A stretch of 64,000 nucleotides of DNA, taken from IMG/VR virus record IMGVR_UViG_3300027413_000007, positions 4,180 to 68,179 of that record; one strand, 5' to 3'. The position numbers were made by a program, and so were the translations under genes. How positions within the stretch are numbered: the first letter of the stretch is position 1; each line of letters begins with the position of its first letter. Positions 1 to 64,000 of the stretch are shown in pieces. The DNA comes from a virus. The notes under the pieces are model-generated. The model did not search any database and was not told where the DNA came from. It was given only the letters and a program-made list of their open reading frames with translations.

Positions 1-3000
1 GATTTAAAGCTAATTTGATGTGGGCCAAAATCAACAGATCTACTGCCAATTCCTGTTATTAGATCAACATGAGCACTATCAACGATGCCTTTAACATAAG
101 CAGAATCAGCTACAAATTTAATATAATCACTATCAGCAATTGATTTGACATAATCTGAATCTGCAATCGACTTAACATAATCGCTATCTGCTATGCCTTT
201 AATATAATCGCTATCAGCAATCGACTTAACCCAGTCAGAATCTGCAATCGACTTAATATAATCACTATCAGCAATTGATTTGACATAATCTGAATCCGCT
301 ATGCCTTTAATATAATCACTATCAGCAATAAGTTTGATATAGTCACTATCAGCAATCGACTTAACATAATCGCTATCAGCAATAAGTTTGATATAGTCAC
401 TATCAGCTACAAATTTGATATAATCTGAATCTGCGATCGACTTAACATAATCGCTATCAGCAATCGACTTAACATAATCGCTATCAGCAATAGACGTAAT
501 ATAATCTGAATCAATAATAAATTTAAAATGAGCAGAATCGAGTTTACCTGCAGCTGTTAAATCTTCTTTTTGGACTCTAATATTAACAAAACTGGAATCT
601 AATACCGATGTAAAAATATCTTGACCATCAATATAATATGACATGCCTGCTGCAACATTAATACCGTCTTTTAATCCACCACCAACAATATCTGTACCAA
701 CATTGATCGCATATAAACTACCAGGAGAATTATGATCAATACCAATACCAGATCTGCTACCGGTTGCAGCTGGTAGATATACTGTACCACCAAAAGTTTG
801 TACTAATGGAGATTCAGTTTCTAATTTAACAAAACTACCATTTGGTTGCTTTATTTTAATATCGCCATCTACTTGAAGATCTCCATCAACAATATTGACA
901 ATACCTTTAATATTCATGGTATATGCAGGATCGTAGTTAGTACGTACACCCATTCTAAATAAGTTAGATGGTTCTGACGCTTTCTGTGAAACATTTTTCT
1001 GGAAAGCATAATTTGATGTTTCAGTTGCAATTAAAGCTATTGCTTCAGCAGAATCTAAGAATCTATCGGCATCAACTAAAGCATTAATATAATTTGCATT
1101 AATTACACCCTGATATGTTTCAAATTGATTAAATCCATAATTTTGTTGTCTTGCAAAAATATAATCAGAATCAAAGAAATGTGTTGCAGAATCAGGACTT
1201 ATAAAGAATTGAGCAACCTGATGAGTAAGATAAACTTGATTGCCTTGATTTGAATCAAGAATCCTATCACCTTGCCAATATAGTGACTGTACATTAAGAC
1301 TACCATTAACATCTAAATTATATCCAGGTGTAGCTGTGTTGATACCAACTCTTGGAGCAGTCGTGTGAAGATAACCAGATCCAGCTGTGTTATAAAAATA
1401 CTGAGATGCTGGCATACTTGTGCGATAATGCGCTGTATTAATATGTGATTGAACATAAGTAGCATTAGCATTTGCTCTAATCCATGCTTGGTTAGCAACG
1501 TCTTGTTGAATATATTGATATAATGGTTTAGTGTTAATAGCAATATTACTTGTAAAGTTTGCTAAATCTTGAACATCTAATCCGTATGTTGCTCCAGCAG
1601 CTACTTTACCAATTGCTACTGCACCACCCATAATAGACATTGTGTTATTAGCAGATACAGTATTAATATTTGCATCTAAACCAATTCCAATAGAACCTTC
1701 GCCTGTTGCTTTAATTTTTCTACCAATAGCAATAGAACCTACGCCCGTAGCTTCTACATCGGTACCTAATGTGATACCACCATTTGCAGCTATAGTATCT
1801 TTACCAAAGCCAAAGCCACCTAAAGTTGCTTGGTTACCTTCACCGAAACCATACGCTTTTGCACTAGTACCATCAATAATATTGCCATGGCCATAAGCAA
1901 AACCTTCATCATCAACAGTATTAGAATGGCCAAACGCATAACCAAAATCAGTAATAGTGTTTGCTCTACCATATGCATCGCCACCTTCAGTTACAGTATT
2001 GCTAGATCCGTAAATATTACCATTCTTATTAAGAATATTTGATGCACCGAAGATGAATCCACCTTGAGATGAATTACCCCCGGAGATACCTAAACCTGTA
2101 TTTGCATTACCATATACATTAACATTATAGAAGTTTTTATTGTCATTACCATACACATTAGATGCAACTTTAATGTTTTTATTTCTATGACCATATACGT
2201 TATGTACAGAGTTTATAGTTTCATTTTCCCATCCATAAACTCTTGAGAATTTTGTTATACTCTTATTCGAGTTACCTATTATAAAAGATTTATTAATACC
2301 AGTAGCATTTAATTTACCAACAACAAAACTAGATTGTCCAGTACTGTTTCCTGATCCGTAAACATACGAGTAATTACTAGTAGTATTACCTACACCAAAC
2401 GCTGCAGCCTGTTTTCCACCAATTGTCTGGTCGCGACCAAAAGAAATTCCGCTAGCGCCAGTAGCAGACGTATTTAAACCTACACCAACACCAGTATTAC
2501 CAGAACTAACATTGAAACCAATAGAAACTCCGGAGGTCCCAGTACTTGTATTTTGACCTATACTCGTACCGTTTGTACCAGCTGTGGCTGTACTACCAAT
2601 CGCAAGAGCATTCGTCCCAGCTTGAGAATTCTTTCCGATTATGACTGAATTTGTATTAACACCAGTGGTATTATCTCTACCAATATTAAGACCATTTTGA
2701 CCACTAGCAAGATTATATCCTATGACAACAGAATTTTTTGAGTTGTTAGTAAGCTTATTACCAATAGCAGTATTTTTAAAATGATCGTTATGATTACCAG
2801 GATCACCAGTAATTTCTTTACCAATTACGACACCAGCACCAGTAGTAAGATCTTTACCAATAGCAACTCCGCCGTCAAGTGTAATTGCAGCACCGCTTCG
2901 GCCTGTATTTGTAATTTCAAGACCAATAGATACTGATTTTTGCTTATTGCTGTTTGTAATATCTTTACCAAGACCAACACTAAATTGACCTGGATTAGTA

Positions 3001-6000
3001 ACAGTATGACCTACTGAAACTGATGCAGTAGTATGAAGAGGACCTTTTGCTATTCCAACATAAGATACATTACCAGCATTTGCGTCATAACCAATAGCTG
3101 TTGAATAATCAGTAGCTAAAGTATTATAGCCAATACCCTGTGATTGGAATCCAACTTCATTACTATCCCATGTTACATTTGTTCCATCAACTTCACCTGC
3201 TCTGAAAGCGCCATATTCTGGAATCCACATAAGTCTTGAACCAGCACCAATTTGAGTACCAGCTTTACTTAATGGAACAACGCCTGCTTTTGGATGTTGA
3301 GCAATAGTTGCAATATTTGAGCTAAGGAATAATACATTACCAGAATCTACTGCAAATCTTGTTGTTCCATCATTTGCATGAATAGTATCTTTTTGACCAA
3401 CAATTACAGAACCTTCTTCGTCATAATAAATTTGTTGATTACCACCTGCAGGACCTATTCTATTCCAAGGAGTAATTAATCTTTCACCAATATAAGTCGA
3501 GTCTATAACTCTCATAAGATTAGAATCGAAAGATCTTCCAATATATGGATTAGTTAAAATAAATCCTCTAGCTGAATCGTAAGAAGATGAGTGATAAGGG
3601 CCGAAATACAATTCAGCGCTTTCTCCGGCTGTCATGGTTTGATTAATACTATCCCAAAGTAGTCCGCCATTAATTACTCTATAATCAGCATCAGCTCTGC
3701 GACTACCTCCAAATAACAAACCACCGTTTTGTATTTTAGCAATTTTACCGTCTACAGTAAATCCAGTTTTAAATATAGCACTATCATTAAATGTAAATTG
3801 AGTATTGGCCTGAGCAGAACCACTATCTTCACCAGTAGCACTTTTGCTACTTGTAATATTAAGATTACCACTTAAAGTAATAGCCGGATTTTCTAATTGA
3901 AAACCTGATGCTACTGTAAGAGGACCTTTAACTGTAAGTGATGCATCATTCTTTCTACTTCTTGCTTCAATTTTAATTACATCATTTAATTTTAATCTTG
4001 TATTTGCAGCAGAGTCAAAGATATGAATAAGACTATTACTTGCTTCTTCCCATTTTTCTCCATTTGATTCAAGTTCAACACCATTAATATATACTTTTGT
4101 TAGACCATTTTTAACGTAACTAAGAATTTTACTTGTTGGGCTTGAGTTGTCACTATCTTGAAGTCTTAGACCAAAAAGACTACTACCTTTAAGAGATGTT
4201 ATTGGATGTAGTCCTCTATTATCAATTCTAAGATCTGTTATTGTAGAGGTATTTGCTGGAGGTGAGCCTACGCCCCAGCCAGGAAGTGATGCTAATCTTA
4301 ATTCAATAGTATTAGTTCCGGTTACTACAAAATCTCCAGTTTGAACACCAAGAGCAGCGCTTCCTGTGCCAATGTTGAGCTCTGAAGAATCAAATCGTGG
4401 CGATGATCCAGGCGGATTCCAGTTATAAGGTCTAAATGATACTACAATATGACTATCATCTAAAGCTGGACCAGGTATTCCAGATATAGTAATCGAAGAA
4501 TCACCGAGTGGTAAATGGTTATCTACTCCTGCATTCCCAACGCTTCCAAGAATTATTCCTAAAGCTCCACCAGCTCCATTATCAAGAGTTAATTGATCTC
4601 TTGAAACTACATAGCTATCAGCATGATCAATCCTAGGATCTTTTGGTGAACCATCAGTAAATATAAATTCAAATGTATCGTCTGGTGTTATTTTATGTCC
4701 TTCAATAAGGCTATGTCCACCAGCACTAAATCCAGAATCAACTCTTACATCACCTTTAACGTATAATCTAGATCCTGGATGATCGATAGGAGCACTATCT
4801 GCACCAATTGCAACTTGAGTATCAGTATTAAATCCAACTCCACCAAAATAGAGAGTATGACCATCAGCAGATCTTCTCCAATGCGAACTATCATTAGCAT
4901 TATGAAGAATATAGTTAGGACTAATAACAGTTTTCAGATAACCAGAATCGATAACAGAAGCAATGACCGACGAGTCAATGTTCATTCTATCTTTTACATA
5001 ATCATTAGTAACAATTGTTGCAATATAGTCTTGAGTTGGCCAAGCGACCTGAGTACCTTGAGCAGATGTAGTAATAATAGGAGATTTATGATCAATTGCG
5101 GCTTGTAAAGAAGCATTATCTTCTGCAGGCCTATTTCCTAAAGATGCGCCTGCTACCTGATAATTTGGAAGATCAATACGAGCTTTACCAAGAACATCAA
5201 GCGAGAATTTCTTATAATCTATTCCATCAATATTATCTTTGTAAGATGCATCACTTACACTAACATCATTTCTAGCAATTGTAACAGCATTACCTTGTGG
5301 AATGTCTGCAGCAAGAGATGCATCTGCTTGAAAGTTAATAAGTTGATCGCCCTCTTTTAAGGCCCAGAAGTTATCAATAGAAACTCTTGCTTGAACATAT
5401 GCCGAATCAAGATGATTTTCTAGAATTGGAATAAGTCCACCAGTTGGTCTTACAACAAAGCTGTCAAACGACATTCTTTCGCCAGTACCAGGATTATCAC
5501 CAATCGTAAATACACTACCTGAAACAGATTGTCTAAAATGAATTGAGCCTTCTACAGTAGCGCTATCAGCTACAGTTAGTTTTCCAAGTATATTTAAATC
5601 AGCACTCGGTGTAGCTACTACAGTTGGAACGACTTGAGCATAAATTGCTGATGATGTATCAAATGTTCCGCTGTAATCTGTGGTAGTAACTGGTTGAGTT
5701 AATGCTTGATCATGAAATAATTCAAATTTATTAGTATTAGTTATACCTCCAGATCCATTATCTGGCCCAGTAAAGAAAGTAATTGCGTCTATAATACCAG
5801 CAGGTGATGTAATAGCAACTCCTTGGAATCGAACAGCATCACCTACTGTTAAACCGTGAACACCACCGGTCGGTAAAATAACTTCGGTTTTTGTGCCTGA
5901 TGCAGAAATAGTAAAATTTGATACTAAAGCTGCAACATTTATAACTTCATAGCTACCATTGACCGAATATATACTAGGTTCGCTTGACATATCAAGTGGT

Positions 6001-9000
6001 ACAGTACATGCTCTATCAGTAAATAAATTAAATGTATTTGCATCAACTGCCTGAACAAAATATATATTATCGGCTGTACTATTATAATTAAAACTACTAG
6101 AAGTTCCAGAAGTACTATCAGTCTCAACATTAACAAATTTAATAGCTAATCCGCTGCCTGGGCCACCTGCAGTAGCCATCGAACCGGGGGCTGCAAGTTT
6201 ATGACCACCGGATGAAGTTACTGTTAAACCATTCCAGAGATTATTTGCTGTTACACTTCCATTTCCACTAGTTGCGTCAATATTAATAGTAAATCCATCG
6301 GGAAATGTAGAAACTGGAGTTGTAAATGCTGTGTGTGTAACAACAACAATAGGTTCCGTGCCTTTAATAAAATCTTTAATATTAACATTACCAATATAAA
6401 GTGTAGCACCACTATCAATATTTACATCACCATGAATATCAAGAGTATAATTCGGATTAAATCCAGAAACATATTTTGCAGCATTATTATGAGGTGTTTT
6501 CGCAGTTTTACCAATCATAATATTAGTATTGTTTAAACCCTTGTTTACAAGGTTACTATCAAGAATACTAGTACCAGCATCGTTAAATGTCTCTGGCTTC
6601 ATAATTACGATGCCATTACTTAATCCGGTTGGAATAAATGTATTACCACCAATAAATATAGTATTATCAGCAGTACCACCTACTGCAGTTCCACCATACT
6701 GCGCATTTACTCCAGCTGTGTGTGAATCTTTCCAACCCGCACCAATTACAATATTATCAGCATTAGTATTATTAATAAAACTATTATCTTTACCGAATAT
6801 TAAATTATTTTCAACACCAGTACCATCTAATTTATTATCTTTACCAATTAGATAATTGTTATCTCCAGCATTATCAAGTATATTACCGTCACCAATAGCA
6901 AATGATTTATTAGTAGCACCAGTTGATGTATTAGCTAATCCAAATTTATTACCAATACCAAATGCGTAAAGTTTAGTTCCAGTACTACTTGAGTCTTGCA
7001 CGTTACCTTCACCAAGGAACATGTTTTGATCTGTTATAATTTGGTTATCTTTACCAATTGCGACACTATACTTACCTTGACTAGTAAGACCGTATGTAGA
7101 ACCTCTAAGAAGAATATCTCCTTTAGAAGTCCTTTGTCCAACTTTATTTTTTGAACCTAAAGATATAGAAGAAAACCCTCTCGCATATGGTTCTTGACCC
7201 ATACCTATAGAAGTAATACCTAAATCAGAATTTTGATGTTCAGCAAGTAAAATTTCACCAGCTCTAATAAGTCCAGCTCTTGAGCTGTACATAAACATAT
7301 TGTCATATTCATTACCAGGAAATACTCCAGCAGAATCGAATATTGCTGAATCAGTAGCAGAATAAGTTAAAGCTTTTAAACCATCAACTTGGAAATCACC
7401 ACGAACATCAAATTCTGTATTTGGTGTTGTTTTTTGTACACCAATATTTCTTGGTGTTTCTTGAATAATAAACGTTCCGTTATCAACAAACGCATTACCT
7501 GCAATAGGGGCTCCACCTTCTGGATTCCACTGCGCAAATGTGCCGCCGTAAAGAATATCACCGCCAACAAATAAATTACCAGCTCCATCAATAGCCGCAA
7601 ACATATCTGATTCTCTACCAATCGATACGTTACCACCTTGAATAGCCATGAGGTTATCATCTACAACAATACCTGGTAATGTTCTATTTGGATTATTAAG
7701 TAAATCAGCGCCTGCTCCATATGTAGGAGTAGTAGTGACCATTTGAAAATTTATGCTTTTATTAGCAGTATTAGCAATATGACCATTCATACCAAATGCG
7801 TAAGAAGATTGTCCTGAGACTATATTTTCTCTGCCAAACGCAAACGCATCACCTCCACCAACTTTATTATAAGAACCAATTGCAAACGATAAAGCACCAC
7901 CAACAGAATCTTCCACGCCAAAAGCATAACCAGCATTACTTTGAGCTCTGTTGTTTTGTCCTATTAAAAAATTAAAATTGCCGCCAGCCGATTTATTGTC
8001 AAGACCAATAAATACCTGTTGGAAACCGCCATTTGATACCACATTATTTTTACCTAAAATAAAGGTATCATCACCCATTGCAGTGTTTCCTGCGCCAAGT
8101 AAAATATTTCTATCACCGCCATCAGAATTGCTTGCTCCAATACCAACAGAATATAAACCAGTTATTTTATTTTTGAAACCCATAGCAATTGAACTAATAC
8201 CGCCAGCTTGGCTACTATCACCAGTTGCAAAACTACCTTGACCAGATGCTTTAACATTTCTACCAAAAGCCGCTGAAAATTGACCTAAAGCACCCCAAGC
8301 AAAATCATTATGGTTTGTAAAGTATCCACCGCGCGTTGATGCTTTTCCTGGAACAAACGAAAATCTAGATCCTTTATCTGAATCAGCAAGAGCGCTTAGT
8401 GTTGGATCACCGTAATTAATTACAAGATCATTTGCCATAGAAATCTCGCCAGAGACTTTATCATTATAGCTAGCATCAAAAGTTTGACTACTTCCTGCTA
8501 AAGGACCCTTTACTTGAAATGGCCCGCCATGAACTTCAAACCTAGATTTAGGTTTATCTGTACCAACCGCAATTCTACCAAATCCACCATATGGATAAGT
8601 TGCTGAAAAATCTCTTGGAGCAAAATACGCATCATCTATAGCTGTAGCTGTAAATAATCCGCCGCCTGTAAATGGAACACCATTTTGTAAAAGTTCGCCA
8701 GTAAAGTTAATACTACCATCTTTATGAACTTCGAATAAAGAACTATCTTCAAGTGATATAGCTCTTATTAAAACTGAAACGTCTGAATCATTAGCACTAG
8801 TACCATCACCTGGAAATCTTCTAAGATCTCTTCCACTGTCTTTATGTAAATCACTTTTAAAATAGTTAATAGGTAAAGTAGAAGTTAATGAATATTTACG
8901 CCCCGCAAATTCGGTTGAGTCGCCATTAGTAGTTACTGTTAAACCATAAAATTCTCTAGCTTGAGCAGAATCTGGATAATATATTGAATTTGGATCAATT

Positions 9001-10739
9001 GTTCTTAATCCAGGTTTTGAAGCATAAGAACCTAATCTAACTCCTGCAGCATCAACAACTCCAGTATTTTTATCAACAACAAATCTAAACCAGCCAGAAT
9101 CTTGTATAATTTGTTCTGCAACCATAAGACCAAATCGAGTACCATTAGCTCTATCAGTTTTTTCTCCGTAAAATAATTCGCCGCCTTGAATAGAGTCTAA
9201 ATTGCCAGAAGTTAAAACTGAACCTGGAAGTAAATCTGTAACTCTTAATTTTTGAAACATTGCTGGAGAATATGATACTATTTCTCCGGTTGGTTTAATA
9301 GTTAAACCTTTAAAGTTACCTTGAGTATGCCCAATTTTTAATCCATCGGTCGAATCATACATGAAGTCTGAATCGCCACCCAGTGTTTTGTCTGCATTAA
9401 CAAATGGCACAGTACCAGGAGCAAGTGACGTACCTGGAGCGTTAAATTCTAGTCTATTGACTCTAAGAAAATCAACATCACCAGAATCCGCTTTAAAATA
9501 TTTAAAATACGCTGAGTCAGCTTGTAAATCTTTATTATAGAAAAGTCTATTTGTTGTCCAATAATTTTCGTATTGTGTTCCAGCAGCACCAGCTTGCCAA
9601 GTAATAGTTGCACCTACTGGTCCACCTACTGTAATGCCTGCTCCTGATGCCCATGCTGAGTCAGCAGCATTATCAGCCACAACAATGTTTTTATCTACGA
9701 TCGTAACTGTTTCAGATTGAATTGATGTTGTCGTACCTTGCACATTAAGATTACCAACAATATTAACATCACCTGCAACATCACCAAACGGAAATGGATC
9801 GATGTTAATTGTAGCTGGACCACGATATTCTGGGCTATGCGCAATACCAAAACTATGATATAAAGAATGACCGCTATCCACATCAAGTTGACTAATATAT
9901 GCATTTGTTATTTTTGCAGAGTCAGCATCAAATTGGCCAATATAACCGCTATCAGCATCTATTCTTGAAATATAAGCACTATCGACATCTAACTGACTAA
10001 TATATGCAGAGTCAACCATTAGTCTTGAGATATATGCAGAGTCTACGTCGAGTTGACTAATATATGCAGAGTCAACCATTAGTCTTGAAATATAAGCACT
10101 ATCAACATCAAGTTGAGAAATGTACGCACTATCGCCTTTTAATCTAGAAATAAATGCAGAGTCAACATCAAGTTGACTAATATAACCACTATCAACATCA
10201 AGTCTTGAGATATATGCACTATCAACATCGAGTTGAGAAATGTATGCAGAATCAACCATCAAGCGACTAATATAACCACTATCAACATCAAGTTTTATAA
10301 TATGCGCAGAGTCACCAGTGAGTCTTGAGATATAGCCAGAATCTACGTCTAACTTCCATACAAATGCTGAGTCACTAGTAAGTCTTGAAATATAGCCAGA
10401 ATCTACATTAAGCTGACTAATAAATGCCGAGTCCGCTTTAAGTCCGTGTGTATATAAGAAATCAATGGCACGTTCTGAGTCAAGAAGTAAAAATTTATCA
10501 CCAATCGCAACTCCAGGATTTCCTGCAGCTTGCATAAGAGTCATGAATTTTTCACCACCTACCGCAGCTACTCTACTTGCCATTTGAGGAACTACAAGCG
10601 AATCGACTGCTGGACCTACACCAACGAATAATGTTCCGCCTGCTACACTGTCATAATATGAATATGCAAGCTCGCCTAATGCTAAACTTGAAGGGGTGGC
10701 TAATTGGCCTGATCTCTTAATCTGGATTATAGATGCCAT
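1..10739 (-). CDS. Giant tail fibre/adhesin protein, >3,579 aa, 3' end outside the window
   Basis: ATG at 10739 gives MASIIQIKRSGQLATPSSLALGELAYS, the IKRS..P..L..GELA N-terminus typical of phage fibres. The same frame was spot-translated open at about 10400-9900, 8370, 7300, 3240, 2640 and 540-3; the ORF track reports no terminated ORF in this frame. Contains YadA-like xIG repeats; late promoter just upstream. Confidence 0.88.
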   Translation of the reverse strand, partial: MASIIQIKRSGQLATPSSLALGELAYSYYDSVAGGTLFVGVGPAVDSLVVPQMASRVAAVGGEKFMTLMQAAGNPGVAIGDKFLLLDSERAIDFLYTHGLKADSAFISQLNVDSGYISRLTSDSAFVWKLDVDSGYISRLTGDSAHIIKLDVDSGYISRLMVDSAYISQLDVDSAYISRLDVDSGYISQLDVDSAFISRLKGDSAYISQLDVDSAYISRLMVDSAYISQLDVDSAYISRLMVDSAYISQLDVDSAYISRIDADSGYIGQFDADSAKITNAYISQLDVDSGHSLYHSFGIAHSPEYRGPATINIDPFPFGDVAGDVNIVGNLNVQGTTTSIQSETVTIVDKNIVVADNAADSAWASGAGITVGGPVGATITWQAGAAGTQYENYWTTNRLFYNKDLQADSAYFKYFKADSGDVDFLRVNRLEFNAPGTSLAPGTVPFVNADKTLGGDSDFMYDSTDGLKIGHTQGNFKGLTIKPTGEIVSYSPAMFQKLRVTDLLPGSVLTSGNLDSIQGGELFYGEKTDRANGTRFGLMVAEQIIQDSGWFRFVVDKNTGVVDAAGVRLGSYASKPGLRTIDPNSIYYPDSAQAREFYGLTVTTNGDSTEFAGRKYSLTSTLPINYFKSDLHKDSGRDLRRFPGDGTSANDSDVSVLIRAISLEDSSLFEVHKDGSINFTGELLQNGVPFTGGGLFTATAIDDAYFAPRDFSATYPYGGFGRIAVGTDKPKSRFEVHGGPFQVKGPLAGSSQTFDASYNDKVSGEISMANDLVINYGDPTLSALADSDKGSRFSFVPGKASTRGGYFTNHNDFAWGALGQFSAAFGRNVKASGQGSFATGDSSQAGGISSIAMGFKNKITGLYSVGIGASNSDGGDRNILLGAGNTAMGDDTFILGKNNVVSNGGFQQVFIGLDNKSAGGNFNFLIGQNNRAQSNAGYAFGVEDSVGGALSFAIGSYNKVGGGDAFAFGRENIVSGQSSYAFGMNGHIANTANKSINFQMVTTTPTYGAGADLLNNPNRTLPGIVVDDNLMAIQGGNVSIGRESDMFAAIDGAGNLFVGGDILYGGTFAQWNPEGGAPIAGNAFVDNGTFIIQETPRNIGVQKTTPNTEFDVRGDFQVDGLKALTYSATDSAIFDSAGVFPGNEYDNMFMYSSRAGLIRAGEILLAEHQNSDLGITSIGMGQEPYARGFSSISLGSKNKVGQRTSKGDILLRGSTYGLTSQGKYSVAIGKDNQIITDQNMFLGEGNVQDSSSTGTKLYAFGIGNKFGLANTSTGATNKSFAIGDGNILDNAGDNNYLIGKDNKLDGTGVENNLIFGKDNSFINNTNADNIVIGAGWKDSHTAGVNAQYGGTAVGGTADNTIFIGGNTFIPTGLSNGIVIMKPETFNDAGTSILDSNLVNKGLNNTNIMIGKTAKTPHNNAAKYVSGFNPNYTLDIHGDVNIDSGATLYIGNVNIKDFIKGTEPIVVVTHTAFTTPVSTFPDGFTINIDATSGNGSVTANNLWNGLTVTSSGGHKLAAPGSMATAGGPGSGLAIKFVNVETDSTSGTSSSFNYNSTADNIYFVQAVDANTFNLFTDRACTVPLDMSSEPSIYSVNGSYEVINVAALVSNFTISASGTKTEVILPTGGVHGLTVGDAVRFQGVAITSPAGIIDAITFFTGPDNGSGGITNTNKFELFHDQALTQPVTTTDYSGTFDTSSAIYAQVVPTVVATPSADLNILGKLTVADSATVEGSIHFRQSVSGSVFTIGDNPGTGERMSFDSFVVRPTGGLIPILENHLDSAYVQARVSIDNFWALKEGDQLINFQADASLAADIPQGNAVTIARNDVSVSDASYKDNIDGIDYKKFSLDVLGKARIDLPNYQVAGASLGNRPAEDNASLQAAIDHKSPIITTSAQGTQVAWPTQDYIATIVTNDYVKDRMNIDSSVIASVIDSGYLKTVISPNYILHNANDSSHWRRSADGHTLYFGGVGFNTDTQVAIGADSAPIDHPGSRLYVKGDVRVDSGFSAGGHSLIEGHKITPDDTFEFIFTDGSPKDPRIDHADSYVVSRDQLTLDNGAGGALGIILGSVGNAGVDNHLPLGDSSITISGIPGPALDDSHIVVSFRPYNWNPPGSSPRFDSSELNIGTGSAALGVQTGDFVVTGTNTIELRLASLPGWGVGSPPANTSTITDLRIDNRGLHPITSLKGSSLFGLRLQDSDNSSPTSKILSYVKNGLTKVYINGVELESNGEKWEEASNSLIHIFDSAANTRLKLNDVIKIEARSRKNDASLTVKGPLTVASGFQLENPAITLSGNLNITSSKSATGEDSGSAQANTQFTFNDSAIFKTGFTVDGKIAKIQNGGLLFGGSRRADADYRVINGGLLWDSINQTMTAGESAELYFGPYHSSSYDSARGFILTNPYIGRSFDSNLMRVIDSTYIGERLITPWNRIGPAGGNQQIYYDEEGSVIVGQKDTIHANDGTTRFAVDSGNVLFLSSNIATIAQHPKAGVVPLSKAGTQIGAGSRLMWIPEYGAFRAGEVDGTNVTWDSNEVGFQSQGIGYNTLATDYSTAIGYDANAGNVSYVGIAKGPLHTTASVSVGHTVTNPGQFSVGLGKDITNSNKQKSVSIGLEITNTGRSGAAITLDGGVAIGKDLTTGAGVVIGKEITGDPGNHNDHFKNTAIGNKLTNNSKNSVVIGYNLASGQNGLNIGRDNTTGVNTNSVIIGKNSQAGTNALAIGSTATAGTNGTSIGQNTSTGTSGVSIGFNVSSGNTGVGVGLNTSATGASGISFGRDQTIGGKQAAAFGVGNTTSNYSYVYGSGNSTGQSSFVVGKLNATGINKSFIIGNSNKSITKFSRVYGWENETINSVHNVYGHRNKNIKVASNVYGNDNKNFYNVNVYGNANTGLGISGGNSSQGGFIFGASNILNKNGNIYGSSNTVTEGGDAYGRANTITDFGYAFGHSNTVDDEGFAYGHGNIIDGTSAKAYGFGEGNQATLGGFGFGKDTIAANGGITLGTDVEATGVGSIAIGRKIKATGEGSIGIGLDANINTVSANNTMSIMGGAVAIGKVAAGATYGLDVQDLANFTSNIAINTKPLYQYIQQDVANQAWIRANANATYVQSHINTAHYRTSMPASQYFYNTAGSGYLHTTAPRVGINTATPGYNLDVNGSLNVQSLYWQGDRILDSNQGNQVYLTHQVAQFFISPDSATHFFDSDYIFARQQNYGFNQFETYQGVINANYINALVDADRFLDSAEAIALIATETSNYAFQKNVSQKASEPSNLFRMGVRTNYDPAYTMNIKGIVNIVDGDLQVDGDIKIKQPNGSFVKLETESPLVQTFGGTVYLPAATGSRSGIGIDHNSPGSLYAINVGTDIVGGGLKDGINVAAGMSYYIDGQDIFTSVLDSSFVNIRVQKEDLTAAGKLDSAHFKFIIDSDYITSIADSDYVKSIADSDYVKSIADSDYIKFVADSDYIKLIADSDYVKSIADSDYIKLIADSDYIKGIADSDYVKSIADSDYIKSIADSDWVKSIADSDYIKGIADSDYVKSIADSDYVKSIADSDYIKFVADSAYVKGIVDSAHVDLITGIGSRSVDFGPHQISFK
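66..540 (-). repeat. About 17 x 27-bp coding tandem repeat, peptide (A)DSDY(V/I)KSI
   Basis: Hand translation: IDSDYITSIADSDYVKSIADSDYVKSIADSDYIKFVADSDYIKLI...; synonymous codons vary between units. Confidence 0.92.
9870..10440 (-). repeat. About 18 x 30-bp coding tandem repeat, peptide LDVDS(A/G)YIS(R/Q)
   Basis: Hand translation: LMVDSAYISQLDVDSAYISRLDVDSGYISQLDVDSAFISRL... Confidence 0.92.
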
Positions 10740-10779
10740 GAAATAAACAACCTATCTAAATGCTTTTATTATTTAATCT

Positions 10780-10787
10780 TATTTATA
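10780..10787 (-). promoter_or_regulatory. T4-type late promoter TATAAATA upstream of the giant fibre
   Basis: Exact tatttata on the + strand about 40 nt before the ATG at 10739. Confidence 0.75.
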
Positions 10788-10792
10788 TGTTT

Positions 10793-11035
10793 TTAGAAGG
10801 TATCTCCACCATCTATTATTTGCCCTTGATTTAAATGTTTTACAGCTGTCCACAATTCTGTTTCAGCATCAAATGCAATCATTGTTCCGCCTGGAATTTG
10901 TCCTGCCGGGGCAATCGCAGTATCGCTCACATCTCTAAGACTGTTTCTAATTTTAATTTCTTTAATAGCTGGAAGCGGTGTTCCAACTTTAATGTTTTTA
11001 ACGATGGTACGATTTGATGTTATTTTAATTGCCAT
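10793..11035 (-). CDS. Small tail-fibre-associated protein
   Basis: 80-aa ORF ending IIDGGDTF (DGG motif common in fibre-associated proteins); co-oriented with the fibre gene. Confidence 0.55.
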   Translation of the reverse strand: MAIKITSNRTIVKNIKVGTPLPAIKEIKIRNSLRDVSDTAIAPAGQIPGGTMIAFDAETELWTAVKHLNQGQIIDGGDTF

Positions 11036-11044
11036 ATCGTTACC

Positions 11045-11434
11045 TTACGTTGTTACTTGAGGTGATAGCGTTAACTTACCTTCAAGTATTCTTTCAACCA
11101 CGCCTAAACCAGTATTGCTATCTGTTCCTTCTAACTCTACATCATATACATATCGCCCAGCTTTCATGCGGGTTGTTTGTATATTAGTTAATGATATTTG
11201 TAAAAGATTTTCTTGATTAGCTGGATTATAAGCAGTACATGAAAATAGTTCAGCTGAATCAGTGGAGTTATAACTCTTTTTGATTTTTCCACGCATAATG
11301 TAATAAGATCCAAATGACCCTGCATCAGAGTCCCAATTAATCAGGAGTTTTCTGCTACCATCTGGATTAAACAACTCAAGTTGAATTACGACATCGGCTC
11401 CCTGATCAATATTTAAGTCTTCATAATGTGCCAT
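11045..11434 (-). CDS. Conserved fibre-associated structural protein (BppU N-terminal-like Ig fold)
   Basis: Motifs IDQGAD...LSLT..QT..MKAGRYVYDVE...RILEG.....P.VT typical of T4-like fibre-attachment proteins. Confidence 0.65.
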   Translation of the reverse strand: MAHYEDLNIDQGADVVIQLELFNPDGSRKLLINWDSDAGSFGSYYIMRGKIKKSYNSTDSAELFSCTAYNPANQENLLQISLTNIQTTRMKAGRYVYDVELEGTDSNTGLGVVERILEGKLTLSPQVTT

Positions 11435-11459
11435 CCTCGACCCTCGTTTTAGTTTATAC

Positions 11460-11467
11460 TATTTATA
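11460..11467 (-). promoter_or_regulatory. Late promoter TATAAATA
   Basis: Exact match upstream of the 11434 start; a second copy lies at 11522-11529. Confidence 0.7.
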
Positions 11468-11532
11468 ATATAAAAACAGATTGCGCGTCATCTATATTCA
11501 TAAATTAAATCTTAATATTGCTATTTATACTA

Positions 11533-11561
11533 TTTACATTTATAGCAAATTGTTGTATAAT
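11533..11561 (+). promoter_or_regulatory. sigma70-type promoter TTTACA-N17-TATAAT, antisense to the enzyme cassette
   Basis: TTTACA 11533-38, 17-nt spacer, TATAAT 11556-61; same -35 hexamer as other early promoters in the window. Confidence 0.55.
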
Positions 11562-11591
11562 AAAGAGTAATCTTTAAACGGAGGGTAGTAC

Positions 11592-12158
11592 CTAATTATT
11601 ACTAAGAAATATATCAACTGGAACAGCTAATCTAAGATTAGCCTGATAAGTTTTTACCAAATGATATACATATCCAGGCATGATTATTACATCACCGGTA
11701 TGAGGAGTATATTCGATAGGGTTAAACATTTCAGCTGTTTTTCCGAAATATCCTCGATTAGCATTTACTCTTGGATCATATGCTACTAATTCTCCGCCCT
11801 TATCTATTTCATCAGCAAGTACATAAAACACTGCAGCAAACTGAGCTCCTGAATGATTATGAATATTCATAGAGTATCCCTTTTGAGATCCTGTTAACCA
11901 TGAACTAAAACTATGAGATATATCATTTAAATTACTATCAAATACTTCTTTAAAAAATTCCGTATATTTTTCTATAGCCAAATCTTTTAACAATGGAATT
12001 TTATCTGTGAGCGAACCACTATCGTATTCAGCTTGTGGTTTCATAATACTTGCATTAAGTAAAATCTCTTGAACTAATTCTTCGCATTGATTTAAAGTAA
12101 TTTGAGTTTTAAATATTGGAGTTGACCAACAATCATTAATACCCAATTTCAACATCAT
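11592..12158 (-). CDS. 2OG-Fe(II) oxygenase-like protein (TIGR02466-like)
   Basis: HNHSG...VFYV...GGEL..YDPR...PG...HLV...R motif pattern. Confidence 0.8.
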   Translation of the reverse strand: MMLKLGINDCWSTPIFKTQITLNQCEELVQEILLNASIMKPQAEYDSGSLTDKIPLLKDLAIEKYTEFFKEVFDSNLNDISHSFSSWLTGSQKGYSMNIHNHSGAQFAAVFYVLADEIDKGGELVAYDPRVNANRGYFGKTAEMFNPIEYTPHTGDVIIMPGYVYHLVKTYQANLRLAVPVDIFLSNN

Positions 12159-12540
12159 AATATCCTTTTATATCACTAACCATGCCATGAATTATCATCA
12201 ATGGCCAATCTATATTGTTAAGTATTCTATCGTATATTTCTTTACTACTATCATATGTTTGAAAATACGGATCGTTTCCAGCTAAAAGCATTGGATCATT
12301 TAATAGATCATAAAAGTCTTCGTTAAAATCTTTACTAATCCAATGTGCATAACATATTGCTACAGCATAACTTTTAGCTGGATATAGCCATTCATCTACT
12401 TTCTCATTAAAATGTCGAATAGCATTTTTAATAATGACTTCTTGATTATCATCAAAAACTATTTTTACTTTATTTAAATCGTCTGTATGGTCTTTATTTA
12501 GCCGATGATATACTTCTTGTTTAACTTGCCATTCTTTCAT
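12136..12540 (-). CDS. Hypothetical protein of the radical-SAM cassette
   Basis: 134-aa ORF overlapping both neighbours; motifs YPAKSY and LLAGNDPYF. Confidence 0.75.
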   Translation of the reverse strand: MKEWQVKQEVYHRLNKDHTDDLNKVKIVFDDNQEVIIKNAIRHFNEKVDEWLYPAKSYAVAICYAHWISKDFNEDFYDLLNDPMLLAGNDPYFQTYDSSKEIYDRILNNIDWPLMIIHGMVSDIKGYYDVEIGY

Positions 12541-13429
12541 GATACCAATCCAATAATCCTCTATATCCGTTACAGCTATTATCTAAATCTTTGACATATC
12601 GATAATGCTCTGTTAAGCAGTTTCCAAAGTACGTGCAGGACGCACATATAGGACTTATCATTTCTTCTTTTTCTTTATTTGTCCAATCAATGTATTGTTC
12701 CCAAGAATCCAATTCAAGAAAGAATTCTTTATCTTCTTCATCAAATTCCAAGACACCAAACTTGCCATTAGGTGTGATATATACGTGATCATCTGAAAAT
12801 GCATTATATCTTCCTTTCGTTGATTCTATAATTCTATCTTCATTTACAAATTCAAACTTCATAGTATCTTTTAACTTAAGCCACTTTATAACAAAATCTT
12901 CAAAGTCTTTGTGCGTCACATTATGGGCATTTGCTTGATTAATTGAATATGGTTTAATCTCAACAGACGTAATTGACGAACACATATTTAACATGTTAAT
13001 CATTTCAGATACATCTTTTTCTAGCACCTTTGGAGATGCTAAAACTAAAACCGCAATAGGTACTGTACTCATTAACATATTTTGAAACACAAGTTCAGAC
13101 TTTTCTCTTGCTTCAAAATCATATGATACAGAAAGATACACATCATCATCAAAGAAACCTGGATGCATCATAGAATAATTTGTGTTGATGCTAATTTCAC
13201 CTGAATAATATTTTCTTATAACATCTTTAATGCCATAAAAATACGACTTTTTCATTGCACCAACTTCACCACCATATAGGTCAATATGTTCTATATCTGG
13301 TACTTGAGATAGCAACTCATCTAATTTATCAAATGAAATTTGTTTTTGATCTCCAAGTTGCTTAGTAGATAGGTAACAAAAATCACATCTAAAATTACAA
13401 AAATATGAAGGATTAATCGATACGATCAT
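12521..13429 (-). CDS. Radical SAM enzyme with Cys-rich (SPASM/twitch-like) C-terminus
   Basis: CNFRCDFC (CX3CX2C), YGGE, C-terminal CASCTYFGNC...CNG. Confidence 0.9.
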   Translation of the reverse strand: MIVSINPSYFCNFRCDFCYLSTKQLGDQKQISFDKLDELLSQVPDIEHIDLYGGEVGAMKKSYFYGIKDVIRKYYSGEISINTNYSMMHPGFFDDDVYLSVSYDFEAREKSELVFQNMLMSTVPIAVLVLASPKVLEKDVSEMINMLNMCSSITSVEIKPYSINQANAHNVTHKDFEDFVIKWLKLKDTMKFEFVNEDRIIESTKGRYNAFSDDHVYITPNGKFGVLEFDEEDKEFFLELDSWEQYIDWTNKEKEEMISPICASCTYFGNCLTEHYRYVKDLDNSCNGYRGLLDWYHERMAS

Positions 13430-14040
13430 TACCTGTACGGAAAGGAAATATTCATTACTACTGCAAGTCTATCTTCTTCACCATAATAAGGAGTTACTTC
13501 ATGCCATACATGAGCTGGAACAATAATTATTGTATTTTTTTCAGTCTCAATAGACATTTTAGATTTAGGTCTTGTTTTTATAACCTGATTAAATGCTGGG
13601 TCATGAAAAATTAATTTGCCGCCATCTTTGTCATTATCTACACAGTCTAAATAATAAACCGCGACCATTGAAGCACCACTATGACAATGTAAACCTTTAT
13701 AATCGCCATTTCTCATAAAAGGCAATCTTCCAGTGGTCTGTTCCATACGTTCTAAAATTTCGGCATGTGTAATTGATTCATCATATTCATTAGCTAGTTT
13801 TAAAAATGACTTTGCAAAAAAATCGTGTAAATTTTTGATTTCATTATAATTTTTAATATTATCATCAGTAAACAATGGAATGTGCACACCATCATCTCCA
13901 CCATCTTGATATGAAAGACCTGCCATAGCTAAATGATTTCTAAATATTGCCTGACATACCGAATTAAGTGTACTACTTTCTTCTTCATTAATATTATGTA
14001 ACTCATGTAACATTTTTATTGGAAAAATAGTTTTTATCAT
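13429..14040 (-). CDS. 2OG-Fe(II) oxygenase-like protein (TIGR02466-like)
   Basis: HCHSG...VYYL...GGKLIFHDP...PAHVWHEV...R. Confidence 0.8.
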   Translation of the reverse strand: MIKTIFPIKMLHELHNINEEESSTLNSVCQAIFRNHLAMAGLSYQDGGDDGVHIPLFTDDNIKNYNEIKNLHDFFAKSFLKLANEYDESITHAEILERMEQTTGRLPFMRNGDYKGLHCHSGASMVAVYYLDCVDNDKDGGKLIFHDPAFNQVIKTRPKSKMSIETEKNTIIIVPAHVWHEVTPYYGEEDRLAVVMNISFPYR

Positions 14041-15071
14041 GCGTATTCCCTCTCATACGGCGTCAACTGTCTATTGATGCTATTTATACTGATTATATCA
14101 GATGCTAAAGTTTTCATATGCTCACAATGATCTTCTACCATATTATGTTGTTTTAAATCTTTAATAGTTTTTTTACATCCATTACAAATTTCAAACATAG
14201 GGCAAGTATAGCACGCATTTTTCAAACTCATTAAATTTAAATCTGTCGCAAGCGGTGTTGAGAATCCACCATTCATTTCGTAATCAAAATCAATAGCCTT
14301 ATCTAAATCATCACCAAACGCACCACAGGAATAGTAGTCACCTTCAGGCTGAAGCGTTCGAATACCAGAATCACATGTTCTTGATTGAGGGCATATAGTA
14401 GATTCTCCTCTCAATCGTACCATCATTTGCTGAGTATTATGTTCCCAATCGCTTAAACCAGCTTTCCATATTTCGACATAACGTTCATATATTTTTGATA
14501 ATTGATATGGAGCTGATTGTGATCCTGATGCCATTGCATAATTCACTTTACATATTACATCCATCTTCTTTGCGAGTTCAACGGTTTTAATATGAGTATC
14601 TTCGTTCTCTTCAACGATTACAGCTATGAAGGATGGTCTATATCCAACATGTTCTAACATCGCATCTGAACATCTCCAGAAATCTTCTTCTGTAAACTCA
14701 CTATAATCGCCCTTTAATCTTCCACCACCATATTGAAATGACGTAGCCACACCTACCCTCGGATGGTTGAATAGTTCTTTCCATTTTAGTGGCTTGGTAA
14801 GAAACGGGTATAAATTTGTTGTAAGTGATATAGACGCTGGCATATCATGCTTATCAAGAAACTCTATAATTTTCCAATAATAATTTGGCTTCATCATTAA
14901 TGGATCACCACCATTAACAATAATTGTTTGTGTATCTGGAAAACGTTTTAAAAACTTAAATATCTTATTTAAATCAAGAGTGGCTGTATTATCTTCGAAC
15001 GTAATTTTAGATGATGAACAAAACGAACATTTGAAATTACATAGTTCGGTTGGTTTAACAATTAAGTCCAT
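14037..15071 (-). CDS. Radical SAM/SPASM enzyme
   Basis: KPTELCNFKCSFC, GGDPL, C-terminal CPQSRTC...YSCG...CYTCPMFEICNGC...C. Confidence 0.92.
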   Translation of the reverse strand: MDLIVKPTELCNFKCSFCSSSKITFEDNTATLDLNKIFKFLKRFPDTQTIIVNGGDPLMMKPNYYWKIIEFLDKHDMPASISLTTNLYPFLTKPLKWKELFNHPRVGVATSFQYGGGRLKGDYSEFTEEDFWRCSDAMLEHVGYRPSFIAVIVEENEDTHIKTVELAKKMDVICKVNYAMASGSQSAPYQLSKIYERYVEIWKAGLSDWEHNTQQMMVRLRGESTICPQSRTCDSGIRTLQPEGDYYSCGAFGDDLDKAIDFDYEMNGGFSTPLATDLNLMSLKNACYTCPMFEICNGCKKTIKDLKQHNMVEDHCEHMKTLASDIISINSINRQLTPYEREYA

Positions 15072-15607
15072 GGAGAATCGCTAACATTAAACCCAAAATT
15101 CATAGTGATTCTGTGCATATCAGGATCTCTAAAGTGTTCAACTCTGTGTTCAAACTGTTTATCTTGGCTTCCTACTACCACATCATATTTTTGAGGTAAA
15201 TGAAATGCCGTGATTCTATTATTTTGTGATATATTCCTAAACATAATCTCGCCGCCAGCATCATTATCCATATCAGTAAAATATAGAAGAAACATTATAT
15301 TTGCGCCTTCACAAAAATCATTATGCCAATGACATGAAGTTTGTTCGGTGCCATTCCAACAATGATAATAAATCAAATCTTGTTTTTCTGAATATGGTTT
15401 TAAATAATGATTAAAAAGATAATCAGCAGTCATTAGCATTTTCTTTCGCATACCCAATATATAATAATTTAAAGGAAATCGATAATCTTTTCTATTACCA
15501 ATACCTCTAAGCCATTTTATATTAGGAATAGTATTTTCTAAATATTGAAACGCTAAGACGTTATTTTCTGTATAAAACCCATCATCCATTTTCCAACCAT
15601 TTTTCAC
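15062..15607 (-). CDS. 2OG-Fe(II) oxygenase (prolyl-hydroxylase-like)
   Basis: WHND (HxD)...GGE...HRV...RIT facial-triad pattern. Confidence 0.8.
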   Translation of the reverse strand: MKNGWKMDDGFYTENNVLAFQYLENTIPNIKWLRGIGNRKDYRFPLNYYILGMRKKMLMTADYLFNHYLKPYSEKQDLIYYHCWNGTEQTSCHWHNDFCEGANIMFLLYFTDMDNDAGGEIMFRNISQNNRITAFHLPQKYDVVVGSQDKQFEHRVEHFRDPDMHRITMNFGFNVSDSPWT

Positions 15608-16749
15608 AGCATTTTTACCTTTTGTCTAAAACCATATGACAGATCATCTTCACCATCACGTTTTGGTTTAAATCCCTTTGTTTTTTTAACATAATTAAAC
15701 GTTTCTTTAAAAACACATTCTTCCATATCATTGTGATCACCTGGCATATCCGCTTTTACAAAACATGTAAATGGACAGTTTTCATAATATTCGCACTCAA
15801 AACAATTATATTTTTTTAAAAACTTTTCTACTATCTCTCCTGTTTCAAAAGGTGTTTCACCAGTTTTTTTATCTCGTTGATACGCTACACCACAACATCC
15901 ACCAGGCGAAGAACCGTCAGGCTGAATAGTTATTGAATTACCTCTTGTACACATCATTGCACCAGTCTGATTCAACGGATCATGAAACGCGTCCATGTTT
16001 TCGCATTCAGGATAGTTATCTATCAAATATTTATTGAATGCTAATAACTCGCTATCTTTAGGAATTAATTTTGCATCTGTTTTAATCAGTGGCGATGGCA
16101 TATAAGCATCAAAATCAACCGGAAAGTTTTTATACAAATAATCAAAAGTGCTTTTATCATTGCTCTTTATAATCGTCTGTACATTTTGGCTAGTAGTAAC
16201 AATTGAAACATTTCTAATATAATCCTTAAAAGTCTCTACATTCTCTAAGAATATTTCCTGTTGACCTTTATTGAAACGTCCTCTTGGATCATAAGATGTT
16301 GAAAGTTTTATATCGTGTTTTTTACAAAAGTCCATGACTTTACTAGAGTTCTTTTTATCAAACATAAAATTAGTAAGATAATTGAAATAAATTCTTTTGT
16401 CACCAATGTTAATCTTGGATCTGACTAAATCCATAAATTCGTCATATACGTCTAAAAAGCCTTTTTCAATCCATAGATCTTCAAATAATTCTCCACCTAA
16501 TAAATGTAATTTATAGTCTTTTGATCTTGGTGAATTGTTAATGAATTTAGCAACAGTATCGCTTTTTGCTAAAATTTCTTCTCGAGTAGCTCCGACCATT
16601 GAGTTATGATCTTGTGGACAGAATACACATTTTAAATTACAATGTTCAAAGAATATTATAACAAGCTCACTTGATCGAGTGATCTTGCTTCCTAAAATTT
16701 TGTATATATCAAAATCAAGTGGAGCTGGATTAATAGGTGCTATAGACAT
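15604..16749 (-). CDS. Radical SAM/SPASM-like enzyme
   Basis: CNLKCVFC, GGELF, C-terminal CTRG...GGCC...CFECEYYENCPFTC...C. Confidence 0.9.
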   Translation of the reverse strand: MSIAPINPAPLDFDIYKILGSKITRSSELVIIFFEHCNLKCVFCPQDHNSMVGATREEILAKSDTVAKFINNSPRSKDYKLHLLGGELFEDLWIEKGFLDVYDEFMDLVRSKINIGDKRIYFNYLTNFMFDKKNSSKVMDFCKKHDIKLSTSYDPRGRFNKGQQEIFLENVETFKDYIRNVSIVTTSQNVQTIIKSNDKSTFDYLYKNFPVDFDAYMPSPLIKTDAKLIPKDSELLAFNKYLIDNYPECENMDAFHDPLNQTGAMMCTRGNSITIQPDGSSPGGCCGVAYQRDKKTGETPFETGEIVEKFLKKYNCFECEYYENCPFTCFVKADMPGDHNDMEECVFKETFNYVKKTKGFKPKRDGEDDLSYGFRQKVKML

Positions 16750-18410
16750 TCTTTACTTACCTCTGACATAATTATATGTCTATTTTTTTCTATAAATTTA
16801 TTTATAGTATTTGCTCTAAACTCTTGATTTAAAACTTTAATGCTTTTTGGTTGAGAATTTGGATTAAATATATCTCTTATTTCAGAATATATATCATCCC
16901 AACTATCTAATTTACTTATAGCTTCATATGCTTTTTTAGTAAAGACAGACGGTGATACACTATTTTCAAGCATAGGATAAAAGTGTTGCAATAAATAATT
17001 TCCAGCACTATTCATAAACCACATTTCATGCATTTCTTCAATTGTAAACGAAAAGCACGATGATATAGTTTTAAAATATGATTTCTTATTTTTGTATAAA
17101 TTATTCCAACTATCTATTCCTTGTTCATCTGCAATATCAGTGTAAACTTCAACTGTTCGAATATCATATTTAATTTTATATTCCTGAGAATTAAGAGCTG
17201 AATCAGGAAGAAACATATAATCGTGTCTGTAAGAACCAAACGATTTGAAATTCCAGATATATTCCATTTCATTATAAAAATCATCTATCGTAGAACCCGG
17301 CATTGCAAGTATCATTTCTAAATTAGGTATTGGAAACCCATGCTTTGAACATTGTTCATTAATGTGTTTGCTTAATTCCAATTTATCTTCTGTATTTAAA
17401 TCAACTCTTTCAGCTATTTTCATTGCAATGTCAGAACTGCTTTGAATAGATACCGATGGAACTATTGATATATTAGCCATCTCACTCCACATGTTTTTCC
17501 CGTTTTTCATATTTGGAGAAGCATAATTTGTTCCAACAATTTCAAAATACTTATCAATCAATTTTTTTCTTCTACTTAAATCTTTAGATTTCATAGTAGA
17601 AATATCGGTTAAATTAAAACCGTTTGTCCAAGCATATTCAAAAATTTCAAAGTCTCTTTCAAAAAAAGCTCCAAAGTTTGCATCATTTAAATATGCAGAT
17701 CTATAACCGGCTTTCAACATAGCAGTAATATCACGTTTCACTATATCTAATGATTTCTTATAAATCTTTGTATTAATGCCACCACCCCATTCACAAAATA
17801 CACACTTATAAGGACAGCCTCTCGTTGTCTCTAAAACAATAAATGGTTCCATTTTATACTTGCGGGCATACTCAAGTAATTTTGTAAGATATTCTAAATG
17901 ATCTTCGTATACCGAATAGTCTTCTTTTGATATATCATGTATGACTTTTACGTCTGACCTTAATTCCCATGGAATACTTGTTGGATCGATTTTGTTTTCA
18001 ATAAACTGATCTATAAGTTCAGCCATAAATGGTTCACCTGGTTTAGTAGGTCTACAAATTAAATCATACTGAGGACGAGAGGCTAATAGTTCAGGTTCAT
18101 TAGTTCCTATATGTGGACCACCCAAAACCAATATTTTTTCTGGATATTCATTTTTAATTTTATTAGAAATTTCATCACATATCATATAATTCCAAGTATA
18201 TGAAGAAAACATAATTACATCTGCTGCAATTATTTCATCTACTACTTCATTATACGATTTATAGCTATTCCATTTATATGGTGATTCTAACCATTGCACT
18301 TTTTCGCTATATTTTCCATACCGTGCATAATAACTTTGCATCAATAAAAATGTAAAATTATTTGCTAATGACCAGTCAGCGTGAGGAGGATTGACAAATG
18401 ATATAATCAT
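16740..18410 (-). CDS. Cobalamin-binding (class B-like) radical SAM enzyme
   Basis: N-terminal Rossmann-like FSSYTWN...LVLGGPH, then ETTRGCPYKCVFCEWG, DANFG, LAMPGST. Confidence 0.88.
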   Translation of the reverse strand: MIISFVNPPHADWSLANNFTFLLMQSYYARYGKYSEKVQWLESPYKWNSYKSYNEVVDEIIAADVIMFSSYTWNYMICDEISNKIKNEYPEKILVLGGPHIGTNEPELLASRPQYDLICRPTKPGEPFMAELIDQFIENKIDPTSIPWELRSDVKVIHDISKEDYSVYEDHLEYLTKLLEYARKYKMEPFIVLETTRGCPYKCVFCEWGGGINTKIYKKSLDIVKRDITAMLKAGYRSAYLNDANFGAFFERDFEIFEYAWTNGFNLTDISTMKSKDLSRRKKLIDKYFEIVGTNYASPNMKNGKNMWSEMANISIVPSVSIQSSSDIAMKIAERVDLNTEDKLELSKHINEQCSKHGFPIPNLEMILAMPGSTIDDFYNEMEYIWNFKSFGSYRHDYMFLPDSALNSQEYKIKYDIRTVEVYTDIADEQGIDSWNNLYKNKKSYFKTISSCFSFTIEEMHEMWFMNSAGNYLLQHFYPMLENSVSPSVFTKKAYEAISKLDSWDDIYSEIRDIFNPNSQPKSIKVLNQEFRANTINKFIEKNRHIIMSEVSKECL

Positions 18411-18443
18411 ATTTCATTCTATACATTATAAATTAAAAAATAT

Positions 18444-19574
18444 TTAGACTGTCACATATTTAGCAATAACAGTTTTATCAGAAATAGAGTTAGCGTGTAG
18501 CAGTGAATGAACTAAATAATGATTTACTGTTTCAAGCTCTAAAGCAAAGAATTTTTCAGGTTCTTTGTCATATGATGATTCAATTAAGATAAGTCTATCC
18601 AACAACTCATCTGTTAATTCAGTAGTAATTGCTGGTAAGAATTCTAATATGCTATCATCTCTTAAAGTAAAATCAGACCATTGACTTTCTATAATAGCTA
18701 CAAACTCTTTAATAGTATTGAGATCTGAATCAGAAATGTTTTCAAATATTATATTATCACTACTAGAAGCACCACTTAAATATTTTATCGACCACATATC
18801 ATCTTTAATAAACACTTGAGCAAATTTAGAAGTATCTGTAAAAATGTCATTAATATTATTTAATGTATAAGTTTTGTCTAAACTTAATTTATCAGCAAAA
18901 GGTTTAGTTAAGAAATGTTGGAAAAATACTTCTTTTAATTCGTAAAGATATTGTTCAAACACCTTTTTCAGCAAAGGTCTGACTGCGCTTTTTAACTCGG
19001 CTTTTGAAGATTTGTTATTGAGATAATTTGCTAGTAGATGTTCAACACTTATTGTATTTTTATATTTTGTCATAAAAGCTTTTTTCTTAGCTGCAGATGG
19101 AGCTTTAACGCTGTCATAAATGGTCTTGAAATTTTCTACTTTTAAAATTTCACCAGCTCCTAATTTTGCGTTGTTGCTTGAAAATCTGCCTCTAAAAAAT
19201 GTATTGAATTTAAAAGCATGTGCTCTTACTAATGATTCGACTGAATCAGCTGTAGGAGTTTTTAAAATAAATTTATACCACGTAGACATAATAAATTGCA
19301 ATGCTGCATTGTCACAATAAACGACGATTCTTTTATTTGTAGCATCACATTTAGTAGCTAATTGATCAAAAAGAGTTGAAGCATCTTTAAACGTTTTATC
19401 TTTTCCTAAAATATCATCCCATTCAAGTCCATATGCGATAAGTTGACCAGATAAGATTTTTTGGAGATCTTCTAAAAGATTAAAACCGTTATTCTGCGAT
19501 ACAACAATACGATCAAATTTTGGATCGATGATATTATCTGTTGTTACATAAATTTTCTTAAACAGATGTATCAT
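18444..19574 (-). CDS. Hypothetical protein of the radical-SAM cassette
   Basis: 376-aa ORF, start overlaps the upstream stop; no recognised catalytic motif. Confidence 0.75.
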   Translation of the reverse strand: MIHLFKKIYVTTDNIIDPKFDRIVVSQNNGFNLLEDLQKILSGQLIAYGLEWDDILGKDKTFKDASTLFDQLATKCDATNKRIVVYCDNAALQFIMSTWYKFILKTPTADSVESLVRAHAFKFNTFFRGRFSSNNAKLGAGEILKVENFKTIYDSVKAPSAAKKKAFMTKYKNTISVEHLLANYLNNKSSKAELKSAVRPLLKKVFEQYLYELKEVFFQHFLTKPFADKLSLDKTYTLNNINDIFTDTSKFAQVFIKDDMWSIKYLSGASSSDNIIFENISDSDLNTIKEFVAIIESQWSDFTLRDDSILEFLPAITTELTDELLDRLILIESSYDKEPEKFFALELETVNHYLVHSLLHANSISDKTVIAKYVTV

Positions 19575-20218
19575 AACTGTTCTCCTGTGGCGATTGCGCT
19601 TGTTAGTAAAAACATTGGGTTATTAACATTTGCCCAATAGCTAAATAAATTATTTCCTTTAAACATATACTCATTAAAGTATGATTTATAATATGTTTTA
19701 TGATGTTCAATTACATTAGCATAAAACAGATAGAATCTTTCATGCTTAAGTAAGCTTACAAAATTTATTCCGGTCAAATCTTTGGTATCATCTTTTGGAA
19801 ATGCTTTGACATAATCTTTTAATTCATCTGATTCAACAGTATAAAGATTATATAATGAAAGAGAATCTAATTTTTTAGTCCACGTTGTAAGTATATCAAC
19901 ATTATCATCTATAAAGTTTTTTTCTGTTAGCTCTACTATACCTTTCATTTGAAGTAACAAATTAATTACTCTTTCTTCAAGAGTTGGTACATTTATAATA
20001 AAATTAGCTAAAAGATATTCTTTAGTCATATGATCAAAGTCTTCTTGACTATCAAATCCAATATCACACGGCAGTTCTAAATTGCTAAGATACGTTAATA
20101 GCTTTGTTCCTTGTAATTGAGAATTTTGGTAATCAACCATATAAAAAGTTTGATCATCTTCAAAATACAATTTTAGATCTTCAATACTGAACGGCGCAGT
20201 AACATCAATAACTTTCAT
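19571..20218 (-). CDS. Hypothetical protein of the radical-SAM cassette
   Basis: 215-aa acidic ORF, ATGA-coupled to the CHSS-repeat gene. Confidence 0.75.
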   Translation of the reverse strand: MKVIDVTAPFSIEDLKLYFEDDQTFYMVDYQNSQLQGTKLLTYLSNLELPCDIGFDSQEDFDHMTKEYLLANFIINVPTLEERVINLLLQMKGIVELTEKNFIDDNVDILTTWTKKLDSLSLYNLYTVESDELKDYVKAFPKDDTKDLTGINFVSLLKHERFYLFYANVIEHHKTYYKSYFNEYMFKGNNLFSYWANVNNPMFLLTSAIATGEQL

Positions 20219-20778
20219 CGTCTTCCTCGCGAACCATGACAGCTGCTATGACAACTGCTGTGACAAATATTAATAGTTACAGTAATAGTATTAGATACTA
20301 ACGAATTAAATCTTGTTTGTAAATCAGTAAATTTAGCTTCTAATCCAGTAGCAGTAATTTGTGTTCCAGATGATAACGTAACACCAGCTGCAGATAAAGA
20401 TTGCACATAACTACTGCTTAGATAAGCTTTTTGTGTTTGATTAAAAATTAAGCCTGGGGTTTGGTATGTACCTATATTACTTGTTTCACCTGTTACGTTT
20501 CGCCTTGCATTTAAATTTCTAATTTGACTATATGCCGCGGTTTCATTTTCAATTGCGGTATTAATAGTAGCAGCATTAATTGGATTTCCGGCTATAGTAG
20601 ATCCGCTAATTCCAATGCTTCTCCCAGCAGTCGTTCCACCAAAATAGCTTGTAGAAAATCCACTGAACGGAACAGAGTTGGTACCCCAAACAATCCCAGA
20701 ATTTGCACTTGCTGGAGCAAAATCCGCAAATCTATCTATTATATTCTGTGCTGTAATTGGACTTGTTAATGTAGCCAT
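20215..20778 (-). CDS. Virion-like protein with C-terminal (CHxS)3-RGRR tail; putative substrate/precursor of the cassette
   Basis: S/T/G/A/N-rich body with G..I.A repeats; the only three Cys and three His residues are in the tail ICHSSCHSSCHGSRGRR. Confidence 0.75.
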   Translation of the reverse strand: MATLTSPITAQNIIDRFADFAPASANSGIVWGTNSVPFSGFSTSYFGGTTAGRSIGISGSTIAGNPINAATINTAIENETAAYSQIRNLNARRNVTGETSNIGTYQTPGLIFNQTQKAYLSSSYVQSLSAAGVTLSSGTQITATGLEAKFTDLQTRFNSLVSNTITVTINICHSSCHSSCHGSRGRR

Positions 20779-20804
20779 TTCATTCTTCTTTCGTTATATA
20801 GGTG

Positions 20805-20812
20805 TATTTATA
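20805..20812 (-). promoter_or_regulatory. Late promoter TATAAATA for the CHSS-repeat gene
   Basis: Exact match overlapping the stop of 20808..21827, 26 nt upstream of the ATG at 20778. Confidence 0.7.
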
Positions 20813-21827
20813 CATGTTTTGCTAGTTCTATCATTAAACTTTTAGGAGCTCCGCAAATATCGCCATCCCATCCTAGTTGATGACAATCTCCTCCGCAAAA
20901 TCTAGAAACAGGACATTCTAAACAAAGAGGATTTCTCATTTTTTCTTCTAATATAGTTCTTATTCTTTTAGGACTTTTTAGTAATATATCGATAGAATCA
21001 TCTAGACTTCCAAAGGCTTGTTCAGGAGCGCTATTTGGACATCCTGCGATAGTTCCATCACCATTTATTGTAAATAGTTTTTGCTCACAATCTCTACAAA
21101 ATGTTCCGCATGTAGTCATAGTCTTTTCAAACTTAGCATAGACATTTTCTAAAAAGTCATTTTCAAACCAATCTCGTGCTCCATGCTCTTCACTTTGAAT
21201 ATGCATTTTTAAAAAATATGAATCGAGTTCTGCATTGCTTGGAAAGATTTCTGATGCTTTTCTTGCACTACCATTATTAGTTAATCTTTCAAGAGAAACT
21301 TCTTGAACACCTAATCTCCTACACCATCTTAATAGCGTTATAGGATCTTTAGCAAGAGTATCTTTAGTGAGACTAATAAACAGGCGAATAGTTACTCCTT
21401 CAGCAAGCAATGTTTTTACATTTTTATGCCAAAGATTATATTGGGTATTATTTTCAAATCGTATCTTACGATCCCAAGATGTACCTAATCTATTACCGAG
21501 CGGCCCTTTAATAAATTCTTTATGTTCATCTTTTAATTTAAATACTAGATTAGTTGTTGCACCCCAAGACATCTGATCCCATAGACCATCGCATGCGTCG
21601 TATACCTTTCGCATTTGGCCAACCGGTACAAGAAACGGTTCACCACCATGAAATTCCATATGTATAGAATCTTGTGTTGCAGGTTTTTCTTTTCTAAATC
21701 TATGAATCCAGTCAACTAGCTTATCAGTATTCCAATAAATCTTTTGACCGCTTCTTCCGCTCGTAAAACAATGCGCACAATTAAGCTGACATGTTTCTGT
21801 TGTTTTGAGATACATCAGCCAGTTCAT
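20808..21827 (-). CDS. Radical SAM/SPASM enzyme
   Basis: CQLNCAHC, FHGGEP, SPASM-like CRDC...GCP...CLECPVSRFCGGDC...C. Confidence 0.92.
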   Translation of the reverse strand: MNWLMYLKTTETCQLNCAHCFTSGRSGQKIYWNTDKLVDWIHRFRKEKPATQDSIHMEFHGGEPFLVPVGQMRKVYDACDGLWDQMSWGATTNLVFKLKDEHKEFIKGPLGNRLGTSWDRKIRFENNTQYNLWHKNVKTLLAEGVTIRLFISLTKDTLAKDPITLLRWCRRLGVQEVSLERLTNNGSARKASEIFPSNAELDSYFLKMHIQSEEHGARDWFENDFLENVYAKFEKTMTTCGTFCRDCEQKLFTINGDGTIAGCPNSAPEQAFGSLDDSIDILLKSPKRIRTILEEKMRNPLCLECPVSRFCGGDCHQLGWDGDICGAPKSLMIELAKHV

Positions 21828-22308
21828 TATTAATTTTATCCTCTGTATAATTTTCTAAACCAAAGCTCAGTGTCAATGCTTCATCTTTATTTAATGCTTG
21901 ATGAGGAGTATTGGCTGGTATATGTATATATTCTCCTGGACTAATAGTCACTGGCTTATCATTAATTATTAAAGACTTAGATCCTTCACAACAATATATA
22001 ATAACATCATCTGGGTCGGTATGCATATCAAAAGAATAAGACCCAGCCACCGCAAAAAATAAATGACACGTAACGTGTGGTTTATGTTCCCAATCAGTTT
22101 TTACTTTCCAGCAATATTCGTATATTGCTGAATTAAAATTTTCCATACGTTCAATTTTTATAGAATGGTTTTGTTTTTGTGCTTTGCACAAATCACTAAA
22201 GCTAGTAATTAGTTGTTCACGACCCTGTTCATCTATAGCATAAACCATGTTTTGTTCATACATATGATTTGCAGTAAGTGCAGATATGAGTTGAGATTTA
22301 TTAATCAT
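21781..22308 (-). CDS. JmjC/cupin (ROX/YcfD-like) 2OG oxygenase
   Basis: SFDMHTDPDDV...EGSK...PGEYIHIPANTPHQA...LSFG. Confidence 0.8.
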   Translation of the reverse strand: MINKSQLISALTANHMYEQNMVYAIDEQGREQLITSFSDLCKAQKQNHSIKIERMENFNSAIYEYCWKVKTDWEHKPHVTCHLFFAVAGSYSFDMHTDPDDVIIYCCEGSKSLIINDKPVTISPGEYIHIPANTPHQALNKDEALTLSFGLENYTEDKINNELADVSQNNRNMSA

Positions 22309-22314
22309 AATTTA

Positions 22315-22343
22315 ATTATATACTATTTTTAATTAAATGTAAA
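22315..22343 (-). promoter_or_regulatory. sigma70-type promoter TTTACA-N17-TATAAT at the head of the enzyme cassette
   Basis: tgtaaa 22338-43 and attata 22315-20 on the + strand, 17-nt spacer; only 6 nt to the ATG at 22308. Confidence 0.65.
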
Positions 22344-22350
22344 CAGTTAT

Positions 22351-24123
22351 TTACACTTTTAATACACATTCTATTAATTTTTCTTCAACTGCAGTAGACG
22401 ATTCTAAAGCAATACCTATTATTCCGGTCATACCACCGGTTGCAAAGCCATTAAACTCTTTACCTGCGCATCCATTATGGTGAGCATATACAGGATCACC
22501 TTTATTAACAGCTCCAACTATTCTAACTGGAACACGTCCCTTAAGAGCAAGTGCTTGTCCATCTATATCTGCGTTCATTAAATATGCGGGATCAGCTGAA
22601 ACCACACCCATTGGAATTCCATTTGCAGTACATGCTACTGTTTCTTCAGTTTCGTTTGATGATATCATCATTACTGTTCCAACTGGATGCTCTTCGCTTG
22701 TAGTATATTTTTCTGCAAGGTCAGCATAATTTGCAGACGTTGCATTACCAGCAAAAGTTCCTGCGGTCAATGTATGTGATGATGGATTATATAGTAAATG
22801 ATCGTTATCTGTATCAATATATGGTCGCTGGTAACCTGCGCCGTTATTATCACTAAACAATATTTGATAATTTACGTCATCATTTTTTTCATCTACATTA
22901 ATATTATCGGCATTAGTAGCCAGTGTTACATCACCACTCGCAAGAGTAACTACTCCAGCATTAGTAATTGTAGCATCTCCACTTAACGTGGCCGCAGTAA
23001 AACCAGAGCCATTACCAATTAAAATTTGTGCATCTCCTACAGCAACATCTGATGGTACACCTCCAGTAGCTGCATTTCTAACTTTAATTGTACTAGCTGC
23101 CATATTACTTAGTTTTGCATTTGTTACATTACCATCTAATATTTTAACAGTAGTGACGGCATTATCTGCAATTTGTCCAGTTGCTACTTGAGCTGCTACC
23201 ACATCACCAGCAACTCTTCCAACTACCGTATTTACTGGCACAGCAAAACTTACGAGATCTCCTGCAGCTCGAGCAACAACACTATTAGTAGAAATCGATA
23301 AGTCATCAATATTTGCAGTACCTACTTTTGCAAGAAGAGTGTTATCACCTAATGCTAAGTCAGTTGGATTTTCAGCGCCTGCCGTAGCATTTACCTTAAC
23401 TGTATTAGCTGCCATATTGTTTAGTTTTGCATTCGTCACCACATCTGGTTGGATTGTAACAACACCAGCATTTGTCATAAGAACATCTTGAGATAAAGCA
23501 GCAGATGTAAAACCAGTTCCATCACCAATTAAAATTTGCTCATCAACAACAGCTTTATTTGACGATGCTCCAGCTGTATTTGCATCTCTTACTTTAACTG
23601 TATTTGCTGGCATATCTTCTAACATAAGACCATCAGCTTCTTGAGTTAATCCATGACCACCTGCAACATTAAATACACCAGATGAATCATCTATAGTAGA
23701 TTTACTTATACCAAGTCCTGCAGCGTAATTTGTAGTCGGAGGAATAGCCCAAGTAAATGTTCCATCTCCATCAGATCTTAAAAACTGATATTGAACACCT
23801 CCACTAAGGAGAGAATATCCGCCCATACCGTTAACAGCTAAGTGATGAGAAGTAATAACATCTGAATCAATATTACGGCCAGAGATCGCATGCGTATCTA
23901 TATGATATTCTTTAAGTTGGTTTGAATCTATCCATGCCATATCATGTAAGTGGTTCATCGCTGATACATAACTAGAATCATGACCAGTAAAACCAGGAGA
24001 TCCTGTTTGGCCACTACCGGTAGTCAGCGCATCTAAGTCTCCTCCTTGTTCACCAATGAGGTTGGTCTTCTGTCTCCAACTATTAATTGTATCAGTTAGA
24101 TTTACGATTACCTGTCTAGCCAT
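22351..24123 (-). CDS. Tail fibre/spike with C-terminal intramolecular chaperone (peptidase G2-like)
   Basis: N-terminal TDTINSWRQKTN, internal VTNAKL..MAANTVK repeats, C-terminal YADLAEKY...ALKGRVPV...GIALE. Confidence 0.8.
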   Translation of the reverse strand: MARQVIVNLTDTINSWRQKTNLIGEQGGDLDALTTGSGQTGSPGFTGHDSSYVSAMNHLHDMAWIDSNQLKEYHIDTHAISGRNIDSDVITSHHLAVNGMGGYSLLSGGVQYQFLRSDGDGTFTWAIPPTTNYAAGLGISKSTIDDSSGVFNVAGGHGLTQEADGLMLEDMPANTVKVRDANTAGASSNKAVVDEQILIGDGTGFTSAALSQDVLMTNAGVVTIQPDVVTNAKLNNMAANTVKVNATAGAENPTDLALGDNTLLAKVGTANIDDLSISTNSVVARAAGDLVSFAVPVNTVVGRVAGDVVAAQVATGQIADNAVTTVKILDGNVTNAKLSNMAASTIKVRNAATGGVPSDVAVGDAQILIGNGSGFTAATLSGDATITNAGVVTLASGDVTLATNADNINVDEKNDDVNYQILFSDNNGAGYQRPYIDTDNDHLLYNPSSHTLTAGTFAGNATSANYADLAEKYTTSEEHPVGTVMMISSNETEETVACTANGIPMGVVSADPAYLMNADIDGQALALKGRVPVRIVGAVNKGDPVYAHHNGCAGKEFNGFATGGMTGIIGIALESSTAVEEKLIECVLKV

Positions 24124-24346
24124 TTGATTCTACCATTTTTTCTGTTAATTGCGCTAACATTTTTTTTATTTCACTTACATCATTTTTTAATTCAACAAGT
24201 TCTTTTTCTTTAGCAGCGTCTAATTTCTTTTTCATTCTAGCCATATTTATAGCATCGTTATCAATATTTAATATTGCTCCACTAGCTAAATCTTTAACTA
24301 AATTAGGATGACCATTTACTTTTACACAATTAATATTACTTCTCAA
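24116..24346 (-). CDS. Small conserved T4-like hypothetical protein
   Basis: KVNGHPNLVKD..SGAILN followed by a coiled coil (ELKNDVSEIKKML). Confidence 0.7.
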   Translation of the reverse strand: MRSNINCVKVNGHPNLVKDLASGAILNIDNDAINMARMKKKLDAAKEKELVELKNDVSEIKKMLAQLTEKMVESNG

Positions 24347-24348
24347 TT

Positions 24349-27300
24349 TTAAACTCCTAACGCTATAACTCTTAAATCTTTAACTGTAGGAACCTTTGAA
24401 CTGTTATTAGCAAAAAATACAATTTTAATTTGGAATGTAGTAAAGGCTGGAATAGACCCTCCAACGCCGCCAATTAAATAGCGATATTCTTTATAAGAAT
24501 AGATATTATCTGAAGTAGAAACAGGTGCTTCAAGTTCAGCTATTGTCCAGTCAATATCAGTTAGTATTGTATCTTCTGTACCAGTTTTATAATATACATC
24601 AAATAACGAGCCTGTAGGTCTGTTACCAGCTAATAAAACTTTTAATCCTACTGCAGTATTTGTTAATGTCACTGGCTTTGTAATATGTTTAGCAAGAGCA
24701 CTTCCACTAAACGGAGTAGTTTCTGCAGCATAATCAAAGATCACATTATGACCAGAAGTAGCTGATGCTGCTGGTCTATCTATTTCATTTTTAGTAAGTA
24801 CTAATGAACATCTTTGCAAATCAATAATAGGCGAAACAAAAGAGCTAGTTGTACTCATTGAGAGTCTTAAAGAACCAGTATTAACTCCACCTAATCCGCC
24901 AGCACCTGTTGCAGTATCTTCTTTTACTGCATTTGCTACCATTATCGGAGTCTCAAAATAATTTTTCTGATTAAGCGCAATATCGGTATATCCTCCTGCT
25001 GGCGCAACATATGGAGTTTCTAACGCAACATTCGAATATCCGGAATACAAGCTTGCTTTTGGAATTATACTTGTATTAGGAGGATCAAGAGTTTGAACAA
25101 TAGGATATAAAGTATTTCCTTGAATATTTTTAGTTGCAAATATTTCACTTCCACCGCCTTGAGCTGCTGAAGTCGCTGATCCTGCAGCTAATGTAATTTT
25201 ATAGCCTGTAGGATCAATATGGGTTATTGTATGAGTAGTGTTAAGTTGAGAAGCTGTAACGCCTCCAACCGCAGTTGCTCCAGTAATAGCAACTTTATCT
25301 CCAACAAATAAATTATGATTCTTATGGAAAACTCTTATTGAAGTTGGAGCTGAAGTATTTGTTAAAATAGGATTAAGACCTAATTGAGCAAGTGGTAAAT
25401 CTGCTGTATTAAGTTGAGCAACTGCTTGTATATTAGTAGCAAAATCAGCTCTATATAATGTAAATTTCATATCCTGTTCTTGAGAAGCTTCCCAAGTTGT
25501 ACTGTTTTGTGACTTAAAGAAAGATCCTAAGAATGGCTGTTTTGTAATTCTTCTTGAAGTAGATCCTAATTCCCAGTCACCCATAAATGATGTCCATAAT
25601 AAATAATCTGTATTGTCGCATATACAAACAATTGCGTATTCTGTTCTACCAGATAAGTAGATTGGTTCATCAAAGGTAAATGTTGTTGAAAGACTTGCGT
25701 CATTAGAAATTGCAACATCACCAGGTGCTAAATATTTTCTAGATCCTGGTACAATTGTATTTGATGCTGGATAACCATTTACAAGAGGTCTTAATTCAAT
25801 CCATACTGGTAGCGTAGCATGTTTTGTTTTAAAATATAAATCAACTTTAGTTACAAATATACCTTCGTCTTGAGGAACACGAAACGATTGCGCTAAAGGA
25901 TCAGGGGCCTCGCTCCGATCGATCCGTGGCACAGGTTGCAATCTAGATCCAGTTACTACTCTACTAGTACTTGAAACTCTATTTCCAACTACTGTAAGAT
26001 GTCGAGTAGATAATATTTCTTCTTGCCAAGTCTGTAGAGCACCTGAAGCGTTATATGATGCTACTGCTCGTGATCCTGGCAAACCACCGTTGTTCGCTGT
26101 TTCTGTAACGTCAAGTAACATAAAATTAGCGTTACCAGTTCTAAATTTAGTTGTACTATTATTAGGAATAAAAAAAGATCCTGCGACACTACCCTTTGCA
26201 TCTGTAAGTAATGCGCCACTTCCATCTGGATGTGTTGTAAAATTATTTGGCGATTCATATTCAACTCTTGAGGAATTAATTCTATCAAAGTTTCCAGTAC
26301 TTCTAACAAAATCATCCATTTTAACGTTATTTAAGTATGCAAAATGATATGCATTTGGCCGCAACCCAATAGCTTCAAAACTAACTTTTCTACTTCTCAT
26401 GAATGGTATAACTGCTACATCAATAATTTTAGAACCCAAAGAAGTTCGAATAGTTTCAGAAGCCACTACTCTATTTACAATTGAACTTGTAGTTTGGTCA
26501 AATCCCCAAACTGTTAATCTTCCACTGGTCTGAGAGAATGCTCGACTAGATGTCGTTGTAGCTGATGCTACTGTAGTTTCATCCCCTACTTCCATTCCTT
26601 CAATGTCGTTACCTAACCAACCCCACTCTGATTGATCAAAAAGAAGCGCTTGATTGAGATTTAATCTTGTTCCACCGTCAATCACTTTTGCAGCAGCAAT
26701 TTGATCAACTTTCCATTCATCTGACTGAGGAGATAACGTCATTGATCCACTATAAATGGAAATCATATATGGATTAACATTTTCTGTACGTGATACAACT
26801 GATTGTGTAATATATGCAACTTCAGTATGTTTAATATAAATGTTATCTCCTTTTAAAACGGTGTCTGGTGTATCTACTCCGCTTACAGTCCTCGAAGAAG
26901 AAGTTGCTGCATCGTAAATAAGCCCTACATTATATTCAGTAAAAGGTGGATGTAAAGTCATAGTTTTTGGATCAATAGAAGCTTTATATTCAACTGAATT
27001 AACATTAGCGTGAAAAAGATCTTTAAAATTATCTACAAGAAATCCAGATTTAGTTCTATTATTACCTGAAGCATCAATAACTTCCAACGCATTAGTATCT
27101 AGTTCTAATAAACTAAGAGCTACAGTTTCTTCTAATAAATCTACTCGCTTATCGATTTTACCAATATCTTTCATGGTATAACCTTTATTTTCAATAAATT
27201 TAACGACCATGTCAGAAGGAGAAATTGTACCACCGTTAAGTGACGATCTATATAATTCTAAAGATTTAGGTGGTTGAGATGGTAATACTGGATTATCTGC

Positions 27301-29604
27301 TGGTGTTCCTTCTAAGTTTTCTAAAATACCTTCAGAATTTATAATGATTCTATCTTGTCTTGGAAGATAATGCTCAATTCTCACGTCTATAAGTGTATCA
27401 TTTTGAGGTAATTCATTAACTACACCACCAGTCGCTCCTCCAGTATCATTAAATACTGAACCGCCAGGTGCTATAGCTGATCTGAAGTCCATTACGTCTC
27501 TGAGTTGAACTACTGTTCCATCTCTCATGATATATTCTGGAATATCACCATATCCAGCCGGAAGACCTGGATAAGATCCTACTGCAAAACATACACCGGC
27601 TCCATGTTGATAATATGTAAATTCTACATAAACATTACCAGTAAGACCGCTCGTAGATTTTCTTATTAATTTTCCTAGTCCGTAGAATCCGTCTCGTTGT
27701 CCGTTATCGACTACAAACTGATCACTTACATCAGGACCACTTGATGATCCTTCTTTAATCATTGTTACTGCAATAATATCGTTTTGATCAAGATCTACAG
27801 TTCCAATACCACCGCTAACAACAATAGCAATAGTTTCTTGTTGATTAGTTGAAACCGTTTTTGATCTTACAGAAATGTTACTTGATTTTTTAACATATGC
27901 CAATACTTCAACAGCATTAGTAGCATGTGGTAAGCCAGTAATTTGAATAGTCTGACTACCCGGAGACCCTATTGTTGCAGCAGTAGTGACTGTACCTCCT
28001 TGCATTATAATCCAATCACCAGTATTATCAAATATTTCTCCAGATAAACCAGTAAGTGTTATAGAATTACTTGAAGGAGTTCCTGTAAATTTACGCATTA
28101 CAGTCATATTAACAATTGCAATATCTTTTGGTCTTTTATAAGGAACTTCAAAGAATAAATTATTATCATTTGCTTCTTTAAGAACTGCTCCAGCAGGGCT
28201 TCCTTCTAATACTAATGTTGAATAAACACTTGTACTAGTACCAATTTTAACTGCATCTCTAAAGCTATTTGTACCTGTCATTACTACATCAAATATAAAG
28301 ACTCTAAAGTTCGAACCAAATGCTGCTGGTGCATCTACATGGCGTACTCTACAAGTTCCTAACACTGAATTATCAGCTTTGTAAATATTAACTGCTGGAA
28401 ATGTAGTTTTTTGATTACCACTTGGTGAATCCATAGGTAATGCGCCAACAAATGCCGATACAATTACATAACTTCCGTATTCTGCAGGAATAGAACTAAT
28501 ATCGCCAGTCGAAGTATTACCAGCAAAGGTAGTTGCTTTATTAACCGAAATCTGTGTTCGAGTTGGTAGATTAATTCTATGACCATTTACATATGCTTTA
28601 CCCGGACTTAATTCTGCTTCTAAGGTTGTACTACTACCAGAATCGTATGTCAAATAAAATGGATCTACAACATAATTACCAGATTCTTCAGATGTTCTTT
28701 GAGCGATTAGATCATTAATTTTATTATATTGATTAAATCCTGTTGCTTGTTCTACTATAACTGAATTAATAATATTAGCAATATACATAAATGTAGTTAA
28801 GCCAGGATTAGCCGGTTTAACTACAAGTGTTAAAGTTATTCTATAACGGTCAGCACCAGGTGCTGCAATATTTGGAAATTGTCCTTGATTGTCAAATAAC
28901 GCATCATTATCAGATGCGGTGACTACATCCTGAACTACATTAAATCCTACCTGCCCTGTAAAATCATTGCTATATTTTGAAACAATTATTGATTGAGATG
29001 TAGCAAAACAAAAATGACCTTGCGTAAAATAATCACCTGATGCGACTGATAGTCGTACACCTTGACCGTACGATGGATTTGATTCAGTATGATTAGCTTT
29101 AATTTTATACGATTCACTGCCGTTATCTATTTGAATCGTTTCATCTGGCAAAAATCTTAAGGTAGAGATTCCAGCGGTCTGCGATCCACCACTTCGATAC
29201 ATAATATAAAGTGTAGGAGGATTTTCAGCTGTTCCATCCCCGTCTTCAACACAGATAATCTCAGCACTAATACCAGAAGTTAATCCGTTAAAAATAGCTC
29301 CAGGCACAGCTAGTGTGTTTGCTGCAAATGCAGTAGTAGGAGCTTGCAAAATGCCTGGCTGCAATTTAACAAATTGAATATTAGCGTTTAAACTAATTCC
29401 ACCTGGATTAACCATCGCTCCTTCTTTAAAGATATTTCGACCAAACCGCTCCATATCTTTTTGAATAATAGTTTGGGATTGAGTTAATTCTCTTGCTTGT
29501 AGCGCTCTACGCGGATTAAAAAGAATTCTTTTGTACCCAGCGCTATCGGAAAAATCATCCTTATAGGTAGAATTCATCAAGTTTTCTGAGAAGCTTATTG
29601 GCAT
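24349..29604 (-). CDS. Large baseplate-associated structural protein (VrlC/DUF4815-like)
   Basis: YKDDF...YKRILFNP.RALQARELTQ.Q, APGADR, YTMKDIGK.DKR, KSGFLVDNF, DPLAQSF. Confidence 0.85.
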   Translation of the reverse strand: MPISFSENLMNSTYKDDFSDSAGYKRILFNPRRALQARELTQSQTIIQKDMERFGRNIFKEGAMVNPGGISLNANIQFVKLQPGILQAPTTAFAANTLAVPGAIFNGLTSGISAEIICVEDGDGTAENPPTLYIMYRSGGSQTAGISTLRFLPDETIQIDNGSESYKIKANHTESNPSYGQGVRLSVASGDYFTQGHFCFATSQSIIVSKYSNDFTGQVGFNVVQDVVTASDNDALFDNQGQFPNIAAPGADRYRITLTLVVKPANPGLTTFMYIANIINSVIVEQATGFNQYNKINDLIAQRTSEESGNYVVDPFYLTYDSGSSTTLEAELSPGKAYVNGHRINLPTRTQISVNKATTFAGNTSTGDISSIPAEYGSYVIVSAFVGALPMDSPSGNQKTTFPAVNIYKADNSVLGTCRVRHVDAPAAFGSNFRVFIFDVVMTGTNSFRDAVKIGTSTSVYSTLVLEGSPAGAVLKEANDNNLFFEVPYKRPKDIAIVNMTVMRKFTGTPSSNSITLTGLSGEIFDNTGDWIIMQGGTVTTAATIGSPGSQTIQITGLPHATNAVEVLAYVKKSSNISVRSKTVSTNQQETIAIVVSGGIGTVDLDQNDIIAVTMIKEGSSSGPDVSDQFVVDNGQRDGFYGLGKLIRKSTSGLTGNVYVEFTYYQHGAGVCFAVGSYPGLPAGYGDIPEYIMRDGTVVQLRDVMDFRSAIAPGGSVFNDTGGATGGVVNELPQNDTLIDVRIEHYLPRQDRIIINSEGILENLEGTPADNPVLPSQPPKSLELYRSSLNGGTISPSDMVVKFIENKGYTMKDIGKIDKRVDLLEETVALSLLELDTNALEVIDASGNNRTKSGFLVDNFKDLFHANVNSVEYKASIDPKTMTLHPPFTEYNVGLIYDAATSSSRTVSGVDTPDTVLKGDNIYIKHTEVAYITQSVVSRTENVNPYMISIYSGSMTLSPQSDEWKVDQIAAAKVIDGGTRLNLNQALLFDQSEWGWLGNDIEGMEVGDETTVASATTTSSRAFSQTSGRLTVWGFDQTTSSIVNRVVASETIRTSLGSKIIDVAVIPFMRSRKVSFEAIGLRPNAYHFAYLNNVKMDDFVRSTGNFDRINSSRVEYESPNNFTTHPDGSGALLTDAKGSVAGSFFIPNNSTTKFRTGNANFMLLDVTETANNGGLPGSRAVASYNASGALQTWQEEILSTRHLTVVGNRVSSTSRVVTGSRLQPVPRIDRSEAPDPLAQSFRVPQDEGIFVTKVDLYFKTKHATLPVWIELRPLVNGYPASNTIVPGSRKYLAPGDVAISNDASLSTTFTFDEPIYLSGRTEYAIVCICDNTDYLLWTSFMGDWELGSTSRRITKQPFLGSFFKSQNSTTWEASQEQDMKFTLYRADFATNIQAVAQLNTADLPLAQLGLNPILTNTSAPTSIRVFHKNHNLFVGDKVAITGATAVGGVTASQLNTTHTITHIDPTGYKITLAAGSATSAAQGGGSEIFATKNIQGNTLYPIVQTLDPPNTSIIPKASLYSGYSNVALETPYVAPAGGYTDIALNQKNYFETPIMVANAVKEDTATGAGGLGGVNTGSLRLSMSTTSSFVSPIIDLQRCSLVLTKNEIDRPAASATSGHNVIFDYAAETTPFSGSALAKHITKPVTLTNTAVGLKVLLAGNRPTGSLFDVYYKTGTEDTILTDIDWTIAELEAPVSTSDNIYSYKEYRYLIGGVGGSIPAFTTFQIKIVFFANNSSKVPTVKDLRVIALGV

Positions 29605-29619
29605 GTTATTACTCTACTC

Positions 29620-31032
29620 TTATAATTGGATTATTACTTTAATATCTTCGGACTGATTTGCAGTACGAGAAACTGCTACTCGATTATCTAAATATAAAAC
29701 TTCACCAGATAATCTGTCCACTTCACCTGGATTATCATGTGTTTCAATAACACCTTCACCGTTTCCATTTGTTTCTGCAATAGTTTCACCAGTTTGAAAT
29801 TGTTTAAAACCAGTTTCAGGAGACTGATGGTAAAATAATCTTGATCCTAAAGTTACACTTGAATCTACATTATCTATATAAGCTTTAGCTCCACTACTTA
29901 CACCTTCAATAATTTTATCTTTATTAAATGCAATAGTATAACTTGATAATTTAATATTTCTAGATGCTATACCAGTAAGAGCAAAAAAGTCACCTGCAGA
30001 ATCTCCGGCGCTTGGATTTTTTAAAAGACCTATTTGTCTAAAGTCTTGAGATAAAATAAAATCATCATCAATATCTAAAATTTTGCTTCTAAACATTAAA
30101 GCATTTGCTTTTAAATCTTTCCTTGCATCTCTGCCAAATCCTGGCGTTGGCCCGATGATAGGTCTTGCTTGAGCGCTGTCACCGCCAGATCCATCTGGAG
30201 AAATTGTAACAGCAGCGAAATCATAGCTATCTAAATAGCTTAATGTATTTCCAGAAGTAGGATTAGTATTAATAGCAGTAATTGTTCCGGCATTTGAATC
30301 TATAACTGCAGTTACAAAATTTGTAGCAGAATCACCGAACGATAACGTTCCATTCCCACGAATAACGACATTTGGCAAAGCTCCAGTAGTTCCATATCCA
30401 TTGCCACCGTTTGTCATTACGAATGAAGTAATTCTACCTGGCTTAGCATTTTGTTGAATTTCCCACTGCTTAATTTCAATTCCTGTTGAGTTTGAATCTG
30501 GAGCTGTTTCTTGAATATGAACAGGCATATACTGAGATGACAAAAAGAAATTAGCTTTTAGAGCACTAACAGTATAAAGAAACTTCCATACATAACCATC
30601 TGATGTCGAGAACGGATCAACGTTTTCGTTTCCACTTGGTTTCACAAGAGATGGTTGCACAACTCCTTGTTTATTTCTGCCAGTCCGTAAACAAATATAT
30701 ACTCCGTAATTATCTGTTAAAACATAATACCTAGTTCCAACACTTAAACTACCTTGTCTTCTATCATCCCATTGAGGGTAAACTGTTCCGTATGCCCAAT
30801 CTTGTCTTGGTACAACGAAACTAGCAGCTTCTACTTTTTTTACGGATTGCAACCGTTCTTTAAAATCTATTATATCAAATTTGGCATTAATCGGAGTAGT
30901 AGCTGCATCATTACTATCCCAAATTTCAGATCTTCCAACACCAATATAATATTCTGTGCCTGAGGTATTATAATCGCCCAGTAAAGCGCTTAAGATGTTA
31001 AATTTTAAATCATCAGTGACGATAGCTGTCAT
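29620..31032 (-). CDS. Baseplate wedge subunit gp8
   Basis: VVPR.DW..G, YYVLTDNYGVYICL, DGYVWKFLY, DFRQIGLLKNP, SGEVLYLDNR...EDIKVII. Confidence 0.88.
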   Translation of the reverse strand: MTAIVTDDLKFNILSALLGDYNTSGTEYYIGVGRSEIWDSNDAATTPINAKFDIIDFKERLQSVKKVEAASFVVPRQDWAYGTVYPQWDDRRQGSLSVGTRYYVLTDNYGVYICLRTGRNKQGVVQPSLVKPSGNENVDPFSTSDGYVWKFLYTVSALKANFFLSSQYMPVHIQETAPDSNSTGIEIKQWEIQQNAKPGRITSFVMTNGGNGYGTTGALPNVVIRGNGTLSFGDSATNFVTAVIDSNAGTITAINTNPTSGNTLSYLDSYDFAAVTISPDGSGGDSAQARPIIGPTPGFGRDARKDLKANALMFRSKILDIDDDFILSQDFRQIGLLKNPSAGDSAGDFFALTGIASRNIKLSSYTIAFNKDKIIEGVSSGAKAYIDNVDSSVTLGSRLFYHQSPETGFKQFQTGETIAETNGNGEGVIETHDNPGEVDRLSGEVLYLDNRVAVSRTANQSEDIKVIIQL

Positions 31033-31096
31033 ATTTCTTTCCTAACTTAATATGTACTCAAATTGTAATAGTAAAAATATTAATATTTGTTAACTA

Positions 31097-31104
31097 TATT
31101 TATA
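31097..31104 (-). promoter_or_regulatory. Late promoter TATAAATA
   Basis: Exact match in the gp7-gp8 spacer. Confidence 0.65.
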
Positions 31105-31117
31105 TACTTTTTTTAAC

Positions 31118-32296
31118 TTATCCTACAATATCAGAATCATATAGCGGATAAAGTTGAGTCATATCTGAATCAGCTTCAAAGAACGCTGCGCCTTGTTCTG
31201 CATATGCAAGAGATGTAGTAATAATAGATGGATACGGCTTTGTCATATACGATGGATTATCTCCAGTGCCTACATAGAAGGATGGATATGTGCCATGATA
31301 ACCATAAGAATCGATACCATTTCCAAGAGAAAGCGTTGGGTTGCTATCACTTCGAATAAACGATGCGCTATCTGCTGTAGTATTCCAAATTTCTCTTGTT
31401 TGTGCTGCCCAAGCATAAGTAGTAGGATACGCAGCCTCGAGCTCAGTGATAGTTCTATTAAGATATATATTATTTCTTAATGGTTGTGTATGTAATCTAA
31501 GATTATAAACATTTCCATTAAAAGTTTCTGATGTAAGTGAAGTAATATCTAATTCTTGGAAAGTCTGAGCTGTTAGTCTTGAACCAAGTGAATCATAAAA
31601 ATAATTTTCAGATATTGAAGCTTCACCATGAACAGCGAATGGTTGTATATCAAATATTTTAGCAGTTACACCAGAAATAATTGAATTGGTTGCTGGCTCT
31701 TGTATTACTATTTCAGCGCCTAAGAAAAATCCGGCTGGATGTACAAACTTTTTATATAATTCTTCCCAACTAGGCATACCAACATCTGTTCTAATTAGAT
31801 GAGATAGCAATTGATAAATTTTTCCATCTTGTAATACTTTTTGAGCATCAACTCCAATTGGAGAAGAGGAATCATTAAGATAAAATAAATCGTTTTTAGG
31901 ATAATGAACAACTGCATCTGTAGCAAAAAAAGCTCTAAAGAAACCTTCAGCCGAATATTTAGATCCTTTTACTCTATAAAACTTTGCAAAATTACGAATA
32001 ATTTCTCTTGGTACTTTTGGAAACTTTAAAACACCAGTTGATAATGCAAATTCATTTAACATTAAATCTAACTGTTCTAAAGAATTATCTTCAACATCTC
32101 TACACGTATAAACATCTTTTACTAAAGATCCAAAACTTTTAGCATCTAAAAATTCGTAGTAGTATTCTAAAAATAATATGATACTTGGATATTCATCAAC
32201 AAAATATTGAGGCAGAACTTCTTTAACTGAGCTCTTATGCATCTCTATCGGTAATCGATTAAAATCTCTTAATGTATGCTCTAAACCTTTTACCAT
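31118..32296 (-). CDS. Baseplate wedge initiator gp7-like (short form)
   Basis: FLEYYYEFL, FYRVKGS, LQDGKIYQ..S, KFVHPAGF; lies between gp6 and gp8. Confidence 0.75.
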   Translation of the reverse strand: MVKGLEHTLRDFNRLPIEMHKSSVKEVLPQYFVDEYPSIILFLEYYYEFLDAKSFGSLVKDVYTCRDVEDNSLEQLDLMLNEFALSTGVLKFPKVPREIIRNFAKFYRVKGSKYSAEGFFRAFFATDAVVHYPKNDLFYLNDSSSPIGVDAQKVLQDGKIYQLLSHLIRTDVGMPSWEELYKKFVHPAGFFLGAEIVIQEPATNSIISGVTAKIFDIQPFAVHGEASISENYFYDSLGSRLTAQTFQELDITSLTSETFNGNVYNLRLHTQPLRNNIYLNRTITELEAAYPTTYAWAAQTREIWNTTADSASFIRSDSNPTLSLGNGIDSYGYHGTYPSFYVGTGDNPSYMTKPYPSIITTSLAYAEQGAAFFEADSDMTQLYPLYDSDIVG

Positions 32297-32300
32297 TCTC

Positions 32301-34145
32301 TTAGTAACCTAACACTATATTAGTATCTTGATAATCGATATTAACACCAACTGTTAGATTATTTTCAGATACACTTAATACGTAATTTCTAAGAGGTTTA
32401 ATTACTGTTTGATCTTGAGGAATAGCTTTAATTTTGACAGAACCTGATCCATCTATAATGGCTCTTGGTGCAAATCCGTTTAACTGGACTAAACCGCTTT
32501 GCGGAAAATATGTTCCTAAAGTATCTACTATTACCGAACTATTTGCATCAACAATTTGAAGTACAGTAGTACCTAGTTGATTTCTTATTCTCGCAATAAT
32601 GTTATTATCACCATACGTAAATGTGCTTGATTCAATACTATATCTATCCTCAGATGGATTTTCCAGTCGCACCGGAAAATATAATTTATACGAATCTTCT
32701 AAATTGAGTGTTGGCTGAAAGCTTATTTGAAGTTTAACATTCATACTAGAAGAAAGAACAGATGGGTCATAAGCATCGATCTTTGTTAACAATGATGATC
32801 TTCTAAAAGTTTTACCAAATCCAGCTAATAGTGTATCAAAATGTGTTTTAATAAGATTTTTTGTTCTAGCTTCGATATTACCTGACTTTAATCCAGTAAG
32901 ATTAGGGTCCCATTGAATATTTGCATCGATTAAAAAATCAAGAGAAACTGGCTCTACAAATTTTGTACTTATAGCCATAATGGCAAGATTGTTGGTGTAT
33001 ATATTAACTATATTCGACTTTATATTTATTTTTTCTTCTTCAGTTACACCAGATCCATAATCTAAGCTGATATATACACAACCATAATCAACTGGAATAT
33101 TATCTTGACTTCCCCAGGCTGCAACTGATTGAATAGCTGGGAAATTAGCTTTAATCATTGATTCGTAATCTAAAGCAGTAACAAGTCTTTGTTGTGTACT
33201 AAAAGCAACAGGTGCCAACTGCTTTATAGTGTCAATAGATTGTAAATTAGATCCACTAATTGATTTTGAAAGTGGTATTACATTTACTGGATAGCTTGTG
33301 CCTAATATAGATATTTGATTATTTGCGGTAAATGCAATTCCTCCATTACCAGCTTCGCCTGCTGTACTTAAATAGCTCACAACAATCTTATTACCAGCTG
33401 TCGGTGATTTGCCAAAAGTTACTCCATCGCCAAAATTAATTTCATAAAAACCATTTGGCGTTTCTCTTATCGTATAATACGTTGAAGTAGAATCGACTGT
33501 AACAGCTCTATCTAATTCAGTATAAGTTTCATAAGATGCAGATGTTGTAGAATTATATACTGTTACACTAGCGGTTTTAACGTCGATATTTTTATCTGGA
33601 ATAACATATACTTGTCTATCTGTAGTTGCTCCTACTATAAATGTCTTATTAGTAACTTTACCTTCATAGGCAATAATTTCAGACGCACCAGTAGATGAAT
33701 TAAAAGTATAAACTCCGTTAGATTCTACACCAGTGTATCTTTGTCTAGTATGAAATTCATACGAATTCCCATCAATAGTAGTACTAAATGTAAATCCAGG
33801 TGGAAGAAGAATAGATGTAGGACGGTTAGCTACTAATCCAGTATTAACCGTAGCTTTTAAAGCTACTCTTGAAGATGTTTTAGAAGCAATATCTAGACCT
33901 AGCATTTCAGCATGAGATACTACAGAAGGTCTTAATTGAGCAGTATTTAAAAATGATTCGTTTAACGCAAAATTAGCAATAAGACCGTTATAATGCGTGT
34001 TATATGCTAACACATCTAGTATGTTACTTAAACCAGAAGCTTCAAAGTCATAGTCAGTAAACTCTGATTTTTCTTTAAAAAATGTCTTAAGAGCACTTTT
34101 TATATTTTCAAAATCAAGTTGGGTTGATGTAATATTTGTTGCCAT
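32301..34145 (-). CDS. Baseplate wedge subunit gp6
   Basis: LDFENIK..LK..F..EFTDYDFEASGLS.ILDVLAYNTHY, FGDGV.G, Q.RLVTA.DY. Confidence 0.92.
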   Translation of the reverse strand: MATNITSTQLDFENIKSALKTFFKEKSEFTDYDFEASGLSNILDVLAYNTHYNGLIANFALNESFLNTAQLRPSVVSHAEMLGLDIASKTSSRVALKATVNTGLVANRPTSILLPPGFTFSTTIDGNSYEFHTRQRYTGVESNGVYTFNSSTGASEIIAYEGKVTNKTFIVGATTDRQVYVIPDKNIDVKTASVTVYNSTTSASYETYTELDRAVTVDSTSTYYTIRETPNGFYEINFGDGVTFGKSPTAGNKIVVSYLSTAGEAGNGGIAFTANNQISILGTSYPVNVIPLSKSISGSNLQSIDTIKQLAPVAFSTQQRLVTALDYESMIKANFPAIQSVAAWGSQDNIPVDYGCVYISLDYGSGVTEEEKINIKSNIVNIYTNNLAIMAISTKFVEPVSLDFLIDANIQWDPNLTGLKSGNIEARTKNLIKTHFDTLLAGFGKTFRRSSLLTKIDAYDPSVLSSSMNVKLQISFQPTLNLEDSYKLYFPVRLENPSEDRYSIESSTFTYGDNNIIARIRNQLGTTVLQIVDANSSVIVDTLGTYFPQSGLVQLNGFAPRAIIDGSGSVKIKAIPQDQTVIKPLRNYVLSVSENNLTVGVNIDYQDTNIVLGY

Positions 34146-34589
34146 TTATCTTAACCTTGCTACTGAAGTTTCTATAACTTCTATTGTTCCTGTAGATAAT
34201 ACTAAAAACTCTATTCTACAAAAAATGTTATTTAAATCGGGTCGAATCGTAGATTGAACATTTAATATTTTTGCTCTCGGTTCCCAGTTTTTTACTGCCA
34301 TTGCGACTTCTTGGTTAATATCATCTTCTAACAAATCATCAGCTAATTCAAAAAGCAATCCAGTCAGATCAGCACCAAAAGAGTGCTGAAAAGGTTTTTC
34401 AAATTTGTTAGTCATTAATAAATTTTTTACAGCCTGTTTAACTGCAGCTGCTTCTGTTTTTTTAAAAATATCACCATTAGTTTTTAAGTTAAACAATAGA
34501 TTAATGTCTTTACTCTCTCGAATACCAGAAGTGATAATACCTGCAGTTGAAAGATTTCCATCTTCTGTTGAGAATGCTCTTGTTACCAT
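34146..34589 (-). CDS. Baseplate wedge subunit gp25
   Basis: AVKQAVKNLLMTN..EKPF...FG..L..LLFE...WEPR. Confidence 0.9.
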   Translation of the reverse strand: MVTRAFSTEDGNLSTAGIITSGIRESKDINLLFNLKTNGDIFKKTEAAAVKQAVKNLLMTNKFEKPFQHSFGADLTGLLFELADDLLEDDINQEVAMAVKNWEPRAKILNVQSTIRPDLNNIFCRIEFLVLSTGTIEVIETSVARLR

Positions 34590-34615
34590 TTTATTCTATC
34601 TTCTATTGTTTATTC

Positions 34616-34623
34616 TATTTATA
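34616..34623 (-). promoter_or_regulatory. Late promoter TATAAATA
   Basis: Exact match upstream of gp25. Confidence 0.7.
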
Positions 34624-34644
34624 CATTTATTTGTTAATTATTTG

Positions 34645-37600
34645 TTATTTTAAACTCCAATTAAGGCTTCCTCGGCCTTGCGATGCCGGCACTATAGAAT
34701 CCTCTAGCCCCACTCTAATAGCCATATACATTGGTCGATCAGCTGAAATTGCTCTGCTTACATAAACTCTATATTTAATAGGACCATGGAAGTCACGTTC
34801 ATTATATCCGACTTGTTTAAAGAATTCCTTTTCGCCTTCAACATCATGGAATATTAGAGTACTTCCTGGAGCATGTTTTCCAGCTTTTGCTGCTGCAGTT
34901 AATTCGTCAATGCTTCCATATGTGCCATTCGGTAGTTTTGTTTTTGTCCCGGCTTTCTTCGGTTCTGGTTCCTTAACAACTTTTGGAGTTTCTTTTTCTT
35001 TAACTATTTCAGCTTTTGTTTCAGCTGTTTTATATATTTCGTTTGATCGAGGAGCTGGAATCGATCCGCCTTCTTCATCTCTCATTGTAAATAGACTTGC
35101 ATCTTTATAAATGTTAAAATCTCCTCCCCAACCCAATCCAAAAGATCTAGCAATTTCTGCAATGGCGTCTGGAAAATCATGAACAAGAGTAGTACCCTTT
35201 AAATTCTGAGAAGCATTAATGTTTATACCTAAACCAGACGCATTAGAAGTCCATAAATCCTCTCCTTTGTATTCATCAGGAAGATTTGAATATCTCTGCG
35301 TAGTTGTAGAATATCCTTCTAATGTTTTAATTGTATAATTATATTCTGGCCCTTCAAGTTTGTTAATAAATCCTTGAAGATTATCCCATACTACAGCTGA
35401 TACCATGGCATAAAACCCGCTTTTAGTTTTAATTTTCTTTAACCCTTCCTCAGTAATAGCTGGAGCTGTTATATCTTCTAATTCAATTGCTCCTGTTTCA
35501 CTTAAAGTTATTTCAATTAAATCTTTAGCTGATTGCAACTCATCATTAAAAATAGTTTCTAGCTCTTGTTTAAATGTAATTTTATAATTCTGTGGTATTT
35601 CTGGCATAGTAACTATAATTGAACAATATAATATTTTTTCTCCATTTGATAATTCATCTACTTCATATGTATCGTAAGATAATATTAATTTATCAAATTC
35701 TGCATTGTCTTTTAAATAACTAGCTAAGTCAAAAGTTACATCAGGAGACAGCTCACCAGTTCTACCATTTCTAACTTCAAATGCAACTACCCTACCAGTA
35801 CTTGATAATTTTGTAATAGAGTCTTCTGGGGCGGATTTGTCACTTGGCCCTAATTTTTGGACACCCTCAACTATTTTTACATTAAATCCATCCATAAATT
35901 TAGGAGCTTTTACTAATTTTAATAGCTTAACACTACCAACTAAATTCCTTGCTACTCTATGTCTTTCAATCTGACTCATATGATTCATTGTTTCAGAATT
36001 TGGAAAGAATTTTGCGATTGGTACGCCAGCTGAAAGAAGAGTTCCCATTTTAATAGTTTTAATATGGTTTGGATTATATTGTGCTTCAGGTACAATAAAT
36101 TTAATTTGTTTTTTAGATGTATCGCTCGCTTTATATCTAGAAATTATGGTGGTAGGATCAACCGCACCGATGACTTGCCCTCCCATTCTAGATTGAGTTT
36201 TCTTTCCGACTATACGATCTATATGTGGAGGAACTTTTTCAGTATATGAAGAAGACAATACCCCAGCCGCGATTTGCTCTTGAGTAAACGATAAATTATT
36301 TTTATTTGCTGGATTACGCATTTTAATTCTTATTTCAGCTGTAGTGAGAGGTTTCTCTGTAACTCCTGCTGTTGTAACGGTTTTATCCATATAATTATAG
36401 ATTCCATCATCTTCATCTACAAAAACTGATTGTACCATATACGCAGATTTATCTAAGAATATAGAAGAAGTAGTTGCGGTTGGTAATGGCTTTAAATTAT
36501 CTAATCCACTTGGCCCATAATCGCTCGCAGCGTCTGTTGGCCATTTCTTTGGTCCCTTTGTAGTATTTGGCGGAATGTCAGCAGTTGTATCTGTTGCGGC
36601 TGAATAACCATATCCTGAACCAGCGTGTGCGCCAGACGAAGGATGAAGGCCAGCTTGGTTTGATATCATTGCCTGAGTGGCCGTGCCTTGTAAATCACCG
36701 TATACAACTGGAATATTCATATGACCTGTTGTCACTTGAGTATCATTATAGATAGTTGCAGTTGTTACATTGTCAATTGCATTTATTGAATGGCCAGTAA
36801 ACATATTATAATTATACATTACAATATTCTCACCACCAATAGTTCCAGTATTACCTGTAGCAGTCAAATCCTGAGCAACAATATTGATATTAGGAGAACT
36901 TAAAGATATTTCAGTTTGTGATGTAAGAGTTGTAGATCCTTTGTGATTATAATCTGCTTCACCTCTCACAACAAACTCATAATCTGCTTTTACTGAAGTG
37001 CTTAGTTTTCCAAGAAATGTATTTGTAACATCTTTTAATACAGTAGTACTTTTTACTTTTTGAATAGTTTCAGCCATCATGCCAATAATTCGTTTAGTAT
37101 AAGACCCAAAGACGTTTACGATCCAATGACCTCCAACTTTTAGATTATAATTTCCTCCAACATCAAGATTAAAATCTCCACCGATATTCATATTTAAGTC
37201 ACCTGAATAAGTAAGATTGCCATTTCCTTCTGTAAATAGATGATGATTACCAGTTATCAAATCTACTCTATTACCTCTTGCATTAACAATAATAGAGCCA
37301 TCTGGTTTCATTTCAACTCCGGCGCCTGACATATGCTTAAGTAGAATTCTTTCGCTGCCTATAGTATCATCATAAAGAATCACATGGCCTTTCGGTGTTG
37401 TCTTAATTGATACTTCAGTTGCAGAAGATGGAACTTCATGTACAAGAGATATATCTTCACGACCTACTGTAACAGCAACGTCTGTTTCTAGGTTATGAAT
37501 TGTTTCTCCTCTTGTACTTTTTTCCGTTCCTGGTTGATAAAAATATTCAGATCGAGGTAATTCTCCGGCTGGATCTTCAAATCCAGTACCTAAAGTTTTA

Positions 37601-37677
37601 CCTTGTAATGTCGCTTGTCTATTCTTATCGATTAGAGTATCAAGATCTGATCTTAAACTCATGCGCCGCTCCCCCAA
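34645..37677 (-). CDS. gp5-like C-terminal spike part (beta-helix) fused to degenerate M15 peptidase-like domains
   Basis: GF.DP.G..P, GHVILYDDT.G.ERI..KH.SG..EM.PDG, VGGN-type repeats; later GLGININ...GLGWGGDF...D..F. Confidence 0.75.
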   Translation of the reverse strand: MGERRMSLRSDLDTLIDKNRQATLQGKTLGTGFEDPAGELPRSEYFYQPGTEKSTRGETIHNLETDVAVTVGREDISLVHEVPSSATEVSIKTTPKGHVILYDDTIGSERILLKHMSGAGVEMKPDGSIIVNARGNRVDLITGNHHLFTEGNGNLTYSGDLNMNIGGDFNLDVGGNYNLKVGGHWIVNVFGSYTKRIIGMMAETIQKVKSTTVLKDVTNTFLGKLSTSVKADYEFVVRGEADYNHKGSTTLTSQTEISLSSPNINIVAQDLTATGNTGTIGGENIVMYNYNMFTGHSINAIDNVTTATIYNDTQVTTGHMNIPVVYGDLQGTATQAMISNQAGLHPSSGAHAGSGYGYSAATDTTADIPPNTTKGPKKWPTDAASDYGPSGLDNLKPLPTATTSSIFLDKSAYMVQSVFVDEDDGIYNYMDKTVTTAGVTEKPLTTAEIRIKMRNPANKNNLSFTQEQIAAGVLSSSYTEKVPPHIDRIVGKKTQSRMGGQVIGAVDPTTIISRYKASDTSKKQIKFIVPEAQYNPNHIKTIKMGTLLSAGVPIAKFFPNSETMNHMSQIERHRVARNLVGSVKLLKLVKAPKFMDGFNVKIVEGVQKLGPSDKSAPEDSITKLSSTGRVVAFEVRNGRTGELSPDVTFDLASYLKDNAEFDKLILSYDTYEVDELSNGEKILYCSIIVTMPEIPQNYKITFKQELETIFNDELQSAKDLIEITLSETGAIELEDITAPAITEEGLKKIKTKSGFYAMVSAVVWDNLQGFINKLEGPEYNYTIKTLEGYSTTTQRYSNLPDEYKGEDLWTSNASGLGININASQNLKGTTLVHDFPDAIAEIARSFGLGWGGDFNIYKDASLFTMRDEEGGSIPAPRSNEIYKTAETKAEIVKEKETPKVVKEPEPKKAGTKTKLPNGTYGSIDELTAAAKAGKHAPGSTLIFHDVEGEKEFFKQVGYNERDFHGPIKYRVYVSRAISADRPMYMAIRVGLEDSIVPASQGRGSLNWSLK

Positions 37678-39896
37678 AATTTAAAGTCATCTACAGTCTC
37701 AATTACTTTTCCAGCTTTATCTTTAATTTCAGTAGCAGCATTAGTAGCGTCTTCAAGATTTAAGCCCTGTTTTAAATAATCTCCTACACTTTGATTATTT
37801 ACACCGACTCTCAATACCTCATCTGGAATAACATCAAACGATTTTATAACGTCTCCGGCTTTTAATTTTTTGTCATTAAGAAGACTTACAATTTCATCAT
37901 ATCCATGAACTGCAACTGGAATTTTTTCTGGAAGAGGTATCGCGGTTTTTACTTGTTCTTTATCTACTACATTCGGTGAGACCGCTGGCGCCGGTGTAGG
38001 AATAACATTTGGAGCATTATACAGTGTCAGAGCATCTGATGCCATAGGCGATTCTCCAACTAAAGCATCCTGATCCATTGCTGGAAGACTAGGATCTGTT
38101 TGATTAGTTTTCTTATATCTATTTTTTAAATAACTACCTACATCGAATCCAGGATCTAATTCTTGATCTTGCAATTCGTTATGACCGAATATACTGCAAC
38201 CTGGCCAAATAGTATAAAATGCTTTACACATCATATCAAATGAAATATATTGTGATGATGTCAACGATTCTCTTCCATACACCCAGTTCTCTTTTTTTTC
38301 TGAGGAATATGAATTCAATCCTCCTATAAATGCAATACCAATGCTGTATTTATCGTGACCCGGAGCGTGTTCTCCTTCTATATATACCGGCCGTCCTCTT
38401 TCTATTTGTCCATTCTTTTTTATGATATAATGATAAGAGCATCCTTGATGATTTAATGCTATTGATCTAGCATGAACTTCCGCTGCTCCGGCATGTGCCT
38501 GATCTAAAAAATGACTAGACCAATGAACAATCATTTCTGTAATTTCTCTTTTAACACTATTAAATTCAGCCACTAATTCGTCGTATGTATTCACTCGAGT
38601 AAATGCATATTCACCTGGATTTTCAACTTTTCTAGAATTATCAGATATAGTTGTTTTATTTCCATCCCAATTCGAAGCTGCTTGTCCTATATCACTTTGC
38701 GGTGCTGACAACGGAGGAGCATCATTATCATCAGTTTCTACATTGGTAGAAAGATCTGTTGTAAGACTATTAACTTTGTTTTCTATATCACTAATAGATA
38801 TTCCTAATTGTGATTCAATAATAGCTCTTGACTGTGCAGGATCCATTCCTGGAATAGTAATTTGACCAGTATCTGGATTTACATATGGAACAATATTAGA
38901 ACCAAAAGTTGTAACTTCACCAGTATTAGGATTTTTCCACGGTACAATTTTACCATCCTTAGCGCTTTTGATTATAGATGCTTTATTAATATCGTTAATA
39001 ACTTTTGTAAAATTTTCTTCTTTTAGATCTTTTACGGATTGAATCGTGTTTTCAATTGATAAAACCGAACCAGCTAAATCTTGAATACCTCTTTTTATAT
39101 GATTTTCTGCAGATAGTTTTGCATTTTGAATTACTCCAAGTTTCGCATTTATATTATTGTCAACATCAGTAACAGTCTTTAAAATTTGATCTACACCTTT
39201 TATTGATATATCTAAATCTACATTCAAAGCAGAAGATATTCCACCTAGACCACTAGTTAGACCCTTTAGTTGTGTAGGAATTGATGTTAATCTATTCAAA
39301 TTGCCTGTTAAATTTGTTTCAAGCCCATCTGCTAAGGCTTCTAATTTAGCTACCTTATCAAGACTATCTTTTGCAGCACTAAGCAATTCAGTTGGAACAA
39401 TACCCTTCATTATGTCGTCAAATTTTGGAAGTGATCCTGTAATTTTATTAATATTCGATTGAATAGAAGCTGGTGTTCCAAGCAATTTATTAGCTTTCTT
39501 TATACCAGCTCTTATATCCGCATTTTCTGTTTTTGGAATACCAACAAATCCAGTATCAGGATTAGTCCAAGGTCGTGCGCTCATTTGCTGAACAATTTCA
39601 GCTTCTGCTGCAGTTAAAGACTTATTCATCTTATCTTCAAGACCTGGCATTTTATTTGTTAGTTCTACAATAGGAGCTACAGCAATAAGATTAGCTATAC
39701 TTTCTTTAGCTTCAGGTAAAGATTCAGTAACTGATTTAATTCCGTTAATACTATTTCCAACTTTATTTAATAGCATTTTAGTATCATTTAGCGATTTAAG
39801 GCCTTTACCAACGATGTCTACTTTTGAAGTCAGATTTTCGAAATCTAAAGTACCTCTTACGTTACTTAGTTTTGAATTTAAATTCTTAATATCCAC
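37659..39896 (-). CDS. Baseplate-associated protein with T7-lysozyme-like N-acetylmuramoyl-L-alanine amidase domain
   Basis: IVHWS...SYHYIIKKNGQIERGRP...GEHA...SIGIAFIGG...FGHNE...DPGFDV after a long helical N-terminus. Confidence 0.82.
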   Translation of the reverse strand: MDIKNLNSKLSNVRGTLDFENLTSKVDIVGKGLKSLNDTKMLLNKVGNSINGIKSVTESLPEAKESIANLIAVAPIVELTNKMPGLEDKMNKSLTAAEAEIVQQMSARPWTNPDTGFVGIPKTENADIRAGIKKANKLLGTPASIQSNINKITGSLPKFDDIMKGIVPTELLSAAKDSLDKVAKLEALADGLETNLTGNLNRLTSIPTQLKGLTSGLGGISSALNVDLDISIKGVDQILKTVTDVDNNINAKLGVIQNAKLSAENHIKRGIQDLAGSVLSIENTIQSVKDLKEENFTKVINDINKASIIKSAKDGKIVPWKNPNTGEVTTFGSNIVPYVNPDTGQITIPGMDPAQSRAIIESQLGISISDIENKVNSLTTDLSTNVETDDNDAPPLSAPQSDIGQAASNWDGNKTTISDNSRKVENPGEYAFTRVNTYDELVAEFNSVKREITEMIVHWSSHFLDQAHAGAAEVHARSIALNHQGCSYHYIIKKNGQIERGRPVYIEGEHAPGHDKYSIGIAFIGGLNSYSSEKKENWVYGRESLTSSQYISFDMMCKAFYTIWPGCSIFGHNELQDQELDPGFDVGSYLKNRYKKTNQTDPSLPAMDQDALVGESPMASDALTLYNAPNVIPTPAPAVSPNVVDKEQVKTAIPLPEKIPVAVHGYDEIVSLLNDKKLKAGDVIKSFDVIPDEVLRVGVNNQSVGDYLKQGLNLEDATNAATEIKDKAGKVIETVDDFKFWGSGA

Positions 39897-39908
39897 AATC
39901 AGCTCTCC

Positions 39909-41018
39909 TTATGAACTACCACTAACAAATCTACGATGATAAACTTTAGCCCATTTAATTCTTTCTCTTAAAGACTTTGACCAATATCTTCGCCCACCGC
40001 TATTTTTACTCGTGCCGCCAGCTGTATATGGACATGAACCAAATTCTCCACCATATTTTATGAACTTAAACGAAGGTCTTTCAAAGAATCTACACACGCT
40101 ATAAGCAGTATTTGCTACATCACTGCCACATGAATTTATATGTCCCCAAGCACTTTTCTCATTATATTGACCGCTATCTGTACATTCGTGCCATATAAAT
40201 CGGGCCTGTGCATCCAAACTTTGCCACGGTAAATTCATTTTTTCAGAAAATAATATTAAATTTTCCCAACGTTGACCCCTCCATTGACACAAACCAAATG
40301 CAGGAAGTCCAACATCATCAGGATTAATTATTTCGTTCCATGGCCCGCTTTTAAAAAATACTGACTGACCTTCATAGCTACTCTGATATTGGTGTGATTT
40401 TGATGCTTTTGTTACAGTATAAACTCCTCTATAATCTCGTCCACCACCTGGTCCAGATTCTATTCTAATATTTCCCATGAATCCACAGACTTGAGCTGGT
40501 TGCATAAAATTACTTAAAGCAGTAAATAGTTTTTCTTCTGTTCCATTTCCTGGCATAGCTTTAGCAATTGCTTCTATCTCAGCTGAATTCGCTTGAGTTG
40601 AAACTCCATCACCTTTAGAATATTTTCCTTCAGATCTAACTGCAACATTTTCACCGCCATCAACTAATTGATTTTCTAAAGAAGGATCACTTGCTTGAAT
40701 ATATGACGGTAATTGTCTAGTAATATAGCTTCCAAGGACTAGAGGTATTTGTGATAACTTTCCGTCTAAAAACATACCATGCACCATCGCCCCGCGGCCT
40801 AATACACTGTTTTCACCATCACCTGATATTCCAGGAGAAGTGACTGGAATTAAAGTTTGAGCCCAAGGTAAATCAACGTCAGCAATTTCTAAATTATCAT
40901 GAATACCAAATATTCTAACTTGAACTCTTCCCATTCTTTTGGGGTCGTCATTTCTTCTAACCTTTCCAATAAAAAATCTTGGATCATCTCCCCAATACGC
41001 GCTCGATAAACTTTTCAT
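39909..41018 (-). CDS. gp5 N-terminal OB-fold fused to a phage tail lysozyme-like domain
   Basis: FIGKV...DP..MGRVQVRIFGIH...LPWA...V.GMFLDG...Q.P.VLG; then GFMGNIRIES, FGLCQW, Q..FI..E, FERP. Confidence 0.85.
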   Translation of the reverse strand: MKSLSSAYWGDDPRFFIGKVRRNDDPKRMGRVQVRIFGIHDNLEIADVDLPWAQTLIPVTSPGISGDGENSVLGRGAMVHGMFLDGKLSQIPLVLGSYITRQLPSYIQASDPSLENQLVDGGENVAVRSEGKYSKGDGVSTQANSAEIEAIAKAMPGNGTEEKLFTALSNFMQPAQVCGFMGNIRIESGPGGGRDYRGVYTVTKASKSHQYQSSYEGQSVFFKSGPWNEIINPDDVGLPAFGLCQWRGQRWENLILFSEKMNLPWQSLDAQARFIWHECTDSGQYNEKSAWGHINSCGSDVANTAYSVCRFFERPSFKFIKYGGEFGSCPYTAGGTSKNSGGRRYWSKSLRERIKWAKVYHRRFVSGSS

Positions 41019-41025
41019 TTAAATC

Positions 41026-42507
41026 TTACCTTCTTCTATGACCTAATTTAATTAGGCCTAAAGTAGTGGAAAATGCTCCATCTCCAGCCGGACTAAAAGT
41101 GTGTTTAGCAGTGTGTATAATATAATCTCCAGATTTTTTTATATCTAACTCTTCATTATTTTCTGCTCTATGATGCATAGCATTCTTTTTAAATTCAACA
41201 GATATTTTATTACTTATAGACATATTTTTGTCTTTTGCTAAGAAATTTTTACCTGGAACTGTAATAGTTAATCCAGACTTATGTACATAAGTTCTTAATC
41301 CTAATGCTGTTACTTTTAAATTATGCAAGTTTCCATCTTCACATTCGTTATAACCTCTAATATCATCTGGTAAACCACTAGATATTCCACTTTGAGAATG
41401 GCTAGTAGTAATATTTGTTATAGTAGCTGCATTATATTGACCAATATTTTTACCTGCAAAAACCGCTTTGTCGTCATACACCGGAATATCTAATTCATTC
41501 ATAATACCTAGCATTTTTGCTCTAGCAAACATTTCTCCTGGATTATGTTTTCTAACATGAATAGTGCCTTCAAACGTATCAATAAAATTATATGTAGCAG
41601 GGCCCAGACCTAGCATATTATACGTATTCTGACTTTCATTTTCTTTATACATATGACTTTTAATTAAAAATAATTTTTCAATAGGTTTTAAAGTTTGCGC
41701 TTTGGCTGCTATAGCTTCAGAATATGTGTATGGAACTAGCCCAGTTCCTGGATTATTTAAAGAAGGTAATTCTAACATAGTTTCTAAATCTAAAAATCTA
41801 ATTTTATCATCACCCATACTAGCATACACATAATATGGAAACCCATTCGTTGTCACACATCTATCACACAACCATTTTGCTGCTTCTAAAGGACCCATAT
41901 TTGGAATAATAACTTTTAAGGATCCGTCTATAACTGGTTCTCTATTTTTATTAAATAATAACTCATTACTTAAAAAATAATCAGCTCCACTATGAGTATA
42001 TCTATCTAATTCACGTAGTAAACTTTGTATTATATCAGTAGCAGTACTAGAAAATCCGCCGGCATTAAAACCTCCTCGGCTTTCGATGGCTTTAAAAATT
42101 TTATTTACACTCATTAAATTTGATTGATAAGCTCTTTCTTCTATTAAATGTAGTAACACAATTTCATTATTATCGTTACTTTTACCAGTGTTTGTTACTT
42201 TATTTACAATAAAACGTTTAGTAATAAAGTTTTGACCATTATCATCTAATCCATCACCGCCTAAAATTGTTATTTCAACTCTTTCAGTTCCTTGAAATGG
42301 AAATCTATCTCCTAAATTTTCATTATCTAAAAATGCTAAATTTGCGGTTAAAAACGGATTTTCTAAAGATTCAAAAAAACTTATTTCGTTTATCATATTT
42401 TTAATATCATAACCTTCAGCAGCCCATTCATTCCAACGGTCTGCTGTTATCACAACTCTTTCGATAACGTATTCGTATGGATTGCTATATTTACTAATTT
42501 CTGCCAT
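41026..42507 (-). CDS. Baseplate hub protein (gp27-like)
   Basis: I.FFESL..PFLT, ITVPG, SGDYII...KHTF; lies between gp53 and gp5. Confidence 0.6.
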   Translation of the reverse strand: MAEISKYSNPYEYVIERVVITADRWNEWAAEGYDIKNMINEISFFESLENPFLTANLAFLDNENLGDRFPFQGTERVEITILGGDGLDDNGQNFITKRFIVNKVTNTGKSNDNNEIVLLHLIEERAYQSNLMSVNKIFKAIESRGGFNAGGFSSTATDIIQSLLRELDRYTHSGADYFLSNELLFNKNREPVIDGSLKVIIPNMGPLEAAKWLCDRCVTTNGFPYYVYASMGDDKIRFLDLETMLELPSLNNPGTGLVPYTYSEAIAAKAQTLKPIEKLFLIKSHMYKENESQNTYNMLGLGPATYNFIDTFEGTIHVRKHNPGEMFARAKMLGIMNELDIPVYDDKAVFAGKNIGQYNAATITNITTSHSQSGISSGLPDDIRGYNECEDGNLHNLKVTALGLRTYVHKSGLTITVPGKNFLAKDKNMSISNKISVEFKKNAMHHRAENNEELDIKKSGDYIIHTAKHTFSPAGDGAFSTTLGLIKLGHRRR

Positions 42508-42514
42508 TTGAAAA

Positions 42515-43348
42515 TTATCCAGTCATATGTTCTATAAATGCTCTATGAACTGCCCGAATTGCTCCAGCTTTTAATACTTTAATAGTTCTTAGCTCATCAT
42601 TTTTAACTGTGTGATGCTCAAATAGAGTGACTTCTTTTATAAGAGAACTTTGATTTTCACTTCTCACATCGATATCTACCCACTCTCCATTAGCATTTTC
42701 GTAATGATGAGCAGAATAAATTTCAAGAGATGAGGATTTTAATTTAGCATTTTCAAATAAAGTAATATCAGGATATGGTACAACTGAATCGGGATCGGTC
42801 AAAGAAAGAGGATTTTGTATTATTCTATCGAACTTTACTGTTTCTCCGTTTATCCAGGTTCCGGTAGAATTACTAATAACTATTTGACCTAAATCTAAAT
42901 TTTTTCGAATTACTGTACCTGTAGCGCCTGATTGGGTACCTTCTACTAAACTACCTACACCAAATATTTTGACTAAGTCAGAACTACTTGTAGGGTGTCC
43001 TACATGCGGTACTCCATCATCATCAGTTCTAAAAACAAGAGTAGTATTAGGATATGCGGCTGTGGTTTTTTCTAATAGCTGATTATACCCAAGAGGCCAT
43101 CCACCTCTTCTAACATGATCATTCATCAAATAAAATGTCCAGTAATATTTTGGGTCATCATATAATTTAGCAGATATTACATCTGGTCTATCTCCATCTA
43201 AAACAGTATAAGTTAAATAATGCTGAAATGACTCTTTAAAGGTGTCAAGAATATCTGCGTATGCAGATACATTTTGAAAAATTGTAAGTGCATTGTCTGC
43301 ACCTCCAAATTTATATTGTACATTTTCAAACGGAGCAAAATATCCCAT
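42515..43348 (-). CDS. Baseplate wedge subunit gp53
   Basis: YF..F..V.Y, DGDRPDVIS.KLY.D..YYW...LMN...WPL, N...R.IKVL. Confidence 0.88.
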   Translation of the reverse strand: MGYFAPFENVQYKFGGADNALTIFQNVSAYADILDTFKESFQHYLTYTVLDGDRPDVISAKLYDDPKYYWTFYLMNDHVRRGGWPLGYNQLLEKTTAAYPNTTLVFRTDDDGVPHVGHPTSSSDLVKIFGVGSLVEGTQSGATGTVIRKNLDLGQIVISNSTGTWINGETVKFDRIIQNPLSLTDPDSVVPYPDITLFENAKLKSSSLEIYSAHHYENANGEWVDIDVRSENQSSLIKEVTLFEHHTVKNDELRTIKVLKAGAIRAVHRAFIEHMTG

Positions 43349-44476
43349 TTAGTATCCTTTCCGTATATCATCTTTATTCAACAATTCATTTTCTCGTAAT
43401 GTCATAGATATGGTCGTTTCTTGCCAATCTCCACCTTTGAAAAAAGATCCAGATGGAGCATTAAAAGTTGCTTGAAAATTAGTTAAATAACACGGTTTGA
43501 ATTTTATAAAGTTTCTATTATTTCCTCTATCTCCGTAGTGCATACTGATTTGAATTTCATTTGGAAATCTGTATCCAAATGGAACACTTATTCCTCCAAG
43601 AGTATCGGTATTAAACGCTTCTGGATATAATTCAGTTCTAAAGAATTTTACAATTTGAACAATTTCAAACGCCTCTTCTTTTGAAACTGGTTGCATTTTA
43701 AAACTAAATGAAAATGTTCTTAAATTAGGTTTATCAAATAACATTGTCATATTAGAAATAGGTGAAGTTCTTAATGATCCTCGTACTGCTCCATCTATTG
43801 CTCCATTTTTACCAGCCATACCTGCAAGACGTGTTACTCCTAATCTTGCTGCATCTTGACTAACTGAACCTTTTAATGCTTGATAAAAATTATCAAGTGA
43901 AGATAAGCCACCACTAGCTAAACCTTCTAACAACCCACCGCCATTAGATATTGCTTCTGAAGCAGCACCTCCCATAAAGCCAAGATCGGCTGTAGAATAA
44001 TTAACGCCGTCCTGAAATGTTATATTTGAAGGCATATACATTTTACAGCTATTTTTTCCTAATTCTTTTTTTTCATTTGACATAATATTATTAGTATTTG
44101 AAACAAAATTAGCTTGACCTCCATCCGGCTCCATGGGATCTTCAGTCGGAGTAACACCAGTTGCAGCTCTTATTGTTAGATCTGCTAAGCTTTTAAACAT
44201 TTCACCAAAAGCTTTCATTGACTCACCTAACTCTGGAGGAGTAGTAATTATTGGTTGAAATAAGATATAAGCTTTATAATCGTTTTCATTTACTAAAGGA
44301 AATTTAAATCTTCTTTTTCTTGTTTTCACTGCATTTGCAGTTGCAACATCGGCTTCAGCTTCGAAATCGAGACCTCCCATTTGCCTCCCGGCACGGGCTT
44401 CGAAATCAAGACTGCCCATGATTCGTTTTCTTGTTCCTCTGAGCCTAGCAGCCGTATCTTCGACGTTAAATACCAT
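43349..44476 (-). CDS. Baseplate tail-tube cap gp48-like
   Basis: YMP..I...D...Y, LF..P.LRTFSFSFKM.P.S..EA..I..IVKFFR...YP. Confidence 0.82.
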   Translation of the reverse strand: MVFNVEDTAARLRGTRKRIMGSLDFEARAGRQMGGLDFEAEADVATANAVKTRKRRFKFPLVNENDYKAYILFQPIITTPPELGESMKAFGEMFKSLADLTIRAATGVTPTEDPMEPDGGQANFVSNTNNIMSNEKKELGKNSCKMYMPSNITFQDGVNYSTADLGFMGGAASEAISNGGGLLEGLASGGLSSLDNFYQALKGSVSQDAARLGVTRLAGMAGKNGAIDGAVRGSLRTSPISNMTMLFDKPNLRTFSFSFKMQPVSKEEAFEIVQIVKFFRTELYPEAFNTDTLGGISVPFGYRFPNEIQISMHYGDRGNNRNFIKFKPCYLTNFQATFNAPSGSFFKGGDWQETTISMTLRENELLNKDDIRKGY

Positions 44477-44487
44477 ACGAAATTTCC

Positions 44488-44523
44488 TATAAATAAAGCT
44501 AAATTCTACTAGTTATATTTATA
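44488..44523. promoter_or_regulatory. Face-to-face pair of late promoters serving the divergent genes
   Basis: TATAAATA on + at 44488-95 (toward gp4) and on - at 44516-23 (toward gp48). Confidence 0.7.
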
Positions 44524-44532
44524 TAGGAAAAC

Positions 44533-45030
44533 ATGAAAACATACTCGGGTAAATTTAATCCAAAAAATCCTCGTAAATATCGTGGAGATTATACTAAAAT
44601 CGTATATCGCTCGATGTGGGAAAGACATTGTTTTCGATGGTGTGATGAACAAACTGATGTAGTCTCATGGTCTAGTGAAGAAGTTATAGTTCCTTATCTT
44701 TATGAAGTAGATAAAAAATATCATAGATACTTTGTAGATCTTAAGGTTACTTTTAAGAACGGAAAAACATTATTAATTGAAATAAAACCAGATGTTCAGA
44801 CACGCCCTCCAAAAAATCCAGGTAAAAAAACTAAACGGTACATAACCGAAGGTCTAGCATATGTAAAGAATATGAATAAATGGAAAGCCGCTAAATCGTA
44901 TGCAGCAGATCATAAATGGGAATTTCAGATATGGACAGAGCATACACTACAGCAAATGGGAATAATGCCAAAACCTCCAAAAAAAATGAAACCACTTCCT
45001 CCAATGAAGAAACCTAAGAAAAAAGTATAA
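44533..45030 (+). CDS. Head completion nuclease gp4 (TnsA-like)
   Basis: Y.GKF.PKNP.KY.GD...IVYRS.WE, WSSEE..VPY, HRYFVD, EIKP, KW.AA. Confidence 0.92.
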   Translation: MKTYSGKFNPKNPRKYRGDYTKIVYRSMWERHCFRWCDEQTDVVSWSSEEVIVPYLYEVDKKYHRYFVDLKVTFKNGKTLLIEIKPDVQTRPPKNPGKKTKRYITEGLAYVKNMNKWKAAKSYAADHKWEFQIWTEHTLQQMGIMPKPPKKMKPLPPMKKPKKKV

Positions 45031-45038
45031 ATAGATTC

Positions 45039-45626
45039 ATGACAGAGATATTTAAAACACTAGAATTAGAAGCCTTTAGAGCGGGAATTACACCTCGTTC
45101 TAAAGAATCGCGTGAATGGTTCCGCAAGAAAATTACTTCTATGCGCGGAAAAGAGTTTCGTAGAATTAAACAAGGTACATTAATGCAAGAAGATGAATTG
45201 ACTCTTACTAATAATACTGATATTGGTAAGATGTGCATGTTCTTCTATGATCCAAAGCATAAAGAAACATTGCCATTTTATGATAGCTTTCCGCTTGTAA
45301 TTATTATTGGTAAAGCAAAGGGAGGCTTTTTAGGAATGAATCTTCATTATTTGCCACCTACTTTACGAGCTAAATTTCTTGATGCTCTAATGGAAAATGC
45401 AGGGCAAGATGATTTTAATGTTACATATCGAACAGTCAAAGCCGCAACAAATATGAAATACTACAAACCTACTATTAAACATTATTTAAAGAAACATTTG
45501 AAAAGTAGACTTGCAACTGTGCATGCACCTGAGTGGGAGATAGCTACATTTCTTCCAACTGCATCCTGGAATAAAGCATCTGGTCGAGAAGTATATCAAA
45601 ATTCGAGGAAGATCATAAATGGGTAA
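45039..45626 (+). CDS. DNA end protector protein gp2
   Basis: FFYDPKHK.TLPFYD.FPL, GFLGMNLHYLP...R; late promoter at 45026-33. Confidence 0.92.
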   Translation: MTEIFKTLELEAFRAGITPRSKESREWFRKKITSMRGKEFRRIKQGTLMQEDELTLTNNTDIGKMCMFFYDPKHKETLPFYDSFPLVIIIGKAKGGFLGMNLHYLPPTLRAKFLDALMENAGQDDFNVTYRTVKAATNMKYYKPTIKHYLKKHLKSRLATVHAPEWEIATFLPTASWNKASGREVYQNSRKIING

Positions 45627-46341
45627 TAGTCGTATATTTAATATTGATGCTTTTAAAGGTCAGATCGGAAAAGGCCTAGCAAGATCAAATAAATTTGTGA
45701 TAGGTTTGCCTGCAGGTAGAACCATAGAAGATGACCACAACAAATTTCAACCTCCAAGCAATGAATCGCGAGTTGCTGCAGTGGCTCAGGGTCTGCCAGC
45801 TCGAGATACCTTACATTTTTTATGCAGATCCTGTTCTTTACCTATGAATCAAATGCTAACATCAGAGCGGGTAATAGGAATGAAACAAGAGAAAATTACT
45901 TATGGTTATGCTCAATCAGATGTAACACTTTCTTTTTATGAACCAAATGATTTTCCAATAAGAAAATATTTTCAAACTTGGCAAAATACACAAGTAGATC
46001 AAGATGAAGGAGAACTTAACTTTAAAAAATCATACGCAAAAGATATGACAATAACTGCATTTTCAACAGAGGGATCTCCTTTATTTGGCGTTTCATTAAT
46101 AGATGCTTTTCCTGTGACTATAAATCAACAAGATTTTTCGAACGAAAATAACGGTATTGTAGATACAACCGTGACTATAACATATACTCGATATTTGTCA
46201 CAGATACCCTCCGCTATGAAAAATGTTCCAGGTGGCAGTGGCTTAGGTCTTCCTGACGGAATTGATAAATTCGTAAAAGATGTACGAGATTTAAATAAAT
46301 TAAAAAGTGTATGGTTAGATCACGAAAGAAATATCGGATAA
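45619..46341 (+). CDS. Tail tube initiator gp54 / gp19-like
   Basis: GLARSNKF, C.SCSLP, VTLSFY, YF..WQ, L.DAFP.TI, V.ITY. Confidence 0.78.
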   Translation: MGNSRIFNIDAFKGQIGKGLARSNKFVIGLPAGRTIEDDHNKFQPPSNESRVAAVAQGLPARDTLHFLCRSCSLPMNQMLTSERVIGMKQEKITYGYAQSDVTLSFYEPNDFPIRKYFQTWQNTQVDQDEGELNFKKSYAKDMTITAFSTEGSPLFGVSLIDAFPVTINQQDFSNENNGIVDTTVTITYTRYLSQIPSAMKNVPGGSGLGLPDGIDKFVKDVRDLNKLKSVWLDHERNIG

Positions 46342-46372
46342 TATTTATAATTTTAAACCATGAGGTAATATA

Positions 46373-47086
46373 ATGGCACTACCAATTTTAAATGACAAAC
46401 CTAAATATGAAATGACTATTCCATCAACTGGTCAAATAGTACGTTTTAGACCTTATCTAGTAAGAGAAGAAAAGGTTCTGATGCTTGCTATGGAATCAGA
46501 AGATTCAAATCAAATGTTCTCATCAATTATTGATACCATAAAGGCGTGTGTCGATACAGAGGAAAGTGATATAAAATGGAATGAACTCGCAATATTTGAT
46601 ATTGAATATATGTTCGTAACTATTAGATCTAAATCTGTTGGAGAAACAAGTAAACTGAATTTAAAATGTACTGAATGCGAAGAATCAAATGAATTAGTTG
46701 TTGATCTATCTGATATTGCTCCGGCTATGCCTGATGTGTCATCAACAATTGTTCTTACAGACGATATTAGTTTAGAAATGCAATGGCCAGCTTATAGTGA
46801 TTTAAATAAAGCTGGAATGCAAGAAATGAGTAGCACTGAACTTACAATGATGATGATTGGTAATTGTATTAAATACGTAAATACAGTTGATGATCAAATT
46901 ATACTGAGAGACGAATCACAGGAATCAGTGACTGCATTTATTGATTCTTTAAGCACAGCACAATTTGAGATGATAAAAAATTATACTGAGAAAATGCCGC
47001 AGATTATAAAGAATATTGAATTTGATTGTGAGAATTGCAATCATCATAATGAAATTAAACTACAAGGAATGGCTGATTTTTTTTAG
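46373..47086 (+). CDS. Baseplate hub assembly protein gp26-like
   Basis: MALP...P.YEMTIPSTG..V.FRPYLVREEKVL, FDIEYMF..IRSKSVGE, two CxxC motifs, ends GMADFF. Confidence 0.9.
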   Translation: MALPILNDKPKYEMTIPSTGQIVRFRPYLVREEKVLMLAMESEDSNQMFSSIIDTIKACVDTEESDIKWNELAIFDIEYMFVTIRSKSVGETSKLNLKCTECEESNELVVDLSDIAPAMPDVSSTIVLTDDISLEMQWPAYSDLNKAGMQEMSSTELTMMMIGNCIKYVNTVDDQIILRDESQESVTAFIDSLSTAQFEMIKNYTEKMPQIIKNIEFDCENCNHHNEIKLQGMADFF

Positions 47087-47277
47087 TATGCCTCTCTCAT
47101 GATAGTCTTATAAATTTTTATAAGAGTAACTTCAGGATGATGCAAGACCATAATTATTCGTTAAGTGAACTAGAAAACATGATACCGTGGGAAAGAGAAA
47201 TCTATATTATGCTTTTAAGTGAACACATAAAAGAAGAAAACGACAAAGCAAAAGAGCGTAATCTTGGGAAGACGTAA
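47077..47277 (+). CDS. gp51-like hub assembly catalyst frame, probably reached by -1 frameshift from gp26 (first in-frame ATG only at 47137)
   Basis: Not in the ORF track. Hand translation FFLVCLSHDSLINFYKSNFRMMQDHNYSLSELENMIPWEREIYIMLL... matches the gp51-like motif Y..NF.LMQ.H.YSL.ELENM.PWER..Y. Confidence 0.8.
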   Translation, partial: FFLVCLSHDSLINFYKSNFRMMQDHNYSLSELENMIPWEREIYIMLLSEHIKEENDKAKERNLGKT

Positions 47278-47291
47278 TAGGATAGAATAAT

Positions 47292-49685
47292 ATGGCAACT
47301 ATAGAACAGTTAACACAGCAGCTTGTTAATGTAAACGAGAATCAAAACGACACAGCCAAAGAGACTAAAAAAGAAATTAGTGATCTGTCAAAAAGTGTGA
47401 AAGATCTTCTAAAATTTCAAAAAGAGCAAGCAAGAAAATCTGGTCAAGATTTGGAAGCTGAAAGAGAAGCATCGAGAAGAACATCAAGCGCGGTTGCCAC
47501 TTCTGGCGGCAGCGGTGCTAGCGGTGGTGATGCAGGTGGTTCTATGGGTGGAATAGGTTCAATGCTAGGCGGGGTAGCTGCTTGGGCTGGGGGATTTCTC
47601 TTAAAATTTACAAAAATTTTCGGAATGCTAAAACGTATGTTTATGTTCGGAGCTCGAGCTACTGGTATAGGTGCAGTAATATATTTAATTTATCAAACCT
47701 TTAAAGATATTGGTGAAAATAAAAATTTTCAAGAAGCTATAGAAAAAATAAAAGAAAGTTGGAATTCTATAAAAACTTCATTTACTTCTATAAAAAATAA
47801 AATAGTAGGTTTTTTTGTAGATGAAAACGGTGAGAAAACAGATCTAACAAAAACAATAGAAGATACTATAAATTCAATAACCGAATTTCTTGTAAAACCA
47901 CTTAATAGAATTAAGTGTACTATTCAAGATTTTGTTAGTGTAACACTCTCAACAGTTGTGAAAAGTATTGAAACCATATTTAATGGTATCGATTTAATAT
48001 TAAGTGGAGAGTTCGGCGCAGGTTTGAATGAACTATTTAAAGCGGCTTTAGGATGGGATTTTGAAGCCGGAAAAATGACAACAGAATCTATGGGCTTATT
48101 GTGGCTTCTTAAAAATTCTTACGATGCTGTTCTAAGTCTTATGCCTGACATGGAAGTGGTTATACCCTCTATAAGTAAAAGTTTTGACGATATGTGGAAT
48201 AGTTTATCATGTCATATTGAAGATGGATTAGCTTATATTACCGAAAAGTGGGAAGTGCTTTCTGGATTCTTTACTGAAACAATACCGGGATGGATTGAAA
48301 CTACAAAAGATAAATTTGTAACAGCATGGGACATCAGTAAAGATTTACTTAAAACTAAGTGGGATGAAGTAGTAAAATTCTTTACTGTAGATGTACCAAA
48401 ATATTTTACTGATTGGCTTACCACCGCTGTTGATAATGTTGCAGCTCCAATTGCTGCAACCTGGGCCAGAGTAGTTGATTGGTTTCTCAGAGTCAACACC
48501 AAAATTACTACAAAATATGAAGAGATTAAAGCTTTCGGTTCTGATATAATATCTAAAATAAAAGATACTTGGTGTAATGTTGTTGAATTCTTCACTGTAG
48601 ATATACCAGCTAAAATGAAAGAAACTTGGGAATCAATAAAAGCTTTCGGTTCTGATATAATATCTGGAATAAAAGATACTTGGTGTAATGTTGTTGAATT
48701 CTTCACTGTAGATATACCAGCTAAAATGAAAGCAGTATGGGAAACAATAAAAGCATTAGGAAGCAATCTATTAGGTACTGCAGAAACTGGTCTTAAAATG
48801 TATTGGGATTTTCTTGTTGATTTTTATACCGTTAAAATACCAGCCGCAATGAAAGCAGTATGGGAAATAATAAAAGCAGGTGGCACAGGTATATTAGATA
48901 ATATTAGCGCAAAATGGGAAAGTCTTAAATGTTTCTTTACTGATACAATTCCAGAAAAAATTAGTAATTTTTTATCACCTCTAGAAAATTTTGATGTAAT
49001 GGAATTTATTACTGAAAAATTTGAAGCGGTTAAATGTTTCTTTACTGATACTATTCCAAACAAAATTGCTGAATTTAATCCGCTTGGTGAGTTTAATTTG
49101 ATGGAAGAAATAGGTAAAAAAGTGGCTGATATGCTAGCTATGATTTTTGATCTTATTCCAAGCATAGAAGATATTAAAAATACTATAATAAGAAGCGTAA
49201 ATAAATTAGGCAGCGCTGGAAAAGCTGTAATGGACTTTTTCGGATTAGGATCTGGAACAGAAGGTCCAGGTCCGTTGACTTCAAAGCAAGAAGTAGCGGC
49301 GGCCACTGCAGAAAGAACAGAACAGGGATTAAAACCTTTCGCGGGTATACTGGGTGTGCAAGCGTTTAACCCTAAGACTGGGGATATGCAGGATCACAAT
49401 TATCTTCAGATGAAAACTTTTTTAGCAAATGAACATAGTGCTATGAATAAGCATCTAATAAATAAGAAAGCTGACGACGAGCGGCTTGAAAGGCTAGCAC
49501 AATCTGATAAATTAGGGCTAATAGCTGATAAGCTTGAAGCATTAATAACAGAACAGGCTATGAGACCTCAAAATGAAGGTTTAAAATCTATGGTTAATAA
49601 TCAAACTTATAATTATGTCACGGCACCAGCAACGTCAACTGATGATGAATACGGTGGCCTGCTCAATCGCCTGAGACGATGGTAA
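47292..49685 (+). CDS. Tape-measure-like protein (gp29 position)
   Basis: 797 aa, helical, periodic W..(V/I)..FFT..IP repeats, directly after gp26/gp51. Confidence 0.7.
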   Translation: MATIEQLTQQLVNVNENQNDTAKETKKEISDLSKSVKDLLKFQKEQARKSGQDLEAEREASRRTSSAVATSGGSGASGGDAGGSMGGIGSMLGGVAAWAGGFLLKFTKIFGMLKRMFMFGARATGIGAVIYLIYQTFKDIGENKNFQEAIEKIKESWNSIKTSFTSIKNKIVGFFVDENGEKTDLTKTIEDTINSITEFLVKPLNRIKCTIQDFVSVTLSTVVKSIETIFNGIDLILSGEFGAGLNELFKAALGWDFEAGKMTTESMGLLWLLKNSYDAVLSLMPDMEVVIPSISKSFDDMWNSLSCHIEDGLAYITEKWEVLSGFFTETIPGWIETTKDKFVTAWDISKDLLKTKWDEVVKFFTVDVPKYFTDWLTTAVDNVAAPIAATWARVVDWFLRVNTKITTKYEEIKAFGSDIISKIKDTWCNVVEFFTVDIPAKMKETWESIKAFGSDIISGIKDTWCNVVEFFTVDIPAKMKAVWETIKALGSNLLGTAETGLKMYWDFLVDFYTVKIPAAMKAVWEIIKAGGTGILDNISAKWESLKCFFTDTIPEKISNFLSPLENFDVMEFITEKFEAVKCFFTDTIPNKIAEFNPLGEFNLMEEIGKKVADMLAMIFDLIPSIEDIKNTIIRSVNKLGSAGKAVMDFFGLGSGTEGPGPLTSKQEVAAATAERTEQGLKPFAGILGVQAFNPKTGDMQDHNYLQMKTFLANEHSAMNKHLINKKADDERLERLAQSDKLGLIADKLEALITEQAMRPQNEGLKSMVNNQTYNYVTAPATSTDDEYGGLLNRLRRW
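48528..48732 (+). repeat. 111-bp-period tandem duplication within the tape measure gene
   Basis: About 94-nt copies at 48528-48621 and 48639-48732 differing at 2 nt (IKAFGSDIIS.IKDTWCNVVEFFTVDIPAKMK twice). Confidence 0.9.
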
Positions 49686-49710
49686 TGCCGACAATTAAGC
49701 CGGCATTACC
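49681..49710. terminator. Hairpin between convergent genes, likely bidirectional terminator
   Basis: GGTAATGCCG-N10-CGGCATTACC perfect 10-bp inverted repeat between the tape measure gene and gp32. Confidence 0.7.
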
Positions 49711-49719
49711 TAGTTATAT

Positions 49720-50616
49720 TTAATCGTTAACTAAATTAGCAAAATGCGACATAATATCGTCATCATCATCTGAACTAGCTACAGCACTCATTGCAGGTTC
49801 AGGAGCCGATTTAATAGGTGCCGCTACTTTTTCTTCTCCAAGGCTACGCTCTTGGGCTACTGTGGGAGCTCCAGCAACTGCTGCTTCTCCAAGTACACTC
49901 ATCAATTTAGTTTTTAGCTCTGTATAAGACTTATATTTAGTAGGGTCAGTATACTCAGCCAAATCATGCATTGAATTATAAAGACCTTCAAGTTTTGCAT
50001 CATCTTCAGAAAGCGTCTCTTGAGAAGCAAATTCTGATTTATCATAGTTGCGATAACCTTCGACATCCCGAATTTTTAGTTTGAAGTTAGCACCAGTCCA
50101 AAAATCAAATGGATTGATTGGTTCTTCATCTGCAAATTCTGGTTGCATAGCATCCATTAGTTTATCAAAGATTTTCTTACCATATTGATAGAGAAATACC
50201 TTACCTTCGTTGGCAGGATTACCTGGATCAGATACGATAAGAACGTTTGATACATAATGCAAACGACGTTTTTGGTTACGAGCGATTGTCTTATCAGACT
50301 CAACACCACTATTCCAAAGACGGCTATTGACTTCACCGACTGGATCATCTTGTCCAATAGATGTAAGTGATCGTTCAATGTACCATTTACCAGTTGGGCC
50401 TTTAAAGCCATGATCCCAATAACGAACCCAAGGCAACTCAGAACCTTCTGTAGCTGGGAGGAAACGAAGAACAGCATAACCGTTATTCTGTTTATCGACC
50501 GTAGGTTTCCAAATACGATCGTCTGTGTATTTGTTTTTAGCACCGCCAGCAGATTCTGCTGCTGCCACGAGTTTATCAATTTGGCCGCGGTTCCGTTTTA
50601 GATTTGCAAAAGACAT
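49720..50616 (-). CDS. Single-stranded DNA-binding protein gp32
   Basis: DDRIWKP..DK..NGYAVLRFLPA, HGFKGPTGKWYIE, GKKIFDK, GANFKLKIR.V.GYRNYD.SEF, acidic tail; late promoter at 50697-704. Confidence 0.96.
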   Translation of the reverse strand: MSFANLKRNRGQIDKLVAAAESAGGAKNKYTDDRIWKPTVDKQNNGYAVLRFLPATEGSELPWVRYWDHGFKGPTGKWYIERSLTSIGQDDPVGEVNSRLWNSGVESDKTIARNQKRRLHYVSNVLIVSDPGNPANEGKVFLYQYGKKIFDKLMDAMQPEFADEEPINPFDFWTGANFKLKIRDVEGYRNYDKSEFASQETLSEDDAKLEGLYNSMHDLAEYTDPTKYKSYTELKTKLMSVLGEAAVAGAPTVAQERSLGEEKVAAPIKSAPEPAMSAVASSDDDDDIMSHFANLVND

Positions 50617-50704
50617 ATTGTATTCCTTATATTTGCTGAATTATGTTTTGTATTAACTGAATTATTATACCACATTTTTGACATGAAGTATACCTTTATT
50701 TATA

Positions 50705-50899
50705 TTATTTTCTAACAAAAAGAACAGTTTCTTTACCAGTGTCAGGATTGACTGATGGAATTGCAACATGACCTTCGGGAACAGGTTGAGTTCCGACATA
50801 TTGCCATGTATTTCCAGCCGCTGCATTTGCTGGACCAGCAGCAAAAAACTCTTCATTATCATTCAAAAAGAGCATCGTAATCATAATTAGTTCAAACAT
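50705..50899 (-). CDS. Small hypothetical protein
   Basis: Start moved to the ATG at 50899, which has an AGGA RBS; hydrophobic N-terminus. Confidence 0.5.
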   Translation of the reverse strand: MFELIMITMLFLNDNEEFFAAGPANAAAGNTWQYVGTQPVPEGHVAIPSVNPDTGKETVLFVRK

Positions 50900-51173
50900 T
50901 CTTGTTTTCCTTTGTGTGTTTATATAGTTGATAATAGTAGTCAAAAGTTACTGGATAATTGTCTGGATCGGGTAGCACTCCTTTAAACATTTTAATAAAT
51001 TTATTTATTTCTTCATTGCTCATGATTACTCCTTAAAGCGCAATACCATTCCCAAAAATAATAGGCATTTAAGAACATCACCGCCACGATTATAAGGCTG
51101 CTAGAAAGATTAATTACAATATACGAAAGTATATCTGCAAATATGTATATCACTACATAATCCCACCATCGTA

Positions 51174-51413
51174 TCATTCAAATAGCAATTCATTTTGCTT
51201 TGGTAAAAAATTAAGACTCATTGCTTCAGCTTCAATTTTTTCTCGAATCACATTTGATATAAACTTTTTTACATCTTGTGGATCAATATTAGTGATGTCA
51301 CATGTCACAATAACAGCTTCCATATATGATAATTTTTTATCAACAACTTGCTCTTCAATTAACTTACCAAACTTGGCTCTGTTCATGAACTTAACTTCTT
51401 CTTGCATAATCAT
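51174..51413 (-). CDS. Late transcription coactivator gp33
   Basis: F...IE..V....SYMEAVI..C....IDP..V.K.IS..I.EKIEAEA..LNFL. Confidence 0.88.
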   Translation of the reverse strand: MIMQEEVKFMNRAKFGKLIEEQVVDKKLSYMEAVIVTCDITNIDPQDVKKFISNVIREKIEAEAMSLNFLPKQNELLFE

Positions 51414-51418
51414 CCTTT

Positions 51419-52567
51419 CTATTTAGCCATAACTCTAACAAGGATAGTATCCTTATTGATGCGACCATTTACTTTATCTTTAGTTTTAGTCGTGAGCTCA
51501 GACCATTCTTTTCTAATTTGATTTGCAGATTTTGTCAAAACCGCTTTTATAAAATCATCTGGCTTGCGAAGTTTAGTGCTACGTGAAAGATCAGCATCAA
51601 GGCCTAGAATAGTAGTACCCTTTACTTCAAACCCAATAGATTTTTGGCATACATATTCTGTTAGCTCTTTGTATTTTACATTAAAGGTATACAAACGCAT
51701 TGCACCAATTATAGAGGTTGGATGAATTGAAGTAAGCTTAAACTCCTTTGACTCTTTTGCGTAATTGAGTTTTTCAACTTGCTTATCTGCAGTTTTAACC
51801 TTTGGCTTACGAGTAGCTCGTAATGCCTTTTTTGATGCCATGAATTTATCAGCATCATTTACGAGTTGATTGAGAAATTCAAAATATTTTTTACGTTCTG
51901 AAACGGAAAGATATGAAAATGCTTCGACTAAATCTTCGGTTTTATCTTCAACTAATTCTTTTGCTTCATTACGAATAGGTGTATAGTAATCCAAAACAGC
52001 TTTGGCTGTATTATTTGCAGCATCAACTTTTTTTAATTCATCATAGAGTGAATAGTTCATGCATTCCTTATGATTTTTAGGATCATATTGATCAAGAACA
52101 TATTCAACTTGGGCAATAAATTCTGATGTTTTTTCTTTTAAAATTTCCTGTATAGTTTTTCTTTGAGGTGATGTGTCGTCACCTAGTTCAGCTTTTCGAG
52201 CAATATTGTTTTTGCCACGAGTTAGAATTTCTTTCATATGACGATTTAAGCAATCTTCAGCTTTCCACCATACCGGAAATTCCTTACCCATTTCTTTCCA
52301 TGCAATAGTAGCTGCTACAAAAGGTATAGAAGTAAAAGCCCATTCAGGCGCTTCAATGGCGATTTTAGCCTGATCTTTTGGCATAGTTGTTTTAATATAA
52401 GATTTAATTTTTGATGAAACATCTTTTTTATCAAGATCAGTACGGCAATAATCATTGAAATCACGAAAGTTTCCCATTGGCCCTGCCGCAAATCCAGTTG
52501 ACTTACGTCGGGAAAATGTTTGCTTAGCTTTAACTTTTTTTCCAAGCTTACGAGTTACCATTATCAA
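51419..52567 (-). CDS. Conserved hypothetical protein of T4-like phages
   Basis: 382 aa; C-terminal SI.P..IIGA..LY.FN.K.K.L..Y...G.EVKGTTI...KLRKP...NGRIN. Confidence 0.75.
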   Translation of the reverse strand: MIMVTRKLGKKVKAKQTFSRRKSTGFAAGPMGNFRDFNDYCRTDLDKKDVSSKIKSYIKTTMPKDQAKIAIEAPEWAFTSIPFVAATIAWKEMGKEFPVWWKAEDCLNRHMKEILTRGKNNIARKAELGDDTSPQRKTIQEILKEKTSEFIAQVEYVLDQYDPKNHKECMNYSLYDELKKVDAANNTAKAVLDYYTPIRNEAKELVEDKTEDLVEAFSYLSVSERKKYFEFLNQLVNDADKFMASKKALRATRKPKVKTADKQVEKLNYAKESKEFKLTSIHPTSIIGAMRLYTFNVKYKELTEYVCQKSIGFEVKGTTILGLDADLSRSTKLRKPDDFIKAVLTKSANQIRKEWSELTTKTKDKVNGRINKDTILVRVMAK

Positions 52568-52754
52568 AGTCCTCTATTTTGATTAAGTCATAATCTCCAT
52601 CATCCATTTCTTCGTAATGAATATAGCCATCATGACATAGTTTAGTAATTACAAGATCAATTATGCCTTCGACGTTTTTTTCTTCTGCATTTCTACGACC
52701 AAGAACAAAAGAAGTAATAATAATTCCACTGACTAGTAAACCAAGTTCAAGCAT
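52548..52754 (-). CDS. Small membrane-anchored hypothetical protein
   Basis: N-terminal hydrophobic helix; AGGAGA RBS; upstream TTTACA-N17-TATTAT. Confidence 0.65.
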   Translation of the reverse strand: MLELGLLVSGIIITSFVLGRRNAEEKNVEGIIDLVITKLCHDGYIHYEEMDDGDYDLIKIEDFDNGNS

Positions 52755-52834
52755 AGTTATCTCCTTAACATATGACTATAATAACACAAATAAGAGTCAT
52801 TGTAAACCCTTAAACGCATTTTTTTTTATTTTTT

Positions 52835-53062
52835 TTATGATTTACCTGCAGTAACATATGAGCCTTCAGCCATATCATATGCTGCTACTAATTCTTTTAA
52901 CATGTATGGTGATATTACCACAATATTAAAATCATCGTCATCAGTGTATTGACGAATATAACAAAGTTCTTCGTCAACTATAATTTCAACATCATCGGTT
53001 TTTCCATTATTATCTAAAATGGTAATAATACTATGATCATATTTATGTTCAACTGTAATCAT
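52835..53062 (-). CDS. Hypothetical protein
   Basis: 75-aa acidic ORF in the co-oriented early array. Confidence 0.6.
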   Translation of the reverse strand: MITVEHKYDHSIITILDNNGKTDDVEIIVDEELCYIRQYTDDDDFNIVVISPYMLKELVAAYDMAEGSYVTAGKS

Positions 53063-53174
53063 AATTTTCTAAGTAAACCTTTTAATTTAACAATTTCAGA
53101 ATTAGTAAGAGTTGCATAAGGGGCTTTTAGAAGTCGATCGACTACATTAATGATAAAGTCTCTATCGTTCTGAT

Positions 53175-53462
53175 TCATTTCTTAGCGGCCTTTCTTAAGC
53201 TCTTGAGGGACGCCGAGATGATAGTTGGATATTTTCCAATATAACTACCTGCTTCTAACATGTCTTTACTCAATAGATGTTTATGATAGTGTTCAATGTT
53301 GTCCCATTGCTTAATAATATTTTTTGCTAATTTATCATAAAAATCATCAGATAATATTGGATCATCTTTTTCATAATAAGCATACGATGCCATAAGGTAA
53401 TATGGCACCGTCATATTCACATTATTAGTAATTATTTTAATAACGTGTTTATCTAAAATCAT
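53175..53462 (-). CDS. Stand-alone NAD-dependent DNA ligase subdomain-Ia-like protein
   Basis: YAYYEKDDPILSDDFYDKL resembles LigA YY..D.P.ISD.EYD.L. Confidence 0.65.
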   Translation of the reverse strand: MILDKHVIKIITNNVNMTVPYYLMASYAYYEKDDPILSDDFYDKLAKNIIKQWDNIEHYHKHLLSKDMLEAGSYIGKYPTIISASLKSLRKAAKK

Positions 53463-53791
53463 CTACGCATACTCGCTGCATCAACTGCTGCCTGTTTATT
53501 GTCTTTACGAATTGGCATAAGATTACTTTTATGTGTTACAACAATACCAGCAATCTCATTACCTGTATATTTATTCGTTTCTTTTAGTGTACCATTATCA
53601 ATACTATTTGACAATTGATCTCTTGAAACTTTAAATTTTGGCCGCTCATGACGATAATCTTGTTTAGTTCCTTTCACACCCATACGATCAAGAAAAGCTT
53701 GATGTTCAGCTTCCCTTGCTTTCCAACCCGGCTTCTTTTTGATTTTAGATTTGCCATGTACTTGAACACCTTGAATCATATGCATAGACAT
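53459..53791 (-). CDS. Conserved phage hypothetical protein
   Basis: Basic; YTG..I.GI...HKSNL.PI...A...A.MRR; GGAG RBS. Confidence 0.7.
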   Translation of the reverse strand: MSMHMIQGVQVHGKSKIKKKPGWKAREAEHQAFLDRMGVKGTKQDYRHERPKFKVSRDQLSNSIDNGTLKETNKYTGNEIAGIVVTHKSNLMPIRKDNKQAAVDAASMRR

Positions 53792-53815
53792 TGTATACTC
53801 CTTTATCGTTAGATT

Positions 53816-53855
53816 TAATCTATCACACTTTTAAGAGATTGTAAAGGATTATTTT
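53816..53855 (-). promoter_or_regulatory. Early promoter TTTACA-N17-TAGATT, copy 1 of a 40-bp repeat
   Basis: 38/40 identical to 56046-56085. Confidence 0.7.
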
Positions 53856-53858
53856 AAT

Positions 53859-54170
53859 TTACATAGAATAAACTTTTGGGCGATAAACATATTTACATTC
53901 CTGTACGCTATCGACACGAAAAGACCGCCAGCCTTTTGCGGTCGTGTCCCAGCATGGAATGACTTCAGGATTTACAGCACGAACTTTCTTTTGAGTAATA
54001 GGCTCATCTTTTTCAGCAGATGGAATCATACCTTCTAGCAAAGTACAAGTCATAACTCGCTTATCGCCATTTACTTTTGTAAAGGTTACTTCGCATACAC
54101 CTGATGTAAGCATTCCCATAAACTTATCACGAGAATCACTGTTAGCGGTTTCATTTAATACTTCAGTCAT
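53859..54170 (-). CDS. WYL_2/SH3-like beta-barrel protein
   Basis: VTFTKVNG.KR.M.CTL...WD....GWRSFR; start moved to the ATG at 54170. Confidence 0.75.
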   Translation of the reverse strand: MTEVLNETANSDSRDKFMGMLTSGVCEVTFTKVNGDKRVMTCTLLEGMIPSAEKDEPITQKKVRAVNPEVIPCWDTTAKGWRSFRVDSVQECKYVYRPKVYSM

Positions 54171-54450
54171 TGATATTACCCTTTCCGGTAAATGCATCAT
54201 TTTCTAAATGATAGTTGTTAATAAGTTTTTTTAAAAACTTGATTTCTTCTTCTAATTGAATAATATGATCAGCGGCTTTCCAAGCATAATGCTCAGTACA
54301 TCTAGCCTTCCATTCTTCACCTGCTTGGTTTTTAAGTGATTGAACAACTTCAGATTGCTGTGGACGAGGATTAATATCTAAATAAACCTTGTCCACAACA
54401 TCATGTTCATTTTCCTCCTTTTCAAATCCGTGTGTATTAGGCTCATTCAT
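54163..54450 (-). CDS. Hypothetical protein
   Basis: Start moved to the ATG at 54450 (GGAGA RBS); W.AAD.I..LE motif. Confidence 0.6.
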   Translation of the reverse strand: MNEPNTHGFEKEENEHDVVDKVYLDINPRPQQSEVVQSLKNQAGEEWKARCTEHYAWKAADHIIQLEEEIKFLKKLINNYHLENDAFTGKGNIND

Positions 54451-54464
54451 TAGTTTTCTCCAAA

Positions 54465-54704
54465 TCACTGCAACTGGAATGTCCACTGGTTTTTAATGTT
54501 AGAACTACTATGACCCCATCGATCTTGACGTGTTTGACCACGGTCAAGGTGCCAACGATCTTTATTTAAGTTTTCACACATTTTAATTGCATCTTCTTCA
54601 GAAGTGCAAACAGTCCTAAGCGTTTGCCCAGATGTTACATGCCACAGCTTTTGATTAATTCTTGCCGGGTCTTGATGAACATTCCATTTAAAATCATTAG
54701 TCAT
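54465..54704 (-). CDS. Hypothetical protein
   Basis: AGGAGA RBS, co-oriented array. Confidence 0.6.
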   Translation of the reverse strand: MTNDFKWNVHQDPARINQKLWHVTSGQTLRTVCTSEEDAIKMCENLNKDRWHLDRGQTRQDRWGHSSSNIKNQWTFQLQ

Positions 54705-54715
54705 AGTAGTCTCCT

Positions 54716-55267
54716 TTAAAATGCCAACTGAATATCAGCTGGCCCGTTATAGTATTCGTCGCTATGCATACCCATAGCTTCAAGCAACTCATCAGTTTCT
54801 CGTTTGAAAATTCCCCAGAACTTAGGATCGTGCTTTTTGATACTTTCAGCATTATGCTGAATATCAAATTTCTTAATTAATCTTACCCAATACGGCGCTT
54901 TTGCTAAGCGATCACGATCAAGCTTTTTTCGAAGTGATCGATTACCAACAAACGTTTCAACGTCTGTAAGAAACCATACACCTTTCGCAACTTCATCTCC
55001 AAACTGCTCTTTGATGTCTTTATGATTATATGATGTATCTTCAACAACATCATGAAGAAGCGCCACAGACATAGCCACAGTAACACTAACTGGGTTTGGG
55101 CCATGAGGATCTGTATAATGCGGATTGTCATCCAGATGCTCTTCGATCATATCAGCAACTGCGATAGGGTGCGTGATGTAATCTTCACCAGTGTACTTAC
55201 GTTTTTGATTGGAATGCGCCTTAGTTGCGAATGTAAGTGCATTACCAAATGCTTCATAATCTTCCAT
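54716..55267 (-). CDS. HD-domain (p)ppGpp hydrolase-like protein (Mesh1/SAH family)
   Basis: FATKAHSNQKRK..GEDYITHP..VA...ALLHDVVEDT...FG..VA..V..LTD. Confidence 0.85.
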   Translation of the reverse strand: MEDYEAFGNALTFATKAHSNQKRKYTGEDYITHPIAVADMIEEHLDDNPHYTDPHGPNPVSVTVAMSVALLHDVVEDTSYNHKDIKEQFGDEVAKGVWFLTDVETFVGNRSLRKKLDRDRLAKAPYWVRLIKKFDIQHNAESIKKHDPKFWGIFKRETDELLEAMGMHSDEYYNGPADIQLAF

Positions 55268-55554
55268 ATCGAATTCCTTAGTTAGACAGTTTATAAAGAA
55301 CTATGCCTAAGTTTCCTGCAGAAATTAATAAAAGTCCATAAGTAATCCAAAATGGATCTTCGTGAAGATCACTTTTTAGATAAGCACGTAAACAAAAAAT
55401 GCCCACGAAAAGGTTGATAATTGTCATAATTTCCATTATTTTTTACTCCTTAAAAACATATCCCAGAACATCCACATAATACCAACTAACGGAACAGCTA
55501 GACATATTACAGCTAGAACTATTAATATAACCATTACTGTTAGTTCGAACATTA

Positions 55555-55749
55555 CTAGTAATCCTCTTCTTCATCTTCTTTTTCGATAAACAGTTGATCT
55601 GTATTGTTTGCTATAAACAGCCAAACTAATACGCCATAGCACATTAAGTATCCTGCAATCGAGTCCAGTATTATAAGACAAATACCAAGCCCACCGAAAA
55701 ATAGAGTGAATGCGATCCATAATGGATTAATCATTAGTAATCTCCCCAA
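55555..55749 (-). CDS. Small two-helix membrane protein
   Basis: Two hydrophobic segments and an acidic tail. Confidence 0.55.
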   Translation of the reverse strand: MGRLLMINPLWIAFTLFFGGLGICLIILDSIAGYLMCYGVLVWLFIANNTDQLFIEKEDEEEDY

Positions 55750-56024
55750 TCTGTATCATGACGAGTGGTTTCATGTAGTGTTTCGCCATAGTATGTTTTA
55801 GCATATTTAGATGCATCAGTATAATGATTAACATTATCTTGACCACCAGTAAAACCTGAAAGCTTTTTATCTTCAGCTGTACGCTTTTTACGAGCAACGA
55901 TACGAACTTTTGCAGTATTTTTACGAATTGTTGCCAACCGCTCTTTGCGAGCCTTTTCGTTTTTTTGCTTTTCAGCAATTGCTTTAATTATTGCCAGCCG
56001 ATCATCTAGGTTTTTAGCAATCAT
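55734..56024 (-). CDS. Basic hypothetical protein
   Basis: AAGGAG RBS directly after an early promoter. Confidence 0.7.
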   Translation of the reverse strand: MIAKNLDDRLAIIKAIAEKQKNEKARKERLATIRKNTAKVRIVARKKRTAEDKKLSGFTGGQDNVNHYTDASKYAKTYYGETLHETTRHDTDWGDY

Positions 56025-56044
56025 AATATTCTCCTTTGTTAAGT

Positions 56045-56488
56045 CTAATCTATCACACTTTTAAGCGAATGTAAAGGATTATTTTCAATATTTTGAAAAG
56101 AATTCCAAAGAATTTCTTCCTTTTCAAATGCATCTATTTCCCAAGGGAGATTTTCATAATCAATCCCTTCATATGTTTCACCAAACCAAGTCTTTTCGAT
56201 ATCACAGAATTTTTCATGAAGGACTTGTTGAACATGGACGAGTTCGTGAAAAATTGTTTTTATTATTTCTTCGACTGATTTCTTACTATTAATTTCGATA
56301 GCAGCAACACCATCTTCTTCATCGCCAATACCGTCAAAATAACCACAATTATCTCCATTTTTACTTTTAAATACAATTTGAAGCTCTTCAAGGTCTTCAA
56401 GAATAAGCATTTCATTTGCATATGAAACTACCGAGTCAAGAACTTCGTTTGAAATTTTTGTGGGTTTATTGTATGTATCGAGAATCAT
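56045..56488 (-). CDS. HExxH zinc-metallopeptidase-like protein
   Basis: TIFHELVHVQQ...Y..LPWEIDA; start moved to the ATG at 56488. Confidence 0.75.
   Translation of the reverse strand: MILDTYNKPTKISNEVLDSVVSYANEMLILEDLEELQIVFKSKNGDNCGYFDGIGDEEDGVAAIEINSKKSVEEIIKTIFHELVHVQQVLHEKFCDIEKTWFGETYEGIDYENLPWEIDAFEKEEILWNSFQNIENNPLHSLKSVID
56046..56085 (-). promoter_or_regulatory. Early promoter, copy 2 of the 40-bp repeat
   Basis: Matches 53816-53855; overlaps the 3' end of the HExxH gene. Confidence 0.7.
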
Positions 56489-56492
56489 ATTA

Positions 56493-56684
56493 TTATACCG
56501 CCATGAGGTCAAAGGGATCGTCGTATAGTTGTTCCCAGCATTCTTCAAGGGCATCCTCATCATTTGAAGAGAAAGTAACAGTATTGTCAGGATTGATTGT
56601 GTAGTCAATCCCTAATCCATCAGTGAAGATAGGAAGAAGTGAAAATTGAAAGGTTGGGTTAGGTTGAAAAGTGAAAGATTTCAT
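56493..56684 (-). CDS. Small acidic hypothetical protein
   Basis: AAGGAG RBS, first gene after a promoter cassette. Confidence 0.65.
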   Translation of the reverse strand: MKSFTFQPNPTFQFSLLPIFTDGLGIDYTINPDNTVTFSSNDEDALEECWEQLYDDPFDLMAV

Positions 56685-56730
56685 TTAGTTTCTCCTTTGT
56701 TAAATATAGTCTATACTATTTTTGGCCAAT

Positions 56731-56790
56731 TGTAAACAAAAAAATGCACCCGAAGATGCATTTAATTATAGGTGTAACATATTTGTCACA
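56731..56790 (-). repeat. 60-bp terminator-operator-promoter cassette, copy 1
   Basis: Identical to 58105-58164; on - reads TGTGAC-N6-GTTACA, hairpin ATGCATC-TTCG-GGTGCAT with T-run, then the -35 TTTACA. Confidence 0.9.
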
Positions 56791-56796
56791 TTAATA

Positions 56797-57003
56797 TTAC
56801 CACTCTTTATAGCAACCATCTTCTTCGTTATCATTAAATCCTTTAGTATAATCTACAATTTCTTTTGGAATCATATCTTCCATTTTAATACATGGACTAT
56901 TATATGTACCCTCAACAAAATAATGAGGATTAAAACCTCTTCTATAATAACTATCGGCGGCTCCTCTATCGTATGGACCACCATGACGTTTATCATATGT
57001 CAT
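56797..57003 (-). CDS. Conserved small phage protein
   Basis: HGGPYDRG.ADSYY.R...PHY; AGGAG RBS. Confidence 0.7.
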   Translation of the reverse strand: MTYDKRHGGPYDRGAADSYYRRGFNPHYFVEGTYNSPCIKMEDMIPKEIVDYTKGFNDNEEDGCYKEW

Positions 57004-57042
57004 TATATTTCTCCTATGTTAACATTGCTATAAGAAGACATG

Positions 57043-57252
57043 CTAGGAAGATGCCTTCAAGAATCGGTTGTTCGAACATTTTTGTACCTCAATTTGTTTC
57101 ATTATGTATTCCATGTAGGTTGATCCTACTTTGTTTTTTACTTCTTCGATAATTGACTTATCGTCAATATTGTCAGCCAGCCTTTTTGCCACCAGCTTAG
57201 AAATAAATTCTAAATCGTGATAATCATATAAGGCTGGCTGACATATTTTCAT
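57043..57252 (-). CDS. Hypothetical protein
   Basis: ATGA-coupled to the upstream gene. Confidence 0.55.
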   Translation of the reverse strand: MKICQPALYDYHDLEFISKLVAKRLADNIDDKSIIEEVKNKVGSTYMEYIMKQIEVQKCSNNRFLKASS

Positions 57253-57887
57253 GCTAGCATTTTTTCTTTACGAGCAGCTGCTAATCGGTCATATCCCTTT
57301 TTCCAGACTTCTGGAGATTTGATATTTGATGACTCAGTAACTTTCAACTTCTTTTCTTTGAAGCAAGCTTTAAGATAAGCAGCTTGTTCGCTACTCATAA
57401 ACCGAGAAACCAGTTTAAGAAGAGTGATACGAAAGCGTACATCATGGTGCATATTGCCTGCGCTATGTGCCATCTCATGGAGAAGAACATATTGATTTAA
57501 ACCGCTTCTACGATTAAGATCAATATTATGAGCCCATGCACGACCAGCTGTTCTGCTACCAGACATTTCAGCCAAAGCAATATTTCTTACACCGGCAGTT
57601 GATATTTTTTTCCAAGTCTTTGAAGCTAAAACTTTGTCACAATATTTTTGAGCTTCTTCAAGATTTTGAAACTTTTTACCCTGACCATAAGTACGTTCGT
57701 ACTTAAACTCAGCACTGTAAACTTTTGATTTATCTGAGTCACGAGAATATTTGCCATTCTTACGGCCAGTTTTAATCAAAGTTTCTTTCTTATTTACATA
57801 GTCAAGAAACTTCATAATAGTATCATCATCCCAACCTTTACTTTTGAGATCAATTACAACTGGCTTTTGATAAGAACGATAAATCAT
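57249..57887 (-). CDS. HExxH metallopeptidase-like protein (SprT-like)
   Basis: VLLHEMAH....HHD..F. Confidence 0.75.
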   Translation of the reverse strand: MIYRSYQKPVVIDLKSKGWDDDTIMKFLDYVNKKETLIKTGRKNGKYSRDSDKSKVYSAEFKYERTYGQGKKFQNLEEAQKYCDKVLASKTWKKISTAGVRNIALAEMSGSRTAGRAWAHNIDLNRRSGLNQYVLLHEMAHSAGNMHHDVRFRITLLKLVSRFMSSEQAAYLKACFKEKKLKVTESSNIKSPEVWKKGYDRLAAARKEKMLA

Positions 57888-58057
57888 ACTGCATTCCTTT
57901 GCATTTCTACAATCATATCCAATTCAATAGTATCAGCCTTATCATCGAAGACTTCTGACAAAGCCATGATGTGGCCAGCTGGAATTGGATCTTCTGATGA
58001 TTGTGTATTAGCAATTAGCTGCCGAAGCATTTGTGCGATTTCTCTATATTCTTGCAT
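57884..58057 (-). CDS. Small hypothetical protein (57 aa, below the ORF-track cutoff)
   Basis: MQEYREIAQMLRQLIANTQ...; AAGGAG RBS after the promoter cassette, ATGA overlap with the next gene. Confidence 0.6.
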   Translation of the reverse strand: MQEYREIAQMLRQLIANTQSSEDPIPAGHIMALSEVFDDKADTIELDMIVEMQRNAV

Positions 58058-58104
58058 TATGTAGTCTCCTTTGTTAGATATAGTCTATACCATTTAGGAG
58101 TAAA

Positions 58105-58164
58105 TGTAAACAAAAAAATGCACCCGAAGATGCATTTAATTATAGGTGTAACATATTTGTCACA
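58105..58164 (-). repeat. 60-bp terminator-operator-promoter cassette, copy 2
   Basis: Identical to 56731-56790; the downstream -10 region (GTATAGACTATA) and RBS are also shared. Confidence 0.9.
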
Positions 58165-58165
58165 A

Positions 58166-58426
58166 TTAACCTTTATAGATTTTAGTAAGCAGATCTTCAA
58201 ATTGTTCTACTTTTTCAAGTCTATTTGGCCAATGAATATAATCTTTCTGTGGATTTTTCTTTAGATTAGATAGTAATGGAATCATTGAATTATACAGCTT
58301 ATCAACTTTTTCTTGTAATACTTCTAAATTTTCTCCAATGCTTGCTTGAGATTGAACAGCATCTTGAACTGCTTCAAGTTCTTCTTCTGTAACTGCCGTA
58401 AATCCAAAATCAAAAATGTCACTCAT
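58166..58426 (-). CDS. Conserved T4-like hypothetical protein
   Basis: FDFGFTAV.E.EL...LY..IPLL.NL.KNP.KDYI.WPNR. Confidence 0.75.
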   Translation of the reverse strand: MSDIFDFGFTAVTEEELEAVQDAVQSQASIGENLEVLQEKVDKLYNSMIPLLSNLKKNPQKDYIHWPNRLEKVEQFEDLLTKIYKG

Positions 58427-58625
58427 CTGCTGTTCCTCTATTTTTTAATATATCTTTCATAGTGCCAGATGCTGTAGTGGTAAATAGACTTGGAATAATA
58501 CTATGAATAAGCAAAAGTGGAACTAAAGCTTGTAATTTAATTGCGATTATTACTGCTCCACACATATGACCTATTGCAGTTTCATTTACATCATTTAGAT
58601 GTGATTGACATTGTTTGCTAAACAT
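58419..58625 (-). CDS. Small hypothetical protein (DUF6356-like)
   Basis: HL..VNET...H...A......LIH..IP.LF..TAS. Confidence 0.55.
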   Translation of the reverse strand: MFSKQCQSHLNDVNETAIGHMCGAVIIAIKLQALVPLLLIHSIIPSLFTTTASGTMKDILKNRGTADE

Positions 58626-58830
58626 TAGTAATATCCTCTAATTCTTTGTATCTTCTTGCAATATATGCATGATAGCTTTCTTGTTTTTCAACTGGCATTA
58701 CTTTCATATCCATCATTTTACCTCTAAATGCTGCGTCTTTGATATTCTGTCTAAATCTTAACATTCTTTCTTCATGATAATAATCAGACATTTGTCTATT
58801 CAATTCAATTTCAATTTCGAGTTCAGTCAT
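58618..58830 (-). CDS. Hypothetical protein
   Basis: Overlap-coupled ORF in the array. Confidence 0.55.
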   Translation of the reverse strand: MTELEIEIELNRQMSDYYHEERMLRFRQNIKDAAFRGKMMDMKVMPVEKQESYHAYIARRYKELEDITNV

Positions 58831-59141
58831 AGGCTCTGGCCTTCACTTTCAATTATAATCTGTCCGTCTAACATTTTCCATTTATCCAGTACTAAAACAA
58901 TTCTTTCATTTGGATTTCCTCCAACTTCAACACATCCAATTTCTAAAGGCTTCCATTTTTTAATTCCGTACTGTCTATTTAATCTTTCGATCAAACCTTT
59001 TGAAAGAAAGTCAATATTCGTTCTTGTAAATTGAACACATTTTTCAGAAGAATTAAATGTCGTGCCTTCTATTACGTGTCTATCATTAGCATCAGCTGAT
59101 AATATGAAAAGCGAATATATCATCCACATAGCAGTTTCCAT
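58827..59141 (-). CDS. Hypothetical exported protein
   Basis: Hydrophobic N-terminus; F.S.E.C...C Cys pair. Confidence 0.6.
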   Translation of the reverse strand: METAMWMIYSLFILSADANDRHVIEGTTFNSSEKCVQFTRTNIDFLSKGLIERLNRQYGIKKWKPLEIGCVEVGGNPNERIVLVLDKWKMLDGQIIIESEGQSL

Positions 59142-59143
59142 CT

Positions 59144-59584
59144 TTAAAATCCACCAGGAGAGAAATCAGTTCCATTTACAATAATACATGAGTATCCACC
59201 AGCAGTTCCAGCAACTGTAAATGTTCCGGTATTCTGATTCACATATACACTAATATCAATTCCCATTGGCTGAGCAAATTGTGGAGGCCGCCCAGGAGGA
59301 ATTCCAAATATTAATCCTCTTGCTTCAAATAAAAGCTTTTCTCCGTGTTCTTTATCAAGTAATGTTTTCAAATATTCTTCGGTATCGCATGGAATTCTTA
59401 TTGATTGTTGTGTAGGATTACGAGTAACACTATAGTTTTCAAAGTTATTTTTATCTTTTTCAGGACTAATTATATTTGGTTCTAAAGGTTCTACATAGAT
59501 TTCAGGATCTGCTTTTACTGATATACTTGCAGTGCAAGATGCTACTACAAATATTATAGTTGCTAATAATACTTTCTTAAACAT
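59144..59584 (-). CDS. Hypothetical exported/lipoprotein
   Basis: Signal peptide MFKKVLLATIIFVVASC; YVN..TGTFT...CI...G. Confidence 0.65.
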   Translation of the reverse strand: MFKKVLLATIIFVVASCTASISVKADPEIYVEPLEPNIISPEKDKNNFENYSVTRNPTQQSIRIPCDTEEYLKTLLDKEHGEKLLFEARGLIFGIPPGRPPQFAQPMGIDISVYVNQNTGTFTVAGTAGGYSCIIVNGTDFSPGGF

Positions 59585-59751
59585 TTGTTAATTCTCCGAT
59601 TCGTTTCATATATGCATATTTTTCTTTCACTTCTTCGGCTAACTGTTTCTTCAATATTTCGATTGTATTTGCTTGTTGCAGGAGTATCTTTCGATAACGT
59701 TCAGCTTCTGTATCGTCTGTTAACTGTACCATATTAATACTCCTTTTATCT

Positions 59752-60021
59752 TTAGTGTAGATATTTACTACGACGAGTTATTGTTGTAGCATCTACCTCA
59801 GTCCTTCGCATGAACGGACTTACTTGACCTCTACACTTACTAATTTCATCGATCATTGATTCATATTCTTCATCATTTAAGACAGATCTATATATGCTTA
59901 AAGAACACGCAGCTAATACTCCAGCAATTAACTCGGGCGAATTACCGTCGTCCATTAATTTACCACTAATATAATTTATAATCTCAGCCATGCGCTCAAG
60001 TTCCATTTCATCTTTTTTCAT
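59752..60021 (-). CDS. Hypothetical protein
   Basis: IAGVL.A.SL.IYR.VL..EEY..M motif. Confidence 0.65.
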   Translation of the reverse strand: MKKDEMELERMAEIINYISGKLMDDGNSPELIAGVLAACSLSIYRSVLNDEEYESMIDEISKCRGQVSPFMRRTEVDATTITRRSKYLH

Positions 60022-60383
60022 TATGGTAATCCGTCCACATAAATTGTTGACCCAATATATTGATTTCCTTTTACATTGGTTTGGCCTCTATAAGATCTGC
60101 CATAGCTCTCAGCTCTCCAAAATACTGTTCGAACTTTATAACATGTTTTAGTGTTATTACTAAGTCCAGCCCCAAGCGCTGATCCAATTATTGCTCCTTT
60201 GTCATTGCCTACAAGAATTTTTCCAATCACAGCACCAATAACTAAAGAGCTTAAGAAATTAGAAGAGCTTTGACATTGATGGCCACGATCTTGAATATGA
60301 GTAACATGAGCAAGTCGAGTAGCGGCGTGACTAGTAGTGCTAACTAATGCAAGTGCTGAACACAATAAAAGTAATTTTTTCAT
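60021..60383 (-). CDS. Exported glycine-zipper protein
   Basis: Signal peptide plus IGAVIG...GAIIGSALGAG. Confidence 0.7.
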   Translation of the reverse strand: MKKLLLLCSALALVSTTSHAATRLAHVTHIQDRGHQCQSSSNFLSSLVIGAVIGKILVGNDKGAIIGSALGAGLSNNTKTCYKVRTVFWRAESYGRSYRGQTNVKGNQYIGSTIYVDGLP

Positions 60384-60443
60384 CTTCTTCTCTCCGGTTT
60401 ATCTAATAACAATTATACCACTTTTTTAATAAAAAGTAAACAA

Positions 60444-60521
60444 CTATTTAAACAGCACAGCTAGCCAATGAGTACAGTCGTCACATGGGTCGTCAATCAA
60501 CCAATTTCTAGGAAAATCCAA
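60444..60521 (-). CDS. Putative 25-aa micropeptide MDFPRNWLIDDPCDDCTHWLAVLFK
   Basis: AGGAG RBS 7 nt before a TTG start, immediately downstream of the lipase stop. Confidence 0.45.
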   Translation of the reverse strand: MDFPRNWLIDDPCDDCTHWLAVLFK

Positions 60522-60539
60522 GAGTAGTCTCCTGGATCC

Positions 60540-61307
60540 CTACTCTTTCATATTTTTTATATTTTTTATGTAGCAATCCATATTGTGATCGCTAAAATTA
60601 TCTATCTTTAATTTCATGACACCGCCGGCCATGCCTTTTAGTCTATCCCAAAATCTTTTAAATCCAGATATTTTTACTACTTGGCCTTCTGAATTCATAT
60701 AATGTTCTGTTCCGTGATGTCTATAACCCATCATTACTAAGGGCACACGCGTAACAACATCATTATTATTTACGAATCTATGGTGGACTACACCAAGAGA
60801 TTTGCAGTATTTTTTAAAGCCTACACGAGGAGAACCAAATGTATACAGTTCAACCGGATCTTTTAAAAATAAATTATGTAAGCATCTTGACGACATAATA
60901 GTTGCCATGCCAGCACCAAGCGAATGTCCGCAAAACCAAAGTGTTTTGCTACTATTTGGTTTTCTGGTTAAATCTTCATATATAGCTGGCCAAAGCTCAT
61001 CGACCTCAGCTTTAAATCCTTTATGCACTCTTGATACAGTTTCTGCCATTACAGGAATTGATTGTAAATCTGCTTTAATATCATTAAACTCAGTTGGTTG
61101 AGTTCCTCGACATGCTATAATACAATCATACTTATTCATAAACCGATAGGCTTGCGCACCGTTAACATCATAAAATTCAACGGTATTGAATTCGAGTTTG
61201 CGAGCCGCTGTTTTAGCTTTTTTAAGATCAGAATATGCGATTGCTGATAGTTGAGCAAACAAGAGACTTCTGGCTTTAAAACTTAATTGATTTATTGGTT
61301 GTGCCAT
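60540..61307 (-). CDS. Class 3 lipase (alpha/beta hydrolase)
   Basis: CRGT, VHKGF, GHSLG nucleophile elbow, TFGSPRVG, NNNDVVTRVP, DH.M..Y; late promoter at 61340-47. Confidence 0.92.
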   Translation of the reverse strand: MAQPINQLSFKARSLLFAQLSAIAYSDLKKAKTAARKLEFNTVEFYDVNGAQAYRFMNKYDCIIACRGTQPTEFNDIKADLQSIPVMAETVSRVHKGFKAEVDELWPAIYEDLTRKPNSSKTLWFCGHSLGAGMATIMSSRCLHNLFLKDPVELYTFGSPRVGFKKYCKSLGVVHHRFVNNNDVVTRVPLVMMGYRHHGTEHYMNSEGQVVKISGFKRFWDRLKGMAGGVMKLKIDNFSDHNMDCYIKNIKNMKE

Positions 61308-61350
61308 AATAGTATTACCTTGTATTTTTTAGATAATACTATTTATATAT

Positions 61351-61542
61351 TTACTCGCTTAGAAAGACTGCCTGGCCCTTAATGACTCCACCTTCTTCAC
61401 GAAGTTCAGCCTTTGCTTTTTTTTCGTCTTCTAGCTTTTTAATCTGAGCTGCCTGATCTCTAATAATTTTTTGTTGTGCTTCAATATCCATAAATTGTTT
61501 ATCCAATTCTGATGTTTGAGGAAATTCAATAATTTTACTCAT
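61351..61542 (-). CDS. Small coiled-coil hypothetical protein
   Basis: KIIEFP start, AAGGAG RBS. Confidence 0.6.
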   Translation of the reverse strand: MSKIIEFPQTSELDKQFMDIEAQQKIIRDQAAQIKKLEDEKKAKAELREEGGVIKGQAVFLSE

Positions 61543-61576
61543 TCACTATCTCCTTATAATATATACTATATATATT

Positions 61577-61686
61577 TGGCTCCAAGGGCAGGATTCGAAC
61601 CTGCACGAATATAAATATTCTTTTGCTAAGACTACATATTCACAGCATAAACAGTGCTGCGTGTCTACCTATTCCACCACCTTGGA
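61577..61686 (-). tRNA. Atypical tRNA, anticodon GUU (Asn), 110 nt with a 38-nt variable arm
   Basis: Acceptor TCCAAGG/CCTTGGA+G+CCA; D-arm GTGGAATAGGTAGACAC; anticodon arm CAGCA-CTGTTTA-TGCTG; T-arm GCAGG-TTCGAAT-CCTGC. Confidence 0.8.
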
Positions 61687-61692
61687 TTATTC

Positions 61693-62517
61693 TTACTTTT
61701 TAAGAGTATCGAGCGCGCTGATCATGCGTGTCATACCAATTCCACCACCAACTCTTGGAAAGAAATCAAATTCAAGAAACTTTTCAAGTTCTGCTTCAAC
61801 GCGATCTTTACCAAATAATTGGTTAATAAGACCAGCATATTCGCCATTTGAAATAGTATGAAATGTATCTCGCATTTGGTCTTTATCAATACTGCGTTCT
61901 GCACTACCAATTGTTTCCATACCACCAAGGATAACATCAATCTTCTTACTTGTACCATCTTCATTTCTTGACATATTCCAAAATGGACTTGTAAATTCAG
62001 GAAATTCTGTAATCATAGAACTACCAAAACTAGCTTCCATTGATAACTCGTGCTGAGCATCTAATTCTGTAGTAGAACTTAGACCGTAATGTTGTTGCCA
62101 TTCACCATATGTTTTTTCTGTTGGAATATCAAATCCTAAGTGATTACATAATTGATATTCCATGGTCTTAAGATCATCGATGTCTCCTGGCATTTCAAAT
62201 TCAAACATCGGAAAAATCGTATCGTGTCTTCCAGGAATTGCATTTGGTTCTTGTCTATACGAAGTCGAGACACAAAAAAACCCCTTCGAAGAGGGGCGAG
62301 TTAATAATTCATATTCCAACCACATCTGGCCAGTTTGAGGAAGAGGCCATATTTGCCCTTCATAATTATATGTTGCTACATTTTCTGGATCTTCACATGC
62401 AGCTAAAATGCTTAATCGGTTTTGTGTATGTACTTCTTCAAAGCCTCTATTCAAAAAAAATGACCTTAAAAGGTCAACTGCTTTTGTAAATTTTTTTGGT
62501 TCAATCAATTGTGTCAC
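61693..62517 (-). CDS. Class IIb (Asn/Asp/Lys) aminoacyl-tRNA synthetase catalytic core without anticodon-binding domain
   Basis: Motif 1 LRSFF..RGF.EV.T, L.QTGQ..LE, motif 2 SYRQE...RH...F.M.EFE, ETIGS.ER, motif 3 P..GGGIG..R; only 274 aa. Confidence 0.85.
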   Translation of the reverse strand: MTQLIEPKKFTKAVDLLRSFFLNRGFEEVHTQNRLSILAACEDPENVATYNYEGQIWPLPQTGQMWLEYELLTRPSSKGFFCVSTSYRQEPNAIPGRHDTIFPMFEFEMPGDIDDLKTMEYQLCNHLGFDIPTEKTYGEWQQHYGLSSTTELDAQHELSMEASFGSSMITEFPEFTSPFWNMSRNEDGTSKKIDVILGGMETIGSAERSIDKDQMRDTFHTISNGEYAGLINQLFGKDRVEAELEKFLEFDFFPRVGGGIGMTRMISALDTLKK

Positions 62518-62726
62518 TATCTTATCCTTTTTTTATATTTGCCACATTGGGAATATTTATACAAATAATTTCCATTAATATCATTATTAGCTGAATTATA
62601 TACAGCCCAACGAAAACAATTCCAAATATTATATGAAGTGTGATAGTACCAAGGGAAAGGAAATTCGTGTCTCCTTTCCCTTAATTGTTTATACCAAGCA
62701 ATAAATAATTTTATTCTTCTATTCAA
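62517..62726 (-). CDS. Hypothetical protein
   Basis: Basic/aromatic 69-aa ORF filling the gap with overlaps at both ends. Confidence 0.45.
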   Translation of the reverse strand: MNRRIKLFIAWYKQLRERRHEFPFPWYYHTSYNIWNCFRWAVYNSANNDINGNYLYKYSQCGKYKKRIR

Positions 62727-62919
62727 AATGCTTACTTAACATTTCAAGACGTTCACTTGCATGACCCATAGTACTAAGCTCTTTTTGCATAGCCTCTACA
62801 ATATCACTATGTTCGCCAATACCAACAGGATTATTTAAATAAACCATAAAATTAGTTTTAGCTCTTTCTAGTTCACCTTCGGCATGCATACGACATGCTT
62901 TAATCAATTGTTCTTTCAC
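62719..62919 (-). CDS. Conserved small phage protein
   Basis: H.EG....A..N..VYL.NPVGIGEHSDI.EA...EL. Confidence 0.75.
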   Translation of the reverse strand: MKEQLIKACRMHAEGELERAKTNFMVYLNNPVGIGEHSDIVEAMQKELSTMGHASERLEMLSKHFE

Positions 62920-63248
62920 TTACCTATCTCCCCTAATGGAATTACATCTTTTGAATCGATATAATCGTCCGGTGTATATTTTCTTACATTAACTTCTTTT
63001 ATCATCATTCCATCGCGCATTCTATACGTAATAAATTCTTGTCTAATTACTCCTTCTGTTGATGCTTGAAATGCAGATTTAAACGGGCCAGATGTATCTA
63101 TTTCATCTGAAATTTTAAAGGTATAATCAACCATATCATCAGAACTATCTACAATATAGCTTTGTTCATGTTTATTATGTTCACCATGTCCCCAACCAGA
63201 ATAGTATTTTGGTGGAACAATATCATTTGGTCCAATTGACTTAGTCAT
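62916..63248 (-). CDS. Hypothetical protein
   Basis: Overlap-coupled; GV..QE..TY...DG. Confidence 0.6.
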   Translation of the reverse strand: MTKSIGPNDIVPPKYYSGWGHGEHNKHEQSYIVDSSDDMVDYTFKISDEIDTSGPFKSAFQASTEGVIRQEFITYRMRDGMMIKEVNVRKYTPDDYIDSKDVIPLGEIGK

Positions 63249-63499
63249 GCTTTTATATCTACCCTTTTTGCTTCAACTTGTGGAATATGTGTTTTTCTAC
63301 CATCAGCGCCATAAGTCCCATTATGTCCTTCATAAGATTGTGCTAAAGCTTTTTGTGGAGCCTTTATTGATTGTTCTGTTCTTCGTCGAATATTTTCAAC
63401 AATATTCATTTGTTGTTCTTTTGCGGCTTGAGTCTTTACTATTAACTCAAGAGGCTGAGTGGCATAATGGTGTGAAAAACCTGGTCCTTTTACTTCCAT
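63245..63499 (-). CDS. Hypothetical protein
   Basis: AGGAGG RBS; Y..DG...VDIKA C-terminus. Confidence 0.65.
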   Translation of the reverse strand: MEVKGPGFSHHYATQPLELIVKTQAAKEQQMNIVENIRRRTEQSIKAPQKALAQSYEGHNGTYGADGRKTHIPQVEAKRVDIKA

Positions 63500-63517
63500 T
63501 TATAATCCTCCTTATTA

Positions 63518-63593
63518 TGGTGCGAAAGGTAGGATTTGAACCTACGATCAACCCGTTATGAGCGGGGGGCTTTAACCACTAAGCTACTTTCGC
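63518..63593 (-). tRNA. tRNA with CAU anticodon (Ile2 or elongator Met)
   Basis: GCGAAAG...CTTTCGC-A-CCA, loop CTCATAA, T-loop TTCAAAT, 76 nt; paired 1-72 and no GGG/CCC initiator pattern at the usual position. Confidence 0.9.
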
Positions 63594-63761
63594 GAATTCT
63601 TCTACTACTTTAGCATTTAACAGATTAGCAACTTCAAGTGCTTTATTTTTGTTATCAAATGTTAAATCGACTACAGTAGGTGTTTTATATATCATATATC
63701 CTAATTCACCGGTCATTACAACTTGTTGAACTATCTTATTATTTCTCATTAATTTATACAA
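63579..63761 (-). CDS. Hypothetical protein overlapping the tRNA 5' end
   Basis: 60 aa with AAGGA RBS; stop codon lies inside the tRNA. Confidence 0.5.
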   Translation of the reverse strand: MYKLMRNNKIVQQVVMTGELGYMIYKTPTVVDLTFDNKNKALEVANLLNAKVVEEFAKVA

Positions 63762-63788
63762 CTCGTTAATCCTTATATTAGTAAATCA

Positions 63789-63950
63789 AAGGGGAGACCT
63801 TCTGCAGTGCCTCCCCTTCTATCTGCATTTTACGTATGCAGCAACCGGCTGAGTTTCGCGGTATCAGCGCTTGTACCGACCTATAGACTGGGGCCTCCAA
63901 AATCTATAGGGTTTCACTAACTAATCCCCTCATTGTTCATAGTTAGTGTC
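63789..63950 (-). ncRNA. Candidate structured ncRNA between tRNA genes
   Basis: Five consecutive hairpins in a GC-enriched, ORF-free 160-nt stretch starting at the tRNA-Arg CCA end. Confidence 0.5.
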
Positions 63951-64000
63951 TGGCGGACCCTAGAGGATTCGAACCTCTGACCTAGTGCTTAGAAGGCACT
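63951..64000 (-). tRNA. tRNA-Arg(UCU), 5' part outside the window
   Basis: AGTGC-CTTCTAA-GCACT anticodon arm, AGAGG-TTCGAAT-CCTCT T-arm, GCCA end. Confidence 0.9.

Follow-up and report, generated by a model that had tools for sequence, protein, structure and literature searches.

The nearest characterised analogue of the locus described here is the HXS antiphage system HxsA/HxsB/HxsC/HxsD (Li et al., Nat Commun 2026, PMC13128918), with no Hxs family model reached at the locus. In that report, HxsA carries five His-x-Ser (HxS) repeats and is matured by radical SAM (rSAM) enzymes, with a +8 Da change at an S-H-R-S-S motif beside basic residues; the repeats are basic and bind DNA. The first-pass annotation of the present DNA had compared the C-terminus of one phage protein with the His-Xaa-Ser precursors, an apt lead now that HxsA is characterised as an rSAM-matured HxS-repeat protein.

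In large marine and jumbo phage genomes, rSAM genes are often noted without a known substrate, and in jumbo-phage papers they are merely listed. To our knowledge, no fibre system of the T4-like kind needs radical SAM enzymes. T4 gp37 and gp12 are established examples of phage fibre tips with metal sites, the gp37 type being an HxH motif, and gp38 is a tip adhesin. SPASM enzymes of the ranthipeptide and sactipeptide type, such as PapB, carry out thioether cross-linking, and the anSME site is C-x-[PA]-x-R. In a single T4-like genome, 12 radical SAM genes have been counted (PMC5332604).

The window, a stretch of 64,000 nucleotides of viral DNA, encodes on its minus strand a protein ending in a Cys-His repeat.

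20215..20778 (-), tail protein of 187 aa from the ORF list, with an ATG start; a predicted compact alpha/beta body (residues 1-171) followed by a C-terminal tag
20215..20265 (-), the tag (C-H-x-S)x3-R-G-R-R with its stop codon, located by degenerate DNA pattern match

The C-terminus reads ...CHSSCHSSCHGSRGRR, the ORF translation terminating in ...TINICHSSCHSSCHGSRGRR. By script count, Cys occurs at positions 172, 176 and 180 only and His at 173, 177 and 181 only, confirming the earlier description of this ORF, in which all three Cys and all three His lie in a terminal period-4 repeat. The tail comprises three H-x-S units (HSS, HSS and HGS) with an invariant Cys between units. The HxH motif of the gp37 type, with whose His-bound iron the first-pass annotation had compared a putative nine-His/nine-Cys site in a trimer, is absent from the protein. 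The DNA pattern (C-H-x-x)x3-R-x-R-R-stop is matched once in the window and never in 100 shuffles; the tail exceeds chance. No Pfam and no NCBIfam family matches the protein (E<=0.01 for NCBIfam), and a match to phrog_35144 is confined to residues 162-187.

Ser, Thr, Gly and Ala make up 46.5% of the protein, in agreement with the composition first described, but the likeness to fibre proteins drawn from it is not supported, as AF2 instead predicts a compact alpha/beta domain with a disordered tail (pLDDT 84.3, pTM 0.78). Searches with this model return nothing at E<=0.001 from the PDB by Foldseek and nothing convincing by VIA-align wide (best Z 4.2), neither of which makes the fold a new one. 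Matches in BFVD are restricted to uncharacterised viral proteins, the top ones being apparent family members, e.g. from Atu_ph07. The fold searches list no solved fibre or adhesin, a result still compatible with a relation to fibres, and PDB sequence searches yield chance-level rows only. By eye, rather than by a signal-peptide tool, no N-terminal hydrophobic stretch is seen.

At E<=0.01, 416 proteins are similar to the tail protein. An alignment of 34 of these homologues with the window protein, assembled by whole-protein similarity, keeps C172, H173, S175, C176, H177, C180, H181, R184, R186 and R187 in 35/35 rows. The tag is found in at least 119 viral contigs; these viral loci and the genome loci were chosen by the tail pattern itself, and the invariance of Cys, His and Arg there is by construction. 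At the pattern-free positions of 165 unique tails, Ser is present 145, 131 and 141 times and Gly 146 times. In the 121 different DNA strings that encode the tail, Cys is written as TGT/TGC, His as CAT/CAC and Arg as AGR/CGN, with both AGY and TCN codons at the conserved Ser positions; because synonymous codon use at fixed positions varies, the constraint acts on the protein. These data support the tail as a conserved, functional part of the protein.

Jumbo phages reached solely through homology to a 215-aa neighbour carry the tail on an adjacent ORF in all three examined (pPa_SNUABM_DT01, RSL2 and Atu_ph07). The annotated order in DT01 is cupin, rSAM, tail protein and 215-aa homologue. RSL2 has an extra ORF between the tail protein and the 215-aa homologue, and the ORFs of the Atu_ph07 locus are annotated merely as hypothetical. 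Against phage isolates, tblastn of the 187-aa protein gives no match, probably because of the BLAST low-complexity filter and the divergent bodies, and tblastn of the long Gly-rich form P0129 gives one trivial match only.

The bodies that bear the tag among the viral loci are 124-364 aa long and include unrelated ones. Tag-bearing forms of 374-533 aa also exist, with Gly_rich_2, a putative mark of receptor-binding adhesins, over cut-off in 4/6 scanned. Compared without the tail, the profiles of the long bodies (170-260 aa) and of the short bodies that occur as tandem pairs (124-140 aa) have no similarity (hhalign probability 5.6%). The body looks like cargo rather than leader because unrelated bodies replace it in other lineages; both this and the confident compact alpha/beta domain speak against the leader role first assigned to it.

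The tail gene almost always sits within one cassette, ordered as a fibre-like gene, a cupin/JmjC-like oxygenase and a SPASM rSAM, the tail protein, a 215-aa protein, a 376-aa protein, and further rSAMs and 2OG oxygenases. In this window, the cassette contains 5 rSAM and 4 oxygenase-like genes.

22351..24123 (-), fibre-like protein of 590 aa, upstream of the cassette, with a C-terminal part similar to phrog_22593 and phrog_19602 ('tail fiber protein')
21781..22308 (-), cupin / JmjC-like Fe(II) oxygenase, exceeding the Pfam cut-offs for Cupin_2 (40.1 bits) and JmjC_2 (31.7 bits)
20808..21827 (-), radical SAM enzyme of SPASM type, encoded immediately upstream of the tail gene; TIGR04085 32.8 bits, cut-off 27 (NCBIfam)
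20805..20812 (-), T4-type late-promoter-like site TATAAATA, 26 nt upstream of the tail-gene ATG
19571..20218 (-), 215-aa protein, family unknown (phrog_20767, E 2.3e-53), the partner that accompanies the tail gene most regularly
18444..19574 (-), 376-aa protein, family unknown, a frequent partner of the tail gene (iterated profile)
16740..18410 (-), B12-binding radical SAM enzyme, methyltransferase-like; KedN5 family 84 bits (NCBIfam), far under the cut-off of 700
15604..16749 (-), radical SAM enzyme; CxxxCxxC at residue 37, weak PapB and HxsB matches, Pfam Fer4_12 21.9 bits (cut-off 22)
15062..15607 (-), 2OG-oxygenase-like protein; phrog_19592, PADLOC '2OG' model E 1.9e-5
14037..15071 (-), radical SAM enzyme with SPASM-like C-terminus; Pfam Radical_SAM 37.6 bits, over cut-off
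13429..14040 (-), 2OG-Fe(II) oxygenase; phrog_81 E 1.8e-20
12521..13429 (-), radical SAM enzyme; phrog_1802 E 1.4e-31, CxxxCxxC at residue 11
11592..12158 (-), 2OG-Fe(II) oxygenase; phrog_81 E 4.8e-21

The rSAM directly upstream of the tail gene has weak near-full-length matches to the peptide/protein maturases DynA, PapB, anSME and CbpB, and its family keeps C13/C17/C20, GGEP and eight C-terminal Cys in a 43-sequence alignment. In the adjoining cupin, H96-x-D98...H136 is 100% conserved (64-row family alignment). The enzyme at 16740..18410 lies slightly under the Pfam cut-offs for B12-binding (30.4 bits) and Radical_SAM (25.6 bits), and that at 14037..15071 remains under the respective cut-offs for DynA (50.8 bits), anSME (37.8), HxsC (30.2) and SPASM (22). 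On the cassette, PADLOC recognises a single 2OG model and, for the rSAMs, nothing beyond generic matches at the N-terminus (pVip), with no family matching the tail protein.

An rSAM-like ORF, defined as at least 220 aa with CxxxCxxC in its first 100 residues, lies within 6 kb at 95/99 tail loci with enough flank (at least 3 kb). The first-pass annotation had linked the tail to rSAM chemistry and had proposed a pattern search with tabulation of neighbours, counting against its idea a tail that is unconserved among homologues, or one conserved mainly in genomes without rSAM neighbours and present unmodified in virions. The tail proves to be conserved and in tight linkage with rSAM-like ORFs, which leaves the idea unrefuted on these points. 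Two of the four exceptions have rSAM matches by another route: phmmer finds one at L021, and of five Radical_SAM matches close by on the L113 contig, two exceed the cut-off. As controls, the CxxxCxxC motif is present in 0/18 long ORFs of the window outside the cassette versus 4/7 inside, and an rSAM-like ORF stands beside 1/7 chance pattern matches in genomes. A merged rSAM profile reaches only 12/29 short-type loci, and no single rSAM orthologue emerges as universal. L090, the sole short-type locus examined, has five CxxxCxxC ORFs, with sub-threshold Pfam rSAM/Fer4_12 matches in 3/5 (E 0.003-0.04) and, in NCBIfam, sub-threshold NrdG-type matches only, in 1/5.

The partner genes are similarly recurrent. 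Members of the 215-aa family occur in 102/119 tail-bearing loci, always on the same strand (iterated profile); 92 of the 104 ORFs scored are downstream of the tail gene, and the other 12 overlap its end by >50 nt, overlaps that depend on the ORF starts used. The 376-aa protein is present in 67/121 loci searched, and in Bdellovibrio-like loci. A protein sharing the C-terminal part of the 590-aa fibre-like protein is encoded at 53/119 tail loci, upstream and on the same strand in 53/53. Sites resembling TATAAATA, which we take to be the T4-type late-promoter consensus, are positioned in the window at 15-70 nt upstream of a same-strand start in 11/17 cases, versus 2.2% expected at random; the site before the tail gene supports late expression of the tail protein, as judged from the promoter-like sequence.

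The cassette extends beyond phages. The tag pattern has 47 genome matches, 27 of which are in Bdellovibrio-like genome records, and Bdellovibrio-like chromosomes hold the same cassette on contigs of 1.3-2.8 Mb. In G001, the sole Bdellovibrio-like locus annotated, housekeeping genes flank the cassette and a Peptidase_S74 fibre-type gene is nearby. A literature search found no paper on this tag, on the cassette or on the pairing of the tag with radical SAM.

Assignment of the tail protein to HxsA fails at the level of family models: it is unmatched by TIGR03979, presumably the HxsA model (0 NCBIfam families, E<=0.01). Neighbouring rSAMs score 30.9 and 23.6 bits with HxsB (TIGR03978, cut-off 370) and 30.2 bits with HxsC (TIGR03977, cut-off 267.9), and HxsD (TIGR03976) has no match among the ten neighbours scanned. 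The likeness to HXS lies in a protein, not a short peptide, with repeated His-x-Ser, accompanied by rSAM neighbours and a small non-catalytic partner. In contrast to HXS, the units of the tag are each preceded by an invariant Cys, number three and occupy the extreme C-terminus, and no peptidoglycan-binding domain is found in the tail protein (0 Pfam families). The phage and predator genes adjoin fibre genes, whereas HXS is a bacterial defence operon, and they are accompanied by many more enzymes, including B12-rSAM, JmjC-like and 2OG oxygenases.

The remaining systems each resemble the locus in part. As in ranthipeptide and sactipeptide systems, a SPASM rSAM (TIGR04085 over cut-off) adjoins a gene with regularly spaced Cys, but in place of a short leader-plus-core precursor the gene here encodes 187 aa with a confidently folded body and the tag at the C-terminus, and the acceptors would be Ser or His rather than Asp. 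PapB (NF047865) is among the best near-full-length models for the adjacent rSAM, with residues 7-317 aligned to model positions 7-318 of 330, at 36.7 bits versus a cut-off of 340. The CXXX-repeat rSAM system (TIGR04115) has in common with the locus a Cys at every fourth residue (172, 176, 180) and an rSAM neighbour; it differs in that the rSAM scores 32.3 bits against a cut-off of 350, over N-terminal residues 8-66 only, and that the tail has just three repeats, in which His and Ser are invariant, and terminates in basic residues. With anSME (TIGR03942), the locus shares a SPASM enzyme for a whole protein, and the last repeat C-H-x-S-R has the same Cys-Arg spacing. However, the +2 position of the tail is Gly in 73, Ser in 42, Thr in 23 and Ala in 5 of 165, with no Pro among the six commonest; the adjacent rSAM reaches 36.2 bits versus a cut-off of 349, and the tail protein has no sulfatase domain. 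Features in common with T4-like fibre tips and adhesins are the fibre-gene neighbourhood, the variable bodies, some with a glycine-rich domain, and the His-rich terminal motif, but an HxH motif is absent, the model is compact alpha/beta, and the fold searches list no solved fibre or adhesin.

The reading we favour, with a probability of roughly 55%, sees in the tail a tag for modification at the C-terminus of a late, fibre-associated protein, with the neighbouring enzymes responsible for its maturation. The case for modification rests on co-location. Observation covers the tail and its conservation at the protein level, the gene order, the classes of enzyme and a promoter-like site, whereas the role of the tail as substrate, the chemistry and the association with fibre or virion are inferred. 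The gene product would be a late-expressed protein of the tail-fibre locus carrying its folded body as cargo, and a dedicated cassette would recognise its invariant 16-residue C-terminus and modify it covalently. Besides the 215-aa protein, most probably an adaptor without catalytic activity, the modifying set would include the 376-aa protein, the upstream SPASM rSAM as a minimum, the JmjC-like oxygenase, and further rSAMs and 2OG oxygenases. Radical cross-links may form at Cys and/or His-x-Ser units, as PapB/ranthipeptide-type thioether rings or as an HxsA-type cross-link, with possible hydroxylation or methylation at Arg or His positions of the tag. Such chemistry would leave a rigid knot of Cys and His at the terminus, which could serve in metal binding or fasten the protein to the fibre apparatus. 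Modification is supported by the resemblance of the SPASM rSAM to peptide/protein maturase models and by the presence of the same tag on unrelated bodies, both as read from sequence. Counting against it, 5 rSAM and 4 oxygenase-like genes seem far in excess of what a 16-residue tag requires, making other substrates, e.g. fibre proteins, likely; the tail protein could even be a helper and not a substrate, and Cys next to His at i, i+4 and i+8 also resembles a plain metal-binding helix.

We consider it unlikely that the tail stays unmodified and serves in metal binding or assembly, for example as Cys3/His3 oligomer layers or a fibre clamp, with the rSAMs and oxygenases acting on other targets, e.g. 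giant fibre proteins, and the tail protein serving as structural partner, metallochaperone or electron/Fe-S helper. In a helix, the Cys and His at i, i+4 and i+8 would line two adjacent faces. In addition, the enzymes outnumber the needs of the tag, a fibre-like gene with a common C-terminal part precedes the cassette in the 53/119 loci, and metal sites are established in fibre tips such as those of T4 gp37 and gp12. However, the tail is predicted to be disordered, not helical, in the AF2 monomer, SPASM enzymes, by their family names, typically target Cys-bearing peptides or proteins, and the 215-aa family keeps no Cys/His/Asp/Glu set suggesting metal handling. The conserved fourth-place Ser, pattern-free, is no obvious metal ligand and belongs to the HxS unit that is modified in HxsA (PMC13128918).

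A true precursor, whose modified tail would be cut off as a small RiPP or a cofactor like PQQ or mycofactocin and whose body would be leader or scaffold only, appears improbable. Its invariant core and variable remainder may recall cofactor precursors, and several tailoring enzymes are grouped together, but the bodies are large, confidently folded and diverse, some with an extra Gly-rich domain, which argues for a function of their own. Moreover, no peptidase is recognised among the ten neighbours scanned with NCBIfam, Pfam, PHROGs and PADLOC, and a diffusible product would offer no evident reason for the gene to lie consistently downstream of fibre genes. Very little credence is given to a phage version of the HXS defence effector, that is, a basic HxS-bearing protein binding DNA in the envelope for superinfection exclusion or as a decoy against host HXS. 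The three H-x-S units leading into a basic R-G-R-R end beside rSAM neighbours would suit such a role, as would the basic, DNA-binding repeats of HxsA (PMC13128918). The absence of family-level matches to HxsA, HxsB, HxsC and HxsD models, of a peptidoglycan-binding domain among Pfam families, of a hydrophobic N-terminus by eye and of a PADLOC family for the tail protein all speak against it, and the link to fibre genes and Bdellovibrio-like genomes fits adhesion or entry better than exclusion.

Returning to the modification tag, a broader proposal is advanced only tentatively: tailed phages and Bdellovibrio-like predators might share a dedicated rSAM/oxygenase pathway that installs a cross-linked, possibly metal-binding Cys/His knot C-terminally on adhesin-like proteins that are fibre-associated and interchangeable. 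A protein of the virion or of the invasion apparatus would then undergo maturation of the RiPP type, as a requirement for attachment to or entry into Gram-negative cells. The locus offers a candidate testable substrate for phage rSAMs, in the form of a 16-residue tag on unrelated proteins with a constant 215-aa partner and a defined enzyme set, and a phage-side mirror of the HxS-repeat chemistry newly found in a bacterial antiphage system. Should the tag prove to be modified, the chemistry of peptide maturation would reach proteins of phage structural loci, there would be a mechanistic link between phage fibres and the apparatus with which predatory bacteria invade, and protein engineering would gain a portable pair of tag and enzyme.

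For the 376-aa protein, no family is found in Pfam, NCBIfam, PHROGs or PADLOC, and ESM Atlas gives no usable match. A three-chain complex prediction of the SPASM rSAM, the 215-aa protein and the tail protein scores 0.02 against a mark of 0.32 and speaks neither for nor against an assembly. The 215-aa protein is modelled by AF2 with pLDDT 96.1; Foldseek against the PDB returns nothing and VIA-align wide reaches Z 4.5 at best, in an alignment confined to the first 54 residues, neither result implying a new fold. The label 'TioA protein', from its best ESM Atlas score (0.77), was rejected, because this score lies below a level attained by shuffled proteins one time in three. The 215-aa family comprises 711 representative clusters at E<=0.001, and fused members carry N-terminal extensions that look acidic and disordered.

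The minus-strand ORF at 20215-20778 encodes a 187-residue protein with the C-terminus ...TINICHSSCHSSCHGSRGRR, as read from the window ORF listing and the DNA. Over the whole protein, cysteine occurs only at positions 172, 176 and 180 and histidine only at 173, 177 and 181, while Ser, Thr, Gly and Ala together account for 46.5% of residues. These counts confirm the first-pass annotation, which had placed all Cys and His in a period-4 C-terminal repeat of an otherwise S/T/G/A-rich protein. The corresponding degenerate DNA pattern, (C-H-x-x)x3-R-x-R-R-stop, has one match in the window versus none in 100 shuffles. A word-seeded HMMER search yielded 416 homologues at E≤0.01 from 675 candidates, almost all of them full length at 186-201 aa. 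The tail, on whose conservation the earlier reading depended, is kept throughout: in an alignment of the window protein with 34 of the 416 homologues (48-90% identity), C172, H173, S175, C176, H177, C180, H181, R184, R186 and R187 are invariant in 35/35 rows, against a mean column identity of 56%. The same ten columns are the only invariant ones in a wider 60-row alignment, 28 rows of which were taken from loci selected by the tail pattern itself. The PHROGs match is likewise limited to the tail (residues 162-187 against the last 26 of 186 family positions), and the family record assigns no function.

The same tail terminates bodies of different kinds. A scan of IMG/VR with the DNA pattern, in which C, H and R were fixed and the other tail positions left free to vary, matched at least 119 contigs, and ORF calling on 121 loci then identified 142 ORFs with the tail at their end. 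Among the matches listed, long-type bodies of about 170-260 aa occur at 90 loci, and short-type bodies, tandem pairs of 124-140 aa immediately following a giant fibre-like gene, at 29. Once the tail is stripped, the two types share no profile similarity (hhalign probability 5.6%). A search with the last 40 residues added seven longer tail-bearing proteins of 374-533 aa; in the six scanned, Pfam Gly_rich_2 scores over the cut-off in four, under it in one and is missing from one, and in two of the longer forms the Gly-rich domain lies inside the family body or ahead of it. Among 165 unique tails, the unfixed fourth place of repeats 1, 2 and 3 is Ser in 145, 131 and 141, and the unfixed place between the arginines is Gly in 146. 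Across 121 distinct tail DNA strings, the codons for Cys, His, Ser (AGY and TCN) and Arg (AGR and CGN) vary freely, which argues that selection acts on the peptide and not on DNA or RNA. Judged from these sequences, the tail is a portable tag selected at the peptide level.

Several variants accompany this family. Four C-H-x-x repeats instead of three are present in L035, L152 and L160, and no tail has five. Short-type proteins share a conserved 'QLRTFDK'-like N-terminal motif; their tandem pairs follow the giant fibre gene in L003, L028, L037, L041, L056, L068, L079, L090 and other loci, and where enough downstream DNA is available (e.g. L037, L068, L090), 4-6 consecutive CxxxCxxC ORFs of 340-420 aa come next. 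The match in L154, an actinomycete chromosome, is a low-complexity stretch of CH dipeptides and was rejected as a false positive.

In the AlphaFold2 model built from the 60-row alignment, the tail protein forms a confidently predicted compact α/β domain (pLDDT 84.3, pTM 0.78) consisting of helices 10-26, 69-85 and 143-161 and strands 29-32, 86-95, 109-120 and 164-171, with low confidence for the tail from about residue 172. The fold searches run against solved structures returned no match. In five of the longer proteins (P0123, P0125, P0126, P0128 and P0129), Gly_rich_2 precedes the body or is inserted after its first helix and strand; given the latter arrangement, the loop beyond residue 33 may be an insertion site.

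The tail gene lies within a cassette of radical SAM (rSAM) and oxygenase genes that occupies 11.0-22.3 kb of the window, entirely on the minus strand. It includes five radical SAM genes, two 2OG-Fe(II) oxygenases and one 2OG-like protein.

Genes around the tail gene
12521-13429, minus strand, radical SAM gene
14037-15071, minus strand, radical SAM gene
15604-16749, minus strand, radical SAM gene
16740-18410, minus strand, radical SAM gene, B12-type
18444-19574, minus strand, protein of unassigned family (376 aa)
19571-20218, minus strand, protein of unassigned family (215 aa)
20808-21827, minus strand, radical SAM gene, SPASM-type, directly upstream of the tail gene
21781-22308, minus strand, cupin/JmjC-like protein

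The SPASM domain of the 20808-21827 enzyme scores 32.8 bits against a cut-off of 27, and a 43-row alignment retains CxxxCxxC, GGEP and eight C-terminal cysteines. Its best models are the peptide/protein maturases DynA, TIGR04083, PapB, anSME and CbpB, all far under the family cut-offs. The cupin family keeps its HxD...H triad. The genes upstream of the cassette encode a fibre-like protein of 590 aa, a structural protein of 1751 aa and a baseplate wedge protein, which identifies the window as the structural region of a T4-like myovirus. The products of two giant ORFs on either side of the cassette, 3-10739 (minus strand, >3579 aa, running off the window end) and 24349-29604 (minus strand, 1751 aa), are candidate alternative substrates of its enzymes.

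The association with rSAM genes recurs at nearly all tail loci with sufficient flank. An ORF counts as rSAM-like if it lies within 6 kb, has at least 220 aa and shows CxxxCxxC among its first 100 residues; of 99 loci with 3 kb or more of flank, among the pattern matches listed, 95 carry one or more (one in 37, two in 18, three in 15, four in 20, five in 4 and six in 1). The pattern search and neighbour tabulation proposed in the first-pass annotation thus place the tail beside rSAM genes, not mainly in genomes lacking them. Among the four exceptions, phmmer detects one rSAM match in L021, the flank of L032 and L080 covers the fibre side only, and the contig that holds L113 has five Radical_SAM matches, two over cut-off. 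As controls, the CxxxCxxC motif is present in 0/18 long window ORFs outside the cassette versus 4/7 inside, and an rSAM-like ORF accompanies 1/7 chance pattern matches in genomes. At the short-type locus L090, the five CxxxCxxC ORFs give sub-threshold matches only, to Pfam rSAM/Fer4_12 for 3/5 and to NrdG-type NCBIfam models for 1/5. A protein that has its C-terminal part in common with the 590-aa fibre-like protein is encoded upstream, on the strand of the tail gene, in 53/119 listed loci, with the orientation kept in 53/53.

By iterated profile, a member of the 215-aa family is found in 102/119 tail-bearing loci listed, including 21/29 of the short type, always on the same strand; loci without one mostly have little DNA past the tail gene on the downstream side. 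Of 104 family ORFs, 92 were scored as lying past the end of the tail gene on its downstream side; with ORF starts as called here, the remaining 12 overlap that end by more than 50 nt. The family comprises 711 representative clusters at E≤0.001 among 1.84 billion representatives. The model of the 215-aa protein is confident (AlphaFold2, pLDDT 96.1, pTM 0.91), with no relative in the solved-structure searches run. Its conserved residues (P9, S33, Y43, N46, Y68, G150, N152) do not look catalytic, pointing to a non-catalytic partner. In the family members P0219, P0223, P0226, P0228, P0233, P0244 and P0247, the N-terminus is extended by 130-340 residues that are acidic and look disordered.

Used as a tblastn query, the 215-aa neighbour provides a route to isolates that is independent of the tail. 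Each of the 15 isolate records it hit is a jumbo phage, infecting Ralstonia, Burkholderia, Agrobacterium, Pseudomonas or Sinorhizobium. In all three records examined of the 15, the same tail ends an ORF beside an rSAM gene: ...ICHTSCHTSCHSARGRR in pPa_SNUABM_DT01, ...VCHSSCHTSCHGSRGRR in RSL2 and ...FCHSSCHASCHNSRSRR in Atu_ph07. The annotated order in pPa_SNUABM_DT01 is cupin, rSAM, tail protein, 215-aa homologue, a hypothetical protein and further rSAMs; RSL2 has one extra ORF between the tail protein and the 215-aa homologue, and the Atu_ph07 cassette ORFs are annotated as 'hypothetical' only.

The tag and cassette extend from T4-like marine phages and jumbo phages to predatory bacteria. 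In one-genome-per-species contigs the pattern matches 47 stretches. At 39 of these an ORF terminates in the tail (one is a false match in CH-dipeptide low complexity), and record titles place 27 of the 47 in Bdellovibrio, Bacteriovorax, Halobacteriovorax or Pseudobdellovibrio groups. Contigs of 1.3, 2.4 and 2.8 Mb are among those of this Bdellovibrio-like set, and its loci have the cassette partners too: members of the 215-aa and 376-aa families, radical SAM genes and a cupin. The Bdellovibrio-like chromosomes L143/G001 (L173:7765-9006 and neighbours) and L145/G002 (L175:6866-13933) carry the cassette in full. In L143/G001 it sits beside two 2OG oxygenases, and genes for a serine dehydratase, an Mrp/NUBPL-type ATPase and a lytic transglycosylase flank it; this setting looks chromosomal and not prophage-borne. 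Also close by is a protein of 413 aa that has the fibre-chaperone domain Peptidase_S74. In L145/G002 a repeat protein of 2355 aa (RCC1/Big_2) follows the tail gene and the 215-aa homologue. These neighbours hint at an adhesion module shared by phages and predators. A few other genome matches, in Marinovum, Rickettsiales, Rhodobacteraceae and Methanobacteriota bins, resemble the marine phage cassette itself and may be phage contigs placed in bins.

An identical tag on unrelated folded bodies, together with the 215-aa partner and the SPASM-type rSAMs, argues that the tail is best explained as a tag for modification, the cassette supplying the machinery that matures it. Folded cargo bodies would carry the C-terminal tag, which neighbouring SPASM-type radical SAM enzymes would mature; the position at the fibre locus suggests that the cargo is part of the apparatus for attachment or entry. 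In the main rival reading, less probable but viable, the tail would stay unmodified and serve as a metal or assembly motif, and the enzymes would act on the fibres. For the modification tag, the HxsA effector of the HXS antiphage system offers an analogous precedent for rSAM maturation of protein H-x-S units, PMC13128918 describing an S-H-R-S-S unit whose mass changes by +8 Da. The cassette tail differs from HxsA in its invariant Cys, C-terminal position and gene context. The earlier proposal of a core peptide matured by rSAM enzymes is partly supported, and gains from the conserved tail and the rSAM neighbours at 95/99 listed loci. In the NCBIfam profile comparison no Hxs model is matched at family level. 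Genome papers on marine T4-like and jumbo phages name such radical SAM, cupin and 2OG genes but assign them no substrate, and neither the tail nor the cassette is described in the papers that our literature search returned.

A candidate expression signal also lies at the tail gene. The motif TATAAATA, taken as the consensus of T4 late promoters, is found 26 nt ahead of the ATG of the tail gene, where it overlaps the last codons of the rSAM gene. Its total in the window is not enriched (17 versus 14.25 expected), and 11/17 copies lie 15-70 nt upstream of a same-strand start versus 2.2% expected at random. At 44488-44523, a back-to-back pair on opposite strands sits where the direction of transcription changes, between the ORFs 43349-44476 (minus strand) and 44533-45030 (plus strand).
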